Of a DNA stretch of 55,542 nt, positions 1-55,542 are shown piece after piece. The stretch spans positions 1 through 55,542 of the forward strand of contig JAJFIJ010000027.1 in the NCBI GenBank assembly GCA_021775105.1, given 5' to 3'. Made by a program: the position numbers and the translations under genes. This stretch comes from Rhodospirillales bacterium (lineage in GTDB: Bacteria > Pseudomonadota > Alphaproteobacteria > Rhodospirillales > Casp-alpha2). The notes beneath the pieces are model-generated. The model was not told where the DNA came from. It saw only the letters and a list, made by a program, of their open reading frames with translations, and made no database searches. The first letter of the stretch is position 1; each line of letters opens with the position of its first letter.

Positions 1-558
1 GAACAGGGGGTCCTGGTGTCCGAACTGGCGCCCGGCACCCGCCCGAAAGCCCGGCATTTCCCGCAGCGAAACCGGATTATTTCCGGCATATCGCGCGGCG
101 TTGTCGTTGTTGAGGCCGCACCACGCTCCGGCTCACTGATCACCGCCCGTCTAGCCCTTGAACAGGGGCGCGAAGTATTTTCCGTACCCGGCTCCGCCAT
201 GGACCCTCGCGCACGCGGAACCAATGAACTGATCCGTCAAGGTGCCTATCTCACTGAATCAGCTGCTGATGTTCTTGATGTCATTGGCACCGACCGGCCC
301 GTCAGGCTTGATACACTATCTGGCACGCCTGACCGGACGCAGGAACCTGACCCCGCCATTCCTGATGAACGGGATACAGATGACGCGCGCCGGTTAATCG
401 AACGCTGGGTCGGGTTGACACCAACCCATATGGATACGGTGCTGCGGCAAAGCGATCTGCCCTCTGACGCCCTGAATGAAGCCATCATGGAACTGGAACT
501 GGCCGGACGACTGACCCGTCATCCGGGCAATATGGTTTCCATCATCATGGGTTCCTGA
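1..558 (+). CDS. dprA: DNA-processing protein DprA (Smf), C-terminal part; the 5' end lies outside the window
   Basis: The frame is open from base 1. 'FPQRNRIISGISRGVVVVEAAPRSGSLITARLALEQGREVFSVPGS' is the conserved DprA core. It is followed by topA, a common alphaproteobacterial arrangement. Confidence 0.9.
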   Translation, partial: EQGVLVSELAPGTRPKARHFPQRNRIISGISRGVVVVEAAPRSGSLITARLALEQGREVFSVPGSAMDPRARGTNELIRQGAYLTESAADVLDVIGTDRPVRLDTLSGTPDRTQEPDPAIPDERDTDDARRLIERWVGLTPTHMDTVLRQSDLPSDALNEAIMELELAGRLTRHPGNMVSIIMGS

Positions 559-789
559 CTCCCTTCCGGCATGCGGATACGTCCCCTCAAATCAACTGAA
601 TCCAAATCCCTCCGGCACCTTTACTTCAGAGAAAAACGGGCCATTTATGGGTTTGGGAGTTGACGAAACGGCTTTCAGTTGCCAATTCTCCCTACCCGCA
701 TCAACGATTGACCATTGATCGTTCAACCGTTACAGACGGACGGCGTCCGATTTTCGGGCGCATTTTTGGAACAGGTAATCACGCTAGGT

Positions 790-3432
790 ATGAATAACGT
801 CGTCGTCGTCGAATCGCCCTCTAAGGCGAAAACCATCAACAAGTACCTTGGAAGCGATTTCACGGTTCTGGCCAGTTATGGGCACATTCGTGATTTGCCG
901 CCAAAGGACGGATCCGTTCGCCCTGATGACGATTTTTCCATGGACTGGGAAGTCGACACTAAAGCCCAGAAGCACATGAAAGATATCGTCAAGGCGCTGA
1001 AGGGGGCTGACCGTCTGTTCCTGGCAACTGACCCTGACCGTGAAGGCGAAGCCATTTCCTGGCATGTTCGTGAGGTCCTTGAGCAGGGCAAGTCCCTTGA
1101 TAACGTCGAAGTCAAACGCGTGGTGTTCAATGAAATCACCAAAGACGCCATTCTGGAAGCGTTCAAACATCCCCGGGAACTGGATGATGAACTGGTCGAA
1201 GCATATCTCGCGCGCCGTGCGCTTGATTATCTGGTCGGTTTTACATTATCGCCCGTTTTGTGGCGGAAGCTGCCTGGCAGCCGTTCTGCGGGCCGGGTTC
1301 AATCAGTGGCGCTTCGCCTGATATGCGAACGCGAAACCGAGATCGAGAACTTTACTGCCCGGGAATACTGGTCTGTAAGGGCGGACTTCAAGACCGGTGA
1401 TGGCAAAACCGTTAGCGCGACACTGACTCAGCTGAACGGCGAAAAGCTCCGGAAATTTGATCTGGGCAATGAGGCCGCTGCCCGTGCTGCCGTCAATGTT
1501 ATCGAAAATCGTGACTTTCAAGTTCAGGAAATTGAACGCAAACAGGCGCGCCGCAATCCGGCCCCGCCGTTCACCACCTCAACCCTTCAGCAGGAAGCCT
1601 CCCGCAAGCTCCGCATGAGTGCCAAGCGCACCATGCAGGTCGCCCAGCGCCTTTATGAAGGTGTCAACCTGGATGGTGAAACCGTTGGCCTGATCACTTA
1701 TATGAGAACTGATGGCGTTCAGATGTCGAACGAAGCGATTGGTGCCGCGCGGTCCCTGATCGGCACGGACTTTGGCAAGAATTACGTACCGGGTCAGCCC
1801 CGCGAATACAAAACCAAAGCCAAAAATGCACAAGAAGCACACGAAGCCATTCGCCCAACAGATATCTACCGGCGCCCAAAAGACATCGCGGCTGTTCTGG
1901 ATGATGAGCAACTCAAGCTCTACACCCTGATCTGGAGGCGCACTGTCGCCAGTCAAATGGAATCTGCCATCCTGGATCAGGTTGCCGTCAATATCGGCTC
2001 TCAGGACAAAAACGCAATTTTACGAGCAACCGGCTCAGTTGTCGCTTTCGACGGCTTTTTCAAGCTGTACATGGAAGGCCAGGACGACGCTGACGGCAGT
2101 GAACTCAGTGGCGGGAAAGATAGCGAGGACCGACTGTTACCACCACTTCGCGAAAATCAGACCCTGGCGCGGCACAGCGTCACGCCGGACCAGCATTTCA
2201 CCCAGCCTCCGCCCCGGTTTTCCGAAGCCAGTCTGGTCAAGACTCTGGAAGAACTGGGAATCGGACGTCCGTCGACCTATGCCAGCATTATCTCCGTCCT
2301 TCAGGAACGCAACTACGTCACGCTGGACAAACGCCGTTTCACACCAGAAGACCGTGGCCGGGTCGTGACAACGTTCCTCGAAAGTTATTTTACCCGATAC
2401 GTCGCCTATGACTTTACAGCCGACCTGGAAAACAAGCTCGATGAAATTTCCGGCGGGCGTATCGAATGGAAAAAAGTATTACGTGATTTCTGGGGTGATT
2501 TTGATTCTGCCGTCGCTGAAACCAAGGATCTGCGCGTTTCTGAAGTTCTTGATAAACTGGACGAACTGCTGGGACCGCATTTCTTCCGCCCCGGTGAAGA
2601 TGGTAGCGACCCCAGAAAATGCCCGACCTGCGACGATGGCCGCCTTAATCTGAAGCTCGGCAAATTCGGTGCCTTTATCGGTTGTTCAAATTACCCGGAA
2701 TGTCGTTTTACCCGCCCGCTTGAAGTCACCAAGGGAGGAGATACGGACGCCGCAGCCAACGGACCGGTCGAATTGGGAGTACATCCTGATAACGGGAAAA
2801 TAATTACGCTTCGCAAAGGCCCTTACGGTATGTATGTTCAGTTGGGTGAAGAAGAAGAGGTGGTCGTACCGCCGCCAATTCTGAAATCCGGTGCCAAATC
2901 CAAAAAGAAACCAACGATCAAGAAAATCAAACCCAAGCGCACATCCCTGCCGCGAACAATGAGCCCGGCATCCGTTGATCTGGATGTCGCCATTGGCCTG
3001 CTCGGACTTCCGCGTGAGATTGGTATTGATCCGGAAACACAGGACATGATTACGGCGGCCATCGGTCGTTTCGGTCCCTATATTAAACGCGGCGGCACCT
3101 ATGTTTCGCTGAAGGGCGATGATGATGTGCTGACAATTGGCCTGAATCGGGCGGTCATATTAATGGCGAACGCGCCGAAGAAAGATCCGCCAACGGAAAT
3201 CGGCCCGCATCCCAAAGACAAAAAAATCATCACCATGAAACAGGGGCGTTGGGGGTTTTTTGTTCAACACGGTCGCACCATGGCAACCCTGCCGAAAGGT
3301 ACAGACAAGGATTCCGTCACGCTGGAACAGGCGGTCGAACTGATCAATGCCAAATCCGGCAAGAAGGCACCTGCCAAAAAGAAAGCAGCCGGCAAAAAGA
3401 AACCGGCAGCCAAAAAAGCGAAAACCGGTTAA
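790..3432 (+). CDS. topA: DNA topoisomerase I
   Basis: TOPRIM start 'MNNVVVVESPSKAKTINKYLG', 'ATDPDREGEAISWH', active-site Tyr region 'GLITYMRTDG', Cys4 ribbon 'CPTCDDG...CSNYPEC', Lys-rich tail. The ATG at 790 is preferred over the TTG at 715 used by the ORF track. Confidence 0.95.
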   Translation: MNNVVVVESPSKAKTINKYLGSDFTVLASYGHIRDLPPKDGSVRPDDDFSMDWEVDTKAQKHMKDIVKALKGADRLFLATDPDREGEAISWHVREVLEQGKSLDNVEVKRVVFNEITKDAILEAFKHPRELDDELVEAYLARRALDYLVGFTLSPVLWRKLPGSRSAGRVQSVALRLICERETEIENFTAREYWSVRADFKTGDGKTVSATLTQLNGEKLRKFDLGNEAAARAAVNVIENRDFQVQEIERKQARRNPAPPFTTSTLQQEASRKLRMSAKRTMQVAQRLYEGVNLDGETVGLITYMRTDGVQMSNEAIGAARSLIGTDFGKNYVPGQPREYKTKAKNAQEAHEAIRPTDIYRRPKDIAAVLDDEQLKLYTLIWRRTVASQMESAILDQVAVNIGSQDKNAILRATGSVVAFDGFFKLYMEGQDDADGSELSGGKDSEDRLLPPLRENQTLARHSVTPDQHFTQPPPRFSEASLVKTLEELGIGRPSTYASIISVLQERNYVTLDKRRFTPEDRGRVVTTFLESYFTRYVAYDFTADLENKLDEISGGRIEWKKVLRDFWGDFDSAVAETKDLRVSEVLDKLDELLGPHFFRPGEDGSDPRKCPTCDDGRLNLKLGKFGAFIGCSNYPECRFTRPLEVTKGGDTDAAANGPVELGVHPDNGKIITLRKGPYGMYVQLGEEEEVVVPPPILKSGAKSKKKPTIKKIKPKRTSLPRTMSPASVDLDVAIGLLGLPREIGIDPETQDMITAAIGRFGPYIKRGGTYVSLKGDDDVLTIGLNRAVILMANAPKKDPPTEIGPHPKDKKIITMKQGRWGFFVQHGRTMATLPKGTDKDSVTLEQAVELINAKSGKKAPAKKKAAGKKKPAAKKAKTG

Positions 3433-3468
3433 AAGCCTTGTTTCTGCATCGCCCCAGGAGGTCAGCTC

Positions 3469-5721
3469 ATGGCAGGCCGTGAACGGAAGCCATCATCGTT
3501 ACCCGACCGCGAACAGATACTGGAATTCATTCGTAAAAACCCGCACGCCTCAGGCAAGCGTGAAATCTCGCGCGCTTTCGGGCTGAATTCCGAACAAAAA
3601 CGCGACCTGAAAAAACTGCTTCGTGAAATGCAGACCGAGGGTACCCTGCAACGCGGGCGCGGGAAAAAACTGATGGAAGCGGGAAAATTGCCGGGCGTCG
3701 GTGTGATAGAAATCGTTGGTCCGGACGAAGACGGCGAACTGGTCGCAAGGCCTCTTAACTGGGATGAAGATCAGCCCTCCCCGATCATCTATATGGCCCC
3801 GGAACGAAGCGGCCAGCCTGCCCTGGGTAAAGGTGACCGGGCGCTTGCCAAGCTCACTGAACTGGGCGACGGGACCTATTCGGGGAAAACCATCCGACGT
3901 ATTTCAGCCGCGCCGACACGCATCATGGGAATTGTTGTTGTTGTCGAAGGCGAGGTTCGAATTCGTCCGACAGACCGGCGTTCGAAAAATGAGATGATTG
4001 TTCGCCCTGATGACCTGAATGGTGCCGAACCGGGAGATCTGGTGCTGTCTGAAGTCATTCCCGGGCGACGCCTGGGGCTTCGCCATGCCCGCGTAACCGA
4101 GCGACTGGATAGCATGGACGGAAAAGTCACAAGCCTCATTGCGATCCATCAACACGACATCCCGATTGATTTTCCGGCGTCGGCACTTTCGCTGGCGGAC
4201 AAGGCAAAAGGCGTTGCTCCGAACAACCGCGTTGATCTTCGCGACATTCCGCTGGTGACCATCGACGGTGCCGATGCCCGCGACTTTGATGATGCCGTCT
4301 GGGCGGAAAAAGACATCGATCCGAAAAACAAAGACGGATGGCACCTGATGGTCGCCATTGCTGATGTTGCTTGGTATGTGCGCCCCGGTGACGCGCTCGA
4401 CCGCGAAGCCTACAAACGGGGAAACTCAGTCTATTTTCCGGATCGGGTTGTGCCAATGTTGCCGGAGGCGCTGTCGAACGGCTGGTGTTCACTTGTCCCT
4501 GATGAAGATCGCCCTTGTCTGGTTGCCGAAATGTGGATTGACGCGGATGGAAAATTGCTGCGCCACAAATTTCTCCGGGCATTGATGCGCTCCGCCGCGC
4601 GTCTGACCTACACGGAAGCCCAAGCCGCTTATGATGGTCGCCTGGACGACAAGACGTCTTCAATGATAAAAACGGTTATCGCGCCCCTCTACGGGGCATA
4701 TGAAGCACTCGCATCAGCCAGAGTGGCGCGACGCGCCCTTGAACTGGACCTGCCGGAAAAACAGGTTCAGCTGACAAAAGATGGATCAATCAAGGCTATT
4801 ATCGAACGGGAACGACTGGATAGTCATAAACTGATTGAAGAGTTTATGATAACCGCCAATGTTGCCGCAGCGCAGGCTCTGGAGAAGAAACGTCAACCCT
4901 GCATGTATCGCATTCATGATCAGCCATCACCGGAAAAACTCAACACGCTCTCCGATTTCCTCGACTCAATTAACCTCAGATATGCCAAAGGGCAGGTCGC
5001 CGAACCCGGCCAGTTCAACCGGATTCTGAAAAAAGCCGACGGAACACCCGAGTTTCACATGATTAACCAGATAATCCTTAGAACGCAGGCTCAAGCAGAA
5101 TACAGTCCTCAGAACATCGGTCATTTCGGATTGTCTTTACAAAAATACTGCCATTTCACCTCCCCTATTCGGAGATATTCAGATTTGCTGGTGCATCGGG
5201 CGTTGATTAGCGGTTATGGACTGGGCGAAGGGGGGCTGGGCCGCGATGAAATCGACTTCAGTGCCGTTGGCGAACATATTTCAGGTACCGAGCGCCGTGC
5301 AGCGGTGGCTGAGCGTGATACGGTTGATCGATTTGTTGCCGAATACATGTCATCACAGATCAGCGCGACATTCGATGGACGGGTCAACGGTGTAACCCGA
5401 TTTGGCCTGTTTGTTACATTAAATGAGACCGGCGCAGACGGTCTTATTCCCATCAGTTCATTACCCGGCGATTATTACGATCTGGATGATGCACGGCACT
5501 CCCTGATCGGGCGGCAAAGCGCCAGAGAATATCGTCTCGGTCAACAAATCGAAGTCCGCCTGCTTGAGGCAAACCCAGTGACCGGCGGACTGATTTTCGC
5601 GGTTATGGATTCGGGTGAGGGTTACGAAATCGGCCCCAAACGAAACAACTCGAGGCGCCCGCGTCCAAGCGGGAAAAAAAATAAAAAGCACAGAACCCAT
5701 AAAAACAGGCAGAAACGGTAA
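3469..5721 (+). CDS. rnr: Ribonuclease R (RNase II/R family 3'-5' exoribonuclease)
   Basis: RNB-domain motif 'TIDGADARDFDDAVWAE', 'HFGLSLQKYCHFTSPIRRYSDLLVHR', C-terminal S1-like region and basic tail. AGGAGG lies 7 nt upstream of the ATG. Confidence 0.93.
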   Translation: MAGRERKPSSLPDREQILEFIRKNPHASGKREISRAFGLNSEQKRDLKKLLREMQTEGTLQRGRGKKLMEAGKLPGVGVIEIVGPDEDGELVARPLNWDEDQPSPIIYMAPERSGQPALGKGDRALAKLTELGDGTYSGKTIRRISAAPTRIMGIVVVVEGEVRIRPTDRRSKNEMIVRPDDLNGAEPGDLVLSEVIPGRRLGLRHARVTERLDSMDGKVTSLIAIHQHDIPIDFPASALSLADKAKGVAPNNRVDLRDIPLVTIDGADARDFDDAVWAEKDIDPKNKDGWHLMVAIADVAWYVRPGDALDREAYKRGNSVYFPDRVVPMLPEALSNGWCSLVPDEDRPCLVAEMWIDADGKLLRHKFLRALMRSAARLTYTEAQAAYDGRLDDKTSSMIKTVIAPLYGAYEALASARVARRALELDLPEKQVQLTKDGSIKAIIERERLDSHKLIEEFMITANVAAAQALEKKRQPCMYRIHDQPSPEKLNTLSDFLDSINLRYAKGQVAEPGQFNRILKKADGTPEFHMINQIILRTQAQAEYSPQNIGHFGLSLQKYCHFTSPIRRYSDLLVHRALISGYGLGEGGLGRDEIDFSAVGEHISGTERRAAVAERDTVDRFVAEYMSSQISATFDGRVNGVTRFGLFVTLNETGADGLIPISSLPGDYYDLDDARHSLIGRQSAREYRLGQQIEVRLLEANPVTGGLIFAVMDSGEGYEIGPKRNNSRRPRPSGKKNKKHRTHKNRQKR

Positions 5722-5797
5722 TCCTGTTTCAAATATTTACGTCATCATTTCAAGAGAATTGGTGACGTCGGGCCGAAAATCGCCGAAAATCAGCTTC

Positions 5798-7360
5798 ATG
5801 AGAGACTCGATCAGATATATTTGGCACGTCGGTGTATTGGCATTGGTCGTCATACTAGGTGCCTGCGCAGTTCCCTACGTACCGACACCTGCGGTTGTTA
5901 AGGCAGATCGACAGGAATTGATGGAGGTCTTTTCCGCCGGTTATCGCAATATTACAGAAAAATATATTGAGGATGTAAGCGTGGAAACTGTTGCCCTTGG
6001 TGGACTGGGCGGCTTTTCATCAATTGACCCGGCGCTCACGGTCGACAATGAGGCCGGGCAGATCACCCTCAGCTATTCCGGAGATTTCATCAAGGTGATC
6101 AAGGCTCCCGCTGCTGATAACGTTATCGGTTGGGCCGCGCTGACATCAGACATGACCATTGCGGCGAAAGACGTATCGGCTGATATGGGGGGGGCCAGCA
6201 AAGAGAAAATATTTGAAGCCGTGTTTGACGGCGTTCTGTCGGGACTGGATATTTTTTCACGTTATGCAGGAGCTGAAGAAGCAAAAAAAAACCGGGCACG
6301 GCGAGATGGATTTGGCGGCATTGGCATCAATTTTCATGTCAAAAACAAACAGACCTTGATCAGCAAGGTGTTACCCGGAACACCCGCCTATAAAGCGGGT
6401 CTGAAAAAAGGTGATATAATTACAGAAATCGATGGCAAAACGGTCGCCGGTTTCGACAATTCCGACATTATTTTACTGCTGCGCGGTCCGACCAAAACCA
6501 ATATTGATATCAGGATTATGCGCAAACCGTTTTCGTCGCCAATGACATTTTCCATGACCCGGACACATATCGTCCCGGTGACCGTTACTGAAAGCCGGGA
6601 TCATGGCATTCTGAAATTCAGGATTTCCAGTTTTAACCAGGACACGGCACGTGCGCTGGCCAGCAAACTGGCGAAAGCCAAGTCGGAAATGGGGAAAAGC
6701 CTGAAAGGGGTTGTTCTTGATCTTCGCGGCAATCCGGGTGGTTTGTTGAAACAATCGGTAAAGGTCGCCGACCTGTTATTGACCCACGGCGGGATCGTCT
6801 CAACCAAAGGTCGCCATCTCGACAGCCTGCACAGTTACGAAGCTGGCGGACGGGATCTGGCAGACGGGCTACCCGTTGTCGTATTTATCGATGGCAAATC
6901 GGCCTCGGCAGCTGAAATTGTTGCCGCTGCACTTCAGGACAGAAACCGTGCAGTCCTGATCGGCACGGCGTCTTATGGCAAGGGAACGGTACAGACGGTC
7001 ATTCGTCTTCCCAATGACGGTGAAATCACCTTGACCTGGTCACGGTTTCTGGCACCGTCCGGTTATCCGCTTCACGGTCTGGGCGTTCGACCCGTGATCT
7101 GTACATCGGATCAGAAAACCAGTCCTGAATATATCGACAGGACATTGTCGGCAGGGCCAGAGCTAAAAGCCACCTTCGAATCGTGGAGAATCCCCGTGTT
7201 GCAGCCGGCTGAGGCGAGAAACAAGCTCAGAAAGTCCTGCCCTGCCGAAAAACACGATGCCGATACAGAAATGGAAGTTGCCAAACGAATCCTTGGCGAC
7301 ACCACGATTTATACGAAAACACTGGATTTATCGACGGGCACCAGTCAGGCTCGGAAATAA
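5798..7360 (+). CDS. S41 family C-terminal processing peptidase, probable lipoprotein
   Basis: Lipobox 'VVILGAC', PDZ-like 'VLPGTPAYKAGLKKGDIITEIDG', 'LDLRGNPGGLL', 'DGKSASAAEIVAAALQD', 'GKGTVQT'. The ATG at 5798 removes the overlap with rnr that the 5615 ORF start would create. Confidence 0.85.
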   Translation: MRDSIRYIWHVGVLALVVILGACAVPYVPTPAVVKADRQELMEVFSAGYRNITEKYIEDVSVETVALGGLGGFSSIDPALTVDNEAGQITLSYSGDFIKVIKAPAADNVIGWAALTSDMTIAAKDVSADMGGASKEKIFEAVFDGVLSGLDIFSRYAGAEEAKKNRARRDGFGGIGINFHVKNKQTLISKVLPGTPAYKAGLKKGDIITEIDGKTVAGFDNSDIILLLRGPTKTNIDIRIMRKPFSSPMTFSMTRTHIVPVTVTESRDHGILKFRISSFNQDTARALASKLAKAKSEMGKSLKGVVLDLRGNPGGLLKQSVKVADLLLTHGGIVSTKGRHLDSLHSYEAGGRDLADGLPVVVFIDGKSASAAEIVAAALQDRNRAVLIGTASYGKGTVQTVIRLPNDGEITLTWSRFLAPSGYPLHGLGVRPVICTSDQKTSPEYIDRTLSAGPELKATFESWRIPVLQPAEARNKLRKSCPAEKHDADTEMEVAKRILGDTTIYTKTLDLSTGTSQARK

Positions 7361-7396
7361 GCCGAGGCCTTGCACTACCTCCGCATAAACATGACC

Positions 7397-7424
7397 TTGA
7401 CACCTACGGCCTGCGTTGTATTGT
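7397..7424 (+). promoter_or_regulatory. Candidate sigma-70 promoter for rpmG (TTGACA-16 nt-TATTGT)
   Basis: TTGACA at 7397-7402 and TATTGT at 7419-7424, about 45 nt upstream of the rpmG ATG. Confidence 0.35.
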
Positions 7425-7468
7425 GCGCCGCTCAAGTTTAATTTGTGACTTTCGATGGAAGCTAAATC

Positions 7469-7636
7469 ATGGCAAAGCCAACCGTGCAACTCATAAAACT
7501 CGTCAGCACTGCTGACACCGGGTATTACTACGTGACCAAGAAAAACCCACGCAATTCGACGGAAAAATTTGAGTTCCGCAAATACGATCCGGTTGTTCGC
7601 AAACACGTGATTTTCAAGGAAGCCAAGATCAAGTGA
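7469..7636 (+). CDS. rpmG: 50S ribosomal protein L33 (55 aa; below the ORF-track size cutoff)
   Basis: My own translation: [55 protein letters not shown]. This is a typical L33 sequence. A terminator hairpin follows. Confidence 0.9.
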
Positions 7637-7660
7637 TCTGAGCGGTTCCATCCTTTCGCA

Positions 7661-7683
7661 CAAACAAAACGGTCGGGGGTTCC
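7661..7683 (+). terminator. Rho-independent terminator after rpmG
   Basis: GGTCGGG-GGTT-CCCGGCC stem-loop (one G-U pair) followed by TTTTT. Confidence 0.6.
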
Positions 7684-7717
7684 CGGCCTTTTTGCTGTCC
7701 TGTCGAATAAGTGATCC

Positions 7718-8083
7718 CTAATTCAGGAACATTGCCACCGTATCGAGAAAGGTCGGTACGGAAATCGGCTTGGCAATATACCCTTCGCAACCGCCTTCGC
7801 GGATTTTTTCTTCGTCACCCTTCATCGCAAATGCGGTGACAGCAACCACTGGAATTGATTTCAGTTCATCATCGGCCTTCAACATTTTGGTGACTTCCAG
7901 TCCGGAAATTTCAGGCAACTGAATATCCATCAAAATCAAATCAGGTTTGTGTTCGTAAGCCAGGCTCATCACATCACGTCCATCCATGGTCTGAATGGTA
8001 TCGTAACCATGTGCCTGCAACAGATCGTTGAACAGCTTCATGTTGAGATCATTATCTTCAACAATGAGAATGGTTTTGGCCAT
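7718..8083 (-). CDS. divK: Single-domain response regulator, DivK-like
   Basis: '[18 protein letters not shown]', '[24 protein letters not shown]', '[33 protein letters not shown]' are nearly colinear with Caulobacter DivK as I remember it. Confidence 0.85.
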
Positions 8084-8343
8084 TATTCACCCTTACGCCT
8101 ACAGCGGTTTCACCGCCTTTTTTTAAAAACACCTGTTATCTGCCTGATAACGAACCGACAGCTTGCGATGATCGTATTCAGGTAATCCCCCCAGATCAAC
8201 TGATATGGTAGATCAAATCATGTATCATTCATTGCCACAAGTCAAACGACCGCATTGAAAACATTAAAAAAACGAGGCTGTCAGCATGCTCTTCTACCCT
8301 GGCCACACAGTGATCGAACGGTAGCGGCATTCTGCATACCAGT

Positions 8344-9042
8344 TTATTCACCCCGGACTTCTTCAACCATTTCACTCAATTGTTCGATATTGCCTATTAC
8401 GAGGGCATCTTTGCGCCTTTCGACGACTCCCTGACGGGCAAGATCGTTCATCACGCGGGCAACGGTTTCGCGTGTCGTGCTGACCCGGCTGGCAATATCG
8501 CTATGGACGGGAATGGGTTTAATGATGGCACAGATGTCGTCCTCGGAAAACTCCCGGGCCTGACGGAGAACTTCGGCCTGCACGCGGTTGTTGGCTGCAA
8601 GCGTGCTCAAATCCATGATACGTTCCGTCGAACTTCGCACCATACCGGCCAGATCTTCCATCAACCTCAAGGCCATCTGCGGGTGCTCCTGGACGATCGC
8701 CCTGAAACGATCCTGTGAGAGTGAAGCAACCAGACAATTATTCATTGCCATGACGCTGGCTGATCGCGGCTGTCCATCAATCGCTGCCAACTCACCGAAA
8801 TGCTCGCCCTGCCCCAATTCATCGAAGGTAATTTCCCGCCCCGACAATGAATAATTAACAATTCGGACTCGTCCTTCGGCAACAAAAAATATGTCCGTAG
8901 TGTCGCTCTGCCGGTCAATAATCTGTTCTTGGGAACTGTAATGACGCCAGCTACATTGCTGTTCCAGCTCTGCCAGTTCCGCTTCCGACAGATCGCCCAA
9001 CAGCGCAATCGCAGAAAGACTGCCTTTCAAATTCTCAGACAT
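8344..9042 (-). CDS. Crp/Fnr-family transcriptional regulator with cNMP-binding domain
   Basis: 'FGELAAIDGQPRSASVMA' cNMP-binding signature and C-terminal HTH 'HSDIASRVSTTRETVARVMNDLARQG'. The ATG at 9042 has GGGGGAG upstream; the ORF-track start at 9078 is a GTG. Confidence 0.85.
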   Translation of the reverse strand: MSENLKGSLSAIALLGDLSEAELAELEQQCSWRHYSSQEQIIDRQSDTTDIFFVAEGRVRIVNYSLSGREITFDELGQGEHFGELAAIDGQPRSASVMAMNNCLVASLSQDRFRAIVQEHPQMALRLMEDLAGMVRSSTERIMDLSTLAANNRVQAEVLRQAREFSEDDICAIIKPIPVHSDIASRVSTTRETVARVMNDLARQGVVERRKDALVIGNIEQLSEMVEEVRGE

Positions 9043-9197
9043 TGTTCTCCCCCAAGTGTTACTGGTTTTCGTTACCACCAGTCGCTCGCCATTAATTGCA
9101 CTCGACGTTTGAATTGATGATAAACAGGAATTTGGCCGTTGGCGAGAGGATCATTGGTTAATATTCACATGCGTGGTGCTTGCTCCCTACCCATACC

Positions 9198-10253
9198 ATG
9201 TTTAAGGTTTCGCCGGTTCGTCGTTTGAAAAGCAGGTCCCCTTTGGCGATACCCGGAAAATCCACTACTAAAACAACCAGACAAAGTACAAAAATTGCTG
9301 TTGTCATACCATGCTTTCGTGAGCGTCTTCATATCCTGGAGGTGTTGGATGCGATTGGCCCCGAAACTGGTGCCATTTTTGTTATCGATGATGCCTGCCC
9401 TGACCAAACAGCTGATCTGGTTGAAGAGAAATGTAAAGACCCTCGGGTTCAAGTGATACGCCATGACACGAATCAGGGGGTTGGCGGTGCAACGTTGACG
9501 GGATACCGGCATGCACTTGATGCGGGGTTTGATATCATCGTCAAACTGGATGGTGACGGTCAGATGAACCCGGACCAGATTCCAAGACTGATTGCGCCGG
9601 TTGTGTCCGGTCTGGCCGATTATGCCAAAGGCAACCGTTTTCACCGTGCGGATGCCGTTACCGCTATGCCGTGGACCCGAATTGCCGGCAATATTGCGCT
9701 GTCATTGATGTCAAAAATGTCGAGCGGTTACTGGAACATTTTCGATCCCACTAACGGTTATACGGCAATCCACTCGACAGCGGCACGAAACCTGCCTGCT
9801 GGCAGGATTTCCAGGGGATATTTCTTTGAATCTGAACTGTTGTTCCGTCTTGGCATGATGCGGGCAGTTGTTGAAGACGTGCCGATGACCGCCCAGTATG
9901 GGAAAGAAACAAGCGGCATCAGCATTCCCAGGGTTATTCCTGAATTTATCGCCAAACATTATATAAATACCTGCAAGCGCATCTATTTTAACTATTTCCT
10001 CCGCGATCCGGGCGTCGCAACAGTACAGCTTGTATTTGGCAAGCTGTTTACAGGGTTTGGCCTTATTTTCGGTGGCTGGAACTGGTATGACAGCATTCAG
10101 ACCGGTATCAACGCCAGTGCCGGAACCGTCGTCCTGGCCGCCTTGCCAATAATTATCGGACTGCAACTCCTGTTCGCGTTTTTCGGGCAGGATGTGCGGA
10201 ATGTGCCGACAACGCCATTGCAATCTCTGGAACTTCCGTCAGGCGATGGCTGA
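9198..10253 (+). CDS. Family 2 glycosyltransferase with C-terminal membrane helices
   Basis: 'IAVVIPCFRE', 'IFVIDDACPDQT', 'NQGVGGATLTGY', 'KLDGDGQMNP' (GT2 DxD region), hydrophobic C-terminus. Start is ambiguous (9180 TTG or 9198 ATG). Confidence 0.8.
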   Translation: MFKVSPVRRLKSRSPLAIPGKSTTKTTRQSTKIAVVIPCFRERLHILEVLDAIGPETGAIFVIDDACPDQTADLVEEKCKDPRVQVIRHDTNQGVGGATLTGYRHALDAGFDIIVKLDGDGQMNPDQIPRLIAPVVSGLADYAKGNRFHRADAVTAMPWTRIAGNIALSLMSKMSSGYWNIFDPTNGYTAIHSTAARNLPAGRISRGYFFESELLFRLGMMRAVVEDVPMTAQYGKETSGISIPRVIPEFIAKHYINTCKRIYFNYFLRDPGVATVQLVFGKLFTGFGLIFGGWNWYDSIQTGINASAGTVVLAALPIIIGLQLLFAFFGQDVRNVPTTPLQSLELPSGDG

Positions 10254-10257
10254 CCCG

Positions 10258-11829
10258 TTATAATACAGTGGCGCTTCCGCCCCGGCGCTGATCACCGGCA
10301 GCGCGGAAATTCCGGTGATCTGAATCTGCATGAACACAATGAACACCACCAAAAAACAGATTTTTCTCATCCCATAACCGGGCATCTTCAAACTGCCGGG
10401 CAAAGTCTTGCCGCAGATCGGAATCAAACCCCTCTTCGACGTTCAGTTTTCCGGCTTCATAGTGAATACGGGGCGAGATTATGGCCTCTTCAACAGGCAT
10501 TCCGAATTCCAGAACATTCAATAACACCTGTAAAATTGCCGTACGAATTCTGTTTGATCCACCCGACCCCAGTGCGAATATTCCACCATCAGGTGCAATC
10601 GCTACACAGGGCGCCATCATTGAACTCATCCGTGTCGCCGTAGGCCATTGGTGAAATCCATGCGGGTTGATGTCTTCTTCACCCAGCATGTTGTTGAGCA
10701 TGATCCCTGTACCCGGCACCACATATCCGGCTCCCTCGCCGTTGGACAAAGTCAATGCAGCGGCATTTCCATCACCGTCAATTACGCTGATATGGGTTGT
10801 CCCGCGGTGAGACGCCGGTTGGCCCATTACCGATTTACGATAGGTTTCCAGCAATTCCGGATCAAACAGGGCCTGTTCAGCCTGACGTTCACCTACTTCA
10901 TGAATACCGCTTTCAATTCGCGCCTGATTGGTCAGGTCCATAACCTTAGCCAACAGGTTCAGATGCGCCATGCTGCCAAATTCAGTTCGCTCAAGATCGA
11001 CCCGATCGAGCAGCGCCAGGGCAAAGGCAATAAGAATTCCACCCGATGACGGAGGTGGATTGGTCAGCAATCTGGTTCCCTTGTATTCTCGCATCAGGGG
11101 GTGGCGGCGAATAACCTCGTAAGCTTCAAGATCCCTGCGTGTCAGGGTCCCGCCATTGCTTTGACAGTCCGTGGCAATTTGTCGGGCAATTTCACCACGA
11201 TAAAACAAATCATCGCCTTCGATTGAAATCGCTTCCAGTGCATCAGCGTAGGCCGGGTTGGAAAATCTTTCTCCCTCCCCTATCAGACGGCTCGGATCAT
11301 CAGCCGAGGCAAAAATCTGACGGCTGGCAGGCATCGACATGTAGATGCCGCCGACCACCTGAAAAATATACGCCTGGAGTCTGTTCATGGGTATGCCCTC
11401 ACGGGCCAGCGCCATCGCCGGTTCGATGATCCGTTTGATTGGCATCCGTCCAAGATCACGATTGATCTCAAACATGCCCTTCACCAAACCGGGGGTGGCA
11501 ATCGATGCCATGCCGATGTGAAATTCCTGCTGAACGGTGCCAAAGTCACAGGTAATGGGAAAGAAATCGCGGTTGCTGTGATCAGGGCGGGCGATTGGCG
11601 TGTGAGCAAAAAAATCATAAAGCCCGGATTTCCCATGGGCCGGCTTTGCCAGCAGAAATCCTCCGCCCCCCATAGACGACAATACGGGTTCGGTTACGCA
11701 ACTTGCTGCCATAGCCCCCAGCACGGCGTCAAACGCGTTTCCGCCTTCTTCCAGAATTATCCGTGCCGCAGCTGTGGTTTCCGGGTGACCAGACGCAATG
11801 GCCCCGGTTTTTTTTGATGATGAATTCAT
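10258..11829 (-). CDS. Gamma-glutamyltransferase family protein (no signal peptide seen)
   Basis: 'GGNAFDAVLGAMAASCVTEP', autoprocessing-site-like 'HRGTTHISVIDGDGN', 'GSGGSNRIRTAILQVL'. Confidence 0.85.
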   Translation of the reverse strand: MNSSSKKTGAIASGHPETTAAARIILEEGGNAFDAVLGAMAASCVTEPVLSSMGGGGFLLAKPAHGKSGLYDFFAHTPIARPDHSNRDFFPITCDFGTVQQEFHIGMASIATPGLVKGMFEINRDLGRMPIKRIIEPAMALAREGIPMNRLQAYIFQVVGGIYMSMPASRQIFASADDPSRLIGEGERFSNPAYADALEAISIEGDDLFYRGEIARQIATDCQSNGGTLTRRDLEAYEVIRRHPLMREYKGTRLLTNPPPSSGGILIAFALALLDRVDLERTEFGSMAHLNLLAKVMDLTNQARIESGIHEVGERQAEQALFDPELLETYRKSVMGQPASHRGTTHISVIDGDGNAAALTLSNGEGAGYVVPGTGIMLNNMLGEEDINPHGFHQWPTATRMSSMMAPCVAIAPDGGIFALGSGGSNRIRTAILQVLLNVLEFGMPVEEAIISPRIHYEAGKLNVEEGFDSDLRQDFARQFEDARLWDEKNLFFGGVHCVHADSDHRNFRAAGDQRRGGSATVL

Positions 11830-12007
11830 GTCTATTATTCTGGACGGCCTGTCGCGCCAATATCTCCAATGTAAGCAACAATTTTAATGTAACCGACAAA
11901 ACACAAAACAAAAGATTCCCCTGAGGGATTCTCTTCGATATGCTGTCTACTCGTCTCTGGGCGGGTTCCCGGAGGGTATATCTGATTTCAAGGCCAAAGA
12001 GGTTTTC

Positions 12008-12607
12008 ATGCGTCGAACACTGGGAATTCTGCTGTTGTCTATTGCGGTGCTGATGGGAGTCGGCTCGGCCTATGCTCAGGAAGGGCTGATGAATTCGATT
12101 TCATTTCGCGATATTCCGACGAATGCCAAATTACAGGTTCAGCCACTGGACAATTCTGATGAAAATCTCGTGTTACAGGTGGAATTTGAAAAAGCGCTGC
12201 AGGCTCAAGGATTCACACTCACCTCCGACGCTGCCCTGATACTGACCTTCGAAACCAGAGATGAAATCGGTGCATGGACGACGACTGACCGTCGCCATGT
12301 TTTTTCGTTTGAATCCAAGGGCGGGCGCAGTGGTGGTGAAAACGCCAAGGCCAGAGTCAATGTTTTTGATAGTCAGACCGGTGGATTGTTTAACAAAGGT
12401 CACAGCGGCACAAATATTGCTACACCCAGTTCCTACCGTATCGACGTCACTGTTGAAGACCGGGGCACCGGAAAACGCCTTTGGCAGGGTTGGTCAACGG
12501 CCCGGCTGGGAGCTGGTGACGGCCTTTCACTGACCCGTAAGATGATCCCGGCTCTAGCCGAAGCGGTCGGTAAAACCGTTAAACAAAAAACCTTCGACCT
12601 CTACTGA
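12008..12607 (+). CDS. Hypothetical secreted protein
   Basis: Signal peptide 'LLLSIAVLMGVGSAYA/QE'. No family motif recognised. Confidence 0.6.
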   Translation: MRRTLGILLLSIAVLMGVGSAYAQEGLMNSISFRDIPTNAKLQVQPLDNSDENLVLQVEFEKALQAQGFTLTSDAALILTFETRDEIGAWTTTDRRHVFSFESKGGRSGGENAKARVNVFDSQTGGLFNKGHSGTNIATPSSYRIDVTVEDRGTGKRLWQGWSTARLGAGDGLSLTRKMIPALAEAVGKTVKQKTFDLY

Positions 12608-12640
12608 TGATCTGATCAGCATACGGTTTTGTTAATTTCA

Positions 12641-12676
12641 TCAACTATATTTCGAATATTCTAGAAATATAGTTGA
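12641..12676. promoter_or_regulatory. Candidate ArsR/SmtB operator: perfect 13-bp inverted repeat with a 10-nt spacer
   Basis: TCAACTATATTTC-gaatattcta-GAAATATAGTTGA, ending 31 nt upstream of the ArsR-family gene. Confidence 0.55.
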
Positions 12677-12707
12677 CTTACACATAAAATCGTCATATTC
12701 AGTAATC

Positions 12708-13022
12708 ATGGATGAAAAACAGGCGGCTAAATGTTTAAGTGAACTGGGCAATCCGACGCGCCTCGCGGTGTACCGGTTGCTGGTCCGCGCCGGGCCTGAT
12801 GGCATGACCGTTGGAGACATTCAGCGCCGCCTTGAAATTCCGGCATCAACACTATCGCATCATATCGCACATCTGGTCTGGGCCGGGCTGATTGAACAGG
12901 ACCGCCAGGGGCGCACGCTTCATTGTCGCACAACGGACGGCATGATGAATGCCCTGATTGAATTTCTCAGCGCCGAATGCTGTGAAGGGTTTGACCGCAA
13001 CAATGAAACCGCAAGCGCCTGA
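12708..13022 (+). CDS. ArsR/SmtB-family metalloregulator
   Basis: 'LSELGNPTRLAVYRLL', 'TVGDIQRRLEIPASTLSHHIAHLVWAGLI', C-terminal vicinal Cys 'SAECCEGF'. Confidence 0.88.
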   Translation: MDEKQAAKCLSELGNPTRLAVYRLLVRAGPDGMTVGDIQRRLEIPASTLSHHIAHLVWAGLIEQDRQGRTLHCRTTDGMMNALIEFLSAECCEGFDRNNETASA

Positions 13023-13080
13023 GTTTTTTTAAACAGATAGTTCGATAATCGTCGAAATAATATAAGACAGGATTTTGACC

Positions 13081-14133
13081 ATGGATACCACACAGAACAT
13101 CGCCCCCCGGCAACCGGAGCGGAAATTCAGATTTCCAGCAATCAAAATCGACCCGGTCATTATCGTCTTCGCCGCCATCGTCGCCGCACTGGCCGTATTG
13201 GACAGTGCCCAAATTCCCACCAGTTTCACTTTTATGGCGGGGTCGCTCGGCTGGATTGCGCCGTTCTTTATCTTGTCCATTGGGGTCGCCGGTTACGCCA
13301 AGGCTAGTGGTGCCGAACATCTGATAGCCCAGGTCTTTTCCGGCAATCCGGTTCGCATGATTGTCGCGGCATCCGTATTTGGCGCTTTGTCACCGTTCTG
13401 CTCGATCGGCGTTATTCCCATTATTGCCGGATTACTGAGTGCCGGTGTTCCGCTGGCGCCCGTTATGGCCTTCTGGCTCTCATCTCCACTGATGGACCCT
13501 GAAATGTTTGTCATCAGTTCGGCTGGGCTCGGCTTGCAGTTCACAACCGCCAAAACCCTGTTTGCCATCATGATTGGACTGCTGGGCGGCATGACAACGT
13601 TGATGATGCAGCGTATCGGTTTTTTTGAGAATGCCGTTCTGAGCACTTCAGACGGTTGCGGCAGCTGCTGCTCGGCAGACAAATCCGACACGAAAGTAAA
13701 CTGGAAATTCTGGAACGAACCCGGTCGTCGTCAGGAATTCTTCGGCAGCTTCAGAGAAAACGGATGGTTTCTGGGTAAATGGCTGACCTTTGCCTTTCTG
13801 ATCGAAAGTATCATGATCGCCTATGTTCCGGCGTCGTTCATTTCAACCTGGCTCGGCCAGGATACATGGTGGACCCTGCCATCAGCCGTCCTGATCGGCA
13901 TCCCCACATACCTGAACGGTTTTGCGGCTGTTCCGTTAATGGCTGAACTGATCGAAATGGGTATGATGCCGGGCGCGGCAATGGCCTTCATGATTGCCGG
14001 TGGCGTTACCAGTATTCCCGCCGCCATTGCCGTTTTTGCCCTTGTCCGACGCGCAATATTTGCCTGGTATATCGTATTGGCGCTGATCAGTGCGTTGCTT
14101 TCGGGCAGTCTTTATCAGATGATTGCAATCTGA
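13081..14133 (+). CDS. Polytopic permease, DUF318/YraQ (ArsP-like) family
   Basis: About 8-10 hydrophobic helices, 'GALSPFCSIGVIPI' motif, Cys-rich central loop 'SDGCGSCCSADKS', directly downstream of the ArsR gene. ATG at 13081 (the ORF track uses the TTG at 13075). Confidence 0.7.
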   Translation: MDTTQNIAPRQPERKFRFPAIKIDPVIIVFAAIVAALAVLDSAQIPTSFTFMAGSLGWIAPFFILSIGVAGYAKASGAEHLIAQVFSGNPVRMIVAASVFGALSPFCSIGVIPIIAGLLSAGVPLAPVMAFWLSSPLMDPEMFVISSAGLGLQFTTAKTLFAIMIGLLGGMTTLMMQRIGFFENAVLSTSDGCGSCCSADKSDTKVNWKFWNEPGRRQEFFGSFRENGWFLGKWLTFAFLIESIMIAYVPASFISTWLGQDTWWTLPSAVLIGIPTYLNGFAAVPLMAELIEMGMMPGAAMAFMIAGGVTSIPAAIAVFALVRRAIFAWYIVLALISALLSGSLYQMIAI

Positions 14134-14181
14134 TCCGGCAGGAGCAGCCTTACCAAATCAACGTTGGCGGACCCCGACATC

Positions 14182-15390
14182 ATGCAATCAGAAGGTAACC
14201 GCCCGCTACGCCAGATTATCTGGTCTTTCGCGGTCGCCGAAACCATCGTCTGGGCAGCACTTTATTATTCTTTCCCGGCCCTGTTACCGGAATGGGAGCG
14301 CGATCTTGGCTGGACAAAAACTGAACTGTCAGCCGCCTTCACCTCTTCGCTGATTTTGTCAGCCCTGCTGGCCCCTTATGTGGGCCGGTTGATTGACCGC
14401 GGTCATGCTATTCGCGTGTTTCCCGGCAGCGCACTTTTGGGTGCCGTTCTTTTTGCCACATTGTCACTGGTCAGGGAGTTCTGGCAGTTTTACGTGATTT
14501 GGCTTGGGCTTGGTGTGGCCATGTCAGGCGCGCTTTACGAAGCCTGCTTTGCCATCGTCACGCGCGCAACCGGAGACAAAAGCAAGCAGGCGATAACCCG
14601 CATAACCCTTGTTGCCGGCCTGGCCGGAACAGTCTCGTTTCCATCAGCACACGCGCTGACCGGTCTGTTTGGCTGGCGAAATACCGTTTTGATTTTTGCC
14701 GCTACAGTCGCCGTTGTCGCCATTCCCCTGATCTGGTTCGGGTGCCGTTCTGCCCTCGATCAATTAAAAGCAACAAAAACCACCAAACAACATGAGAAAA
14801 CACCTGCTCGTGACGTCCTTAAATCAAAAATTTTCTGGCTTCTGGCGATTGCCTTCACCACGATTTCCATCGACCACGGTCTGCTGCTGACGCATATGCT
14901 GCCGATCATGGATGATCGTGGTGTCAGTCCGGAAATTGCCGTCCTCGCTGCCGCCATGATCGGCCCCATGCAGGTAACCGGTCGCATTGTCATGATTATG
15001 GTCGAACGCAAGGTATCCATATTCGGTATCGCGATCGGTTGTTTTCTGGCGATGGCTACGGCGGCCGGATTTCTGCTCGGCTCTGGAGGAATGTTGCCCC
15101 TGATATTCACCTTCGTCGTCTTACAGGGCGCGGGATACGGCGTCACCAGCATCGTCCGTCCGGTGATCACAGCGGAACTTCTGGGACGACAGAATTTTGG
15201 CGTCATATCCGGCATGCTGGCCCTGCCCTTCATGTTCGGGGCAGCCACCGCGCCAACGATTTCCGCCCTCGTCTGGTCACTTGGCGGTTACGATATGGTC
15301 ATCATGCTGGCCCAGATAATGACGGGCATCGGGTTGATAGCGCTATTGATGGCACGACGATCAACCGGGCGCGCACCACCAAACAAATAG
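14182..15390 (+). CDS. MFS transporter
   Basis: About 12 hydrophobic segments and MFS motif-A-like 'GRLIDRGHAIR'. ATG at 14182 (the ORF track uses the TTG at 14164). Confidence 0.8.
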   Translation: MQSEGNRPLRQIIWSFAVAETIVWAALYYSFPALLPEWERDLGWTKTELSAAFTSSLILSALLAPYVGRLIDRGHAIRVFPGSALLGAVLFATLSLVREFWQFYVIWLGLGVAMSGALYEACFAIVTRATGDKSKQAITRITLVAGLAGTVSFPSAHALTGLFGWRNTVLIFAATVAVVAIPLIWFGCRSALDQLKATKTTKQHEKTPARDVLKSKIFWLLAIAFTTISIDHGLLLTHMLPIMDDRGVSPEIAVLAAAMIGPMQVTGRIVMIMVERKVSIFGIAIGCFLAMATAAGFLLGSGGMLPLIFTFVVLQGAGYGVTSIVRPVITAELLGRQNFGVISGMLALPFMFGAATAPTISALVWSLGGYDMVIMLAQIMTGIGLIALLMARRSTGRAPPNK

Positions 15391-15629
15391 GTCCCGCGCC
15401 TGACACTCATTACCGACACGGGACTCCCGTTAATTCACCTCCGGCTTTGATTTCTGTTAAAAACATGTGATACGAAGAGAAATACACAACCCGAGGTTGG
15501 CTATTGCGATTGAATCGCAGATATGATCTCATACGTAAGTATACATGATGGGGTTATAAATTCTGCTCTCATTGCGTTTGATTTATTCAATCAAGAAATT
15601 GGGGACTCGCTTGTCAACCAACAGAACCC

Positions 15630-17828
15630 GTGGGGAATCCCGCTGTGAGCGCTGATAAGCGAAAGCTGATTGTCGGATCAGCTCTGATCGGGTTGGTTTT
15701 GTTTGGACTTGGCACATCCATTCTGACAGGGGAGCGACTGAGAGCGACCGCATACACCGACTGGGTAAACAAGGGCAAGGTCGATGCGCGCCGCATGACA
15801 GGCAGTATCCTGTTCTGGATATCCAAGGCCGAAGTCAATCTCCGCGCCATCGCCGGACAATTCCGCAGCGGACTGTATCCGGATCAGAAAACATTTTTCA
15901 AATTCATTGACGATGCTGAAACATGGGATCCTGACGTCACTTTCGACTCTGTCGTTTATGCAAAACGGATACTACGACAGGACCGGGACGCCAATGAAAA
16001 AGAGCAAGGCGCAGATATTACGGTTATTGGTTCGCGTGATCAGCGCGCCCCTGAAGTGTTCGAGAGTTTTGCGGTCGAACTGGTATCGCGCGACGACGGC
16101 ATTCTCCACATGCGATCCGACCTTACAACCCTTCCGGCAGTCAAGACAGCAGTCCTCACCGCTCGTCAAAGCCCTGGCCATGTGATTCTTGGCCCTGCAT
16201 TCAAAGGGAAAGACGGAGACAATCATGCCGTAATTGCAACTGTCACTGATCTCGCTGGCGGAACCGGGATCATGGCAGCGACGGTCAATCTGGTAGATTT
16301 TTTTTCCGGGTTTACCGCTGATTACCTACCCAACGGCATTCAGGTCCGGCTCATAGAACGCGACAGTGAATCTCGCGCCAAGAACCTCTTCATCCCGATC
16401 ATTGGAACCCTTGAACCCCCTGAAGATGTTGTCGCCACTGAAATTATTCGCATTACCAGCGGTCAGGCGCGATGGGACCTGCATTGGGACATCATGCCTG
16501 ATTATCTGGAAGGTCCGTCCAACCAATTTGCCCTTCTGGTGAGCATCGGGGGCTCAATCCTGACATTGCTGATTGCGTTTATTTTTTACGGGATCTCGAT
16601 GCAGAACATCCGGTTTCAGCGCTTGGTCGATGACCGGACGGCAGAACTTTCCCAAAATTCAATGCTGGTCCAGTTAACAATGGATTCCATTGATCAGGGA
16701 TTTGCCGTTTGGAATGCCGACCACAGGCTGGTGCTCTGGAGCAAACGCTGTGCCGATTTCTGGTACTATCCCAAGGGACTTCGGCCCGGAACGCATATGC
16801 AAGATTTACTCAAACACCTGGCGATGAACGGTGCCTTTGGCGAAGGGGATATTGAGGACATTGCCCATAGAGAGATGGCGCGGATCGTTGAAGCCGGCGG
16901 AGCATCCGACGAGATATTCCAGATGACCGACGAGCGTCAGGTACACGTCCGGCGCTTTCCGCTGGAGCACGGTGGATACGTTTCAATGTACACCGATGTA
17001 ACCGAACGCGAACGGGCATTGGAAACGCTCAGGAACTCTCATAATGTCCTGGAGCGCCGGGTAGCAGAGCGAACATACGATCTTGTCAAAGCGAGAGACG
17101 ATGCAATTTTGGCGGACCGCACAAAGAGCGAATTTATGGCTAATATGAGCCACGAGCTGCGAACGCCTTTGAATGCAATTATCGGCTTCTCGCAGATGGC
17201 CGCAGGCGAAATTCACGGTCCTCTCGGTGATCCAAAATACCTGGAGAATGCGTCCATCGTCGCAACCGCCGGAGAACATCTTCTGCAACTTATTTCCGAC
17301 ATTCTTGATCTTTCCAAAATCGAAGCCAAGGCGATGATTCTGGATGAAGAGAATGTCGATCTGGCAGAAATTGCCAAGGCCATTGAAAATATCATTTCAC
17401 CACGTGCCGAACAGGCCGAACTGGATCTGTCGATATCGGTTTCTCACGATATCCCCAATCTTAATTGCGACAAATTACGGGTTAAGCAGATGTTACTCAA
17501 TCTGACCGATAACGCAGTAAAATATACATCAAGCGGCGGCAAGGTTAGCATCAAGATCGATACGGATTCAGAAAATGCAATCCGGATCAGCGTTTCTGAT
17601 ACAGGTGTTGGAATCTCTGACGAAGACATTGAGCTTGTACTTGTTCCGTTCGGTCAAGTGAATTCAAACACAATGGTCCGCAACGGTGACGGGATTGGCC
17701 TCGGCCTCTCTTTAGTAAAACATATGGTGGAAATGCATGGCGGAACGCTGGCGCTGCAAAGCAAAATCGGTCAAGGCACGACGACAACCCTGCATTTCCC
17801 TGCCACCCGGACTGTTCAGACAAATTGA
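15630..17828 (+). CDS. Membrane sensor histidine kinase (periplasmic sensor domain, PAS, HisKA, HATPase); no receiver domain
   Basis: Two TM segments flank about 270 aa. PAS-like 'SIDQGFAVWNADHRLVLWS...YTDVTERE', H-box 'MSHELRTPLNAI', N-box 'LTDNAVKYT', G-boxes 'DTGVGI' and 'GIGLGLSL'. GTG start. Confidence 0.88.
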   Translation: MGNPAVSADKRKLIVGSALIGLVLFGLGTSILTGERLRATAYTDWVNKGKVDARRMTGSILFWISKAEVNLRAIAGQFRSGLYPDQKTFFKFIDDAETWDPDVTFDSVVYAKRILRQDRDANEKEQGADITVIGSRDQRAPEVFESFAVELVSRDDGILHMRSDLTTLPAVKTAVLTARQSPGHVILGPAFKGKDGDNHAVIATVTDLAGGTGIMAATVNLVDFFSGFTADYLPNGIQVRLIERDSESRAKNLFIPIIGTLEPPEDVVATEIIRITSGQARWDLHWDIMPDYLEGPSNQFALLVSIGGSILTLLIAFIFYGISMQNIRFQRLVDDRTAELSQNSMLVQLTMDSIDQGFAVWNADHRLVLWSKRCADFWYYPKGLRPGTHMQDLLKHLAMNGAFGEGDIEDIAHREMARIVEAGGASDEIFQMTDERQVHVRRFPLEHGGYVSMYTDVTERERALETLRNSHNVLERRVAERTYDLVKARDDAILADRTKSEFMANMSHELRTPLNAIIGFSQMAAGEIHGPLGDPKYLENASIVATAGEHLLQLISDILDLSKIEAKAMILDEENVDLAEIAKAIENIISPRAEQAELDLSISVSHDIPNLNCDKLRVKQMLLNLTDNAVKYTSSGGKVSIKIDTDSENAIRISVSDTGVGISDEDIELVLVPFGQVNSNTMVRNGDGIGLGLSLVKHMVEMHGGTLALQSKIGQGTTTTLHFPATRTVQTN

Positions 17829-17884
17829 GCTCCGTCACCCGAACGTGATTTCCGTTGCCGCGCCGCAACACATAAACTTCTGTC

Positions 17885-18055
17885 ATGATATTACATCGCC
17901 GCAAATTTGCTGCCGTAATTGTTCTTCTTGTCTCATTTAGCCAGATAATTTCACCGGTTCTTGCTGATTCGTCGCCCCCGCGCATTGACTGGAAGGAATT
18001 TCAGGATCTGCTGGGTAACGATCCGGAAAACGATGTGGGCGAACAGATGTGCTGA
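17885..18055 (+). CDS. Possible small secreted protein (56 aa), not in the ORF track
   Basis: My own translation: MILHRRKFAAVIVLLVSFSQIISPVLADSSPPRIDWKEFQDLLGNDPENDVGEQMC. It has a signal-peptide-like N-terminus and an acidic mature part ending in Cys. No clear Shine-Dalgarno sequence. Confidence 0.3.
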   Translation: MILHRRKFAAVIVLLVSFSQIISPVLADSSPPRIDWKEFQDLLGNDPENDVGEQMC

Positions 18056-18178
18056 GCCTGTGTTTTGTAAATATGATATAGGTCAAGGCCGGCTGGCGCC
18101 GTTTACGTTACTAGCCGACAACGCATTCGGAAGATTGTGCGGAAAAGAGTGCTGAAAACAAGCGTTTGATGTGCAGCT

Positions 18179-18913
18179 ATGGTGAACAAGAGTCGTTCGA
18201 AACAATTGCCGATCATGCCATGCCTTGGTGCGCGTATTCGCGCCAAAACCGAATGGGCTGCGCTGACACCTGAAGAGACTGACTTGTTCAACCGGCGCGT
18301 CGTTTGCCGGACCTACGCCGCCGGAGAAACCATCTTCGTTCAGGGTGACCCTTGCAAAGGCCTCTATCTGGTTGAGGGCGGATTGGTCGCAGTTCGCAAA
18401 ATGGATGAAGAAGGTCAATCAGCAATCGTTCGCCTGGCTTATCAGTGTGACACCCTTGGTTACCGCCCCCTGCTCGCCAAGGAGAATCACCGCGCCACCG
18501 CCGAGGTGATAAAGGAAGCGAAAATCTGTTTTGTCGATGCATCTACGATACGCGGGTTTCTCAAAAGCAACCCTCGACTTGGCATGAATTTTCTTGAACA
18601 TACCGCGCGGGCTTTCGGAGAAGCCGAGGAACGACTATTTCAGGTTGCAGCATTGAGCGTGCGCATTCGCGTCATACATCTGCTGGTTTTGTTGCGTGAT
18701 CATTATGGAACAACCACAAGTGACGGCACACTATTTGTTGAACTGCCGATGTCACAACGTAATCTTGCGGAAATGATCGGGGCCCGCCCCGAGTCGGTAT
18801 CAAGGGCCTTGCGCAATATTCAGGATGAAGGGCTGCTGAACATGTCCGGTCGCACCATACGCGTCAATCATCTTGATCGTCTTATCGGTGAACTTCACCA
18901 CAACCTCCATTAG
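18179..18913 (+). CDS. Crp/Fnr-family transcriptional regulator
   Basis: Beta-roll effector domain 'GETIFVQGDPCKGLYLVEGGLVAVRK' and HTH 'SQRNLAEMIGARPESVSRALRNIQDEGLL'. No canonical FNR N-terminal Cys cluster. Confidence 0.85.
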   Translation: MVNKSRSKQLPIMPCLGARIRAKTEWAALTPEETDLFNRRVVCRTYAAGETIFVQGDPCKGLYLVEGGLVAVRKMDEEGQSAIVRLAYQCDTLGYRPLLAKENHRATAEVIKEAKICFVDASTIRGFLKSNPRLGMNFLEHTARAFGEAEERLFQVAALSVRIRVIHLLVLLRDHYGTTTSDGTLFVELPMSQRNLAEMIGARPESVSRALRNIQDEGLLNMSGRTIRVNHLDRLIGELHHNLH

Positions 18914-18982
18914 CAAAACTCACAATGGTCGTTTGATTATTCGCCCACAGGCGGTTGGCGATGAAATCTTTAATTCGCATTT

Positions 18983-18998
18983 GATGACTTAAGTCATC
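18983..18998. promoter_or_regulatory. Perfect 16-bp palindrome, candidate Crp/Fnr-type operator upstream of the oxidoreductase operon
   Basis: GATGACTT/AAGTCATC, centred about 88 nt upstream of the ATG at 19079 and 70 nt downstream of the Crp/Fnr gene. Confidence 0.5.
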
Positions 18999-19078
18999 GC
19001 CTGAAAAACTCGCCCGACGGACAATTACCACGTTCCAAAATTTTAATTGCGTCAACTCGCAAGGAAAGAGGGCTTGGT

Positions 19079-19828
19079 ATGAAAGCAACAGTGACAACCA
19101 TTTCCCGCAGAAATCTGGTCGGGAAAATTGGCAAGGGAGCAACTCTGGCCGCTGTAGCCACAGCTGTTCCCGGTCAGGCGAAAGCGGCAATTGCCCAGCG
19201 CCCTGTGCACTACGCAATGGTCATTGATACCCGTAAGTGTACGGGCTGTCATGCATGCTCCGTTGCCTGTAAAACAGAATTCGAGGTTCCCCTGGGGGTT
19301 CATCGTTCCTGGGTGGAATATGTCGAAAAAGGAACGTACCCGAACGTCAGCAGAAGTTTCCTTCCGCGACTGTGCAATCAGTGTTCCGAGCCCGACTGCG
19401 TCAGCGTCTGTCCAACAGGCGCAACGTACAAAAGGGAAGAGGACGGGATCATCGTCGTTGACGCCGAAAAATGCATCGGCTGCAAGTACTGTATGCAGGC
19501 TTGCCCTTACGATTCCAGGTTTGTTAACCCCAACACCGGCACCGTCGAAAAATGTGATTTCTGCCTGCACCGGGTAACCAAGGGGCTTGAACCCTCATGT
19601 GTCAATACCTGTCAGGGCAGGGCAAGAGTCTTCGGCGATCTGAACGACCCGGATAGTGAGGTGGCCAAACTCGTTGCTACTGAACCGGTTACGGTGCTCA
19701 GGCAAGAGATGGGAACTCAGCCGAATGTTTTCTACATCGGCGCTGATCATGCGGATGAAAACGACCTGCGCGTCCCGGGACAATACGTCCGGGTCGATAC
19801 GCATCGTCCCGCTCTGGAACGGAGGTAA
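19079..19828 (+). CDS. 4x[4Fe-4S] ferredoxin-type electron-transfer subunit of a DMSO-reductase-family enzyme, with its own Tat leader
   Basis: 'ISRRNLVGK' twin-arginine leader. Cys clusters CTGCHACSVAC, CNQCSEPDCVSVCP, CIGCKYCMQACP, CDFC...CVNTC. Confidence 0.9.
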   Translation: MKATVTTISRRNLVGKIGKGATLAAVATAVPGQAKAAIAQRPVHYAMVIDTRKCTGCHACSVACKTEFEVPLGVHRSWVEYVEKGTYPNVSRSFLPRLCNQCSEPDCVSVCPTGATYKREEDGIIVVDAEKCIGCKYCMQACPYDSRFVNPNTGTVEKCDFCLHRVTKGLEPSCVNTCQGRARVFGDLNDPDSEVAKLVATEPVTVLRQEMGTQPNVFYIGADHADENDLRVPGQYVRVDTHRPALERR

Positions 19829-19833
19829 GGGTT

Positions 19834-20835
19834 ATGCAAGAACTACATTGGGGTCTCCCTGTCATAGGGTATTTGTTTTTAGCTGGTGTCGGCGCAGGTG
19901 CCTATACCGTAAGTTCGTCCGCCCTGTTACGTGGCGGTGCGAACGGCGTTACCAGCGACAACTTTGATATCGCCCGGTATGGCGCCCTGTTGGCGCCGAT
20001 TCCGATGATCGTTGGAACCGGCATGATTATCTTTGAGCTGGGAACTTTCCAGGCCGCCGTCGCCAATGGCGACATCGGATTATTCTTCAAATGGATCAAT
20101 CTGTTCCTGACCATCAACATGTCGCCGATGAGTATTGGTTCATGGGTGCTTGGCGTATGTATTATCGCCAGCGTCCTTTATGCCTATACATTCCTTTCCA
20201 GTAACAGTGCGCCTGACGATGCCAATAACGGTTTGCGCCAGAAGATGGCATGGATCGGAGTTCCGCTCGGAATTGCCGTGGCAATCTATACCGGTGTGAT
20301 GCTCGGTGCGATGCCTGCAAGGCCGTTCTGGAACACGCCGATGCTGGCAATTCTGTTCCTGATCTCATCTCTGTCAACCGGTGTCGCAGGAATCCTGCTA
20401 TTGCGCGCATTGTTCGCTCATGGTCAAACTGCACCGGCAAGCGACCCGCCAACTGATCTCGACCATAGTGTCGGCAAGGGTGCCTATATGCTTGCATCAT
20501 CCGATGTGAAGCTGATCGGGCTTGAGTTACTGGCAATTGCCCTGTTCATTCTGTTCGCCAAACTGGCCATCGGCAACGCGTCCGAGGCGGTGTCGATCAT
20601 TCTGCCCGGCGGCGCTCTGGCAACCATGTTCTGGGGCGGTGTCGTCGTCGTCGGACTGCTATTGCCGATGCTGGTCGAACTTAAATACGTGATTCCGGCC
20701 CTGCGTCATCAGCAACCATATGCCATGCCCCGCGGAACCGAAATCGCCGTTTGTGCCGTTATTCTGTTTGGCGGATTCATGCTGCGCTACGTCGTGGTCG
20801 CGGCCGGTCAGATGACCGGTCCCATGGGAATTTGA
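19834..20835 (+). CDS. NrfD/PsrC-type integral membrane quinol-interacting anchor subunit
   Basis: 'WGLPVIGYLFLAGVGAGAY' start typical of NrfD-family proteins, about 8 hydrophobic helices, 5 nt after the FeS gene. Confidence 0.85.
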   Translation: MQELHWGLPVIGYLFLAGVGAGAYTVSSSALLRGGANGVTSDNFDIARYGALLAPIPMIVGTGMIIFELGTFQAAVANGDIGLFFKWINLFLTINMSPMSIGSWVLGVCIIASVLYAYTFLSSNSAPDDANNGLRQKMAWIGVPLGIAVAIYTGVMLGAMPARPFWNTPMLAILFLISSLSTGVAGILLLRALFAHGQTAPASDPPTDLDHSVGKGAYMLASSDVKLIGLELLAIALFILFAKLAIGNASEAVSIILPGGALATMFWGGVVVVGLLLPMLVELKYVIPALRHQQPYAMPRGTEIAVCAVILFGGFMLRYVVVAAGQMTGPMGI

Positions 20836-20845
20836 GGAGACGATT

Positions 20846-23380
20846 ATGTTAAATCGACGTAACTTTTTACAGGTTGGTGCCAGCGTACCACTTGCAGCAC
20901 TGGCCGGTGAAGCATTAGTCCGACACACCTCCGCAGGACCCGTGATTGGCGGCAAGGACTTCTCGCCAACCACCGGCAAGGAACGCCAGGCTATTCCCAG
21001 CGCCTGCTGGCAATGCGTGACCCGTTGCCCCAACATCTCCTATGTGGAGGACGGACGACTGGTCAAGATCGAAGGGCAGCCGAATTCCATCAGGACCAAT
21101 GGGGTGATGTGCTCCAAGGGTCAGGGCGGCATCGGTCAATACTCTGATCCGGATCGCATTCTCCACCCCATGCGTCGTGTTGGTAAACGCGGCGAAGGAA
21201 AATGGAAACGGGTCAGTTGGGACGAAGCCCTCAGTGAACTGGCGGAGCGTATGAAGAAACTGCGTGACGATGGAACGCCGGAAAAAGTGATGTTCCACTA
21301 TGGCCGCATGAAAGCCAGCCATTCCAAGCTGATCAAGAGCCTGTTCCTCGCCAATTACGGGACCGGCACCATTGGCAATCATACCTCGATTTGTGAGGCC
21401 GCCAAGTGGACGGCGCAGGAAATGACCTGGGGTGGTCATTACGACAACTGGGACTTCGACAATACCAACTACGTGCTGAACTTCGGTTCCAACGTACTCG
21501 AAGCTCATACCAACCACATCCCGACCGCACATCGATTGATCAAGCGATTGACTGACGGCAACATCCGTATGGTGACCTTCGATGTCCGACTGTCAAACAC
21601 CGCCGCCAATTCGTCAGAATGGGTGCCGGTCAGACCCGGTACAGACCGCGCCGTCGTCCTTGCGATGTGCAACGTGGTGATGAACGAAGACCTGTATAAA
21701 GGTGAAGGGGAAGCCTTCCTGAAGTTTGTCAAGGTCACCGCCGGCCTGAATCCCGGCATCGACGACAAGGTCGCCGCTCTGAAGACTCACCTTGCCAGGT
21801 ACACGCCGGAATGGGCTGAGAAGGTCAGCGGCGTACCTGCTGACAAGATCCGCACCATTGCCCGTGAAGTTGCGACCGCCAAACCGGCCTGCATCATCAG
21901 TTACCGCGGTGCGGTTGCGCATCATCATGGTGCGGATACCGAGCGTGCAGTGCAGATGCTGGCCTCAATCACCGGCAACGTCGACAATCCGGGCGGTCGG
22001 TGCAAGGCTGTCGGTGCCAAGTGGAAGTACCCGAAGGGACCGAAGAACAAACCGAAATCGCGCAAACTCAAGATTCTCGACGGACTACCCGGTGCGGCCA
22101 AAATGCCGACCCATCATGTCAACCACCAGGTTCTGAAGATGATCAAGGACGGCAGCGCCGGAAGACCGAACATCTATATGTGGTACTGCTACACGCCGGT
22201 CTATGCCAACGGCGAGGTCCAGGAGAACATCGACATTATGAAGGACGAGAAACTGATCCCGTTCAGTGTTTGTGTTAATCCGTTCTACGACGAGTCGGCG
22301 GCTTTGGCTGATCTGATCCTGCCCGACACCCCCTATACGGAACGTTGGGGTTATGAAGATATGGTATCGCCGACGCAGGTCGCGGAATATTACATTCGCC
22401 AGCCGGCCGTGAAGCCGCTCGGTGACTCCCGTGATTTCGCCGACGTCTGCATTGAACTTGCTGATCGCATGGGCTTCCCGCTTGGCGTCAAGAGCCACGA
22501 AGAGTTCGTCAAGGTGTCCTGTGAAAAAACGCCGCTGATCAAGGCGGCGGGTGGCTTCGAGTATATGAAAGCCAACGGTGTTTACCATGACCCGAAAGCC
22601 AAGCCGAAGTTCTTCTCCTATAAGAAAGTTCTCAAACCCGAACAATATGAAAAGGACGGTATCGTCAAGGATCCGGAAACGGGCGTCTACTGGAACTGGA
22701 AGAAGGCCAAGGTAGCGAGCGTCGAAGATGCTTTGAAAAAAGGCTACACGCACACCAAAAAGTCCTACAAAGCCTACGTCGGCCAGGAAATCGATGGCGT
22801 GGTGTACTCGGGTTTCAAACCTGACAAGCTCAACAAGTCTGGTTTCATGGAGCTCTACTCCGAAATCGTCGAAGCCAAGGATCTTCCGGCCATGCCGTCA
22901 TGGATGGCGGCACCGGAACATGATGCAATGAAACCCGGTGATCTGATCCTGACCACCTTCAAGGTCTCCACGCAGATCCATTCGCGCTCTGCAAACTGTA
23001 AGTATCTGACCGAAATAACGCATGACAATCCAGCCTGGATCAATCCACAGACAGCTCTGGAAAAAGGAATAGCCGAAGGCGATGCGATTTCGGTGACCTC
23101 ACCGTTCGGCGAGATCAAGACCACAGCCAGAGTGACACCAGCGGTCGTCCCAGGCACTGTGGCAATTTCTCATCATTGTGGTCATTGGGAATATGGTCGG
23201 TACGCATCCGGCAAGAAAGCGCCAGACGGGCGTCCCGGTCCAAAGGCCGACAATATCTGGTGGAAAACAAACGGTGCGCATCCAAACTGGATCATCGGCA
23301 ACAAGGCCGATCCCATATCGGGACAGTTGCGCTTTATGGACACCGTTGTAACCGTCAAAAAGGTCGGGGCGCGTGCGTGA
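20846..23380 (+). CDS. Molybdopterin (bis-MGD) oxidoreductase catalytic subunit, Tat-exported; substrate unassigned
   Basis: Tat leader 'MLNRRNFLQVGAS', FS0 motif 'CWQCVTRC' + 27 residues + C, probable Mo-ligand Cys in 'GNHTSICEAAK', 844 aa. Confidence 0.9.
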   Translation: MLNRRNFLQVGASVPLAALAGEALVRHTSAGPVIGGKDFSPTTGKERQAIPSACWQCVTRCPNISYVEDGRLVKIEGQPNSIRTNGVMCSKGQGGIGQYSDPDRILHPMRRVGKRGEGKWKRVSWDEALSELAERMKKLRDDGTPEKVMFHYGRMKASHSKLIKSLFLANYGTGTIGNHTSICEAAKWTAQEMTWGGHYDNWDFDNTNYVLNFGSNVLEAHTNHIPTAHRLIKRLTDGNIRMVTFDVRLSNTAANSSEWVPVRPGTDRAVVLAMCNVVMNEDLYKGEGEAFLKFVKVTAGLNPGIDDKVAALKTHLARYTPEWAEKVSGVPADKIRTIAREVATAKPACIISYRGAVAHHHGADTERAVQMLASITGNVDNPGGRCKAVGAKWKYPKGPKNKPKSRKLKILDGLPGAAKMPTHHVNHQVLKMIKDGSAGRPNIYMWYCYTPVYANGEVQENIDIMKDEKLIPFSVCVNPFYDESAALADLILPDTPYTERWGYEDMVSPTQVAEYYIRQPAVKPLGDSRDFADVCIELADRMGFPLGVKSHEEFVKVSCEKTPLIKAAGGFEYMKANGVYHDPKAKPKFFSYKKVLKPEQYEKDGIVKDPETGVYWNWKKAKVASVEDALKKGYTHTKKSYKAYVGQEIDGVVYSGFKPDKLNKSGFMELYSEIVEAKDLPAMPSWMAAPEHDAMKPGDLILTTFKVSTQIHSRSANCKYLTEITHDNPAWINPQTALEKGIAEGDAISVTSPFGEIKTTARVTPAVVPGTVAISHHCGHWEYGRYASGKKAPDGRPGPKADNIWWKTNGAHPNWIIGNKADPISGQLRFMDTVVTVKKVGARA

Positions 23381-24101
23381 CCTAACGCCAGACATCGGCC
23401 ATGACGAGTTGGCCAGGAGCGCCATGGAGCGAAGTCGGCTCTATGGCCTTCTGGCCACGGTTTTTCGTCACGAACCATCGGCTGAATTTTTATGCCAGAT
23501 GAAAACACCTGAAATGATGGTTGCCTTGGCCGGTGCAGGAGTTGAGTTGGGCGAAGAGTTCGAGACAGACCGGTTCGCCGATATCAGCGAAAAACTGGGC
23601 ATTGAATACACACGTTTATTTCTGGGGCCGGGGAAACACATCTCGCCACACGAGTCGGTGCAGCTAAAACGCGGCAGCGGTATCCTGTGGGGACCAGAGA
23701 CATCAGCGGTTCGAAAGACCTATCGTGCCGCCGGACTGGATCTCGGTGAGAACGAAACTGTCCTTCCGGATCATCTCAGCGTTGAGTTGGATTTCCTGGT
23801 TTTACTGGCAAAGGAAGAGGCCGAAGCTTGGGAGAAGTTGGAATATGACAGCACGGCCAGATCCCTGCATCTCCAACATGGATTCATCTCCCGTCATCTT
23901 GGAAAATGGGTAGGCGGGTTCTGCAAAAAGGTCAAAGAGCAAGCAGATTTTGCTTTCTATCCAGCATTTGCCGAACTCCTGCGCGGGTTTTTGTCAGGTG
24001 AAAAATCTGAAATCATCAGTAGACTGAACCTGATTGATGCAAATGACCCCCTTTTCTCTGATGACGGGGAAAGTAATAATCTTAGATCTATCAATGGGTA
24101 A
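23373..24101 (+). CDS. TorD/DmsD-family redox-enzyme maturation chaperone
   Basis: 'RLYGLLATVFRHEPSAEFL', 'EYTRLFLGPG', 'LPDHLSVELDFLVLL'. The GTG at 23373 overlaps the catalytic-subunit stop; an ATG at 23424 is an alternative start. Confidence 0.8.
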   Translation: MRDLTPDIGHDELARSAMERSRLYGLLATVFRHEPSAEFLCQMKTPEMMVALAGAGVELGEEFETDRFADISEKLGIEYTRLFLGPGKHISPHESVQLKRGSGILWGPETSAVRKTYRAAGLDLGENETVLPDHLSVELDFLVLLAKEEAEAWEKLEYDSTARSLHLQHGFISRHLGKWVGGFCKKVKEQADFAFYPAFAELLRGFLSGEKSEIISRLNLIDANDPLFSDDGESNNLRSING

Positions 24102-24768
24102 TCAGCGAAATTCCGATTCTGGTCGCGCAATACCCTACCGAACCACGGCGGATGCGTTGGTGGTAAGTGCGCTGGTAGTCATCATCTTATCAGCGGCGAC
24201 GGTAAACGCCTCAGCATGTGGCTGGTGGGGCGATGGTGAGAACGACGAAACTGAATCCATAACGATAGGCGCAGACGGGCACCCGGTTTCAGAAGACATC
24301 GAAAAATCTGGGATACCCTATGGACTACAAGTACCCGCGCCAAGATCCGGTTATGGTATGGTTGTCCTGCAGGGCGGAACAGCAATGCCCTATCTGCATG
24401 TGGTCAAAGACAACTCCATCCACTCAATCCAGCAACTTCGCCAATTTGGGTTCCCCGCAGTTATCGATCTTGGTACGCCCCCTGCGGTTGCAACACTGCA
24501 TCAGCTGGAAACCGGTCCACTTGGAATGAAATACTTCAATATTCCTCTGGATCAGGGCGTTCCGGGCGAAGCCGATGTCTTGCGGTTTAGCGAAATTATC
24601 TCAACCTGGGAAAACCTGCCGATTTTGGTATTCAGCGCATCGGCCAATCAGCTGGGAAGATTGTGGGCCAATTATCAGCTACTTGAAGGCTTTTCCCGGA
24701 AAGATGCTGTCAGGCAAGGACGGCAGTTGGGTTTGACCGAAGACGATATCCGCAACCTTCGAAAATAA
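24094..24768 (+). CDS. Exported (possibly lipoprotein) protein with a DUF442/PTP-like fold and a degenerate active-site loop
   Basis: The ATG at 24094 overlaps the TorD-like stop (ATGGGTAA). Signal/lipobox-like 'LSAATVNASAC'. 'GFPAVIDLG...KYFNIPLD...PILVFSASANQLGRLWAN' resembles the DUF442 layout, with Ser where the Cys is expected. Confidence 0.55.
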   Translation: MGNQRNSDSGRAIPYRTTADALVVSALVVIILSAATVNASACGWWGDGENDETESITIGADGHPVSEDIEKSGIPYGLQVPAPRSGYGMVVLQGGTAMPYLHVVKDNSIHSIQQLRQFGFPAVIDLGTPPAVATLHQLETGPLGMKYFNIPLDQGVPGEADVLRFSEIISTWENLPILVFSASANQLGRLWANYQLLEGFSRKDAVRQGRQLGLTEDDIRNLRK

Positions 24769-24877
24769 TGTCCGAAGGTTGAGCCCCCATACCAACCTCC
24801 GGCACCTTTGCCCGAACCTGCATATGCGAATTCAAACAAAAACGCGATCGGAATATTGTTAGGGGGCAACTGGATAA

Positions 24878-25276
24878 CTACCCGTCTATCATGGCTTCGC
24901 CGCGACTGACCAGTTCCAGTGACGACATTGCCCATTCGGCCATTCTGGTCAGGTCATCCTGGTTAAAGCCGAAGGCGACCGCAATATCGCTGATCATGTT
25001 CGATTCGGCTTCATCCAGATAGTCGTCGCTGTAGGCCAGTGCGAGAATTTCCATCATCGCGACGCATCGGGACTGACGGGTATCGAAGGCGCTGACATCC
25101 AGATCACCAAGCACCCCGTCCGTTTCCTGAGTATCGGGCAGCGCAAGTCGGCGTTTCAAGTCATCGAGTTTTCGAAGCTCGCTCCTGTCCTGTTCCCCGT
25201 CAATCAACGTTGTTCGCTGGGCGAGACTAAAAAACGCCTGTTTTTGCGAAGTGTTCAGAAGATGAAGGAACATCAT
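24878..25276 (-). CDS. Hypothetical cytoplasmic protein, possibly TerB-like
   Basis: Two acidic helical repeats ('FFSLAQRTTLIDGEQDRSELRKLDDL', 'MEILALAYSDDYLDEAESNMISDIA') resemble the TerB/DjlA-N pattern. Weak by-eye call. Confidence 0.45.
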   Translation of the reverse strand: MMFLHLLNTSQKQAFFSLAQRTTLIDGEQDRSELRKLDDLKRRLALPDTQETDGVLGDLDVSAFDTRQSRCVAMMEILALAYSDDYLDEAESNMISDIAVAFGFNQDDLTRMAEWAMSSLELVSRGEAMIDG

Positions 25277-25438
25277 AATCGCCTTTTCTATTCGCGGATT
25301 GGTATTTCAAACTAGATCAATTCCACACCGGTCTCCACCTTTTTGGCCTGCAATGCTTGCTCCATCTGCGGATTTTCGCTACGAAACACCGGCAGATATT
25401 CTGTCCACGCCCAATTCCGTCAATCAGAAGCGAAGCCG

Positions 25439-26599
25439 ATGAACGAGCCTGTGAACAAAGCCCTACTGCCTGCCGGAATGTCGGATGCGTTGCCGCCGGA
25501 TGCCGCATTCGAAGCCGATACACTCGACGATCTGCTATTGAGCTTTGCCGGGCACGGATACCAGCAAGTCAAACCGCCGCTTATCGAGTTTGAAGAGGGG
25601 CTGCTTGCCGGAGTCGGAACCGCTGTATCAGCGCAAACCTTTCGACTGATGGATCCGATTTCCCAGCGTATGATGGGCGTTCGCGCCGACATGACGCCGC
25701 AGGTTGCGCGTATTGCCGCCAGCCGCCTGAAAAAGGCCCCGCGCCCGCTTCGTCTGAGCTATGCCGGTCAGGTGCTGCGGATCAAAGGCTCTCAACTCCG
25801 CCCCGAACGACAGTTTTCCCAGGTCGGCGCTGAACTGATCGGTGTTACCGAACCCGCCGCCGATGCGGAAGTCATCGTCATGGCAGCAAATGCACTGACA
25901 AAAATCGGTGTTTCAAATCTTTCAATTGATCTTGGTATCCCGACGCTGGTGCCGGCAATCTGTCGCGAACTTGACATATCAGAAGAGGTTGAAGGCAAGC
26001 TGCGTCTGGCACTCGACCGAAAGGACGCCGCCGAGGTCGCCGCATTGGCCAACGATTTGGGGGCCGATGGATGCAAAATCCTGAGTGCCCTGCTGGCCGC
26101 TGCCGGACCGGCGCACAAGACCATTGATGTTCTGAACGCGCTTGATCTTGGCGATCATGCAGCGCAAGAACGCCACGCCCTGATTGAAGTGATCAGTTTG
26201 ATTGAAGCGGCTGATTCTGATTTGACGCTGACCGTTGACCCCGTTGAAAACCGTGGTTTCGAGTATCACAGCGGGGTGACGTTCACATTCTTCGTGCGCG
26301 GTGTGCGCGGCGAACTGGGAACTGGCGGTCGTTACGTCGCCAACACCGGCAACGGCCATGAAGAACCCTCGACCGGGTTCACCCTGTTCATGGACACGGT
26401 GTTGCGCGCACTCCCGGAATACATACCACAAGCGCGGATTTTCATGCCTTGGGGCACCGGGCGCGAGGCGGCAGAAAAGCTTCGGGCGGAAGGTTGGGCG
26501 GCAGTCTCGGGACTGGTCGCTGTTGAAAACGATGAAGCCGAGGCGAAGCGGTTGCTTTGCACACATCTTTTTACTGAAAATGGAATAGTCGAACTTTAA
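25439..26599 (+). CDS. hisZ: ATP phosphoribosyltransferase regulatory subunit
   Basis: HisRS-like without anticodon domain: 'LPAGMSDALPPD', 'FRLMDPISQRMMGVRADMTPQVARI', 'RLSYAGQVLR', 'QFSQVGAELIG'. Sits upstream of purA. ATG at 25439 preferred. Confidence 0.85.
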   Translation: MNEPVNKALLPAGMSDALPPDAAFEADTLDDLLLSFAGHGYQQVKPPLIEFEEGLLAGVGTAVSAQTFRLMDPISQRMMGVRADMTPQVARIAASRLKKAPRPLRLSYAGQVLRIKGSQLRPERQFSQVGAELIGVTEPAADAEVIVMAANALTKIGVSNLSIDLGIPTLVPAICRELDISEEVEGKLRLALDRKDAAEVAALANDLGADGCKILSALLAAAGPAHKTIDVLNALDLGDHAAQERHALIEVISLIEAADSDLTLTVDPVENRGFEYHSGVTFTFFVRGVRGELGTGGRYVANTGNGHEEPSTGFTLFMDTVLRALPEYIPQARIFMPWGTGREAAEKLRAEGWAAVSGLVAVENDEAEAKRLLCTHLFTENGIVEL

Positions 26600-26622
26600 C
26601 CTGAAATGGAAAGTTAGAAAAT

Positions 26623-27915
26623 ATGGCCAACGTAGTTGTCGTCGGTGCCCAATGGGGTGATGAAGGAAAAGGTAAAATCGTTGATCTGCTGTCAGAGCGG
26701 GCCGACGTAGTTGTTCGCTTTCAGGGCGGACACAATGCCGGTCATACACTGGTTATCGATGGCACGACCTACAAACTGAGCCTGCTGCCATCAGGTATCG
26801 TTCGTCCGAACAAGTTATCGCTGGTTGGCAACGGTGTGGTCCTTGACCCCTGGGCCTTCCTTGCTGAAGTTGACAGAATTCGCGAACAGGGCGTCGCCAT
26901 CAGTCCGGAAAACCTGCACATATCCGAGCAGGTCACACTGATCCTGCCGCTCCACAGCAACCTTGATCAGGCGCGTGAGAAAGCTGCCGGCAAAGGCAAG
27001 ATCGGCACAACCGGTCGCGGCATCGGCCCGGCATACGAAGATAAAACCGGTCGCCGCGCCATCCGCGCTGGCGACCTTGCCGATCTTGATGTTCTGGATG
27101 CCAAGATTGAACGCCTGTTGGTCCACCATAACGCGCTGCTGCGCGGCATGGGCATGGAAGAGGTATCAGGTGAGAAACTTGTTCAGGACCTCAAAGATAT
27201 CGCGCCGAAGCTGTTGCCCTATGTCGGCACCGTCTGGCAGGAACTGGACCGGGCACGGGCACAAGGCAAACGCATTCTTTATGAAGGCGCGCAAGGCACC
27301 ATGCTCGATGTCGATCACGGCACCTATCCGTATGTGACCTCATCCAACGTTGTCGCCGGCATGGCCGCCGTAGGGTCCGGACAGGGACCGGGGGCGATTG
27401 ACTACGTGCTTGGCATCACCAAGGCCTACACCACGCGCGTTGGCGAAGGCCCCTTCCCGACCGAATTGTTTGATGATGTTGGTCAGGGGCTTGGCGAACG
27501 CGGACGCGAATTTGGCACGGTGACCGGTCGGCCCCGGCGTTGCGGCTGGTTTGATGCGGTGCTGGTCCGCCAGGCCATCAAGGTCAACGGCATAACCGGC
27601 ATTGCCCTGACCAAACTGGATGTGCTGGATGGTGTTGAAGAACTCAAAGTCTGCACAGGCTACAAGATTGACGGTGAATTGTACGACCATCTTCCGGCAT
27701 CGACCGTACGTCAGGCGAAAGTCGAGCCTGTCTACGAGACCATTCCGGGCTGGACCGAAAGCACCTATGGGGCGAGAAGCTGGGCCGACCTTCCGGCAAC
27801 CTGCATCAAATACGTGCGCCGGATCGAAGAACTGATTGAGGCACCGGTCGCATTGCTGTCGACCAGCCCCGAACGCGACGACACGATTCTGGTGCACGAC
27901 CCGTTTGCCGACTGA
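26623..27915 (+). CDS. purA: Adenylosuccinate synthetase
   Basis: '[19 protein letters not shown]', '[12 protein letters not shown]', '[15 protein letters not shown]', '[14 protein letters not shown]'. Confidence 0.97.
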
Positions 27916-28030
27916 TATCTGACGGGTTTCCTCGCCAGACGTGACCGGCGTCAGTTCTTTGCCTTTTATCGCCCGGATTTGCTAAGCTTCCAACGGGAGT
28001 TTCGCTTGGTCGGGAGGCGGAGGATTTAGC

Positions 28031-31000
28031 ATGTTCGCAAAGGCGTACATTGGTGCGGCTATTCTTCTGGCGTCAGCACTCATCAGTGGGTGTCAGACGT
28101 CAGGTTCGTCTTCAGCCATTTCCAAGGAAGAAGCCCTGAAGATTGCCGTCGAGTTTCAAGCAGCATCACCTGTTGTCGCGGCACGCTCAATTGATGGCTT
28201 CCTGGGGAAATTTGAAATCCTTGCAAAATGGCCCTGTGGAAATTCGGTGCAAGACACGCCCTCCAGTCGCCGTGAGATGTTCAAAAAAATAATCGCTGGT
28301 TTGCCTGAATACAACAATCAGCGCGGCATCACCAAACAGACAGAAGCTCAAGACGGCGCAACAAATGCCTTTCTGCGCGGTAACGTTTCCAACGCCGTTG
28401 AATATACTGATTGGGCAATCACGACCGTCAGGCGCTATAATTTTGGCAGTAATCCATGGACGGGATATCACGCGATACACAGCTATCAGCAGGCCTTTTA
28501 TCTGGCCTATGCTGGCGATCTTGAACGCGCCGAAAGCCTGTATTTTGACGGCACAGCGTACAGTACGGAAAGATGGCAAGACCCTCGAAACGTATACTGG
28601 CTGTACGCTCATCAGTATATGGCGGACGGTGCCATTAAACGCCAGAATGGAAGGTTGGATGCAGCAGAACTTTCCTTCAATACCGCACTCGGATTTCTAG
28701 CCCGAGCCATGCAGGTTTTTGAAGGAGATAATTCCCGATTTGCCGGTTGGTGGACACGGCGCTATCGCGGGAAAATACTTCTGGTTAAATCTGAATTAGG
28801 GTTGACGCTGCTTGCTCAAGGACGCGAAGCGGAAGCGGAAGCCCTGCTTCGTGACACTGTTAATTTCAGCGGCTTGGTGGAGATGGACAGCAAGCTCTAC
28901 ATCGCTTTTTTAATTGGTCGAGTTAGTGAAGTCCTGAGCGCTCAAAACCGCCATCTGGATGCTTTCAAAACTGCATCGCTCGCAAAACGCATTTATTCAA
29001 GCGTATGTGCCGATGGTGGACTTAGCTCCGCTGAAGTTCGCGAAAGACTGGCTCGTGCTCAATTGGCGCTTGGCAACTTTGATGATGCCAAAAATACCTA
29101 TGCTGAAATGGATAAATATTTTGAGGCGGACAAAAGGCTGCTTAATCTGAAATTTGGCGACAGCCTTGCGCGTGCATTCAACGAAATCCTGTCGGGAGAT
29201 TATTCAGAGGCATCGAAACGGCTGGATCTGGCCCTGAACCGGACAATAGAGCGGTTTGGTAAGGGTACCTCACGTCAGGCACTGATCATCGGACTCAGAG
29301 GGTTGATGCAGGCAACAAAAGGAGAGACTGAAGCGGCGCGGCCCCTGTTTGAGCAGGCAATGGTTGAGTTTTATCAAACACAGGGTCAAGCAGATTCGAG
29401 AGATGACTGGCTGAAAAAATATATTACAGACGGTTATCTTGACCTGCTGCAGAAAGGCGGCTCGCCCGACGATCTCTCAAAGGCTTTCGAGATTGCCCAA
29501 ACCCTTGAAAACGGCAAGGTTCAACAAGCGCTTCGCCAAAACGCCGCCCGCGCAGGAGCCAACAACCCCGAACTTGCCGACCTGATCCGTCAGGAACAGG
29601 ATCTGGGACAACAGATCGACGCCCTACGTCGCACCCTGAACTCCGCCCTTTCCAGCGCCGACAGCAAAGCCCAGGCGTCCGCCGAAAAGGTCAAGGCAAG
29701 CTTGCCTGCGCTGTTTCAGGCACGTCAGGAACTGGCCGCTGATATTGCCAACAAATTTCCGGAGTTCGATGAACTGATCAACCCACGCCCGTTGACGGTG
29801 GCCAAGTTGCAATCGCACTTGCCAAGTAATGGCGCTGTAGTAGTTGTCCGAACGACCGACAGCGCAACACAGGTCTGGGCCGTTCCCAAACAGGGAGATT
29901 TGATTTTTAAAACGATCCCCATTGGTCGCATTGAGTTGAATGAAACGGTGAAAGAAATAAGACGCGCTGTCGATCCGGGTGCGATTGCCAGTCTTGGTGA
30001 CATTCCTGCATTCGACACGGCAACGGCCTATGAACTTTACAACGCCCTTCTGGCCCCTGTGTCCAAAGCCTGGAAACAATCACGCTCTCTCTATGTTGTG
30101 ACTCAGGGTCCCCTCGGGCAATTACCCCTGTCCCTGTTGCCAACAACGCCAAACAGTAAAGGTGACGACGGCAATGTGCTGTTTGCCGGATATAGAAATG
30201 TAAACTGGCTGGCCAACTCGCACGCGGTCACTGTACTTCCCAGTGTTGGCGCGGTTGCGACCTTCAGTGGACAGACCTCAACAGCCAAGCGTCGTCCGTT
30301 TGTCGGTTTTGGCGATCCGTTTTTTAGTGGCGGGCAGGCGCTTGCCGCCACCAAGCCCGTCGAAGTTGCGCAAAACACACAAACCCGGTCTGTTACGTTG
30401 CGCTCCAAACCACAAACCCGATCCGTTAACAGCGCCGATCTTGCTATGTTGCCACGACTTCCGGATACCCGGCCTGAACTTCAGGGTATCGCCAGATCAC
30501 TTGGGGCCAATCAGGCAACTGATCTGTATCTCGGGCTCCGCGCCAATGAACAACAGGTCAAGACCATGGACCTACGCCCCTATAAGGTTATTGCCTTTGC
30601 AACGCACGGTCTGGTTCCGGGCGATCTTAACGGGTTACATCAGCCGGCCCTTGCGCTGTCGGCCCCCGGCCCTTCCAAATCCGAAGGGGATGGTTTGCTG
30701 ACTATGGCCGAAATTCTGGGACTGCGCCTCAACGCCGACTGGGCCGTCCTGTCCGCATGTAATACAGCCGCTGCCGATGGAGAAGGCGCTGAAGCCATAT
30801 CCGGGTTGGGCCGGGCATTTTTCTATGCCGGTGCCCGCGCATTGCTGGTCTCAAGCTGGCCGGTACATTCCGGTGCGACGACAGAACTGACCACGACGCT
30901 GTTTGGACTTCAGGCAAAAGACCGCACTCTGGCGAGAGCCGAGGCCCTTCGCCAGGCCCGGCAGCATCTGATCCGGAATGCCGGTTATCAGGCGGACGGA

Positions 31001-31069
31001 AAGATGCTGTTTGCCTACGCCCACCCTATATTCTGGGCACCTTTCACCATTGTCGGCGATGGTCGCTAA
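28031..31069 (+). CDS. Lipoprotein with TPR-like repeats, a coiled coil and a C-terminal CHAT (caspase-like) domain
   Basis: Lipobox 'LLASALISGC'; long helical repeat region. CHAT dyad contexts 'IAFATHGLVPGD' (His) and 'WAVLSACNTAAADG' (Cys), then 'AFFYAGARALLVSSWPV'. Confidence 0.8.
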   Translation: MFAKAYIGAAILLASALISGCQTSGSSSAISKEEALKIAVEFQAASPVVAARSIDGFLGKFEILAKWPCGNSVQDTPSSRREMFKKIIAGLPEYNNQRGITKQTEAQDGATNAFLRGNVSNAVEYTDWAITTVRRYNFGSNPWTGYHAIHSYQQAFYLAYAGDLERAESLYFDGTAYSTERWQDPRNVYWLYAHQYMADGAIKRQNGRLDAAELSFNTALGFLARAMQVFEGDNSRFAGWWTRRYRGKILLVKSELGLTLLAQGREAEAEALLRDTVNFSGLVEMDSKLYIAFLIGRVSEVLSAQNRHLDAFKTASLAKRIYSSVCADGGLSSAEVRERLARAQLALGNFDDAKNTYAEMDKYFEADKRLLNLKFGDSLARAFNEILSGDYSEASKRLDLALNRTIERFGKGTSRQALIIGLRGLMQATKGETEAARPLFEQAMVEFYQTQGQADSRDDWLKKYITDGYLDLLQKGGSPDDLSKAFEIAQTLENGKVQQALRQNAARAGANNPELADLIRQEQDLGQQIDALRRTLNSALSSADSKAQASAEKVKASLPALFQARQELAADIANKFPEFDELINPRPLTVAKLQSHLPSNGAVVVVRTTDSATQVWAVPKQGDLIFKTIPIGRIELNETVKEIRRAVDPGAIASLGDIPAFDTATAYELYNALLAPVSKAWKQSRSLYVVTQGPLGQLPLSLLPTTPNSKGDDGNVLFAGYRNVNWLANSHAVTVLPSVGAVATFSGQTSTAKRRPFVGFGDPFFSGGQALAATKPVEVAQNTQTRSVTLRSKPQTRSVNSADLAMLPRLPDTRPELQGIARSLGANQATDLYLGLRANEQQVKTMDLRPYKVIAFATHGLVPGDLNGLHQPALALSAPGPSKSEGDGLLTMAEILGLRLNADWAVLSACNTAAADGEGAEAISGLGRAFFYAGARALLVSSWPVHSGATTELTTTLFGLQAKDRTLARAEALRQARQHLIRNAGYQADGKMLFAYAHPIFWAPFTIVGDGR

Positions 31070-31106
31070 CCGGCCTCTCGCGGTGTGACGGGACAACGTC
31101 AGGTTA

Positions 31107-34100
31107 CTATTCAGCAGCCACCTTGTTTCCGGCTATCATCTGATGATCAACCAGACCGGCATAAAGTCCGTCGTTCTGGATCAATTCATTATGTGTGCCT
31201 TGCTCGGCAATGCGGCCATTGTCCATGACAATGATCAGGTCGGCATTGCGCACCGTCGACAGGCGGTGGGCAATTATCAACGTTGTCCGGTCTTCCATCA
31301 ACTTTGACAATGCTTCGTGAACGGCACGCTCACTGATTGAATCCAGATGTGATGTGGCTTCGTCCAATATCAGGATTGGCGCATCTTTCAGGAAGGCCCG
31401 GGCAATTGAAACGCGCTGGCGTTGCCCGCCCGACAAGCTGAACCCGCGTTCGCCGACCCGGGTTTGCAGACCATCGGGCAGAGCCTCGACAAACTCTTTC
31501 AGGGACGCCTGTTTGATTACATTTTCGATTTTCGCGTCAGTCGCCTGCGGATCGGCAATTTTCAGATTTGCCAGAAGCGTGTCGTTAAACAGATAGGTGT
31601 CCTGTGCAACAAGGGCCGTAGCATGGCGGATCTGGTCAAGTTTGCACGCTTTGAAGTCGATACCCTGAAGTGACACTTGACCCGATTGCGGGTCCCAGAA
31701 CCGCATCAACAGATGCGCCAATGTGCTTTTACCCGCTCCGGAGGGTCCAACCAGCGCAATGGTTTTGCCCGCTGGCAGCGAAAATGATACGTCGTCGAGA
31801 GCCGGAACAACGGTGCCGGGGTAGCTAAAGGTAACGTTCGAGAACGCCGCCTCCATGCCGCCATGTTCAGGAATTGAGACATCGAGGTCTCCGTCGGTAA
31901 TTGTCACTTCCTCATCATGCACGGCTTTGAGCCGTTGCGTTGCGCCCAGCGTATTGGCGAGCTGGCGCCCGACGTCGGCGATTTCCGATACCGGCAGAAA
32001 AGCGGCCATTGCGACCAGCGCCATCAATGGCATATAAGCGCCCTCGACCGTTCCTGCCTGAACCAGAAAAGTCCCCGTCAGGATGACGGAAAGCGTGCCG
32101 ATACCTGTGACCGCTTCGACAAAAACCTGACGAATATTGTTATCTCTCATGAAAGGCAAGCGAATGTCCTCGCACCAGTCAACCAGTCCAAGGAACGCCT
32201 CACGCCGGTTGCCAGTTGCTTCAAAGCTGAGGACTTCATTTAGGCCCTGAACTGTTTCAATGGTGTGGGCGGACATCAGGCCAAATGCTTCGCGGAGTGC
32301 GGAACCGATACGGTCAATCCGCTGGCGTAAAAAAACCGGCGTCAGGGCAACGATGACAAGTGACGGAACCAGCGCTGCTGCCAATGACCAATGAAACGAA
32401 TACAGCAAAATAAGGACGGTCGCAGGCACCAGAATCGCAACAAAGGCGGGAGCAATGGTATGCGCGAAAAAATATTCGACCATATCGACATCATGCGTCG
32501 CCAGACTGACGATATCTCCGCTGCGCCTGCGCGTCAGAAACGCCGGAGCCAACTGGCTGAGTTTCCTGAACAGTTTGATGCGCATGTCCGCCAACAGATT
32601 AAACGCCATGTCATGGGCAACCCAGGATTCCAGCCAGTGCAGGATTCCGGCGGCGGGCGCAAGCACTGCCAGGGCATACAGATACGTCATGAACTCGAGA
32701 TCATTTTTCACGGCGGCGACGGCAAGCGCCGACAACACACTGACGCCGATGAAGGCGACGACGCGGCTGACACCAAGGCCAAAGGTCAAGACCAGTCGAC
32801 CTTTCCAGGGCATCACATGACGCATCAGTTCGCGAATGGTAGCAAACCAGCCAAGCCCTTCCGCACGCAGCATCGAATCAAGCCGCTCGCTTCCTGCATG
32901 TTCGCGCAAGGGCTCTGACGGACCGACTTCCGGGGCACTGTCGATAATAACCTGCTTTTCCGCCCGGCCTTCCTGTCGTTCCTCGACTTGCCGGGCCATC
33001 AACGCATGATAGGTGCCCTCCGTTGCCATCAATTCCTTATGCGTTCCCTGCGCAGTGATTGACCCGTTGTCGAGAACCAGAATTCGGTCTGCCGCGATGA
33101 CACTTGAAAGACGGTGAGCCAGAATCAATGTGGTTCTTCCGATCATCAACCTGTCCAGTGCTTCCTGAATAATGGCCTCATTTTCTGCATCAACCGATGA
33201 CAAGGCTTCATCAAGGATCAGGATCGGAGAATTCCGAAGCAGCGCACGGGCAATGGCAATACGCTGGCGCTGACCGCCGGAAAGCCTGATCCCGCGCTCA
33301 CCGACAATGGTCCCGTAGCCATCCGGAAGCTTCATGATAAATTCATGGGCGTTGGCCGTAATCGCGGCCTGGCGCATCTGTTCCGGCGAAGCATCCGGGC
33401 GTCCGAGCAACAGGTTTTCAGCCACATTACCGTGGAACAGGTGCGTATCCTGACTGACGATTGCGAGGTGTTTTCGAATAGTGTCGAATGACAGTGATTT
33501 CAGATCCTTACCGCCGATACGGATCGTTCCGCTTTCCGGGTCATAAAACCGTGACAGCAGCCGGACAATTGACGACTTTCCTGATCCACTCGGCCCAACA
33601 ATCGCTATTCTTTCGCCTGCGCCAATGCGAAAAGAAACCTTCTTGTGGATCATCCCTCGACCGCCCGGGTACTGGAACTGAACATCCGCAAATTCAATTG
33701 TTGGCTCAAGCGCACCGCCCATTTCAGCGTCGTCTACGGCATCCTGGATCAGGGGTTGTTCATCAAGGATCGAGAATATCTGTTTTGATGCCGCCAGAGA
33801 CAGCATCCCGTCATGCAATACGGTCCTCAGGTCACGCAGGGGGCGGAAAACCTCAACGCCCAGCATGAGAATAATCAGCAATGTCGCAATATCCATGGAA
33901 CCATCTACGACACGAAATGCACCGACGCCGAGCGCCACGGCGGCACCGACAGCAATACCGGTGTCCGTAATGCCACGGGTCAGGGAGCTTGTCGCCAGCA
34001 CCCATTTTGTCGTATGGGTCAGCTTGTGGGCCTTTTCACCTAAAACGGCAGCATACTCGCGACTGCGTCCGAACGCTTTTAACGTTGCCAGTCCCTGCAA

Positions 34101-34703
34101 GGCATCCAGGAATGCCGCAGAATAATCCCTGAAGGCGACCGAACGGGACAGTGAATTGGCGCTATCCCAATTATGAAATAATGCTGGTGACAATAACGTA
34201 AACATCGCCGCCGCCAGAAGAACCCCGGCAATGGTCAGGTCGAAATAGGCAACAAACAGGAATATTACGGGCGGGGTCATCAGGGCGACGAAAAAACACG
34301 GCAGGTATTTTCCGTAATACACGCCGAGATGTTCAACACCATCAATTGCTGCTGTCGCAATATCGCCGGTATGTGAATTCGCATGCCGGGCTGGTCCCAA
34401 TTTGATCACATGATCAAAGATCATGGCCCTGATTTTGCGTTGTATCTTTACGCTCGTTTCATGCGAATGCATGGCCCGCAGGTAATCCCAGATCGCGCGG
34501 AAAACGATAACAGCAACAGTTACCACCCCCGGAATCAACAGGTCATTCAGGGTGCCACCCGACAGGGCAATTCCCAGCAGCCATCCCAGCAGGACCAGCC
34601 GAACGATTCCGGCAACCGATGAAATCAACCCCATTGCAATTGCCCAGCCAATACGGCCACGATATCCAGAAGTCAACTGCCAGAGCCGGAGATCAAAATG
34701 CAT
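31107..34703 (-). CDS. Fused ABC exporter (TMD-NBD-TMD-NBD in one 1198-aa chain), CydD/CydC-like
   Basis: Two Walker A sites ('GPSGSGKSS', 'GPSGAGKST'), two signatures ('LSGGQRQRIAIARAL', 'LSGGQRQRVSIARAF'), two 6-helix membrane blocks. Confidence 0.88.
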   Translation of the reverse strand: MHFDLRLWQLTSGYRGRIGWAIAMGLISSVAGIVRLVLLGWLLGIALSGGTLNDLLIPGVVTVAVIVFRAIWDYLRAMHSHETSVKIQRKIRAMIFDHVIKLGPARHANSHTGDIATAAIDGVEHLGVYYGKYLPCFFVALMTPPVIFLFVAYFDLTIAGVLLAAAMFTLLSPALFHNWDSANSLSRSVAFRDYSAAFLDALQGLATLKAFGRSREYAAVLGEKAHKLTHTTKWVLATSSLTRGITDTGIAVGAAVALGVGAFRVVDGSMDIATLLIILMLGVEVFRPLRDLRTVLHDGMLSLAASKQIFSILDEQPLIQDAVDDAEMGGALEPTIEFADVQFQYPGGRGMIHKKVSFRIGAGERIAIVGPSGSGKSSIVRLLSRFYDPESGTIRIGGKDLKSLSFDTIRKHLAIVSQDTHLFHGNVAENLLLGRPDASPEQMRQAAITANAHEFIMKLPDGYGTIVGERGIRLSGGQRQRIAIARALLRNSPILILDEALSSVDAENEAIIQEALDRLMIGRTTLILAHRLSSVIAADRILVLDNGSITAQGTHKELMATEGTYHALMARQVEERQEGRAEKQVIIDSAPEVGPSEPLREHAGSERLDSMLRAEGLGWFATIRELMRHVMPWKGRLVLTFGLGVSRVVAFIGVSVLSALAVAAVKNDLEFMTYLYALAVLAPAAGILHWLESWVAHDMAFNLLADMRIKLFRKLSQLAPAFLTRRRSGDIVSLATHDVDMVEYFFAHTIAPAFVAILVPATVLILLYSFHWSLAAALVPSLVIVALTPVFLRQRIDRIGSALREAFGLMSAHTIETVQGLNEVLSFEATGNRREAFLGLVDWCEDIRLPFMRDNNIRQVFVEAVTGIGTLSVILTGTFLVQAGTVEGAYMPLMALVAMAAFLPVSEIADVGRQLANTLGATQRLKAVHDEEVTITDGDLDVSIPEHGGMEAAFSNVTFSYPGTVVPALDDVSFSLPAGKTIALVGPSGAGKSTLAHLLMRFWDPQSGQVSLQGIDFKACKLDQIRHATALVAQDTYLFNDTLLANLKIADPQATDAKIENVIKQASLKEFVEALPDGLQTRVGERGFSLSGGQRQRVSIARAFLKDAPILILDEATSHLDSISERAVHEALSKLMEDRTTLIIAHRLSTVRNADLIIVMDNGRIAEQGTHNELIQNDGLYAGLVDHQMIAGNKVAAE

Positions 34704-34814
34704 TCTGCGTTCCTTGTTTTGAAGTCACAGGATATGTAATCAATCCTGATCGCGTGACAACCAATTGTGAAAGGTTCCCGAATTTAGATTAAATATTTTT
34801 GAGGGTCTCTTGCT

Positions 34815-34841
34815 AAATATGAATACCCTGCATTCATATTT
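34815..34841. promoter_or_regulatory. Candidate LysR-type binding site: perfect 10-bp inverted repeat with a 7-nt spacer
   Basis: AAATATGAAT-accctgc-ATTCATATTT in the divergent ABC/LysR intergenic region, 43 nt upstream of the lysR-family ATG. Confidence 0.5.
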
Positions 34842-34883
34842 GTTTAGGAGAAGGTCTAAAAAAAATGACATACTGGGCGTGCA

Positions 34884-35801
34884 ATGGATTTTGATTGGAA
34901 CGATCTCAGAATTTTTCTTGCCGTGGCCCGGAAAGGTAACCTTTCGGTCGCAGCCAAGGATTTGTCTATCAGTCAACCCACCGTCGGACGCCGCCTGCAA
35001 AAGCTTGAACAATCCCTTTCCGCCAGATTGTTTGAGCGGTTGCCAAACGGGTTCGTCCCGACTGCTGCCGGTGTCGAACTCCTTCCATTGGCGGAGGAAA
35101 TGGAACAAACGGCTAATGCCGTGTCCCGGCGCCAAGCAAGCTTCGCAGATCAGGTCAGCGGCACGGTCAGGATTTCAGCTTATGAAATAATGGCGCAATA
35201 CCTGATCAGCCGCCTGCCACTACTCCGCCAACAGTTGCCAGAAGTTGAACTGGAATTTTCGGTCGCCCATACAGCCGCCAATCTATCCCGGCGCGAAGCT
35301 GACTTGTTAGTCCGCGAATGCATGCCGGATTCTCCCGGCTTGATCACTCGCAAGCTCGGGTCATTTGCATACGCCATTTATGGTTCACACACCTATCTGC
35401 AATCTCACCCGGAAGCCTTCGGGGACGAACGGTATTTGATGTGCGACTGGATTGGCACAGACGATGATCATATCTATTTTGCCGGTCAACGCTGGTTACG
35501 TGACCGACTGGGACAAAGACTACCTGTCGTTCGAAGCAATAACGGTGTGGTGCTGCACGAAAGTGTCAGAACCGGTTCCGGACTGGGCGTTTTGCCATGC
35601 TTTGCCGGTGACACGGACCCGGCCTTGCAACGTGTGACACCGCCAATTGAGGACATCAACAGCACATTTTATTTGCTTGTTCATGATGACTTGAGGCGTT
35701 CGCCAGCCGTCCGCGCTGTTATGGATTCTCTGGTCGAACTGTTTCGCAATGAATCTGCGATCCTGCTTGGACATGGGAAGTTTGATAGGGTGATTGGCTA
35801 A
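34884..35801 (+). CDS. LysR-family transcriptional regulator
   Basis: 'WNDLRIFLAVARKGNLSVAAKDLSISQPTVGRRLQKLEQSL' HTH plus a typical substrate-binding domain length. Confidence 0.9.
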   Translation: MDFDWNDLRIFLAVARKGNLSVAAKDLSISQPTVGRRLQKLEQSLSARLFERLPNGFVPTAAGVELLPLAEEMEQTANAVSRRQASFADQVSGTVRISAYEIMAQYLISRLPLLRQQLPEVELEFSVAHTAANLSRREADLLVRECMPDSPGLITRKLGSFAYAIYGSHTYLQSHPEAFGDERYLMCDWIGTDDDHIYFAGQRWLRDRLGQRLPVVRSNNGVVLHESVRTGSGLGVLPCFAGDTDPALQRVTPPIEDINSTFYLLVHDDLRRSPAVRAVMDSLVELFRNESAILLGHGKFDRVIG

Positions 35802-35982
35802 ATTATCGCCATAGTTCCGTGCACAAACATCATGGCTACGCTATCCACCCACTCAGGCGAACCGCACTTTGGTGTCATAATTTTCTTGTTTTACTTCAAT
35901 GAGCGGACTAGAATCCTGAGTCTATAGCTATGAAGGGCAGGCAAGAATGCCGTAGCCCCCATAAGCGTTGGGACAAGTGACC

Positions 35983-38094
35983 ATGGCAGAACAGCCGTTG
36001 GAAACGGATGACCTTGCGGGCCTTATGCCGCCTGCTGAGATGGAATCCCCGGCCGATACGGAGAGTCAGGAAGAGGAATTCCAGACTCAACGCGTAGCGT
36101 CGCGTGGACCTGTTCTAATTCGTGACCGGTATCTGGTTGATACAGGCAGCCCTATAACAGCGCTCGACTCTCCCTCAGCCAAAGCTTTCAAGGTCGAAGA
36201 TCGTCAGGATCTGGGTCGGAAACTGTTTGCTCTGATCTGTACGTCTGACCTGCCCACCCGCATCGACACCATGCGTTATATGAAGCGGGACCTGCCGCCC
36301 GGTGTTCTGTCCCTTATTGACTGGGATGTCGTGCATTGGCCGCCTTGGGGCCAGAACACAATGGTCGTGGTTTTCGAACAACCCCTTGGTGGTCGGGTGG
36401 AATCCCGCCTGGCCCGCAAAGAAACCAGAATCACGGAATATGATGTACCGCGCCGTCTGGTCGAGCCGCTGATGTCTCCGTTGCAGGCTCTCTCGGATGA
36501 GAATGAGCCGCACAGAGCCATCCGCGCGGACAATCTGTTTTTTCTGGACGAGGAAATGACGGAGATCGTTCTTGGCGAGAATGTGACCTCACCGCCCGGG
36601 TATGACCAGCCCATCATGTACGAACCTCTTGATCGAGCCATGGCGTCACATGAGGGCCGGGGCATCGGCACGGCTGCCGATGATATTTTTGCGCTGGGGG
36701 TGACCATCGGGTTACTTGTTCTGGGTTATAATCCTCTTGCCAAAGTGAAAGATGCGGATCAGATCCGGCTGCGCTGTCAACAGGGGAGTTATGTTACTAT
36801 TTTTGGTGACGCCCGTGTTCCGCTGCCACTGATGGAACCTTTGCGTGGCATGATCAACGACGAGCCGGAAAGTCGATGGAGCTTTACAGATCTGACAAAC
36901 TGGTTGACAGGCCAACAGACGGGGACAATCAAAAAGAAGGGACTGATCAGAGCCGATGTACCGTTTACATTCAGAGGCGCGGATTATATCAGCGCCAAGA
37001 CGCTTGCCCTTCACTTTTGCAATCACGTACCGGAAGCCGCACGGGCTATTAATGACGAATCGTTTTCCGTCTGGCTGAAGCGCGGCCTGGGAGACAAAGG
37101 CAAGGCTGAAGCCGTCAAATCGGTCGTTCAGGGAGCACTGTTTCACAAGGAAGGGTATCAGGGAACCGACGATTATCTGGTTGCCAAAGTCGCAACGATT
37201 CTGGATCCCAGTTCACCGATCCGCTACAAGGGCTTCAGCCTCATGCCGGATGGGTATGGCACCTTCGTCGCCATTCAGGCGGCACGCAATAAAAATACCG
37301 AAATTGCAATTCAACTCCTCACGCATGACATACCCGCGATGTGGTTCAATCTTCAGGAACCTTCATTCCCCGGAACGTCAACGTTGACCCAGACCTTTGC
37401 CAAACTGAAGGGATTCCTGTCGATCAACGAAACGGGTTATGGGATTGAACGCCTTCTTTATGAAATCAGCCCGAGCCTGCCGTGCCAAAGTCCGCTTCTT
37501 GACAAAAGTTGTGTCGTTTCGATTGAGCACCTGTTGCCTGCGCTGGAATTTGTTTCCAATCACACTGATACCCAGCAGTCGCCCACGGATCGCCATATCG
37601 TTGCCTTTATTGCCGCACGGTTTGATCAGGACATACACCCCCATCTGAAAGCCCTGGCATCACCAAAAGAGGAAACATCTGTTGTCGGAATGTTGAGCCT
37701 GCTTGCATTCCTGCAATGGAAACTTCGCCAACCCGCCATGCTTGGCTTGTCCAGTTGGGTCGGAGGCTTGCTCGGGCCGGCGATCAACAGCTATCACAAC
37801 AGAATTACCCGCGCCGATATCGAAAAAGACATTCCTTCTCTGGTTCGCAAGGGCAGCCTGCCCGAGCTGTTCGATCTGGTAGATAATGCCGAACGTCGCC
37901 AGGAAGATCGCGACGGTTACGCTGAAGCGCAAATGGAATGGCTGGCCGCCGACGAAGAAATACGCGACATTGAAGGGTCAGGCGATGAGCGGTTGACCAA
38001 AGCTGAGCGAACGGGCCAGCAGGCGGCGGCGATGATCTCTGTTCTTATGGCTTTCACCACCTTGACCGTACTCTTAATTCTGGAGGCGTGGTAG
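35983..38094 (+). CDS. Tail-anchored protein with an N-terminal protein-kinase-like (apparently pseudokinase) domain and about 400 aa of unknown function
   Basis: 'HRAIRADN' (nt 36511-36534) in place of HRDxKxxN, 'IVLGEN' in place of DFG, 'DDIFALGVTIGLLVLG' subdomain-IX-like, no Gly-rich loop. C-terminal helix 'AAAMISVLMAFTTLTVLLILEAW'. Confidence 0.7.
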   Translation: MAEQPLETDDLAGLMPPAEMESPADTESQEEEFQTQRVASRGPVLIRDRYLVDTGSPITALDSPSAKAFKVEDRQDLGRKLFALICTSDLPTRIDTMRYMKRDLPPGVLSLIDWDVVHWPPWGQNTMVVVFEQPLGGRVESRLARKETRITEYDVPRRLVEPLMSPLQALSDENEPHRAIRADNLFFLDEEMTEIVLGENVTSPPGYDQPIMYEPLDRAMASHEGRGIGTAADDIFALGVTIGLLVLGYNPLAKVKDADQIRLRCQQGSYVTIFGDARVPLPLMEPLRGMINDEPESRWSFTDLTNWLTGQQTGTIKKKGLIRADVPFTFRGADYISAKTLALHFCNHVPEAARAINDESFSVWLKRGLGDKGKAEAVKSVVQGALFHKEGYQGTDDYLVAKVATILDPSSPIRYKGFSLMPDGYGTFVAIQAARNKNTEIAIQLLTHDIPAMWFNLQEPSFPGTSTLTQTFAKLKGFLSINETGYGIERLLYEISPSLPCQSPLLDKSCVVSIEHLLPALEFVSNHTDTQQSPTDRHIVAFIAARFDQDIHPHLKALASPKEETSVVGMLSLLAFLQWKLRQPAMLGLSSWVGGLLGPAINSYHNRITRADIEKDIPSLVRKGSLPELFDLVDNAERRQEDRDGYAEAQMEWLAADEEIRDIEGSGDERLTKAERTGQQAAAMISVLMAFTTLTVLLILEAW

Positions 38095-38123
38095 CATGAT
38101 GCCAGGCATGGAGCAGGTTAATC

Positions 38124-38645
38124 ATGGCTAGACAAGCCGTCGGACAGGGTAACGCCGCAGGAAAGGCCGGGATATGGTTATGGGTCGTCGCGATCTTAAC
38201 GATAATGGTCATCCTGTCCGCTCCGACCATGATTGTTCTGGCGCTCGGTTCACTTCCTACAGCTGTTGCCTGGCTTTGTGACCGTACCAAGGAGAAATTT
38301 GCGACATTTTGTGTTGGTGGATTGAACTTCTGCGGGGTGTTCCCGTATCTGCTGAAAATCTGGTTTGATGATCATTCCCTGTCGGCGGCGATGAATATCG
38401 TCTCTGATGTTTTTGCGCTGGCGGTGATGTACGCCGCCGCCGGGTTTGGCTGGGCCCTGTTTTTATCTATCCCGCCAGTGGTCTCAGCCTTTCTGAACGT
38501 CATTGCCCAACAACGGGTCAGCTATCTGCGTTCCATTCAAAAGGCGATTACCGATGAATGGGGGCATTCCGTTACCGACGAGCAGGAACCTGCTGAAATT
38601 GAGCAAAGCGAAACGCCTCCGGCCCAACCAACAGCAGATAATTAG
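38124..38645 (+). CDS. Hypothetical 4-TM membrane protein with an acidic C-terminal tail
   Basis: Four hydrophobic segments, GGAG upstream of the ATG, 29 nt after the kinase-like gene on the same strand. Confidence 0.65.
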   Translation: MARQAVGQGNAAGKAGIWLWVVAILTIMVILSAPTMIVLALGSLPTAVAWLCDRTKEKFATFCVGGLNFCGVFPYLLKIWFDDHSLSAAMNIVSDVFALAVMYAAAGFGWALFLSIPPVVSAFLNVIAQQRVSYLRSIQKAITDEWGHSVTDEQEPAEIEQSETPPAQPTADN

Positions 38646-38699
38646 AATATCACGCCCCGAAGCGGTTCCGATGAAATCCGCTTCGCTGGTTATATTCTA
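38643..38699. terminator. Long imperfect hairpin between convergent genes (candidate bidirectional terminator or REP-like element)
   Basis: Outer arms TAGAATAT/ATATTCTA, a 6x6 internal loop, inner perfect stem CGAAGCGG/CCGCTTCG (38658-38685). It begins at the stop codon of the membrane protein gene. Confidence 0.4.
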
Positions 38700-38799
38700 G
38701 CGCGTTTCCGACGGTTTTTGAATCGCCGAAAACGCCCTAGCTCATTGATATTGCTGCAAATACACGTTCGCAAATGAACCCATTTACTCCGGTTTTGCA

Positions 38800-39705
38800 C
38801 TAGCAGACATACTGCTGCTGGATCGCAGCGTTTTTCACTGATTTCTGAAGTTTTTCGAAGGCGCGCACCTCGATTTGGCGTACCCGTTCACGGGAAATTC
38901 CATATTCCTGACTAAGATCCTGCAATGTCGCGGGTGAATCCTTCAAACGCCGTTCAACAATAATATGACGCTCACGCTCCGACAGACGGTCCATGGCACC
39001 GACCAGCAGCGAGCGTCTTCTATCAAGTTCCTCACCATGGCCATATACTGTTTCCTGATTGTCACGCTTGTCTTCCAGCCAATCCTGCCACTCACCCTCA
39101 CCTTCTTCACGAACCGGTGTATTCAGCGAATGATCTGGCCCGGCAAGGCGCTGGTTCATGGAAACCACATCCTTTTCCGGAACGTTCAGCTGCTTGGCGA
39201 TTATAGATACGTTTTCCGGAGCCAGATCCCCGGCATCAAGTGCCTGCAATGTCCCCTTCAGTCTGCGAAGATTGAAGAACAGCTTTTTCTGTGACGCCGT
39301 CGTACCCATTTTTACCAGCGACCAGGAATGCAGGATATATTCGTGAATAGCCGCCCTGATCCACCACATCGCATACGTTGACAGACGGAAACCGCGGTCA
39401 GGGTCAAACCGGTTGACGGCCTGCATCATACCGACATTACCTTCGGAAATCAGGTCCGCTACCGGCAACCCGTAACCGCGGAAACCCATTGCAATTTTCG
39501 CAACCAAGCGCAAGTGGCTGCTGACCAGACGGTCGGCGGCATCCTGATCCTCATGCTCCTGCCAGCGCCGCGCCAGGGCGACTTCTTCATCTGCATCAAG
39601 CATGGGAAAGGAGCGTATCTTCTGCAAATAACGGGACAAATTCTGGTCCGGGGATAGATCAATTTGTCGAGCAACCTGCGCCATCGGTGCATCCTTCCAA
39701 CTCAT
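38800..39705 (-). CDS. rpoH: RNA polymerase sigma-32 (heat-shock sigma factor)
   Basis: 'LISEGNVGMMQAVNRFDPDRGFRLSTYAMWWIRAAI' and RpoH box 'QKKLFFNLRRLK'. An alternative ATG lies at 39684. Confidence 0.95.
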   Translation of the reverse strand: MSWKDAPMAQVARQIDLSPDQNLSRYLQKIRSFPMLDADEEVALARRWQEHEDQDAADRLVSSHLRLVAKIAMGFRGYGLPVADLISEGNVGMMQAVNRFDPDRGFRLSTYAMWWIRAAIHEYILHSWSLVKMGTTASQKKLFFNLRRLKGTLQALDAGDLAPENVSIIAKQLNVPEKDVVSMNQRLAGPDHSLNTPVREEGEGEWQDWLEDKRDNQETVYGHGEELDRRRSLLVGAMDRLSERERHIIVERRLKDSPATLQDLSQEYGISRERVRQIEVRAFEKLQKSVKNAAIQQQYVC

Positions 39706-39795
39706 CCCAAGGCGATAACGGCTTCAGATGCCAAGGGGAATTTCCATGTTGAGTCGGATAATAACCAAGGAATTTACTATAGTATAGGATTTTAT

Positions 39796-40800
39796 TTAAA
39801 TTTTTTCCAAATTCATCATTAACTTATTGATATTATGAGGTAAATTACTATTAAATATCATGTTTTCTTGAGTTGCTGGATGGGTAAACCCTAATAAAAA
39901 TGCGTGTAATGCTTGGTATTTATGCTCCTGAATTGCATCGCGAATCTGGGGTTCGGCGAGCCGCAATCTTTTGTGGTTTCCACCACCATATTGAGGATCG
40001 CCGACCACCGGATGACCAATACTCGACATGTGCACGCGGATTTGGTGGGTGCGCCCGGTCGACAACCGGCATTCAACCAGAGACGCCCCACCACCGATCA
40101 CTTTTTCGACCTGATAATATGTCAGCGCCGTTTTGCCGCCGCGTTTTACGACTGCCATTTTTTTGCGATTCGCCGAACTGCGGCCAATGTTGGTGTCGAT
40201 CTTTCCACTCCTTGGTGACGGTACACCCCACACGACGGCCTTGTAGGCCCGCTCGAGGGTATGTTCGGCAAACTGTTCAGACAGATGGTGGTGTGCCTGA
40301 TCGGTCTTTGCGGCAACCATCAGACCGCTGGTATCCTTGTCCAGCCGATGAACAATCCCCGGCCTCGAGACGCCACCAATTCCAGACAGACTGCCACGGC
40401 AATGAGCAAGCAGGGCATTGACCAGTGTGCCATCCAGATTACCGGCAGCCGGATGAACAACCAGACCGGCCGGTTTGTTAATGACAATCAGATGTTCATC
40501 CTCGTAGACCACATCAAGCGCGATTTCCTGTGCTTCAGGTTTAGCGGCCACCGCTGGTGGCACTTGCACAGTGTAAGGCCCTCCCTTGACCTTGGCGGAA
40601 GGGTTTGTCTCAGTTTCTCCGCAGGCCGAGACCTGCCCGTCGGAGATCAGCACCTTTAATCGCGACCGGGAAAACTCGGGCAGGGCGTCAGCCAGAAACC
40701 GGTCGAGGCGCATGCCGGTCTTGTCTTCAGGGACGGGCACGGTATATGTGGTATCTTCATTCACGGGGATATATTTTCCTCTGACGCCATACTCAATCAT
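39796..40800 (-). CDS. rluD: 23S rRNA pseudouridine synthase, RluD-type (S4 domain + RluA-family catalytic domain)
   Basis: 'RLDRFLADAL...SRSRLKVLI' S4 domain, 'HRLDKDTSGLMVAAK' catalytic Asp motif, 'GRTHQIRVHM'. Confidence 0.92.
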   Translation of the reverse strand: MIEYGVRGKYIPVNEDTTYTVPVPEDKTGMRLDRFLADALPEFSRSRLKVLISDGQVSACGETETNPSAKVKGGPYTVQVPPAVAAKPEAQEIALDVVYEDEHLIVINKPAGLVVHPAAGNLDGTLVNALLAHCRGSLSGIGGVSRPGIVHRLDKDTSGLMVAAKTDQAHHHLSEQFAEHTLERAYKAVVWGVPSPRSGKIDTNIGRSSANRKKMAVVKRGGKTALTYYQVEKVIGGGASLVECRLSTGRTHQIRVHMSSIGHPVVGDPQYGGGNHKRLRLAEPQIRDAIQEHKYQALHAFLLGFTHPATQENMIFNSNLPHNINKLMMNLEKI

Positions 40801-40811
40801 GGGACATTATC

Positions 40812-41168
40812 ATGCGCTGGCTGAAATTCATTGTCATCCTTTTGGGATTACTGATTGTTTGTGGCGTCGCCCTGCTTGGTTATGGCTTTTTCAAGAAATC
40901 TACACAACCAGACTGGAAACCGTTTGCCGGTTCGGAACGGCCTGCCCCGACAACCACGCCGCCGATCCCGGAGTACAAGCGCAAAGGGCCGCCGCCCGTG
41001 TTTGGTGATATCAAACTGGACATCCCGCCGCTATGTCATATCGCGTCCATCCAGTCTGAACGCCAGCGACTCTATGTTTCCCTGGGCCCTGTAGGCATCT
41101 GCAACCGGATCATTGTCATTGATATCGCCGATGGGCGAATCCTCGGTACAATTTCGAGCGCCCCGTGA
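40812..41168 (+). CDS. Small N-terminally anchored membrane protein, unknown function
   Basis: 'MRWLKFIVILLGLLIVCGVALLGYGFF' anchor. Its stop overlaps the next start (GTGA). Confidence 0.6.
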   Translation: MRWLKFIVILLGLLIVCGVALLGYGFFKKSTQPDWKPFAGSERPAPTTTPPIPEYKRKGPPPVFGDIKLDIPPLCHIASIQSERQRLYVSLGPVGICNRIIVIDIADGRILGTISSAP

Positions 41169-41647
41169 TCTCTCTCCCGCTGAGTTTCCTGAAATGTATT
41201 TCGGATGCCGCAGAAGCCGCCTATCCAAAAGAATGTTGCGGCCTGCTGGTCGGGCGCGACGATGGAGCTGGTGCCCTGGTCGTAACACGGGTGGTCGAAA
41301 GCCGGAATCTGGCTGAAGATGGTCGTCATGATCGCTTTGAAGTGGACCCGCAAGTCCGCTTCGACGTGATGCGGGAACTGGATGATTACGCCAAACAGGG
41401 CCATGCCCACCACCGCATTATTGGCCACTATCATTCTCACCCCGGCCACCCGGCCCAGCCGTCCGAAACAGACCTTTCGAAAGCTTATGAGCCAGATCTG
41501 GTTTGGCTGATCGTTTCTGTGGTTGACGGACAGGCCGTCCAGACAACCGCTCATGTCGTTGATTCCGAAGGTCGCCAGTTCCGTGAAATTCCATTGCGAA
41601 CCACCGACTGGCAGCCCTATCCTGTTCGCGAGCCAAATCAGACTTGA
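41165..41647 (+). CDS. Mov34/MPN/JAB-domain metalloprotease with an intact JAMM motif
   Basis: 'PKECCGLLVG' (Glu) and 'GHYHSHPGHPAQPSETD' (HxHx7Sx2D). GTG start overlaps the previous stop. Confidence 0.85.
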   Translation: MISLPLSFLKCISDAAEAAYPKECCGLLVGRDDGAGALVVTRVVESRNLAEDGRHDRFEVDPQVRFDVMRELDDYAKQGHAHHRIIGHYHSHPGHPAQPSETDLSKAYEPDLVWLIVSVVDGQAVQTTAHVVDSEGRQFREIPLRTTDWQPYPVREPNQT

Positions 41648-42690
41648 AAAAGGAACTTCCATTGAATTTCGCCAGTGACAACACGACCGGGGCATCGCCC
41701 GAGATTATTGACGCCATTGTGGCTGCCAATGACGGCCAGACAATGCCCTACGGCAACGATGATTACACGGTCAGGGTCGCTGACCGCATCCGCGATATAT
41801 TTGAAACCGATGCAGAGGTTTTTATGGTTGCGACCGGATCGGCGGCAAATGCACTGGCGCTTTCAACCATGACCGCAAGTTATGGTGCTGTATTATGTCA
41901 TTGGCTCAGCCATATTTATGAAGACGAATGTGGCGCACCTGAATTTTTTAGCGGCGGCGCAAAACTGATCCCGCTTGAAGGCGAAGGCGCCAAAATCAAC
42001 CCAGAACAACTTGAAAAATATGCCGGGCGCGGTGTCGGCGATGTTCATATGGTTCAGCCAATGGCGGCCAGTGTCACCCAGATTAGCGAAATGGGAACTG
42101 TTTATTCCGTTGATGAGGTTCAGGCGATTTCGGAGATTTGCAAAAATCGTAAGCTGAAACTGCACATGGACGGTGCCCGGTTTGCCAATGGTCTGGTCCA
42201 GCTGGATTGCAGCCCGGCAGACATCACCTGGAAATCCGGCGTCGATGTGATGTCATTCGGAGCTTCAAAAAATGGCGCCTTAACGTCGGAAGCGGTTATC
42301 TTTTTTGATAAATCCATGGCCCGCGAGTTCGAGTTCCGGCGCAAACGCGGCGGTCACCTGTTTTCCAAAATGCGGCTATTGTCGTGCCAGATGGATGCCT
42401 ATCTCAAAGATGACCTTTGGCTCAGGAACGCCCGCCACGCCAATGCCATGGGGCAACGCCTGAAGCAGGGATTAATCAATCTTCCCGGTGTCGAATTTCC
42501 GACGACTAACGATGCCAACATGCTGTTTCCGCATCTTTCACAAAATCTGATTGATGCCCTGCATGCTGACGGATTTCAATTCTACGATGATCGTTGGGGT
42601 GATGGCATTGTCCGCCTTGTCACCGCGTTCAATACACCGCAATCGCACGTTGACGCCTTCATTGAAGCGGCCCGAAAACACACCGGATAA
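41644..42690 (+). CDS. ltaE: Low-specificity L-threonine aldolase (PLP-dependent, beta-eliminating lyase fold)
   Basis: 'NFASDNTTGASPEI', 'GSAANALALS', 'MSFGASKNGA' (PLP Lys). TTG start overlaps the JAB stop (TTGA). Confidence 0.75.
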   Translation: MKKELPLNFASDNTTGASPEIIDAIVAANDGQTMPYGNDDYTVRVADRIRDIFETDAEVFMVATGSAANALALSTMTASYGAVLCHWLSHIYEDECGAPEFFSGGAKLIPLEGEGAKINPEQLEKYAGRGVGDVHMVQPMAASVTQISEMGTVYSVDEVQAISEICKNRKLKLHMDGARFANGLVQLDCSPADITWKSGVDVMSFGASKNGALTSEAVIFFDKSMAREFEFRRKRGGHLFSKMRLLSCQMDAYLKDDLWLRNARHANAMGQRLKQGLINLPGVEFPTTNDANMLFPHLSQNLIDALHADGFQFYDDRWGDGIVRLVTAFNTPQSHVDAFIEAARKHTG

Positions 42691-42724
42691 TATTCAGAGA
42701 TATTCGACTACAGGCAAAAAAATA

Positions 42725-42744
42725 CCCCGCAAAAAAAAGCGGGG
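42725..42744. terminator. Hairpin CCCCGC-A8-GCGGGG, candidate terminator; the T-tract is better on the minus strand
   Basis: 6-bp GC stem preceded on the plus strand by AAAAAAATA, which reads TATTTTTTT after the hairpin on the minus strand. Confidence 0.45.
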
Positions 42745-42762
42745 CGAGTTTCACAGGGAGGC

Positions 42763-42787
42763 TATTCAGGAAACATGTTCCTGAATA
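42763..42787. repeat. Perfect 10-bp inverted repeat TATTCAGGAA-acatg-TTCCTGAATA
   Basis: Read directly from the sequence. No T-tract on either side, so it may be a protein-binding site or a junction scar rather than a terminator. Confidence 0.5.
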
Positions 42788-42827
42788 CCTCTCCCTTATA
42801 CTTGGCGAAAGATCGCTCCTCCTTGAT

Positions 42828-43118
42828 TTAGATCAAGCACTCAACGACTTTCAGTTTTTCCAGAACGGGGAGTAATTTTGATCTGAAATCGGGGAAGGCA
42901 TCGGTCAGGCCGTTCCCGCACCCGAGATCACAGTACGTAAACGGCTGGCTGAGATCGCACCCTTTTGCGCCATGAAGTCTTGCCGCATAATCGAGAACGG
43001 TTGGGCTTTGCTGGGCGAAGTAATATGTCGTATAGAGCAGATCAAGAAGATAGGGTATTTCAGCCATGATCGGTCTATTCTGGCAACCATCAGGAATACT
43101 CCAAGCTCGAATTTGCAT
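42828..43118 (-). pseudogene. N-terminal remnant of a class I SAM-dependent methyltransferase
   Basis: 'MAEIPYLLDLLYTTYYFAQQSPTVLDYAARLHGAK...FTYCDLGCGNGLT' ends just after SAM motif I (DLGCGNG). The rest of the fold is missing. Confidence 0.5.
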
Positions 43119-43141
43119 CCCAACGACAGGATTTCAATACC

Positions 43142-44416
43142 ATGCCTATTAATCGTCGAACCTTTGGCAAACTGGTGATCGCTTCAATTGGCAGTACGCT
43201 TGCGCCAGCCGTGCTGGCCAGACCTCTTGCCAGGGTCGTTGTCGTTGGTGGCGGTGCAGCGGGTGCCACTGCGGCGCGGAAACTGGCAAATTCCAAACAC
43301 CGGATTGAGGTAATTCTGGTCGAACCCAACCGGCATTACACGACACCTTTTTTTTCCAACCGGGCATTGGCGGGCCTGCAATCGCTTGAAAATTTCTCTC
43401 GCGATTACCTTAAACTGACCTCCGCCGACGGCATTCGCGTTATTCACGACATGGTCATTGAAAGCGACCCCGGCAAACAGACTGTACGTCTCTCCAGTGG
43501 CGCTGACCTTCCCTATGATCGCCTGATCGTTGCGCCGGGAACCGGCCTCATCACAAAAAACATTGAAGGATACAATTCTACAAGCCAGCAGATTTTTCCT
43601 CATGCCTATAACGGATCGTCGCCAGATCAATGGGTGCTTTTGCGAAATCGGCTACAGGAGATGAAAGATGGCGGGCTGGTCATCATTACTGCCCCTCCAC
43701 GTCCGTACAAATGCACCCCGGCCCCGTATGAACGGGCGTCGCTGATTGCCGGGTATCTGCTGAAACACAAACCCAAGTCCAAATTGCTGATACTCGATTC
43801 AAAAGTTGAATTTCCCCTGATGGACGCAATGATTGAAGTCTGGGATGAAAAATTTGGCGATCAGATTGAGTGGGTATCGGCTGATTTTGGCGGTGCGATC
43901 AGTGGTGTAGACAACAACAATCAATCCATTCTGGCTGACGGTGAAATCTTTACTCCCGATATTGGCAATATAATCCCTCCCCAACACGCAGGCGCAATTG
44001 CTCATAAATTCGGTCTTGCCGACGACAGTGGATGGTGCCCGGTCAATGCCCTGACATTTGAATCAACCCGTCAGACGAATGTCCACGTTCTCGGAGACGC
44101 TATAGATGCTGGCGACATGCCAAAATCTGCAGCCGCCGCACATCAACAGGCGCTGTCTGCAGCAACGGCGATTGCCAACCTGTTGACCGGGTCAAACGAT
44201 CCGGTTCCTAAACTTGAAAACGCCTGTTATTTTCTGACCGAACCCGGTCAGGCGCTGGTTGTTGGCGGGCGTTATCGCGTAGATGGCGGAAAAATTGCTG
44301 GCGTTGAAGGGTATTCCAGCGATCCCGGCGAGAGTCCTGAAATTCGCCAGCAGACGGCCCGCAAAGGAGAGCAGTGGTATGCCGATGTAACGCAGGCGAT
44401 GTTCGGTCGCGGATAA
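43142..44416 (+). CDS. Flavocytochrome c sulfide dehydrogenase flavoprotein subunit-like (FccB/SoxF type), Tat-exported
   Basis: Tat leader 'MPINRRTFGKL', FAD motif 'VVVVGGGAAGATAARKL', 'PYKCTPAPYERASL', 'VHVLGDA'. Confidence 0.78.
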   Translation: MPINRRTFGKLVIASIGSTLAPAVLARPLARVVVVGGGAAGATAARKLANSKHRIEVILVEPNRHYTTPFFSNRALAGLQSLENFSRDYLKLTSADGIRVIHDMVIESDPGKQTVRLSSGADLPYDRLIVAPGTGLITKNIEGYNSTSQQIFPHAYNGSSPDQWVLLRNRLQEMKDGGLVIITAPPRPYKCTPAPYERASLIAGYLLKHKPKSKLLILDSKVEFPLMDAMIEVWDEKFGDQIEWVSADFGGAISGVDNNNQSILADGEIFTPDIGNIIPPQHAGAIAHKFGLADDSGWCPVNALTFESTRQTNVHVLGDAIDAGDMPKSAAAAHQQALSAATAIANLLTGSNDPVPKLENACYFLTEPGQALVVGGRYRVDGGKIAGVEGYSSDPGESPEIRQQTARKGEQWYADVTQAMFGRG

Positions 44417-44419
44417 TCC

Positions 44420-44767
44420 TCAGGCCGCTACGGAAGTCGGGCAACCGGCGTCTTTCCAGGCCTGCAATCCGCCTGTCAGATTGATGACATCACCATATCC
44501 AACCTTGGCCAGTTGTTTGGCAGCGGCGGCAGACCGCTTGCCAATCGCACACAGCATCACCACACGCTTTCCGGCAAATGCCGGAAACAGATCCGGCTCA
44601 AACATCGAAAGCGGGCTGAGGATTGAGCCCGCAATATGCTCACTGGCATATTCTTCGGTTTCGCGCACATCGACAAGCACGGCTTCGCCGGACGTCAACC
44701 ACTGGAACACTGATGTCGCATTGGCTTCAGCAATTGTATTTACTGCCTGATCAACGGATGTATTCAT
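44420..44767 (-). CDS. Single-domain rhodanese (sulfurtransferase)
   Basis: 'LVDVRETEEYASEHIAGS', active-site loop 'CAIGKRS', 'GGLQAWKDAG'. Confidence 0.85.
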   Translation of the reverse strand: MNTSVDQAVNTIAEANATSVFQWLTSGEAVLVDVRETEEYASEHIAGSILSPLSMFEPDLFPAFAGKRVVMLCAIGKRSAAAAKQLAKVGYGDVINLTGGLQAWKDAGCPTSVAA

Positions 44768-44798
44768 AATATCAAATTTCCATCAAATCCCGGGTTGG

Positions 44799-45173
44799 CT
44801 ATTCGTCGATTTCAAAACCGGCAGCCGTCCACGCACCAAGACCACCGTCAAGCACATAGATATTCTCAAACCCGGCATTGATCAGATCATCTCTGGCGAT
44901 GGGGGCCAAAAACCCGCTTTGGCAAACCAGAACTGTCTTGAGCCCGGGTACGCGGGGAAAGGAACCTGCATCCAGTCGGGACATAGGCAGGAGAAAGGCC
45001 CCCGCAATACGGGACTCTTCATAATCTTCCGGTTCGCGGAGATCGACCATGAAGATGTCTTCGTCTTTCATCCACTCAGACAACTGAACGGCATCCACAC
45101 ACGACACCGGGCACGCAGCATTAAAAACAACAACGTCATGCTTAATCTGATCAAGCTCGTGAAGCGGTTCCAT
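44799..45173 (-). CDS. Single-domain rhodanese-like protein with a variant active-site loop
   Basis: 'MVDLREPEDYEESRIAGA', loop 'CQSGFLA' (no Arg), 'GGLGAWTAAG'. Confidence 0.8.
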   Translation of the reverse strand: MEPLHELDQIKHDVVVFNAACPVSCVDAVQLSEWMKDEDIFMVDLREPEDYEESRIAGAFLLPMSRLDAGSFPRVPGLKTVLVCQSGFLAPIARDDLINAGFENIYVLDGGLGAWTAAGFEIDE

Positions 45174-45252
45174 TTTAATTCCTACAATTCATCGCATGCA
45201 AAGCGCCTGCACTAAATACGTGAGATATACATATATATTACTAATTTTTTTT

Positions 45253-45300
45253 GTCAATTGCTTTTAATTACATTTTTAATATGTATTAAAAGCAATTGAC
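45253..45300. promoter_or_regulatory. 48-bp palindrome (16-bp perfect arms) in the divergent rhodanese/soxS promoter region; candidate SoxR (ArsR-type) operator
   Basis: GTCAATTGCTTTTAAT-tacatttttaatatgt-ATTAAAAGCAATTGAC in a very AT-rich intergenic region. Confidence 0.5.
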
Positions 45301-45425
45301 GAGAAATTCGCCAGAATTTCGGGATTTTCTCCAAGACATACATATTCAGTTTTGCTAAACTGTCACGGCTTGATTTTATTGGGCTATCCATTCGGAAGTT
45401 GATATTGGATAATTTTGGAAAATAC

Positions 45426-45836
45426 ATGCGGTATATTACCGGATCATTTATTGCATTATTGATCTGTCTCAAATCGGTAACCGGGGCGGAACTGGTGATG
45501 TTTGAATCACCCGCCTGCGAATGGTGCGAAGCCTGGGATGAAGAAGTCGGTGTCGTCTACGCCAAGACAGACGAGGCCCGAATTGTTCCGCTCAGGCGGA
45601 TGGATATAGATGACCCGAGACATGGTGCGCTCGCCAGGATTCGCCCCGTCATGTACACGCCGACTTTTATCGTGATGGACGACGGAAAGGAAGTTGGCCG
45701 GATCCTGGGTTATCCGGGGGAAAGTCATTTCTGGGGATTACTGGATGAACTCATATCCAGAATGAAGCCAACTGTAAGTGGGTGTCTTAAAACGCAGACG
45801 ACGTCAGCAGACAGCGTGAAAATGACAAAGTGCTAA
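45426..45836 (+). CDS. soxS: Periplasmic thioredoxin-like protein SoxS
   Basis: Signal peptide 'FIALLICLKSVTGA', CxxC 'ESPACEWCEAW', 'YTPTFIVMDDGKEVGRILGYPGESHFWGLL'. Adjacent to soxR. ATG at 45426. Confidence 0.65.
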   Translation: MRYITGSFIALLICLKSVTGAELVMFESPACEWCEAWDEEVGVVYAKTDEARIVPLRRMDIDDPRHGALARIRPVMYTPTFIVMDDGKEVGRILGYPGESHFWGLLDELISRMKPTVSGCLKTQTTSADSVKMTKC

Positions 45837-45848
45837 AGCTTGTGCTGA

Positions 45849-45874
45849 GGCCGGTATAAAGGTATCTACCGGCC
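45849..45874 (+). other. Perfect 8-bp stem hairpin between soxS and soxR
   Basis: GGCCGGTA-taaaggtatc-TACCGGCC; no T-tract follows. Confidence 0.4.
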
Positions 45875-45926
45875 AACAAATTTCAATCGTTCCTGCCTGA
45901 ATGGGAACCCATAGGAATATCGAACG

Positions 45927-46247
45927 ATGGACATTGAAGAACTAACACTGGAAGACCCGAAGAAAGCGAGCAGCTTTCTCAAGGCGCTGGCCAATGATAA
46001 CCGCCTGGTGATCGTCTGCACGCTCGCCAATGGTGAAAAGAACGTCAGTGAGCTGGAAGAAATTCTGGGCATCCGGCAACCGACCCTGTCCCAGCAACTT
46101 GCCCGGCTGCGCTCTGACGGCCTTGTTGAAACCCGTCGGGAATCGAAACAGATATACTACAGCCTTGCCAGCAAGGAAGCAGAACGCGTCATTCGTATGC
46201 TTTGTCTGCCGAGAAAAGCCCAGGTCGCAATCAAGGACAGTGATTAA
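45927..46247 (+). CDS. soxR: ArsR-family repressor SoxR
   Basis: 'LKALANDNRLVIVCTLANGEKNVSELEEILGIRQPTLSQQLARLRSDGLV' wHTH, in sox context. Confidence 0.7.
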   Translation: MDIEELTLEDPKKASSFLKALANDNRLVIVCTLANGEKNVSELEEILGIRQPTLSQQLARLRSDGLVETRRESKQIYYSLASKEAERVIRMLCLPRKAQVAIKDSD

Positions 46248-46263
46248 ACATCAGGTTTGCAAC

Positions 46264-46902
46264 TCAGCTTTTCCAGTCAGGAATTGGCTTTCCGGCATCC
46301 TTGTAAGATGCCATTTTGGCCTTGAGATAGGCTCTGAAATCCTCTTTCTCGTAGGCCTTGTCTTTCACAAACTGAAACATGGTCAGAAAATGAAACGGCC
46401 TGAAGTAGCCGGGCATACGGGCAATTTCCGGCTTCGCCCTGTCAGGGCCTGACAAGCCTTCAAGCGATTCGGGGAAGAATTGAATGGTCGGGGTAAACCG
46501 GACGCCGTTAGCCCTCGCAAAAGCCTTCTCGCTCATATTTTCACCATCAAACCCGGTGACCTCGCGCGACCCCTTGACATCGAGTTGAACGATTATGAAG
46601 TTTTCCTGCACGTATTCGCGAATTTCCGGGATACCAAAATTGACGAAGTGAGTTTCACGGCAATACGGGCAACCTTCCAGCTCCCACATCAAAGCGAAGC
46701 GTTTGCCCTGATCATTGGCTTCCTTAAGATCGTCGACAACTTCAAGAAAGCTTTCAAGAAACCAGGGTTGCGTATAATGACCATTTTCTCCAAGCACCGG
46801 CTCATACTTGGCAGCCTTTGCCGCAAAAACCGGGGGCGGGGAGATGGCAACTCCCGTCGCAGCTCCTATCGCCAGAGAGTTAAAATGCCGTCTGCTTATC
46901 AT
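46264..46902 (-). CDS. soxW: Periplasmic thioredoxin SoxW
   Basis: Tat-like leader 'MISRRHFNSLAIGAA', 'WELEGCPYCRETH' CxxC, sox context. Confidence 0.7.
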   Translation of the reverse strand: MISRRHFNSLAIGAATGVAISPPPVFAAKAAKYEPVLGENGHYTQPWFLESFLEVVDDLKEANDQGKRFALMWELEGCPYCRETHFVNFGIPEIREYVQENFIIVQLDVKGSREVTGFDGENMSEKAFARANGVRFTPTIQFFPESLEGLSGPDRAKPEIARMPGYFRPFHFLTMFQFVKDKAYEKEDFRAYLKAKMASYKDAGKPIPDWKS

Positions 46903-47044
46903 TTTCCATTCGCCTCCGACGCCTGATCCAGTTCGAAAATATCATATTCATCTTTAATATAGTATCATTTATCACTACTATCGTTAAGGAAATATCGAGT
47001 GGCATACCCGCTTGTTCACCTGAGTTGACCGGAGATCAACGATC

Positions 47045-47773
47045 ATGTTTCGACTTCTGTCTGCTGCGCTGTTAACCGTCGTCATCGGGTTTGCTCCAAC
47101 CAGATCGGTGGCTGCGCCCGTACATGATTTTCATGCCGCTGTCGCTGATGCTTACACCCATTACCGCGAAGCGGGGTTTTACCTGCGCACGGGAAACCCC
47201 ATGGTTGCATCGTTCGGCTTGCAAGACATGAGCGACAAGTGGCAAGCCATTATAAAATCGTTCGCCAAATCTCCGCCCGGCATTTACGCCAATGATAAAT
47301 CCTGGGAATCGACGTTGACGAAAATCGGCAAGCACGTTCAGGATGGTCTCAAGGCGACGGAAGCAGGCGATCTTGAAGCGGCGCAAAAATACATCGTCCC
47401 GGTTCGCGGTATCCTGTCCAATCTGCGTGCAAGAAACGGGGTGTTTCTGTTTTCCGACCGTGTCGACCGGGCCAATGCGGCGATGGAAGATATCTGGAAA
47501 TTCCGCCACAACCCACCCGACTTTTCAAAACCCGATGAGGTGAACGAACTTCGTCAAAAAACAACCTTGATGACCTACTGGTATGAGCGCTGTCGTGACA
47601 CAGCATCTGATCAGGTTAAAAACGATCCACAATTCAGGCGTCTCGTTGACAGAACACTCTATTCTCTGGGGCGAATGTGGGTCGCCATAGAAGAGAAAAA
47701 CCAACTTTCCGTAATCAATATCCTGCGCGAAATGCGCTCATCCGACCGGCTGCTGTATTTACAATTCGGATAG
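47045..47773 (+). CDS. Hypothetical periplasmic, probably all-helical protein embedded in the sox cluster
   Basis: Signal peptide 'LLSAALLTVVIGFAPTRSVAA/PV'. No motif recognised. Opposite orientation to both neighbours (soxW, soxV). Confidence 0.65.
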   Translation: MFRLLSAALLTVVIGFAPTRSVAAPVHDFHAAVADAYTHYREAGFYLRTGNPMVASFGLQDMSDKWQAIIKSFAKSPPGIYANDKSWESTLTKIGKHVQDGLKATEAGDLEAAQKYIVPVRGILSNLRARNGVFLFSDRVDRANAAMEDIWKFRHNPPDFSKPDEVNELRQKTTLMTYWYERCRDTASDQVKNDPQFRRLVDRTLYSLGRMWVAIEEKNQLSVINILREMRSSDRLLYLQFG

Positions 47774-47785
47774 AATTTTTACAAA

Positions 47786-48532
47786 TCAACCCACCCGGCC
47801 TAATGCCGGGAAGGCTTCGAGCAGCCAGTAGGCCAGTTCCGAGAAGGTGCCAGTCAGGAACATCGTGCCGGTCAGCACCAGCAGAACGCCGATAATACGC
47901 TCCAGTGTCTGCATGTGGCGGCGAAATTTTTTCATGAAACCCATGAACGGTTTGACGGCTAGGGCCGCCAACAAGAACGGTATTCCGAGCCCGGCAGAAT
48001 AGACCGCCAGCAATGATGTTCCGTACGTCACCGAATCCTCGCTGCCAGCAACGAATAGAATCGCCGCCAGCACCGGCCCGACGCAAGGGGTCCAGCCAAA
48101 GGCAAAAGCCAGACCGATAATGTAAGCACCAAACAGACTGGTGGGCTGGGTGTTGGTTTGAATGCGCGTATCGCGATAGAGGAACGGTATTCTCAAAACA
48201 CCGATGAAATGAAGGCCAAGGACAATAATGATCACCCCGGCGACCTTTGCCAGATAATCCAGATAGTCGGCGACAAGCTGTCCCAGCGCCGATGCTGTTG
48301 CACCAAGAGATATAAAAACGGTCGAGAAACCGAGCACGAAAAACACGGCAGCGGCGAACACCTTCCTGGTCATCTGGCGGGAGTTATCGTCATCTTCCGT
48401 CATTTGGTCGAGCGTAATGCCGCCGAGGAAACACAGGTAAGGTGGCACCAGCGGCAATACGCAAGGAGACAGGAAGCTCAAAATTCCGGCTCCCAATGCA
48501 CCTGCATATGAAACGTCAAAACCGTCCATCAT
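47786..48532 (-). CDS. soxV: CcdA/DsbD-like membrane thiol-disulfide electron transporter SoxV
   Basis: 'FLSPCVLPLVPPYL' and 'GWTPCVGPVLA' motifs, 6+ TM helices, immediately downstream of soxB. Confidence 0.8.
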   Translation of the reverse strand: MMDGFDVSYAGALGAGILSFLSPCVLPLVPPYLCFLGGITLDQMTEDDDNSRQMTRKVFAAAVFFVLGFSTVFISLGATASALGQLVADYLDYLAKVAGVIIIVLGLHFIGVLRIPFLYRDTRIQTNTQPTSLFGAYIIGLAFAFGWTPCVGPVLAAILFVAGSEDSVTYGTSLLAVYSAGLGIPFLLAALAVKPFMGFMKKFRRHMQTLERIIGVLLVLTGTMFLTGTFSELAYWLLEAFPALGRVG

Positions 48533-48556
48533 TATCCCCGACTGTGATCCAGCAGA

Positions 48557-50245
48557 TCAACCACCTGTGATCCGGATATTGGTATTTTCTTCAACGCTGA
48601 CTTCACCCGCGTTTTCGATATAGCTTTTGACCAGGTCGTAGATCGGCGGGCCTTCGGTTCCTTCATTGACCGAAGCCCAGCCGGCAACGATATAATTTTT
48701 TTTCGGATCGATCGCCTTGCCGGTCGCAAGCTGGGTCAGGCTGGATACCCGCTGCCCCATGGATTTGCCAATATCGAAGCTGTATCCCATGCCGCCGACC
48801 CGAACCATATCGCCCCCCTGCTGATAATAGGGGTCCGGGTTGAACAGGTTATCACCAACATCTTCCAGAATTTCTTTCAGAAAGGCACCGGTCATTTCCG
48901 TTCGGTAAGCGTTGGGATAGGTGATAGCCGTCTGGTTGAAGACATCTTCAACCGTAATGTCCTGTTCCGGCAATATACTCGATCCCCAGCGGAACCCCGG
49001 CGACAGGGAAATTTCCGCATCGCGCTCTTCAAGCAGGGCCTGACAGATCAGATCATCGAAGGTGCCGTTGAAATTACCACGTCGGTAAAGCAGCGATTTG
49101 CTTTTTCCCAGAACCCGGCTGAGTTCCGCTTCATGCGGAGCGCGAATATTCTTGATGATTCCAGCCATTTCCGGATCGGGTGTAATGACATCGGAAAATA
49201 CCGGAATCAGGCGGAAGGAATAGTCGGTTACCTTGCCGCCATCGACCTGAAGATCAAGTCGGGCGAGGAATTTACCATGCGATCCGGAGGCCACCAGCAG
49301 TGTGTTATTGACCTTGATGACCTCGGGAATCGCATCATGCGTATGACCAGTCAGAATGACGTCGATGCCATCGACCCGGGACGCCAGTTTACGGTCGACA
49401 TCAAAGCCGTTGTGGCTCAGCAGGACAACCAGTTCGGCCCCGTCAGCCCGCGCCGCCTCAACCCGTTTACGAACCAGTTTTTCACGGATACCAAATGACC
49501 AGGACGGAATCTTGTAGCGCGGGTTGGCGACTGGAGTATAGGGGAAAGCCTGACCGACAACGGCGATCTTTACACCGCCACGTTCGTAGGTAGTGGTTGA
49601 TTCAAAAACCTCTTCTTCCCATTCCGTATCCTGAACATTACCCGCCAGAAACGGGAATTTCAGTTCATCAATCAGTTCTTTTACCCGGTCCGCACCATAG
49701 GTAAATTCCCAATGTGCGGTCATCGCATCAACACCCAGCGCATTCATGGCATCAACCATATCCTTGCCACCGCTTTTGAGCGACGTGTAGGACCCCTGCC
49801 AGGTGTCTCCACCGTCCAGCAACAGAGTGTTGTTGGGGCGCTCTGCCCGGATTGCCTTGATCAGCGTTGCCATGCGGTCCAGACCGCCAACACGACCATA
49901 AGTTCCGGCGAGGGCCGTAAAATCTTCGTACGTAAAGGCATAAGCCTGCGCTGATCCACCTTCCAGGCCAAACCGGGTCATTAAATCCTTGCCGGTCAGA
50001 TGCGGAGGCAGACCATGGGCATCGCCGACGCCAAGATTGACGGACGGTTCCCGGAAATAGAGTGGCACCAGTTGCGCGTGGCAATCGGTGAAATTCAGCA
50101 GTGTAACCTGTCCTTTGGGCTCAAACGCCAGCAGGTCTTTCTGGGTCAGGCTCTGTCTGGCAGCTGCCCGGGGCATATTTCCGCCCACACCTGCAAGCGC
50201 TGCTGTGGCGGCGGCAACTTGAAGAAATTGACGACGGTCAAGCAC
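48557..50245 (-). CDS. soxB: Thiosulfohydrolase SoxB (dimanganese 5'-nucleotidase-fold)
   Basis: Tat leader 'LDRRQFLQVAAATAALAG', 'LLNFTDCHAQL', 'LLLDGGDTWQGS', 'VVLLSHNGFDVD', 'ILTGHTHD'. The GTG at 50245 sits 8 nt after AGGAG; the ORF-track start at 50254 is too close to it. Confidence 0.92.
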   Translation of the reverse strand: MLDRRQFLQVAAATAALAGVGGNMPRAAARQSLTQKDLLAFEPKGQVTLLNFTDCHAQLVPLYFREPSVNLGVGDAHGLPPHLTGKDLMTRFGLEGGSAQAYAFTYEDFTALAGTYGRVGGLDRMATLIKAIRAERPNNTLLLDGGDTWQGSYTSLKSGGKDMVDAMNALGVDAMTAHWEFTYGADRVKELIDELKFPFLAGNVQDTEWEEEVFESTTTYERGGVKIAVVGQAFPYTPVANPRYKIPSWSFGIREKLVRKRVEAARADGAELVVLLSHNGFDVDRKLASRVDGIDVILTGHTHDAIPEVIKVNNTLLVASGSHGKFLARLDLQVDGGKVTDYSFRLIPVFSDVITPDPEMAGIIKNIRAPHEAELSRVLGKSKSLLYRRGNFNGTFDDLICQALLEERDAEISLSPGFRWGSSILPEQDITVEDVFNQTAITYPNAYRTEMTGAFLKEILEDVGDNLFNPDPYYQQGGDMVRVGGMGYSFDIGKSMGQRVSSLTQLATGKAIDPKKNYIVAGWASVNEGTEGPPIYDLVKSYIENAGEVSVEENTNIRITGG

Positions 50246-50321
50246 GATCAGCACTCCTAATAACTCGGGGGATGCGACTCATGCCCGCACCCCCCGTTTT
50301 TCTGTTTCCAATTATGACGTC

Positions 50322-51134
50322 CTAGTTGCGAACGGCGGGTGCCTCAACCGGCAAACCCCGGCCGCGCCAGGCGACGTAGAGTTCCAGATTGTTATATTCG
50401 TCCGAACCGGCTTTATACGGCGTGGCGCGAACATTTTTATTGCACCCGCGGAAACGACGATGAAGCGAACCTGGCTTCTGCCACTTCAAACGGTATGTCG
50501 GAAAACCGTTGCTCTGGCCTTCCGAAAGCAGATTGGCACGGGCGTAATTTCCGGCATTGTCTTCATGACAGTTCTTGCAGGACATATCCAGTTGACCACG
50601 GCGCTGATTGAAGAACTTCTTACCCTTCTCGAAGAAAGGCGCGGCGTTCCCGTCAATGGCGACATTCATGGGCTTACCATGCGACTGATTACGCACATAG
50701 ATCGTCATCCCGAGAAGCTGTGGCGAGTCATACTTCCAGGCCTTGGCCTTCATGTTTTCAGTGCGGCAGCGGTTGATTCGCTGTTCAAGGTTGATCAGCT
50801 TTTTGGTCTTGAAGTCAAATTTCGGGTAGCTGGTCCCGACACTACTCATGGTCTTGGCTGCATCAGAATGGCATGACGCACAGGCTTTTCCAGCGTCGCC
50901 TTCCTTTTTGGTCCACAGCGTTTCCCCCTGATCCAGCCAGATACTTGCCGGATTGGAAAAATCGTCATCCTGCATGGCTCGTGTCTCAGCCGCCGCATAG
51001 GTATATCCACTGCGGCGGTCATCAACTTCATACTTACCCCAGTTTTTTTCACTCGCCGACGCACCAATTGGCAGCACCAGAAGCGAGAGAGCAAACCCAG
51101 CAAGGGTCAATACTCGTGCTTTTACTTTACGCAT
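50322..51134 (-). CDS. soxA: Diheme cytochrome c SoxA
   Basis: Signal peptide, heme sites 'CASCH' and 'CKNCH', conserved 'RFRGC' Cys region. Confidence 0.9.
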   Translation of the reverse strand: MRKVKARVLTLAGFALSLLVLPIGASASEKNWGKYEVDDRRSGYTYAAAETRAMQDDDFSNPASIWLDQGETLWTKKEGDAGKACASCHSDAAKTMSSVGTSYPKFDFKTKKLINLEQRINRCRTENMKAKAWKYDSPQLLGMTIYVRNQSHGKPMNVAIDGNAAPFFEKGKKFFNQRRGQLDMSCKNCHEDNAGNYARANLLSEGQSNGFPTYRLKWQKPGSLHRRFRGCNKNVRATPYKAGSDEYNNLELYVAWRGRGLPVEAPAVRN

Positions 51135-51147
51135 GATGTTCCCCTGT

Positions 51148-51477
51148 TTATGTGACTGTTATTTTTGTAGATTTTTTGAAAACCGCACCGGAATCGTCCG
51201 TCCACGTCATATCCAGCGAACCACTGGCTTCGGCCTTTACGTAGAAGGCCATATACGGGTTGGCGGAAACTGCCGGATGCCAGTCACTGGTAAAAATGTC
51301 CTTGCCGTTATAGCTACAGACAAATTTGTTGATGACCATCCGCGGAATCTTTTTACCGGTCTTTTTGTCTTTACGCTGACCCGATTCCATCTTGTGAGAG
51401 ATCAGGGTTTTAACCTCGAACACCTCACCTTTTTTTGCTTTTTTCGGCGCTTTCACGCGTGCTTTAGCTTTTGCCAT
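51148..51477 (-). CDS. soxZ: Sulfur-compound chelating protein SoxZ
   Basis: 109 aa, 'GEVFEVKTLISHKMESGQRKD...NKFVCSYNGKDIF', between soxY and soxA. Confidence 0.88.
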   Translation of the reverse strand: MAKAKARVKAPKKAKKGEVFEVKTLISHKMESGQRKDKKTGKKIPRMVINKFVCSYNGKDIFTSDWHPAVSANPYMAFYVKAEASGSLDMTWTDDSGAVFKKSTKITVT

Positions 51478-51497
51478 TTTCTTTCTCCCTTACCCGT

Positions 51498-51977
51498 TCA
51501 GCCGCCGCAGCCGCCAATGGTGACCTTGACTTCCGATTTTGCCATGTAGACAGACCCGTCATTCATCTCCGCAACGGCGATGACGTTCTGGGTTTTTGCC
51601 ATACGCATACGGGTTGAGCATTTGGCCCGTCCGCATCCCGGCGTGAAGTGGAAGACAGCGACATCCGGGCTTGGGTTTTTATCGGCAAACACATGCACGG
51701 TTTTGACGTAGTTACTGTCCGACATTGGGCTTTCAACTTCGAAACCGATGGGAACAGTATTTCCGTTTTCAGCGATCTGCGGCAGATCAAGGGTGATTTT
51801 TCCGCTTGCCGGTGATTTGCCACCAGCCGCTTTCTTGACTGCTGCAGCCGCCGAAGCGGCATCAGCCTGCGCCAGATTGGGAAGCAGGCTTGCAACAACA
51901 CCGGTGATAGCACCCGCGCCTACAATTTTAATCATATCGCGCCGGTGCACCGGCTTCATTTCGATTTTCCTGACCAT
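51498..51977 (-). CDS. soxY: Sulfur carrier protein SoxY
   Basis: Tat leader 'HRRDMIKIVGAGA' and diagnostic C-terminus 'GGCGG'. An alternative ATG lies at 51959. Confidence 0.92.
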   Translation of the reverse strand: MVRKIEMKPVHRRDMIKIVGAGAITGVVASLLPNLAQADAASAAAAVKKAAGGKSPASGKITLDLPQIAENGNTVPIGFEVESPMSDSNYVKTVHVFADKNPSPDVAVFHFTPGCGRAKCSTRMRMAKTQNVIAVAEMNDGSVYMAKSEVKVTIGGCGG

Positions 51978-52041
51978 GGAAATCTCCTGAACGTTTATCA
52001 GTTGGTTTTCTGCCGGATCTGGTGGTGATCCAACGGGACTA

Positions 52042-52497
52042 TTATTTCAGTGTCATCAGGTAAGCGACGATATCTTCGACGTCCTGAGCGCCGATGATGG
52101 TTTTACCGTCAAATTTCTTGAGTGACCGATGAAAGCCGGATTTGCGATAAAACGCCGGCATAATCGTGTCTTCATTGATGACTTTCGGATCAACAATGCG
52201 CAACCGAAGTTCGCCTACCGAATATCGACTAGCGACCCCTGCGAGGTCAGGTCCGATATTACCATGAAAGGCCTGTTCCGGGATGGGCATTTTGTGGCAC
52301 GCCAGGCAATTGCCCTTCTTGCGATGAATTGCAAGACCACGTCCCTTTTTTGCGTCACCGGCTTTTCCGGTTAGTGATTTATCGATGCGGCTATCGTCAG
52401 TGACCATATATTCACTGGCATTTGCGGCACCACCGACACCAACAGCAACACTGAATACTACCCCTAGCGCGGCTGCAGTTAAGGTTCTCTTTATCAA
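52042..52497 (-). CDS. soxX: Monoheme cytochrome c SoxX
   Basis: 'GNCLACHKMP' heme site, 'IMPAFY'. The TTG at 52497 is preceded by GGAGGAG and yields a signal peptide 'IKRTLTAAALGVVFS'; the ORF-track start at 52560 seems too long. Confidence 0.85.
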   Translation of the reverse strand: MIKRTLTAAALGVVFSVAVGVGGAANASEYMVTDDSRIDKSLTGKAGDAKKGRGLAIHRKKGNCLACHKMPIPEQAFHGNIGPDLAGVASRYSVGELRLRIVDPKVINEDTIMPAFYRKSGFHRSLKKFDGKTIIGAQDVEDIVAYLMTLK

Positions 52498-52635
52498 AGC
52501 CTTCTCCTCCTTCTCCCATGAAATCTTCCGCCGCGCATCCGGCTGACCGTTATCGGTCATTTTTTCCCTTGCGCACGATGAGGCGAAACATTCCCCGTAG
52601 AATTCATCATATTCAAAAAATGTAAAATATCAAGA

Positions 52636-52654
52636 GTCAATGCAAGTTAATTAC
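52636..52654. promoter_or_regulatory. Half-site-like sequence upstream of soxX related to one arm of the 45253-45300 palindrome
   Basis: GTCAATGCAAGTTAATTAC versus GTCAATTGCTTTTAATTAC: 14 of 19 positions identical by hand alignment. Confidence 0.3.
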
Positions 52655-52816
52655 CTACAACCCTAATTCTGCGATTGATTATTACCAACTGCAGAAAAAT
52701 TTCAGCGTTGCCGGAAAGCGGCATGCAATCCGCATAAGCGTGTTTCACGACTTGCATGAACGTCCTGCGGTTTGCATTAATTCAGCAACACAGAAGTATC
52801 TGTCTGCATTCTTGCC

Positions 52817-54061
52817 TTAAGCAGCGACCTCATACTTACGTGGGCGGCCGAGATAATCCAGCGCCTGCGACAGGTCTTCAAGGATATCATCAGGAGTTTC
52901 CAATCCGACCGACAGGCGAATCAATCCGTCCGATATGCCATGTTCCAGACGTTCCTCGGACGTGTAGGTTGAATGGGTCATGCTGGCCGGATGCTGGATC
53001 AGGGATTCGGCATCACCCAGACTGACGGCGCGCTGCACCAGTTCAAGCGCGTTCATCATCCGGATGCCTTCCTCAATACCGCCATCAAGTTCAAACGCGA
53101 TCATGCCGCCAAAACCGGACATCTGGCGCCGGGCCAGATCATGTTGCTCGAAACTTTCCAGACCGGGGTAATAGACCTTCTGCACGGCACGATGCTGTTC
53201 CAGCATGTCGGCAACCTTCCCCGCCGTCGAAACGTGACGGTCCATGCGCACCTCCAGCGTTTTCAGCCCCCGCATAACCAGCATTGCATTGGATGGTGCC
53301 AGCACCGCACCGGTCATGTCTTTCAGGCCGAACAGACGTATCTCGCCAATATCCGCCGCCGCCCCGACAACGACGCCGGCAAGCAGGTCTCCATGACCAC
53401 CAAGATATTTGGTTGCCGAATGAACAACCAGATCGGCCCCAAGCTCGATTGGCCGTTGCAGATAGGGTGTCGCATAGGTGTTGTCGACAACGACCTTGCA
53501 GTTCCGGGTGTGGGCGATTTTCGATACCGCCGCGATATCAACCAGTCGCATGTTTGGATTGGCGGGCGTCTCGAAATAGACAACCCTGGTCTTGTCACTT
53601 ATCGCGCGCTCCAGGTTTTCCGGTAGCGTCAAGTCAACGTGGGTGATGGTGATCCCGAAGCGGCTAAGACCAGAACGCATGAACGCAAAGGTGCAGCCAT
53701 AGAGCGTCTTATCAACGATGATTTCTTCACCGGGCGTCAGCAGAGTCCACAATGTTGAGGTGATTGCCCCCATGCCGGACGCCGTCGCAAGCCCGGCTTC
53801 AGCCCCTTCCAGCGACGCCATACGCTGCTCGAGGATGTCGAGCGTCGGGTTCGAAATGCGTGAATAAAAATGCCCCTTGCGTTCACCTGCAAACATCTCC
53901 GCTCCGTGTTCAGCGGTATCAAATGTAAATGTCGAGGATTGATGCAAAGGTGGTGTCAGCGCACCGCCATGCTCTCCCGCGTCATAGGCTTCATGGATGG
54001 CACGGGTGGCAAACCCTGAGGGGCGTTGATTGTGTGAATTTGTGATGGATTTGGCAGACAC
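52817..54061 (-). CDS. megL: Methionine gamma-lyase (Cys/Met-metabolism PLP enzyme)
   Basis: 'YSRISNPT', 'LYGCTFAF' (the Cys-containing motif I associate with MGL), PLP Lys in 'HSATKYLGGHGD'. Divergent Lrp/AsnC regulator. Confidence 0.78.
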   Translation of the reverse strand: MSAKSITNSHNQRPSGFATRAIHEAYDAGEHGGALTPPLHQSSTFTFDTAEHGAEMFAGERKGHFYSRISNPTLDILEQRMASLEGAEAGLATASGMGAITSTLWTLLTPGEEIIVDKTLYGCTFAFMRSGLSRFGITITHVDLTLPENLERAISDKTRVVYFETPANPNMRLVDIAAVSKIAHTRNCKVVVDNTYATPYLQRPIELGADLVVHSATKYLGGHGDLLAGVVVGAAADIGEIRLFGLKDMTGAVLAPSNAMLVMRGLKTLEVRMDRHVSTAGKVADMLEQHRAVQKVYYPGLESFEQHDLARRQMSGFGGMIAFELDGGIEEGIRMMNALELVQRAVSLGDAESLIQHPASMTHSTYTSEERLEHGISDGLIRLSVGLETPDDILEDLSQALDYLGRPRKYEVAA

Positions 54062-54174
54062 AGGATTTCTCCGGATGCGGAGGAGCCCATCCGCTATAGG
54101 TACGGCTCCCTATGACCTGAAGTATAGCAAAATTGGTGCGCAAAGTGCTTGCGTAGTTTGCCTGCATTTTTATC

Positions 54175-54199
54175 TATTTTGGCAATTTTTGCCAAAATA
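54175..54199. promoter_or_regulatory. Perfect 11-bp inverted repeat (3-nt spacer), candidate Lrp/AsnC operator
   Basis: TATTTTGGCAA-ttt-TTGCCAAAATA in the divergent megL/lrp intergenic region. Confidence 0.5.
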
Positions 54200-54258
54200 T
54201 GATAATTAACTGCGTTGAAACCTTCAAATTTTACAATTAACGCAATCGGAGACCCGAA

Positions 54259-54738
54259 ATGGATGCGACAGACAGGAAGATCATTCGCCAACTCCAGATG
54301 AATGCGCGGCTGACCAATAATGATCTGGCCGAACGCATCAACCTGTCGCCGTCACCGTGCCTGCGCCGCGTCCGCAACCTTGAACGCGATGGCGTGATCG
54401 AGGGGTATACGGCGGTTGTTGATCAGGAAAAATACGGTCTCGCGCTGAATGCTTTTGTCCTGATCAGACTGGAAAGGCAGACCGAAGATCTGATCAATGC
54501 CTTCGAGGCGCATATTCAGGATATCGACGAGGTGCTGGAATGTTATGTGATGACAGGCCCCAGCGACTACTTCCTGCACATCGTCAGCGACAGCCTGAAG
54601 TCTTATGAAAAATTCATGAAACAGCGCCTGACCAAAGTGCCGGGCATCGGTTCCATCGAAACCAGTTTCGCCTTCGGCAAGGTCAAGAAAACCTCGACCT
54701 TTCCACCGCTCTCCCATTTCGAGGAGGATTTTGTATGA
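54259..54738 (+). CDS. Lrp/AsnC-family transcriptional regulator
   Basis: 'DRKIIRQLQMNARLTNNDLAERINLSPSPCLRRVRNLERDGVI' HTH plus a RAM/ACT-like domain. Confidence 0.92.
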   Translation: MDATDRKIIRQLQMNARLTNNDLAERINLSPSPCLRRVRNLERDGVIEGYTAVVDQEKYGLALNAFVLIRLERQTEDLINAFEAHIQDIDEVLECYVMTGPSDYFLHIVSDSLKSYEKFMKQRLTKVPGIGSIETSFAFGKVKKTSTFPPLSHFEEDFV

Positions 54739-54750
54739 GGATCGGATTCT

Positions 54751-55164
54751 TCAACCCGCTGAAAAGACGATATCCTGTGCCCCCTGCCAGAGCACCAGTT
54801 GGCCAAATTCCATAAGGTTCTCATTTCCCTCAACAACGCTGAGGAAATGATTGCCCGCCAGATCACCCATCTTGCTGGCAAAGCTCGAGCTGCCATAGGC
54901 AAACAGGATTTCGGTTTCGCTGAAACCGCCGGGATAGAGCAGAATATCACCACGCGACGGGTGAACCGTGTGGTTTTCGAACCCAAGCCCGACATCAAAA
55001 TCGCCAAGCGGCACCCAAACCGCCTCGCCGCTCCAGCGCGAATGGATGACCTTGTTTTTGAACGGCAGCAGCTCAAGAAACCGCGCACAGGTCTCGGGTG
55101 CCGCGTCAAGCTCGAGCCTGGCCCTGAAAGCAAACGGCCCCGCCTGAATATTCAGAAATTCCAT
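54751..55164 (-). CDS. Cyclophilin-like-fold protein (DUF3830-type), unknown function
   Basis: 'FRARLELDAAPETCARFLELLP...HSRWSGEAVWVPLG...GDILLYPGG' pattern. By-eye family call. Confidence 0.6.
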   Translation of the reverse strand: MEFLNIQAGPFAFRARLELDAAPETCARFLELLPFKNKVIHSRWSGEAVWVPLGDFDVGLGFENHTVHPSRGDILLYPGGFSETEILFAYGSSSFASKMGDLAGNHFLSVVEGNENLMEFGQLVLWQGAQDIVFSAG

Positions 55165-55168
55165 ATTA

Positions 55169-55399
55169 TCACCCCCCTATTTCCTTCTCCATAAACACAC
55201 TCAGCGGATCGAGTTGATAGGCCCCGAAGGGGCCGCGTTCGGTGTAGCCGAGACTTTTGTATAGACCGAGGGCTTCGGGCTGGGCGACGCCGGTTTCGAG
55301 ACGAACGAGGCCGACCTTGTTCTCGATCAGCCGTCGCTCCAGTTCCAGCATGATCGCTTTGGAGATGCCTTGCCCGCGATGATCAGGTGTGACGAACAC
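55169..55399 (-). pseudogene. C-terminal remnant of a GNAT N-acetyltransferase
   Basis: Begins at motif A ('FVTPDHRGQGISKAIM') and runs through 'RLETGVAQPEALGLYKSLGY...LSVFMEK'. The N-terminal half of the fold is missing and the upstream sequence is an AT-rich hairpin. Confidence 0.55.
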
Positions 55400-55416
55400 C
55401 CCAGACCGTTGACAAA

Positions 55417-55448
55417 CCCCGTCATTTTTATGGCGGGGTTTTGTTTTG
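55417..55448. terminator. Hairpin with flanking T/A tracts (bidirectional terminator-like)
   Basis: CCCCGTCAT-tttt-ATGGCGGGG (9 bp, one G-T pair) followed by TTTTGTTTTG on the plus strand. On the minus strand it follows whatever gene enters from the right window edge. Confidence 0.5.
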
Positions 55449-55542
55449 ATATAAAATGGGGCTATTTGGAATTTGACCGATAGCGGTTGTCGCGGCTCAA
55501 CCGGCCTTGAGCGTAACGGGAGCCATTGCGAGAGCGATTTTT

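Follow-up and report, generated by a model that had tools for sequence, protein, structure and literature searches.

A predicted periplasmic molybdoenzyme operon of an unnamed lineage, distinct from tetrathionate reductase, with relatives beside arsenite-sensor genes

Results

ORF calling on the window, by which we mean the whole 55,542-nucleotide stretch analyzed, revealed an intact operon of five co-directional genes at 19079-24768, here designated B, C, A, D, and E in their order of occurrence (Table 1). B and C are separated by 5 nt and C and A by 10 nt, while the A/D and D/E junctions are two 8-nt overlaps. A previous sequence-only reading of this DNA had described five genes with these junctions, twin-arginine leaders on two of the products, an FS0 motif, and a Cys ligand, all of which is borne out by the ORFs and their translations.

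Table 1. Coordinates and predicted products of the operon and its upstream elements
Feature	Coordinates	Strand	Description
Crp/Fnr-family regulator	18179..18913	+	Pfam cNMP-binding + HTH_Crp_2
16-bp perfect palindrome GATGACTTAAGTCATC	18983..18998	none	Candidate operator, 81 bp 5' of B start codon
B	19079..19828	+	249 aa; TtrB-like subunit for electron transfer, four [4Fe-4S] clusters, separate twin-arginine leader
C	19834..20835	+	333 aa; NrfD/PsrC-type membrane anchor, predicted quinone/quinol site, 8 predicted helices
A	20846..23380	+	844 aa; predicted catalytic subunit, exported by Tat, carrying Mo-bisPGD and the FS0 cluster
D	23373..24101	+	242 aa, GTG start; TorD/DmsD/NarJ-family maturation chaperone
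E	24094..24768	+	224 aa from ATG (longest ORF from TTG 24034); exported protein, degenerate dual-specificity-phosphatase fold

A comprises the Pfam domains Molybdop_Fe4S4, Molybdopterin, and Molydop_binding, and its translation shows the Tat leader MLNRRNFLQ (RRNFL) and the FS0 motif C54-X2-C57-X3-C61-X27-C89. It has the defining domains and motifs of the Cys-ligand complex iron-sulfur molybdoenzymes (DMSO reductase/MopB superfamily), in support of the earlier assignment to a broad sulfur/selenium/arsenic group of such Tat-exported enzymes. Cys183, in the context GNHTSIC183E, aligns with Cys193 of ArrA and with the ligand Cys of PsrA and is likely the Mo ligand. B is a Fer4_11 protein with four Cys clusters and the leader ISRRNLVGK (RRNLV). 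C matches Pfam NrfD (5.6e-37), and a crude Kyte-Doolittle scan detected 8 hydrophobic segments in it, as had been predicted, versus 9 in TtrC; the helix numbers reported for PsrC/NrfD and TtrC are likewise 8 and 9 (PMC8076601). The TtrC model gave no match. D corresponds to Nitrate_red_del/TorD (PF02613, 1.1e-23), consistent with the chaperone proposed before, and almost every related locus has a gene of this type after A.

The exported protein E matched nothing among Pfam and PDB sequences. Its AlphaFold model (pLDDT 81), however, resembles atypical dual-specificity/PTP and DUF442 phosphatases (Foldseek E value of about 1e-4, target TM score of 0.5 to 0.6), and on the basis of these matches the phosphatase fold proposed from the sequence stands. 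The catalytic Cys-X5-Arg P-loop is absent from E, in which the loop reads SASANQLGR without a Cys, and the Arg of this loop is not conserved among 19 homologs. Invariant among the homologs is the mature N terminus CGWWGDGE, located behind an AxA cleavage site. Homologs of E adjoin D in L081, L094, L095, and L096, whereas in L002 the distance downstream of D is about 1.6 kb; these loci span differing cluster architectures. We regard E as a putative exported accessory factor that has the phosphatase fold but is devoid of the catalytic loop.

In the window and in L081/L082, L094, and L002, the gene immediately 5' of B encodes a Crp-family protein; in P0109 such a gene is close to the cluster. The regulator encoded in the window lacks an FNR-type Cys cluster, and we found no close characterized relative of it; it probably controls the operon. 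The core of the palindrome, TGACTTAAGTCA, recurs 5' of B in L081, and the palindrome may be the binding site of this regulator. The conserved unit around the cluster consists of the Crp-family regulator and B-C-A-D-E, an order also present in the closest relatives, whereas conservation in relatives does not extend to the neighboring kinase, MFS, and TerB genes. Hence, of the accessory regulators suggested previously, the Crp-type protein belongs to the unit and the orphan kinase does not. A Pfam/NCBIfam scan detected no TtrSR two-component system in the window, which also contains neither an XSR system nor ars genes; its ArsR, permease, and MFS neighbors are only weakly arsenic-like and not conserved. 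A soxXYZAB set is located at 48557-52560 on the minus strand, and an FCSD-like gene is also present in the window; the host is a sulfur oxidizer. The sox genes are about 24 kb from the cluster and not about 19 kb as estimated before. They merely lie elsewhere in the window, and nothing supports the thiosulfate/tetrathionate cycle that had been envisaged with them.

None of the NCBIfam equivalog models reached its cut-off with A. The PhsA model scored best of the curated models (342 bits; cut-off, 694), with ArrA at 191 (cut-off, 1600) and TtrA (NF011567) at 124 (cut-off, 1750), the last split over four fragments. For calibration, an Azospirillum homolog gave 1211 bits on the TtrA model and a Citrobacter Ttr-like enzyme gave 663. 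The QrcB model gave 185 bits with A. The top PDB match was PsrA (2vpw; 5e-52), followed by ArrA (5.6e-51), and identities to the references ranged from 23 to 30%. In neighbor-joining trees, which do not contain SrdA, SreA, SoeA, SrrA, AnrA, or the Anaeromyxobacter and Pyrobaculum Ttr-like reductases, a split with 93 to 97% bootstrap support parts the lineage of A from TtrA, Ttr-like, ArrA, ArxA, PhsA, PsrA, and DmsA, and ArrA and ArxA form their own clade (79 to 100% support) without it. The sequence-only reading had named nesting of A inside a characterized clade, for example that of bona fide TtrA, as the outcome that would speak against it; A belongs to none of these clades, and on this point the reading is therefore left standing.

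By sequence comparison, A is assigned to a large, strongly conserved, and widespread lineage that is unnamed and uncharacterized, with at least 120 clusters (90% identity) at 67% identity or more to A. Its members come almost all from uncultured marine Alpha- and Gammaproteobacteria, Desulfobacterota, and others, and they occur in sulfur oxidizers as well as in Desulfobacterota. About 80 loci have the gene order B-C-A-D, or B-A-D with cytochromes. The architecture had been called nonstandard, but in this lineage, with more than 80 loci compared, B-C-A-D is the usual arrangement. Beside about 30 loci of the query family itself, we found multiheme cytochromes and two-component systems but no ars genes. 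L095 has genes for DsrE, rhodanese, and TauE nearby. Within the query family, the GNHTSICE context, the FS0 motif, and the pocket residues do not vary, and many of the nearest relatives at 35 to 40% identity lack the Mo-ligand Cys.

The pocket of A was compared with the arsenate/arsenite contacts of ArrA, which are reported to be R165, Y166, H189, S190, K198, and Y210 (Glasser et al. 2018). In the sequence alignment, R154, H179, T180, K187, and Y199 of A match R165, H189, S190, K198, and Y210, such that five of the six contacts are conserved or conservatively replaced, while Tyr166 corresponds to Met155. PhsA, PsrA, and TtrA do not share these residues. The role of R165 as a contact residue is confirmed by the literature (PMC12949373). 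A Gly-Arg pair is reported to be common to all arsenic-metabolizing Arr, Arx, and Ttr-like enzymes and to be missing from true Ttr (PMC12949373). In A it is present as G153-R154 within YGRMKA, a motif that otherwise differs from (R/K)GRY or XGRGWG. The pair also occurs in many uncharacterized relatives, some of them without the Mo-ligand Cys, and is therefore not diagnostic.

A candidate link to arsenic was found in relatives. Six gammaproteobacterial members (L083, L018, L028, L036, L095, and L096) are flanked by genes for an AioX-type binding protein and a kinase. The flanking X proteins match AioX (4e-64) and ArrX (1e-37) and retain all seven AioX pocket residues (Y88, C106, Y131, S161, S163, H192, and D210). 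In L083 a sigma-54 regulator gene lies beside the sensor and a sigma-54 promoter lies 5' of B; the other five loci end within the kinase gene. L083, L095, and L096 have GTTAC-N6-GTAAC palindromes in the intergenic regions that adjoin their sensor genes, and canonical arx promoters contain palindromes of this form. Likewise, nearly all loci of a betaproteobacterial sister clade (about 40% identical) carry an AioX/ArxX-type XSR arsenite-sensor system. This clade also has an ArxB2-like gene, Acr3 within 8 kb in seven loci, and arsA in Azoarcus KH32C. AioX and ArxX are reported to bind arsenite only, and neither tetrathionate nor thiosulfate, each X protein binding the substrate of its enzyme (PMC5908839).

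Discussion

The operon is predicted to encode a membrane-anchored periplasmic molybdenum enzyme that is not a tetrathionate reductase. Comparison with known systems bears this out at several levels, and the general statements made previously, namely, those on ttrBCA/ttrSR, on how large TtrA is, and on phs and arx starting with A, hold on real loci (L090, L087, L086, and L089). As in Ttr of Salmonella, for which the E. coli plasmid pC27A-4 served as reference, the order is B-C-A, B is 44% identical to TtrB, and both A and B have Tat leaders, a combination described for ttrBCA (PMC12949373). In contrast, A has 844 residues versus 1021 in TtrA (23% identity), the anchor has 8 helices versus 9, and the window lacks TtrSR and encodes a TorD-type chaperone as well as a Gly-Arg pair that true Ttr is without. 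Together with the score of 124 against 1750 bits and the bootstrap split, this led us to reject A as a TtrA.

The Ttr-like arsenate reductases (Anaeromyxobacter PSR-1, Geobacter OR-1, and Pyrobaculum) were represented by a proxy, the plasmid cluster beside arsRDABC in Citrobacter arsenatis LY-1, which is a probable example of this group. Gene order and the Gly-Arg pair fit, B is 52% identical to its Citrobacter counterpart (52 to 57% to Ttr-type B subunits), and dual-specificity-phosphatase-type genes are near the Citrobacter cluster, much as a degenerate one follows D in the window. Yet these catalytic subunits are of about 1000 residues and of the TtrA family (663 bits for Citrobacter), whereas A (124 bits, 24% identity) falls outside it, and we rejected this identity as well. 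PsrABC and PhsABC share with the operon an 8-helix NrfD-type anchor, a similar subunit size, the top PDB match, and the best model, but they are ordered A-B-C, their B has no Tat leader, identities are 28 to 30%, and PsrA and PhsA lack the Gly-Arg, His-Thr, and Tyr pocket residues. A is thus not a Psr or Phs enzyme, given the score of 342 against 694, the tree separation, and the B-C-A order.

ArrAB(C) of Shewanella ANA-3 (PDB 6cz7) aligns with A at R165, H189, S190, C193, K198, and Y210 with identical or conservative residues; it differs in its A-first order, in Tyr166 (Met155 in A), and in its 28% identity. Arx (arxB2ABCD with arxXSR; references from Alkalilimnicola, Azoarcus CIB, Sulfuricella pSCD, and Cereibacter pORIO3) matches the operon in its components: a Mo subunit of the Cys type that is exported by Tat and carries FS0, an FeS subunit with four clusters, an anchor of the NrfD type, and a TorD-type chaperone. 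ArxA and A have the Gly-Arg, His-Ser/Thr, and Tyr pocket positions in common, and orthologs and the sister clade share with Arx the AioX/ArxX-type sensors, sigma-54 promoters, GTTNN-N6-NNAAC palindromes, and, in the sister clade, the ArxB2-like gene. However, A is 29% identical and outside the Arr/Arx clade, the order is B-C-A-D rather than B2-A-B-C-D, and the TtrB-like B with its own leader is 36 to 37% identical to ArxB, which has none. Moreover, C has 333 residues versus about 400 in ArxC, and the copy in the window is associated with a Crp-type regulator and E but with neither XSR nor B2. Membership of A in the ArrA/ArxA clade was rejected on the score of 191 against 1600 bits, identities of 28 to 29%, the separate clade, and the YGRMKA motif.

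Since relatives within the lineage adjoin arsenite-sensor systems, A may represent a novel type of enzyme for arsenic respiration in marine bacteria. We prefer to see it as belonging to a new lineage of quinone-linked oxidoreductases for arsenic oxyanions, a reading to which we give somewhat less than an even chance. The earlier view that no substrate could be assigned holds insofar as the substrate is still deduced indirectly, but the ortholog context and pocket residues narrow the choice and point to arsenic rather than tetrathionate. In such a scheme, A (Mo-bisPGD, Cys183, FS0) and B (four [4Fe-4S]) would each be exported folded via Tat, with D acting as a TorD-type chaperone in the cytoplasm, and would dock on the 8-helix NrfD-type C, facing the periplasm. 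C, B, FS0, and Mo would carry electrons between the quinone pool and the substrate, and the Crp-family regulator would probably act on the operon through the palindrome. The substrate would most likely be an arsenic oxyanion, converted from arsenite to arsenate or the reverse. Members under AioXSR-type control probably oxidize arsenite; for the Crp-regulated window copy, anaerobic arsenate reduction is equally possible, its close relative in L094 adjoining fumarate reductase genes.

The arsenic reading is supported by the AioX-type sensors, the sigma-54 promoter, the arx-like palindromes, the Acr3, arsA, and ArxB2-like genes of the sister clade, the ArrA-like pocket, and the Gly-Arg pair. Against it count the lack of XSR and ars genes in the window and of ars beside the query-family loci, the nondiagnostic nature of the Gly-Arg pair, and the PhsA model as best curated hit, as well as the sulfur-oxidizing host and the sulfur genes near L095. 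The PhsA score and the sulfur genes near L095 would fit a respiratory quinol-driven reductase for inorganic sulfur (tetrathionate, thiosulfate, or polysulfide) of the Ttr/Phs/Psr kind in a sulfur-cycling bacterium, as would the ttrBCA-like order, leaders, and B subunit, the PsrA match, the sox and FCSD-like genes, and the distribution of the family over sulfur oxidizers and Desulfobacterota. A Psr homolog, moreover, reduces tetrathionate in Shewanella (PMC12949373). We nevertheless consider this unlikely: A is outside the Ttr and Psr/Phs clades, its TtrA-model score is far below that of even a divergent Ttr-like enzyme, C is an anchor of 8 helices and not 9, TtrSR is missing from the window, the pocket is like that of ArrA, and any ligand sensor present is of the AioX/ArxX type, proteins that bound neither tetrathionate nor thiosulfate (PMC5908839).

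Another chalcophile oxyanion of similar geometry and chemistry, such as antimonite/antimonate, selenate/selenite, or tellurate, is an improbable substrate. The positive pocket (Arg, Lys, His, Tyr) would suit tetrahedral or pyramidal oxyanions in general, and a Cys-bearing AioX-like sensor could bind Sb(III) too. The B-C-A order is shared with the selenate reductase srdBCA, but SrdA is of the TtrA family (PMC10100899), to which A does not belong, and Acr3 and arsA in the sister clade fit arsenic or antimony, not selenium. A noncatalytic electron-transfer module that merely keeps the molybdoenzyme fold, like ActB of alternative complex III or QrcB, is very hard to credit despite the many Cys-less nearest relatives and the QrcB score, given the invariant GNHTSICE, FS0, and pocket residues and the dedicated TorD-type cofactor-insertion chaperone always encoded beside A.

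Extending the arsenic reading beyond the window copy, the lineage and its betaproteobacterial sister clade could together constitute an unrecognized respiratory arsenic family, a further independent one beside Aio, Arr/Arx, and the Ttr-like arsenate reductases, characterized by its own B-C-A-D arrangement, AioXSR-type or Crp-type control, and a catalytically dead phosphatase-fold E as a dedicated periplasmic partner; we put this forward as a decidedly tentative proposal. Arsenic respiration and anaerobic arsenite oxidation are now traced in metagenomes by aioA, arrA, arxA, and, recently, Ttr-like markers. If the proposal is true, arsenotrophy is undercounted in marine sediments, oxygen-deficient waters, symbionts, and aquifers, the family being widespread in marine and groundwater Proteobacteria, sulfur-oxidizing symbionts, and Desulfobacterota, and the molybdoenzyme scaffold would have been tuned to arsenic in a further independent case. 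Should the substrate be another, a large, highly conserved, and unnamed family of respiratory enzymes would still remain. The family is directly testable in cultured carriers from the sister clade, namely, Azoarcus sp. KH32C, Aromatoleum toluclasticum, A. buckelii, and Hydrogenophaga taeniospiralis.

An intact operon in an uncharacterized lineage

The five co-directional genes that the sequence-only reading had placed at 19079 to 24768 were all recovered at those positions, with junctions of 5- and 10-nt gaps and two 8-nt overlaps. They form an intact, Tat-exported, quinone-linked molybdoenzyme operon encoding an FeS subunit (B), an anchor (C), a catalytic subunit (A), a chaperone (D), and an exported protein (E). 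A carries an FS0 motif (C54-X2-C57-X3-C61-X27-C89) and the motif GNHTSIC183E. C has 8 hydrophobic segments versus 9 for TtrC in the same crude scan, in agreement with published helix counts of 8 for PsrC/NrfD and 9 for TtrC (PMC8076601). AlphaFold2 with a 15-sequence alignment gave an unusable model of A (pLDDT, 48), and a scan for sigma-70 promoters and terminators performed no better than on shuffled sequence.

Features of the window
Feature	Position	Strand	Description
Crp/Fnr-family gene	8344-9078	-	no FNR-type N-terminal Cys cluster
ArsR/SmtB-family regulator	12708-13022		C-terminal Cys-Cys pair
PF03773 permease	13075-14133		nearest SO_0444/SaoE efflux families
MFS transporter	14164-15390		weakly ArsK-like
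Histidine kinase	15630-17828		
Crp/Fnr-family gene	18179-18913	+	no FNR-type N-terminal Cys cluster; about 10 kb from the other
Palindrome	18983-18998		GATGACTTAAGTCATC; perfect, 16 bp, 81 bp upstream of B
Operon	19079-24768	+	B-C-A-D-E
B			249 aa; Fer4_11 four-cluster ferredoxin; leader ISRRNLVGK
C			333 aa; NrfD family
A			844 aa; Molybdop_Fe4S4 + Molybdopterin + Molydop_binding; leader MLNRRNFLQ
D			TorD/NarJ-family chaperone
TPR + CHAT-domain protein	28031-31069		1012 aa; signal or lipoprotein-like N-terminus
Fused ABC transporter	31107-34703		1198 aa; two ABC_tran + membrane domains; opposite strand to adjoining TPR/CHAT gene
ORF	35968-38094		708 aa; no Pfam match
Flavoprotein	43142-44416	+	flavocytochrome-c sulfide dehydrogenase-like
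Thioredoxin-like and DsbD/CcdA-like genes, then soxB, soxA, (soxZ), soxY, soxX	46264-52560	-	
soxX, soxY, soxA, soxB	48557-52560	-	confirmed with curated models

A belongs to a distinct, widespread, and uncharacterized lineage. A protein search returned at least 120 clusters of about 840 aa, 67 to 89% identical to A and bearing generic names only, from metagenome-assembled genomes (MAGs) of Rhodospirillales, other Alphaproteobacteria, Gammaproteobacteria including Acidiferrobacterales, and Magnetococcales. Confirmed relatives number 587 in species-representative genomes; nearly all of the best 80 come from MAGs, with proteobacterial hosts (Rhodospirillales, Sneathiellales, Kiloniellales, Candidatus Thiodiazotropha, and Guaymas and Black Sea Gammaproteobacteria) alongside Syntrophobacterales, Desulfobacteraceae, Nitrospirota, Nitrospinota, and Neomarinimicrobiota. 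Fifteen aligned members show 79% mean column identity and conserve the entire FS0 motif and GNHT-ICE. The next clades outward are an Omnitrophota/Isosphaeraceae group (about 45% identity) and a Beta/Deltaproteobacterial group (about 40%) with the cultured members Azoarcus sp. KH32C, Aromatoleum toluclasticum, A. buckelii, and Hydrogenophaga taeniospiralis. Beyond these, an exhaustive search of 50% representatives found as nearest proteins (34 to 40%) a mixture of uncharacterized MopB proteins of about 750 aa, many without the ligand Cys. A search by accession and topic in a limited library found no description of the lineage, which is absence of evidence only.

Synteny mapping found the order B-C-A-D throughout the lineage, and the gene order that had seemed unusual from the sequence is therefore its norm. 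A variant cluster lacks NrfD and has instead an NrfH/NapC-type multihaem protein of about 520 aa followed by B'-A-D, where B' is the FeS subunit of such clusters; this implies another route to the quinone pool. The NrfD-less members are found in Desulfobacterota, Nitrospirota, Kiloniellales, and some Gammaproteobacteria (loci L009, L011-L014, L025, L031, L035, L095, L096, and L093); the cytochrome beside B' measures about 510 to 520 aa, and some loci add an EB_dh haem-b domain protein. Tandem copies, B-C-A then B-A-D, occur in gammaproteobacterial MAGs (L017, L018, L021, L028, and L036), followed in L018, L028, and L036 by a gene of about 200 aa with no assigned function and an AioX-like sensor and kinase.

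Distinction from known molybdoenzyme families

The enzyme is not Ttr, not Psr/Phs, and not Arr/Arx. No curated NCBIfam model reached its equivalog cut-off with A: PhsA scored 342 bits (cut-off, 694), DmsA/YnfE 307 (778), ArrA 191 (1600), QrcB 185 (440), and TtrA 124 (1750). The nearest solved structures, PsrA 2vpw (5e-52) and ArrA 6cz7 (5.6e-51), are both about 28 to 30% identical. For phylogeny, reference loci were taken from a plasmid collection: ttrRS/ttrBCA (L090), phsABC (L087), dmsA (L088), the arxXSR/arxB2ABCD clusters of Sulfuricella pSCD (L086) and Cereibacter pORIO3 (L089), the Ttr-like B-C-A cluster beside arsRDABC on a Citrobacter arsenatis plasmid (L091), and an Azospirillum Ttr homologue (L092); ArrA and PsrA sequences were transcribed from PDB alignments. 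Bootstrapped neighbor-joining trees, from which several reference families are absent, placed all references on one side of a 93 to 97% split and the window lineage on the other, so that A did not nest inside TtrA, PsrA, PhsA, ArrA, or ArxA.

That A is not a bona fide TtrA is borne out by this split, by the TtrA score, and by an identity of 23 to 25% to TtrA-type proteins; on the same model, the Azospirillum protein scores 1211 bits and the Citrobacter Ttr-like protein 663. The operon shares with Ttr its gene order and Tat leaders on both subunits (criteria from PMC12949373) but differs in its catalytic subunit, its anchor helix count, and the lack of a TtrSR partner, and therefore falls outside Ttr. 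B, judged by sequence, is the Ttr-like part of the enzyme: it is 44% identical to TtrB and 52 to 57% to Ttr-type B subunits, versus 36 to 37% to ArxB, which, unlike B, has no Tat leader.

Conserved unit, regulator, and gene E

The conserved module around the operon is Crp-B-C-A-D-E. The same six genes, including a Crp-family regulator, are found in the closest relatives, L081/L082 (A 88% identical) and L094 (87%), the latter adjoining frdABCD, and Crp-family genes also accompany the L002 and P0109 clusters. Curated models and characterized relatives allowed no sensing subtype to be assigned to the regulator. The palindrome upstream of B, whose core recurs in L081, is a candidate site for it. 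The histidine kinase, previously taken as part of the system, is not conserved beside relatives; neither are the MFS gene, the ArsR/permease pair, or a TerB-like gene. The region 12708 to 15390 resembles a metal/metalloid efflux module, likewise not conserved next to the operon's relatives. An arsenic link through these upstream genes was rejected, their matches being only weakly arsenic-like: the permease is nearest to Cu/Zn efflux and SaoE families, the MFS protein reaches 165 bits with the ArsK model, short of its cut-off of 400, and bears no relation to that of the closest relative, and the ArsR is generic.

E has no significant match in Pfam, NCBIfam, or PDB sequences. Its AlphaFold model (pLDDT, 81) resembles atypical dual-specificity/PTP and DUF442 phosphatases in a fold search, with a P-loop in which the Cys is absent and the Arg not conserved. 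An S-X5-R oxyanion loop was considered and abandoned because of this Arg. The mature N-terminus, CGWWGDGE, is invariant and follows an AxA cleavage site. A profile comparison of E and the Citrobacter plasmid phosphatase showed no significant similarity (probability, 10%). E, though rare (only 25 homologues were found), is tied to the enzyme: homologues 35 to 38% identical adjoin D, in opposite orientation, in the cytochrome-B'-A-D clusters of L095 (a 3.58-Mb gammaproteobacterial genome) and L096 (Candidatus Thiodiazotropha).

AioX-like sensors in relatives and a possible substrate

An arsenic oxyanion is our tentative assignment for the substrate. In L083 (A 69 to 70% identical), three genes run divergently from B and encode a PhnD-like binding protein, a HAMP kinase, and a sigma-54 regulator. 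The binding protein is a match to AioX, which senses arsenite, at 4e-64 and to ArrX, which senses arsenate, at 1e-37, and retains 7 of 7 AioX pocket residues plus the signaling loop missing from ArrX (residues from PMC5908839). Of ten oxyanions, tetrathionate and thiosulfate among them, AioX and ArxX bound arsenite alone, and each such protein binds its own enzyme's substrate (PMC5908839). The pocket and the signaling loop are likewise kept in L018, L028, L036, L095, L096, and the sister clade (the betaproteobacterial relatives about 40% identical to A); the corresponding proteins of L034, L035, and L025 are divergent, with parts of the pocket missing. In L083 and L085, B is preceded by a sigma-54 promoter, TGGCGC-N5-(A/T)TGC, which is found again in most loci of the sister clade. 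The intergenic regions of L083, L085, L048, L095, and L096 hold two or three GTTAC-N6-GTAAC palindromes; canonical arx promoters have palindromes of the same form (GTTCG-N6-CGAAC and GTTAC-N6-GTGAC). The gammaproteobacterial L083 contig also carries a mer operon upstream and, downstream of the first cluster, a second complete AioX-like sensor-kinase-regulator set with all pocket residues kept (14767-18414).

In the catalytic pocket, ArrA R165, H189, S190, C193, K198, and Y210 align with R154, H179, T180, C183, K187, and Y199 of A, and PsrA, PhsA, TtrA, and DmsA differ from A at most of these positions. According to a 2026 study (PMC12949373), every Arr, Arx, or Ttr-like enzyme that metabolizes arsenic has a Gly-Arg pair (G153-R154 in A), which true Ttr lacks. 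The Citrobacter Ttr-like protein encoded next to arsRDABC also has it. As a stand-alone arsenic marker the pair was downgraded: it is widespread in uncharacterized relatives, some without the ligand Cys, and is therefore permissive, not diagnostic. The window contains neither the sensor-kinase-regulator set nor ars genes, and a neighbor-family count over 30 loci of A's own lineage found no ars genes, the neighbors being cytochromes, two-component systems, and phosphonate-type binding proteins.

If the substrate is an arsenic oxyanion, arsenite oxidation would be the simplest reading for the AioXSR-controlled members, whereas the alphaproteobacterial copies under Crp-type control may work in the other direction, reducing arsenate anaerobically; enzymes of this class are known to be reversible. 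Reduction of a sulfur compound is a less likely alternative; PhsA is the best-scoring curated model for A and many hosts take part in sulfur cycling, but A departs from PhsA and PsrA at most of the pocket positions just described. Activity on another metalloid oxyanion seems somewhat less likely still. Of the complete soxXYZAB set proposed earlier at about 19 kb, soxX, soxY, soxA, and soxB were verified, at a distance of about 24 kb from the operon; only these four were scanned, and the place for soxZ is between soxY and soxA. Within the window, soxCD was not seen.

The sister clade's conserved cluster comprises the sensor-kinase-regulator genes and B-C-A-D, then five further genes, one collinear with ArxB2 (1e-14). 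Seven of its loci have Acr3 no more than 8 kb away, and on pAZKH the cluster directly adjoins arsA-Acr3. The cluster has the look of a so far undescribed molybdoenzyme that responds to arsenite, and cultured strains carry it. On pAZKH of Azoarcus sp. KH32C (L085; NC_020548, about 55.9 to 68.2 kb), and in the same cluster type in L044-L080, aioXSR-like genes are divergent from B-C-A-D, followed by DUF309-like, His_biosynth-like, rhodanese-like, and ArxB2-like FeS genes and one more; the sigma-54 promoter and GTTAC-N6-GTAAC palindromes are present, with Acr3/arsA often adjoining.

The C. arsenatis LY-1 plasmid locus (NZ_CP037863, 24.9 to 41.6 kb) probably encodes a plasmid-borne Ttr-like arsenate reductase. 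Its B-C-A genes and a weakly TorD-like gene are divergent from arsRDABC, and its 1008-aa A has the Gly-Arg pair. Two dual-specificity-phosphatase genes and arsC follow. Plasmids of Citrobacter freundii, Enterobacter, and Salmonella have the same FeS gene, annotated there as "DsrO."

What the first reader, a model, noticed from the sequence alone, without database searches (positions are those of the whole stretch)
35983..38645. Tail-anchored bacterial pseudokinase with a large unknown domain, paired with a 4-TM protein
Seen: residues about 45-260 follow the Hanks-kinase layout, with a catalytic-loop-like HRAIRADN at nt 36511-36534 and subdomain-IX-like DDIFALGVTIGLLVLG. There is no Gly-rich loop. 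The HRD Asp is Ala and DFG is replaced by LGE. About 400 further residues carry no motif I recognise. The protein ends in one hydrophobic helix (AAAMISVLMAFTTLTVLLILEAW), so it would be C-terminally anchored with the bulk in the cytoplasm. A 173-aa 4-TM protein with an acidic tail starts 29 nt downstream on the same strand, with its own GGAG. Established: the HRD and DFG aspartates are needed for phosphotransfer in eukaryote-like kinases. Inference: this is a non-catalytic kinase-fold scaffold or sensor working with a dedicated membrane partner. I know of no described function for such a pair.
Basis: partly seen in the sequence, partly recalled or inferred. Interest (0 to 1): 0.7.

Follow-up and report, generated by a model that had tools for sequence, protein, structure and literature searches.

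The report
Tail-anchored pseudokinase with membrane partner
This is a conserved two-gene unit of Rhodospirillales bacteria: a kinase-shaped protein that lacks key phosphate-transfer residues, carries a large domain with no recognisable relatives and sits in the inner membrane by its last helix, followed in every relative checked by a small four-helix membrane protein; I found no description of it and its function is unknown.

Summary
ORF 35983-38094 (703 aa) has a real protein-kinase fold at residues 44-310 (Foldseek E 1e-8, TM 0.71-0.76). It has no Gly-rich loop, no beta3 lysine (K/R in 1 of 335 relatives) and no HRD aspartate (D/E in 14 of 335).

One correction: "DFG to LGE" is probably two residues out of register. 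E199 (Glu or Asp in 88% of relatives) likely sits at the DFG-Asp position, and the catalytic-loop Asn184 is 97% conserved. Cation or nucleotide binding therefore cannot be excluded.

Residues 311-668 match nothing in Pfam, NCBIfam, PADLOC or the PDB, by sequence or by fold. They hold the invariant Y493, C501 and D536, and near-invariant H538. A terminal TM helix occurs in 187 of 190 non-redundant relatives.

The 173-aa membrane protein follows directly in 79 of 79 evaluable loci and in 3 of 3 distant ones, and it co-evolves with the kinase-like protein (partial r 0.68).

The family is large (1392 clusters at 50% identity), named members are Rhodospirillales, and it lies in core synteny (hisZ-purA-pair-rpoH-rluD). 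It fits none of the seven published bacterial pseudokinase families. Many relatives, but not this window, carry a CtrA-type TTAACCAT box upstream.

Best reading: a non-phosphorylating, membrane-tethered scaffold or sensor complex. A functional link to rpoH is not supported.

The parts
35983..38094 (+). Gene for the 703-aa tail-anchored kinase-like protein (ATG 35983, stop TAG 38092-38094)
   Evidence: ORF list. The N-terminal 'MAE' is conserved in relatives, which fixes the start. 182 full-length homologues at 42-79% identity.
35983..36111 (+). Residues 1-43: acidic, disordered N-terminal tail of variable length
   Evidence: pLDDT 31-37. Mean column identity 0.16 across 190 relatives. Variable insertions are visible in alignment A1.
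36112..36912 (+). Residues 44-310: protein-kinase fold domain (pseudokinase)
   Evidence: Foldseek against the PDB: E 1e-8, TM(target) 0.71-0.76 to WNK, CaMKI, ULK1 and MerTK. phmmer alignment to MAPKAPK2. LanL and MAD6 kinase models hit 19 and 16 of 19 relatives.
36142..36189 (+). Residues 54-69: conserved loop 'P-L-P-x-L-D-S-P-S-A-x-A-[YF]' in place of the Gly-rich loop
   Evidence: No GxGxxG is present. A68 is 92% conserved; P57 75%; L58 72%.
36226..36240 (+). Residues 82-86, 'FALIC': the beta3 strand, where the ATP-binding Lys is replaced by Ile/Val
   Evidence: Aligns to 'FALK' of MAPKAPK2. Position 85 is V/I/L in 93% of relatives, and K/R in 1 of 335.
36511..36534 (+). Residues 177-184, 'HRAIRADN': catalytic-loop remnant with the HRD Asp replaced by Ala and the Asn kept
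   Evidence: alignment. H177 92%; position 179 is A/G/S/N (D/E in 14 of 335); N184 97%.
36571..36585 (+). Residues 197-201, 'LGENV': DFG-region remnant; E199 is probably at the DFG-Asp position
   Evidence: G198 97%; E/D199 88%; C200 72%. The register is inferred from strands 185-187 and 195-197 in the model.
36592..36684 (+). Residues 204-234: conserved activation-segment/P+1 region 'PPGYDQPxxFEPxER...GRGxG..DD'
   Evidence: Q209 95%, E214 96%, R226 97%, G227 96%, G229 96%, D234 100%.
36913..37887 (+). Residues 311-635: mainly alpha-helical domain with no detectable relatives outside this family
   Evidence: No Pfam, PADLOC or PDB sequence hit. Foldseek against the PDB: best E 0.7, TM at most 0.2. 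pLDDT about 85-92 in the full-length model.
37435..37491 (+). Residues 485-503, 'GYGIERLLYEISPSLPCQS': the most conserved block of the unknown domain
   Evidence: G485 96%, G487 99%, E489 95%, R490 98%, Y493 100%, C501 100%, S503 98% in 190 non-redundant relatives.
37588..37596 (+). Residues 536-538, 'DRH': invariant Asp and near-invariant His
   Evidence: D536 100%, H538 97%.
37888..37986 (+). Residues 636-668: long helix linking the globular part to the membrane anchor
   Evidence: DSSP helix 636-664. D642 99%, A649 96%.
37987..38091 (+). Residues 669-703: basic juxtamembrane stretch plus C-terminal transmembrane helix (the tail anchor), with a small-residue stripe at G678/A682/S686/A690
   Evidence: A hydropathy-defined TM lies in the last 60 residues in 187 of 190 relatives, with a median of 3 residues after it. 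G678 86%, A682 86%, S686 64% (+A 25%).
38110..38113 (+). GGAG Shine-Dalgarno for the partner gene, 10 nt before its ATG
   Evidence: Sequence read.
38124..38645 (+). Gene for the 173-aa partner. It has four predicted TM helices (about 17-33, 35-52, 59-78, 95-117, with a hydrophobic extension to about 130), then a cytoplasmic amphipathic helix ending in invariant 'EWG', then an acidic tail.
   Evidence: ORF. Hydropathy and conservation. Found directly downstream of the kinase-like gene in 79 of 79 loci, with a gap of at most about 47 nt, and in 3 distant genomes. No known family.

Best explanation
The two genes form an operon. It encodes a membrane-tethered, non-phosphorylating kinase-fold complex that is vertically inherited in named Rhodospirillales lineages.

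The 703-aa protein lies in the cytoplasm and is held at the inner membrane by its last helix. Its kinase fold keeps the structural core (HRD His, catalytic-loop Asn, APE Glu, alphaF Asp, subdomain XI Arg) and a conserved activation-segment surface. It has lost the Gly-rich loop, the beta3 Lys and the catalytic Asp, so it cannot carry out canonical phosphotransfer.

It most likely acts as a binding platform or conformational switch, fused to a new ~350-residue helical domain that carries its own invariant polar cluster (Y493, C501, S503, D536, H538). The 4-TM protein is its obligate partner. It probably contacts the tail anchor's small-residue face within the membrane, and contacts the cytoplasmic domains through its conserved DR loop and C-terminal 'EWG' helix.

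Shown here: the fold, the missing residues, the anchor, the partner's co-occurrence and co-evolution, and the lack of any known relatives for the C-terminal domain. Inferred: cytoplasmic orientation, physical complex formation, and the scaffold or sensor role. In many relatives the operon is probably under CtrA (cell-cycle and motility) control.
For: - Kinase fold.
- Loss of catalytic residues family-wide: K/R at the beta3 position in 1 of 335; D/E at the HRD-Asp position in 14 of 335; no GxGxxG.
- What stays conserved in the kinase domain is mainly the structural skeleton (H177, N184, E214, D234, R298, W299) and the activation-segment region (Q209, R226, G227, G229).
- Tail anchor in 187 of 190 relatives, with a conserved stripe of small residues.
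- Partner directly downstream in 79 of 79 loci with a short gap of at most about 47 nt. It stays adjacent in Fodinicurvata, Niveispirillum and Dongiaceae, even where the surrounding genes differ.
- Distance matrices of the two proteins correlate at r 0.85. Partial r is 0.68 after removing RpoH and RluD, against 0.08-0.34 for the other pairs.
- Core-genome synteny hisZ-purA-pair-rpoH-rluD.
- Large family: 1392 clusters at 50% identity, and the same architecture in all of the top 150.
- The full-length model is more confident than the isolated C-terminal domain (pTM 0.78 against 0.43). This suggests the two domains pack as one unit.
- CtrA-type box upstream in relatives: 25 of the 31 TTAACCAT occurrences in 860 kb lie in the 200 nt before the gene. 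The motif's identity comes from PMC6180460.
Against: - No experiment exists for any member.
- E/D199 (88%) probably occupies the DFG-Asp position, and Asn184 is 97% conserved. A cation or nucleotide site may therefore survive, and 'non-catalytic' is a sequence-based call only.
The partner contact surfaces and the clustering of C501, D536 and H538 are untested.
- The 4-TM topology rests on hydropathy only; residues 86-129 could form two helices.
- The CtrA-type box is absent from this window, where an 8-kb insertion replaces the usual upstream region.
Confidence: 0.6

Rival explanations
1. The kinase fold is still a working nucleotide- or cation-binding module. It would be either an atypical enzyme (as SelO and SidJ use a kinase fold for AMPylation and glutamylation) or an ATP-binding switch, using N184, E/D199 and other migrated residues such as R93.
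For: N184 97%, E/D199 88%, R93 97%, H177 92% conserved. E199 falls at the DFG-Asp position by strand register. Reviews note pseudokinases that keep nucleotide binding or gain other chemistries.
Against: There is no Gly-rich loop, and a longer conserved loop sits in its place. The beta3 Lys is hydrophobic in 93% of relatives. No conserved Lys occurs in beta2 (K67 only 31%), unlike WNK. No conserved alphaC Glu. The catalytic-base position is Ala/Gly/Ser. H177, N184 and D234 are also explained by their structural roles in the fold.
Confidence: 0.15
2. The functional centre is the unknown C-terminal domain, acting as an enzyme or a metal/redox sensor built on invariant Cys501, Asp536, His538 and Tyr493. 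The dead kinase fold would serve only as its platform or regulator.
For: Three of the five 100%-invariant positions of the whole protein (Y493, C501, D536) lie in this domain, along with S503 98% and H538 97%. The domain is as conserved as the kinase C-lobe: 16 against 18 columns at 90% or more. It has no known relatives.
Against: Whether these residues cluster in space could not be checked, because no coordinates were available. The domain is mostly helical and matches no hydrolase or metal-site fold. Invariant residues can also be purely structural.
Confidence: 0.15
3. The pair regulates the neighbouring heat-shock sigma factor RpoH, for example as a membrane-bound sensor or anti-sigma-like tether.
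For: rpoH lies just downstream in 56 of 80 related loci and in the window.
Against: rpoH is convergent, so it is not co-transcribed. It is absent next to the pair in 24 of 80 loci, where thiC or other genes follow, and in Fodinicurvata and Niveispirillum. Partial correlations with RpoH are low: 0.23 for the kinase-like protein and 0.11 for the partner. The adjacency is explained by a conserved core block that also holds purA, hisZ and rluD.
Confidence: 0.06
4. It is a mobile defence or toxin module. This was suggested by weak hits to the MAD6 kinase of the MADS anti-phage system.
For: NCBIfam MAD6 E 5.5e-5 and PADLOC mad6 E 6e-5.
Against: The scores are 21.9 bits against a cut-off of 460. The hits cover the kinase C-lobe, and the C-terminal domain alone hits nothing. 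The pair sits in a stable core-genome position next to purA, and identity to the window protein declines gradually from 79% to about 42% across relatives with the same full-length architecture. No methylase or other MADS genes are nearby.
Confidence: 0.02

Closest known systems
EssB/YukC, the membrane pseudokinase of the Firmicute type VIIb secretion system
   Same: A bacterial kinase fold degraded in all catalytic motifs and lacking a Gly-rich loop. It is membrane-anchored and works as a structural scaffold with other membrane proteins (review PMC12599244).
   Different: EssB has a central TM helix followed by an extracellular domain, and it lies in T7SS gene clusters. The window protein ends at its TM helix, has a 350-residue cytoplasmic domain with no detectable relatives, has no secretion genes nearby, and is alphaproteobacterial.
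GLW family of proteobacterial pseudokinases (bacterial STK atlas)
   Same: [quoted passage not shown]
   Different: GLW is defined by a Gly-Leu-Trp motif in place of HRD and a poly-Leu beta3. Here HRD is H-R-A/G and beta3 is [LF]-A-L-[VI]-C. The atlas was seeded from Pfam Pkinase hits, and the window protein does not reach that threshold.
MviN/MurJ-linked pseudokinase of mycobacteria (ActPs3 family)
   Same: An intracellular pseudokinase domain physically coupled to a polytopic membrane protein and acting without ATP binding.
   Different: In MviN the two are fused in one polypeptide with a 14-TM flippase, the activation loop is deleted, and the family is actinobacterial. Here the membrane partner is a separate 4-TM protein and the activation segment is long and conserved.
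UbiB/ABC1 (ADCK) atypical kinase-like proteins
   Same: A kinase-like fold tethered to the inner membrane by C-terminal helices and not acting as a protein kinase (from general knowledge, not tested here beyond Pfam).
   Different: No hit to the ABC1 family (PF03109) in the Pfam scan. UbiB keeps its Lys and Asp catalytic residues. The C-terminal domain differs.
Kinase domains of class IV lanthionine synthetase LanL and of MAD6
   Same: These are the closest sequence models for the kinase C-lobe: LanL hits 19 of 19 relatives, best E 2.7e-15; MAD6 hits 16 of 19.
   Different: The match covers the kinase domain only, at 20-35 bits for the proteins whose scores were printed against cut-offs of 650 and 460. 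Both are active kinases with other partner domains and different gene contexts.

Membership tests
Hanks-type (eukaryote-like) protein kinase superfamily, fold level | Bilobal kinase fold | tested here: met
   AF2 model pLDDT 85. Foldseek E 1e-8 and TM(target) 0.71-0.76 to many kinase domains.
Hanks-type protein kinase (Pfam PF00069) | Score at or above the Pfam gathering threshold | tested here: not met
   15.5 bits against 31.7, E 0.011. Some relatives carry a precomputed PF00069 hit.
Catalytically competent Hanks-type kinase | Gly-rich loop GxGxxG between beta1 and beta2 | tested here: not met
   It is replaced by the longer loop 'PLPxLDSPSAxA[YF]'.
Catalytically competent Hanks-type kinase | ATP-binding Lys in beta3 (VAIK) | tested here: not met
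   I85 in the window. V/I/L in 93% of relatives; K/R in 1 of 335.
Catalytically competent Hanks-type kinase | Catalytic Asp of HRD | tested here: not met
   A179 in the window. A/G/S/N dominate; D/E in 14 of 335.
Catalytically competent Hanks-type kinase | Metal-binding Asp of DFG | tested here: inconclusive
   There is no DFG. E199 (E/D in 88%) follows invariant G198 and falls two residues after beta8, where the DFG Asp sits in 'xGDFG' kinases. The sequence alignment gives a different register.
Catalytically competent Hanks-type kinase | Catalytic-loop Asn, APE Glu, alphaF Asp, subdomain XI Arg | tested here: met
   N184 97%, E214 96%, D234 100%, R298 98%.
Pseudokinase (sequence definition: at least one of VAIK-Lys, HRD-Asp, DFG-Asp missing) | [quoted passage not shown] | tested here: met
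   The Lys and the HRD Asp are absent family-wide. The definition is as given in PMC12599244 and the bSTK atlas.
Pseudokinase (biochemical definition) | No phosphotransfer activity | not testable with these tools
   Needs a kinase assay and nucleotide-binding measurements.
GLW pseudokinase family | GLW motif in place of HRD and a poly-Leu/Trp beta3 | tested here: not met
   The motifs here are H-R-A and F-A-L-I-C. Family definition.
GLW pseudokinase family | [quoted passage not shown] | tested here: met
   C-terminal TM in 187 of 190 relatives. This feature is shared with many kinase families and is not diagnostic.
EssB/YukC (T7SSb) | Central TM helix followed by an extracellular domain; located in an ess/yuk secretion locus | tested here: not met
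   The TM helix is terminal, with a median of 3 residues after it. Neighbours are purA, hisZ, rpoH and rluD.
UbiB/ABC1 | Match to PF03109 (ABC1 atypical kinase-like domain) | tested here: not met
   Not among the Pfam hits at E up to 1.
MAD6 kinase of the MADS defence system | NCBIfam equivalog score of at least 460 bits, and a MADS gene context | tested here: not met
   21.9 bits. The PADLOC hit is E 6e-5 and limited to residues 230-393. No defence genes are adjacent.
Tail-anchored membrane protein | Single TM helix at the extreme C-terminus, no signal peptide, bulk on the cytoplasmic side | tested here: inconclusive
   The terminal hydrophobic helix and the basic juxtamembrane stretch are present, and the N-terminus is acidic and disordered. 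The orientation is inferred, not measured.

The most novel reading that the evidence does not exclude
The pair is a previously unrecognised membrane signalling module of Rhodospirillales, CtrA-controlled in many lineages. A dead kinase fold presents or gates a new cytoplasmic domain, and that domain's invariant Cys/Asp/His/Tyr cluster binds a metal or small molecule, or carries out a new chemistry. The 4-TM partner, with its invariant intramembrane Asn68, couples this to a membrane or envelope signal tied to the cell cycle or to polarity.
Probability: 0.25. Interest if true: 0.75.

Novelty: new variant of a known kind. Interest (0 to 1): 0.58.

Why it matters
Bacterial pseudokinases are a young field. 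A 2025 atlas and a 2025 review list only seven families, with almost no functions known.

This would add a large family (1392 clusters at 50% identity; at least 412 species representatives). The Pfam-seeded surveys probably missed most of it, because many members, including the window protein, fall below the Pkinase threshold. It comes with three features not reported for the published families:
- a terminal tail anchor,
- a ~350-residue domain with no sequence or fold relatives, and
- a co-evolving 4-TM partner that accompanied it in every locus examined.

Its fixed place in the core genome and the CtrA-type boxes upstream in many lineages point to a housekeeping role at the membrane, possibly tied to the cell cycle or motility. 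That role could be tested in cultured Rhodospirillales. The C-terminal domain and the partner both lack a family model in Pfam and NCBIfam.

Tried and rejected
1. Searching for a shifted alignment that restores the catalytic residues. None was found in the window protein or in 335 relatives. The WNK-style beta2 Lys was also checked (K67 only 31% conserved).
2. Identifying the C-terminal domain. All came back empty: Pfam at E up to 5 on 17 members, PADLOC, a PDB profile search, and Foldseek against the PDB on a separate model. That separate model is only moderately confident (pLDDT 75.6, pTM 0.43), so the fold search is not exhaustive.
3. Internal duplication in the C-terminal domain. By eye there are two 'beta-hairpin plus helices ending in Trp' modules. 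hhalign of the sub-alignments gave only P 0.005 and 7% probability, so this is inconclusive.
4. Identifying the 4-TM partner. Only a sub-threshold DUF3165 hit in 4 of 21 members and chance PDB hits.
5. Defence-system membership via the MAD6 hits. Rejected: the hits cover the kinase C-lobe and are far below the cut-off, and the context is core genome.
6. A functional link to rpoH. Rejected as unsupported.
7. Literature searches for a described homologue. Queries covered tail-anchored pseudokinases, bacterial pseudokinase families, and pseudokinase together with Rhodospirillum, Azospirillum or Magnetospirillum. Nothing was found.
8. RNA elements in the window. No Rfam or tRNA hits.
9. Promoter and terminator scan around the operon. 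Nothing above chance.


Full report
**What is there**

Two same-strand ORFs occupy 35983-38094 (703 aa) and 38124-38645 (173 aa). They are separated by 29 nt, with GGAG at 38110-38113. The N-terminal 'MAE' is conserved in relatives, so the ATG at 35983 rather than the upstream TTG is the start. Upstream lie a LysR-type gene, a fused ABC transporter and a CHAT-TPR gene. Downstream, convergent, are rpoH and rluD.

**The kinase-like domain**

The window protein alone is a sub-threshold Pfam Pkinase hit (15.5 bits, E 0.011). Its best PDB sequence match is MAPKAPK2 at E 0.016. In that alignment HRAIRADN pairs with HRDVKPEN and FALI with FALK.

The fold is nonetheless clear. An AF2 model built on 26 relatives has pLDDT 85 and pTM 0.78. 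Its residues 44-310 match many kinase domains at Foldseek E about 1e-8 with TM(target) 0.71-0.76. The LanL and MAD6 kinase models hit 19 and 16 of 19 divergent relatives.

I aligned 335 full-length relatives, of which 190 remain at 60% identity or less. The results by position:
- Gly-rich loop: replaced by a longer conserved loop.
- Beta3 Lys position: V/I/L in 93%; K/R in 1 of 335.
- HRD-Asp position: A/G/S/N; D/E in 14 of 335.
- Conserved residues: H177 (92%), N184 (97%), G198 (97%), E/D199 (88%), Q209, E214, R226-G227-x-G229, D234 (100%), R298-W299.

Most of these are the structural skeleton of the C-lobe plus the activation-segment/P+1 surface.

Beta8 is residues 195-197 in the model, so E199 falls where the Asp of 'xGDFG' kinases falls (an inference). 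By the sequence definition the protein is a pseudokinase. However, a cation ligand pair (N184 with E/D199) may survive.

**The rest of the protein**

Residues 311-668 have no hit in Pfam, PADLOC or PDB sequences. A separate model of this part (pLDDT 75.6) finds nothing in the PDB by fold (best E 0.7, TM at most 0.2). In the full-length model this region has pLDDT of about 85-92, and the overall pTM is 0.78 against 0.43 for the isolated domain. This suggests it packs against the kinase fold.

It holds three of the five fully invariant positions of the protein (Y493, C501, D536), plus S503 and H538 at 97-98%.

A terminal hydrophobic helix is present in 187 of 190 relatives, with a median of 3 residues after it. 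It carries a stripe of small residues, G678/A682/S686/A690. With a basic juxtamembrane stretch and no signal peptide, the bulk is inferred to be cytoplasmic.

**The partner**

The 173-aa protein shows four hydropathy-defined TM segments. It has a conserved cytoplasmic 'DR' loop, an invariant Asn68 in 'GGLNFCG', an invariant 'EWG' in a C-terminal amphipathic helix, and an acidic tail. It belongs to no known family. Some NCBI records call it 'acyl-CoA synthetase', which has no support in this analysis.

**Distribution and linkage**

A profile of the C-terminal domain finds 1392 clusters at 50% identity (854 at E 1e-30 or better). All of the top 150 have the same architecture. In species-representative genomes, 412 stretches encode a relative.

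Named members are Rhodospirillales in the broad sense: Magnetovibrio, Thalassospiraceae, Kiloniellaceae, Fodinicurvata, Skermanella, Niveispirillum, Inquilinus, Stellaceae and Dongiaceae.

The partner gene follows directly in 79 of 79 evaluable loci, with a short gap of at most about 47 nt. The same holds in three distant genomes, including Niveispirillum, where the surrounding genes are different.

Pairwise-distance matrices of the two proteins correlate at r 0.85. Partial r is 0.68 after removing RpoH and RluD, while all other pairs give 0.08-0.34.

The usual context is hisZ-purA-pair-rpoH-rluD: purA is upstream in 73 of 80 loci, and rpoH is downstream in 56 of 80. In this window about 8 kb (CHAT-TPR, ABC, LysR) sits between purA (26623-27915) and the pair.

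**Regulation in relatives**

An exact [GA]TTAACCAT[AG] lies about 100-157 nt before the start codon in 25 of 80 loci. Full TTAA-N7-TTAAC boxes occur at -144 to -146 in three loci of the window's own clade. One- or two-mismatch variants occur in other clades.

Of the 31 TTAACCAT in 860 kb of fetched loci, 25 lie in those 200-nt upstream stretches. TTAACCAT and TTAA-N7-TTAA are the described CtrA motifs (PMC6180460). The window has neither motif anywhere, which is consistent with its upstream region having been replaced.

**Interpretation**

The best-supported reading is a non-phosphorylating kinase-fold protein, tethered to the cytoplasmic face of the inner membrane, that works as a complex with its 4-TM partner as a scaffold or sensor (confidence about 0.6).

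The rivals are:
- a surviving nucleotide or cation site, or an atypical activity (0.15);
- a functional centre in the unknown domain (0.15);
- RpoH regulation (0.06): rpoH is convergent, often absent, and shows no co-evolution;
- a defence module (0.02), rejected on context.

**Comparison with what is known**

It resembles EssB/YukC, the MviN pseudokinase and the proteobacterial GLW family in being a membrane-associated dead kinase. It meets the defining motifs or contexts of none of them.

The published atlas started from Pfam Pkinase hits. The window protein and many relatives do not reach that threshold, so the family was probably largely missed. I found no paper on it. I therefore rate it a new variant of a known kind, with moderate to good interest.

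Noticed in passing
Related loci L001-L083, the 200 nt upstream of the kinase-like gene (absent from window 35783-35982): A CtrA/SciP-type motif [GA]TTAACCAT[AG] lies at about -100 to -157 in 25 of 80 loci. Full TTAA-N7-TTAAC boxes occur at -144 to -146 in L001, L002 and L004. 25 of the 31 occurrences in 860 kb fall in these upstream stretches. The window has none anywhere.
   Followed up: partly
window 28031-35801: About 8 kb sits between purA (26623-27915) and the pair, where most relatives have only about 200 nt. It holds a 1012-aa TPR-CHAT protein (28031-31069, +), a 1198-aa fused double ABC transporter (31107-34703, -) and a LysR regulator (34884-35801, +). This looks like a lineage-specific insertion that displaced the usual promoter region.
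   Followed up: partly
window 38124-38645 and homologues P0167, P0199, P0211, P0221: Several NCBI records name the 160-210-aa 4-TM partner 'acyl-CoA synthetase'. No family model or domain supports this, so it is probably a propagated misannotation.
   Followed up: partly
window 38658-38685: An 8-bp inverted repeat (CGAAGCGG ... CCGCTTCG, 12-nt loop) lies between the convergent partner gene and rpoH. It has no T-run. It could be a bidirectional terminator, but the scan did not call it.
   Followed up: no
window 40812-42690: A small 118-aa ORF, a JAB/MPN-domain protein (41165-41647) and a beta-eliminating-lyase-type gene (41644-42690) have overlapping stops and starts. A 114-aa ORF followed by a Beta_elim_lyase gene also follows rluD in the Dongiaceae locus L083, so the core synteny extends past rluD.
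   Followed up: no
L021 and L024 (both from MAG 'Rhodospirillales bacterium bin.246'): Two different contigs of one bin each carry the whole pair-rpoH-rluD block, at 50% and 49% identity to the window protein. This is either a mixed bin or a segmental duplication.
   Followed up: no
window 36913-37430 (residues about 318-482): There are two similar-looking modules, each a beta-hairpin followed by helices ending in a conserved Trp (W364 and W454). hhalign gives only weak support (P 0.005).
   Followed up: partly
L026-L047 clade, downstream of the partner gene: In the relatives that lack rpoH next to the pair, thiC follows after a gap of about 540 nt. That gap is long enough for a TPP riboswitch, which was not checked.
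   Followed up: no
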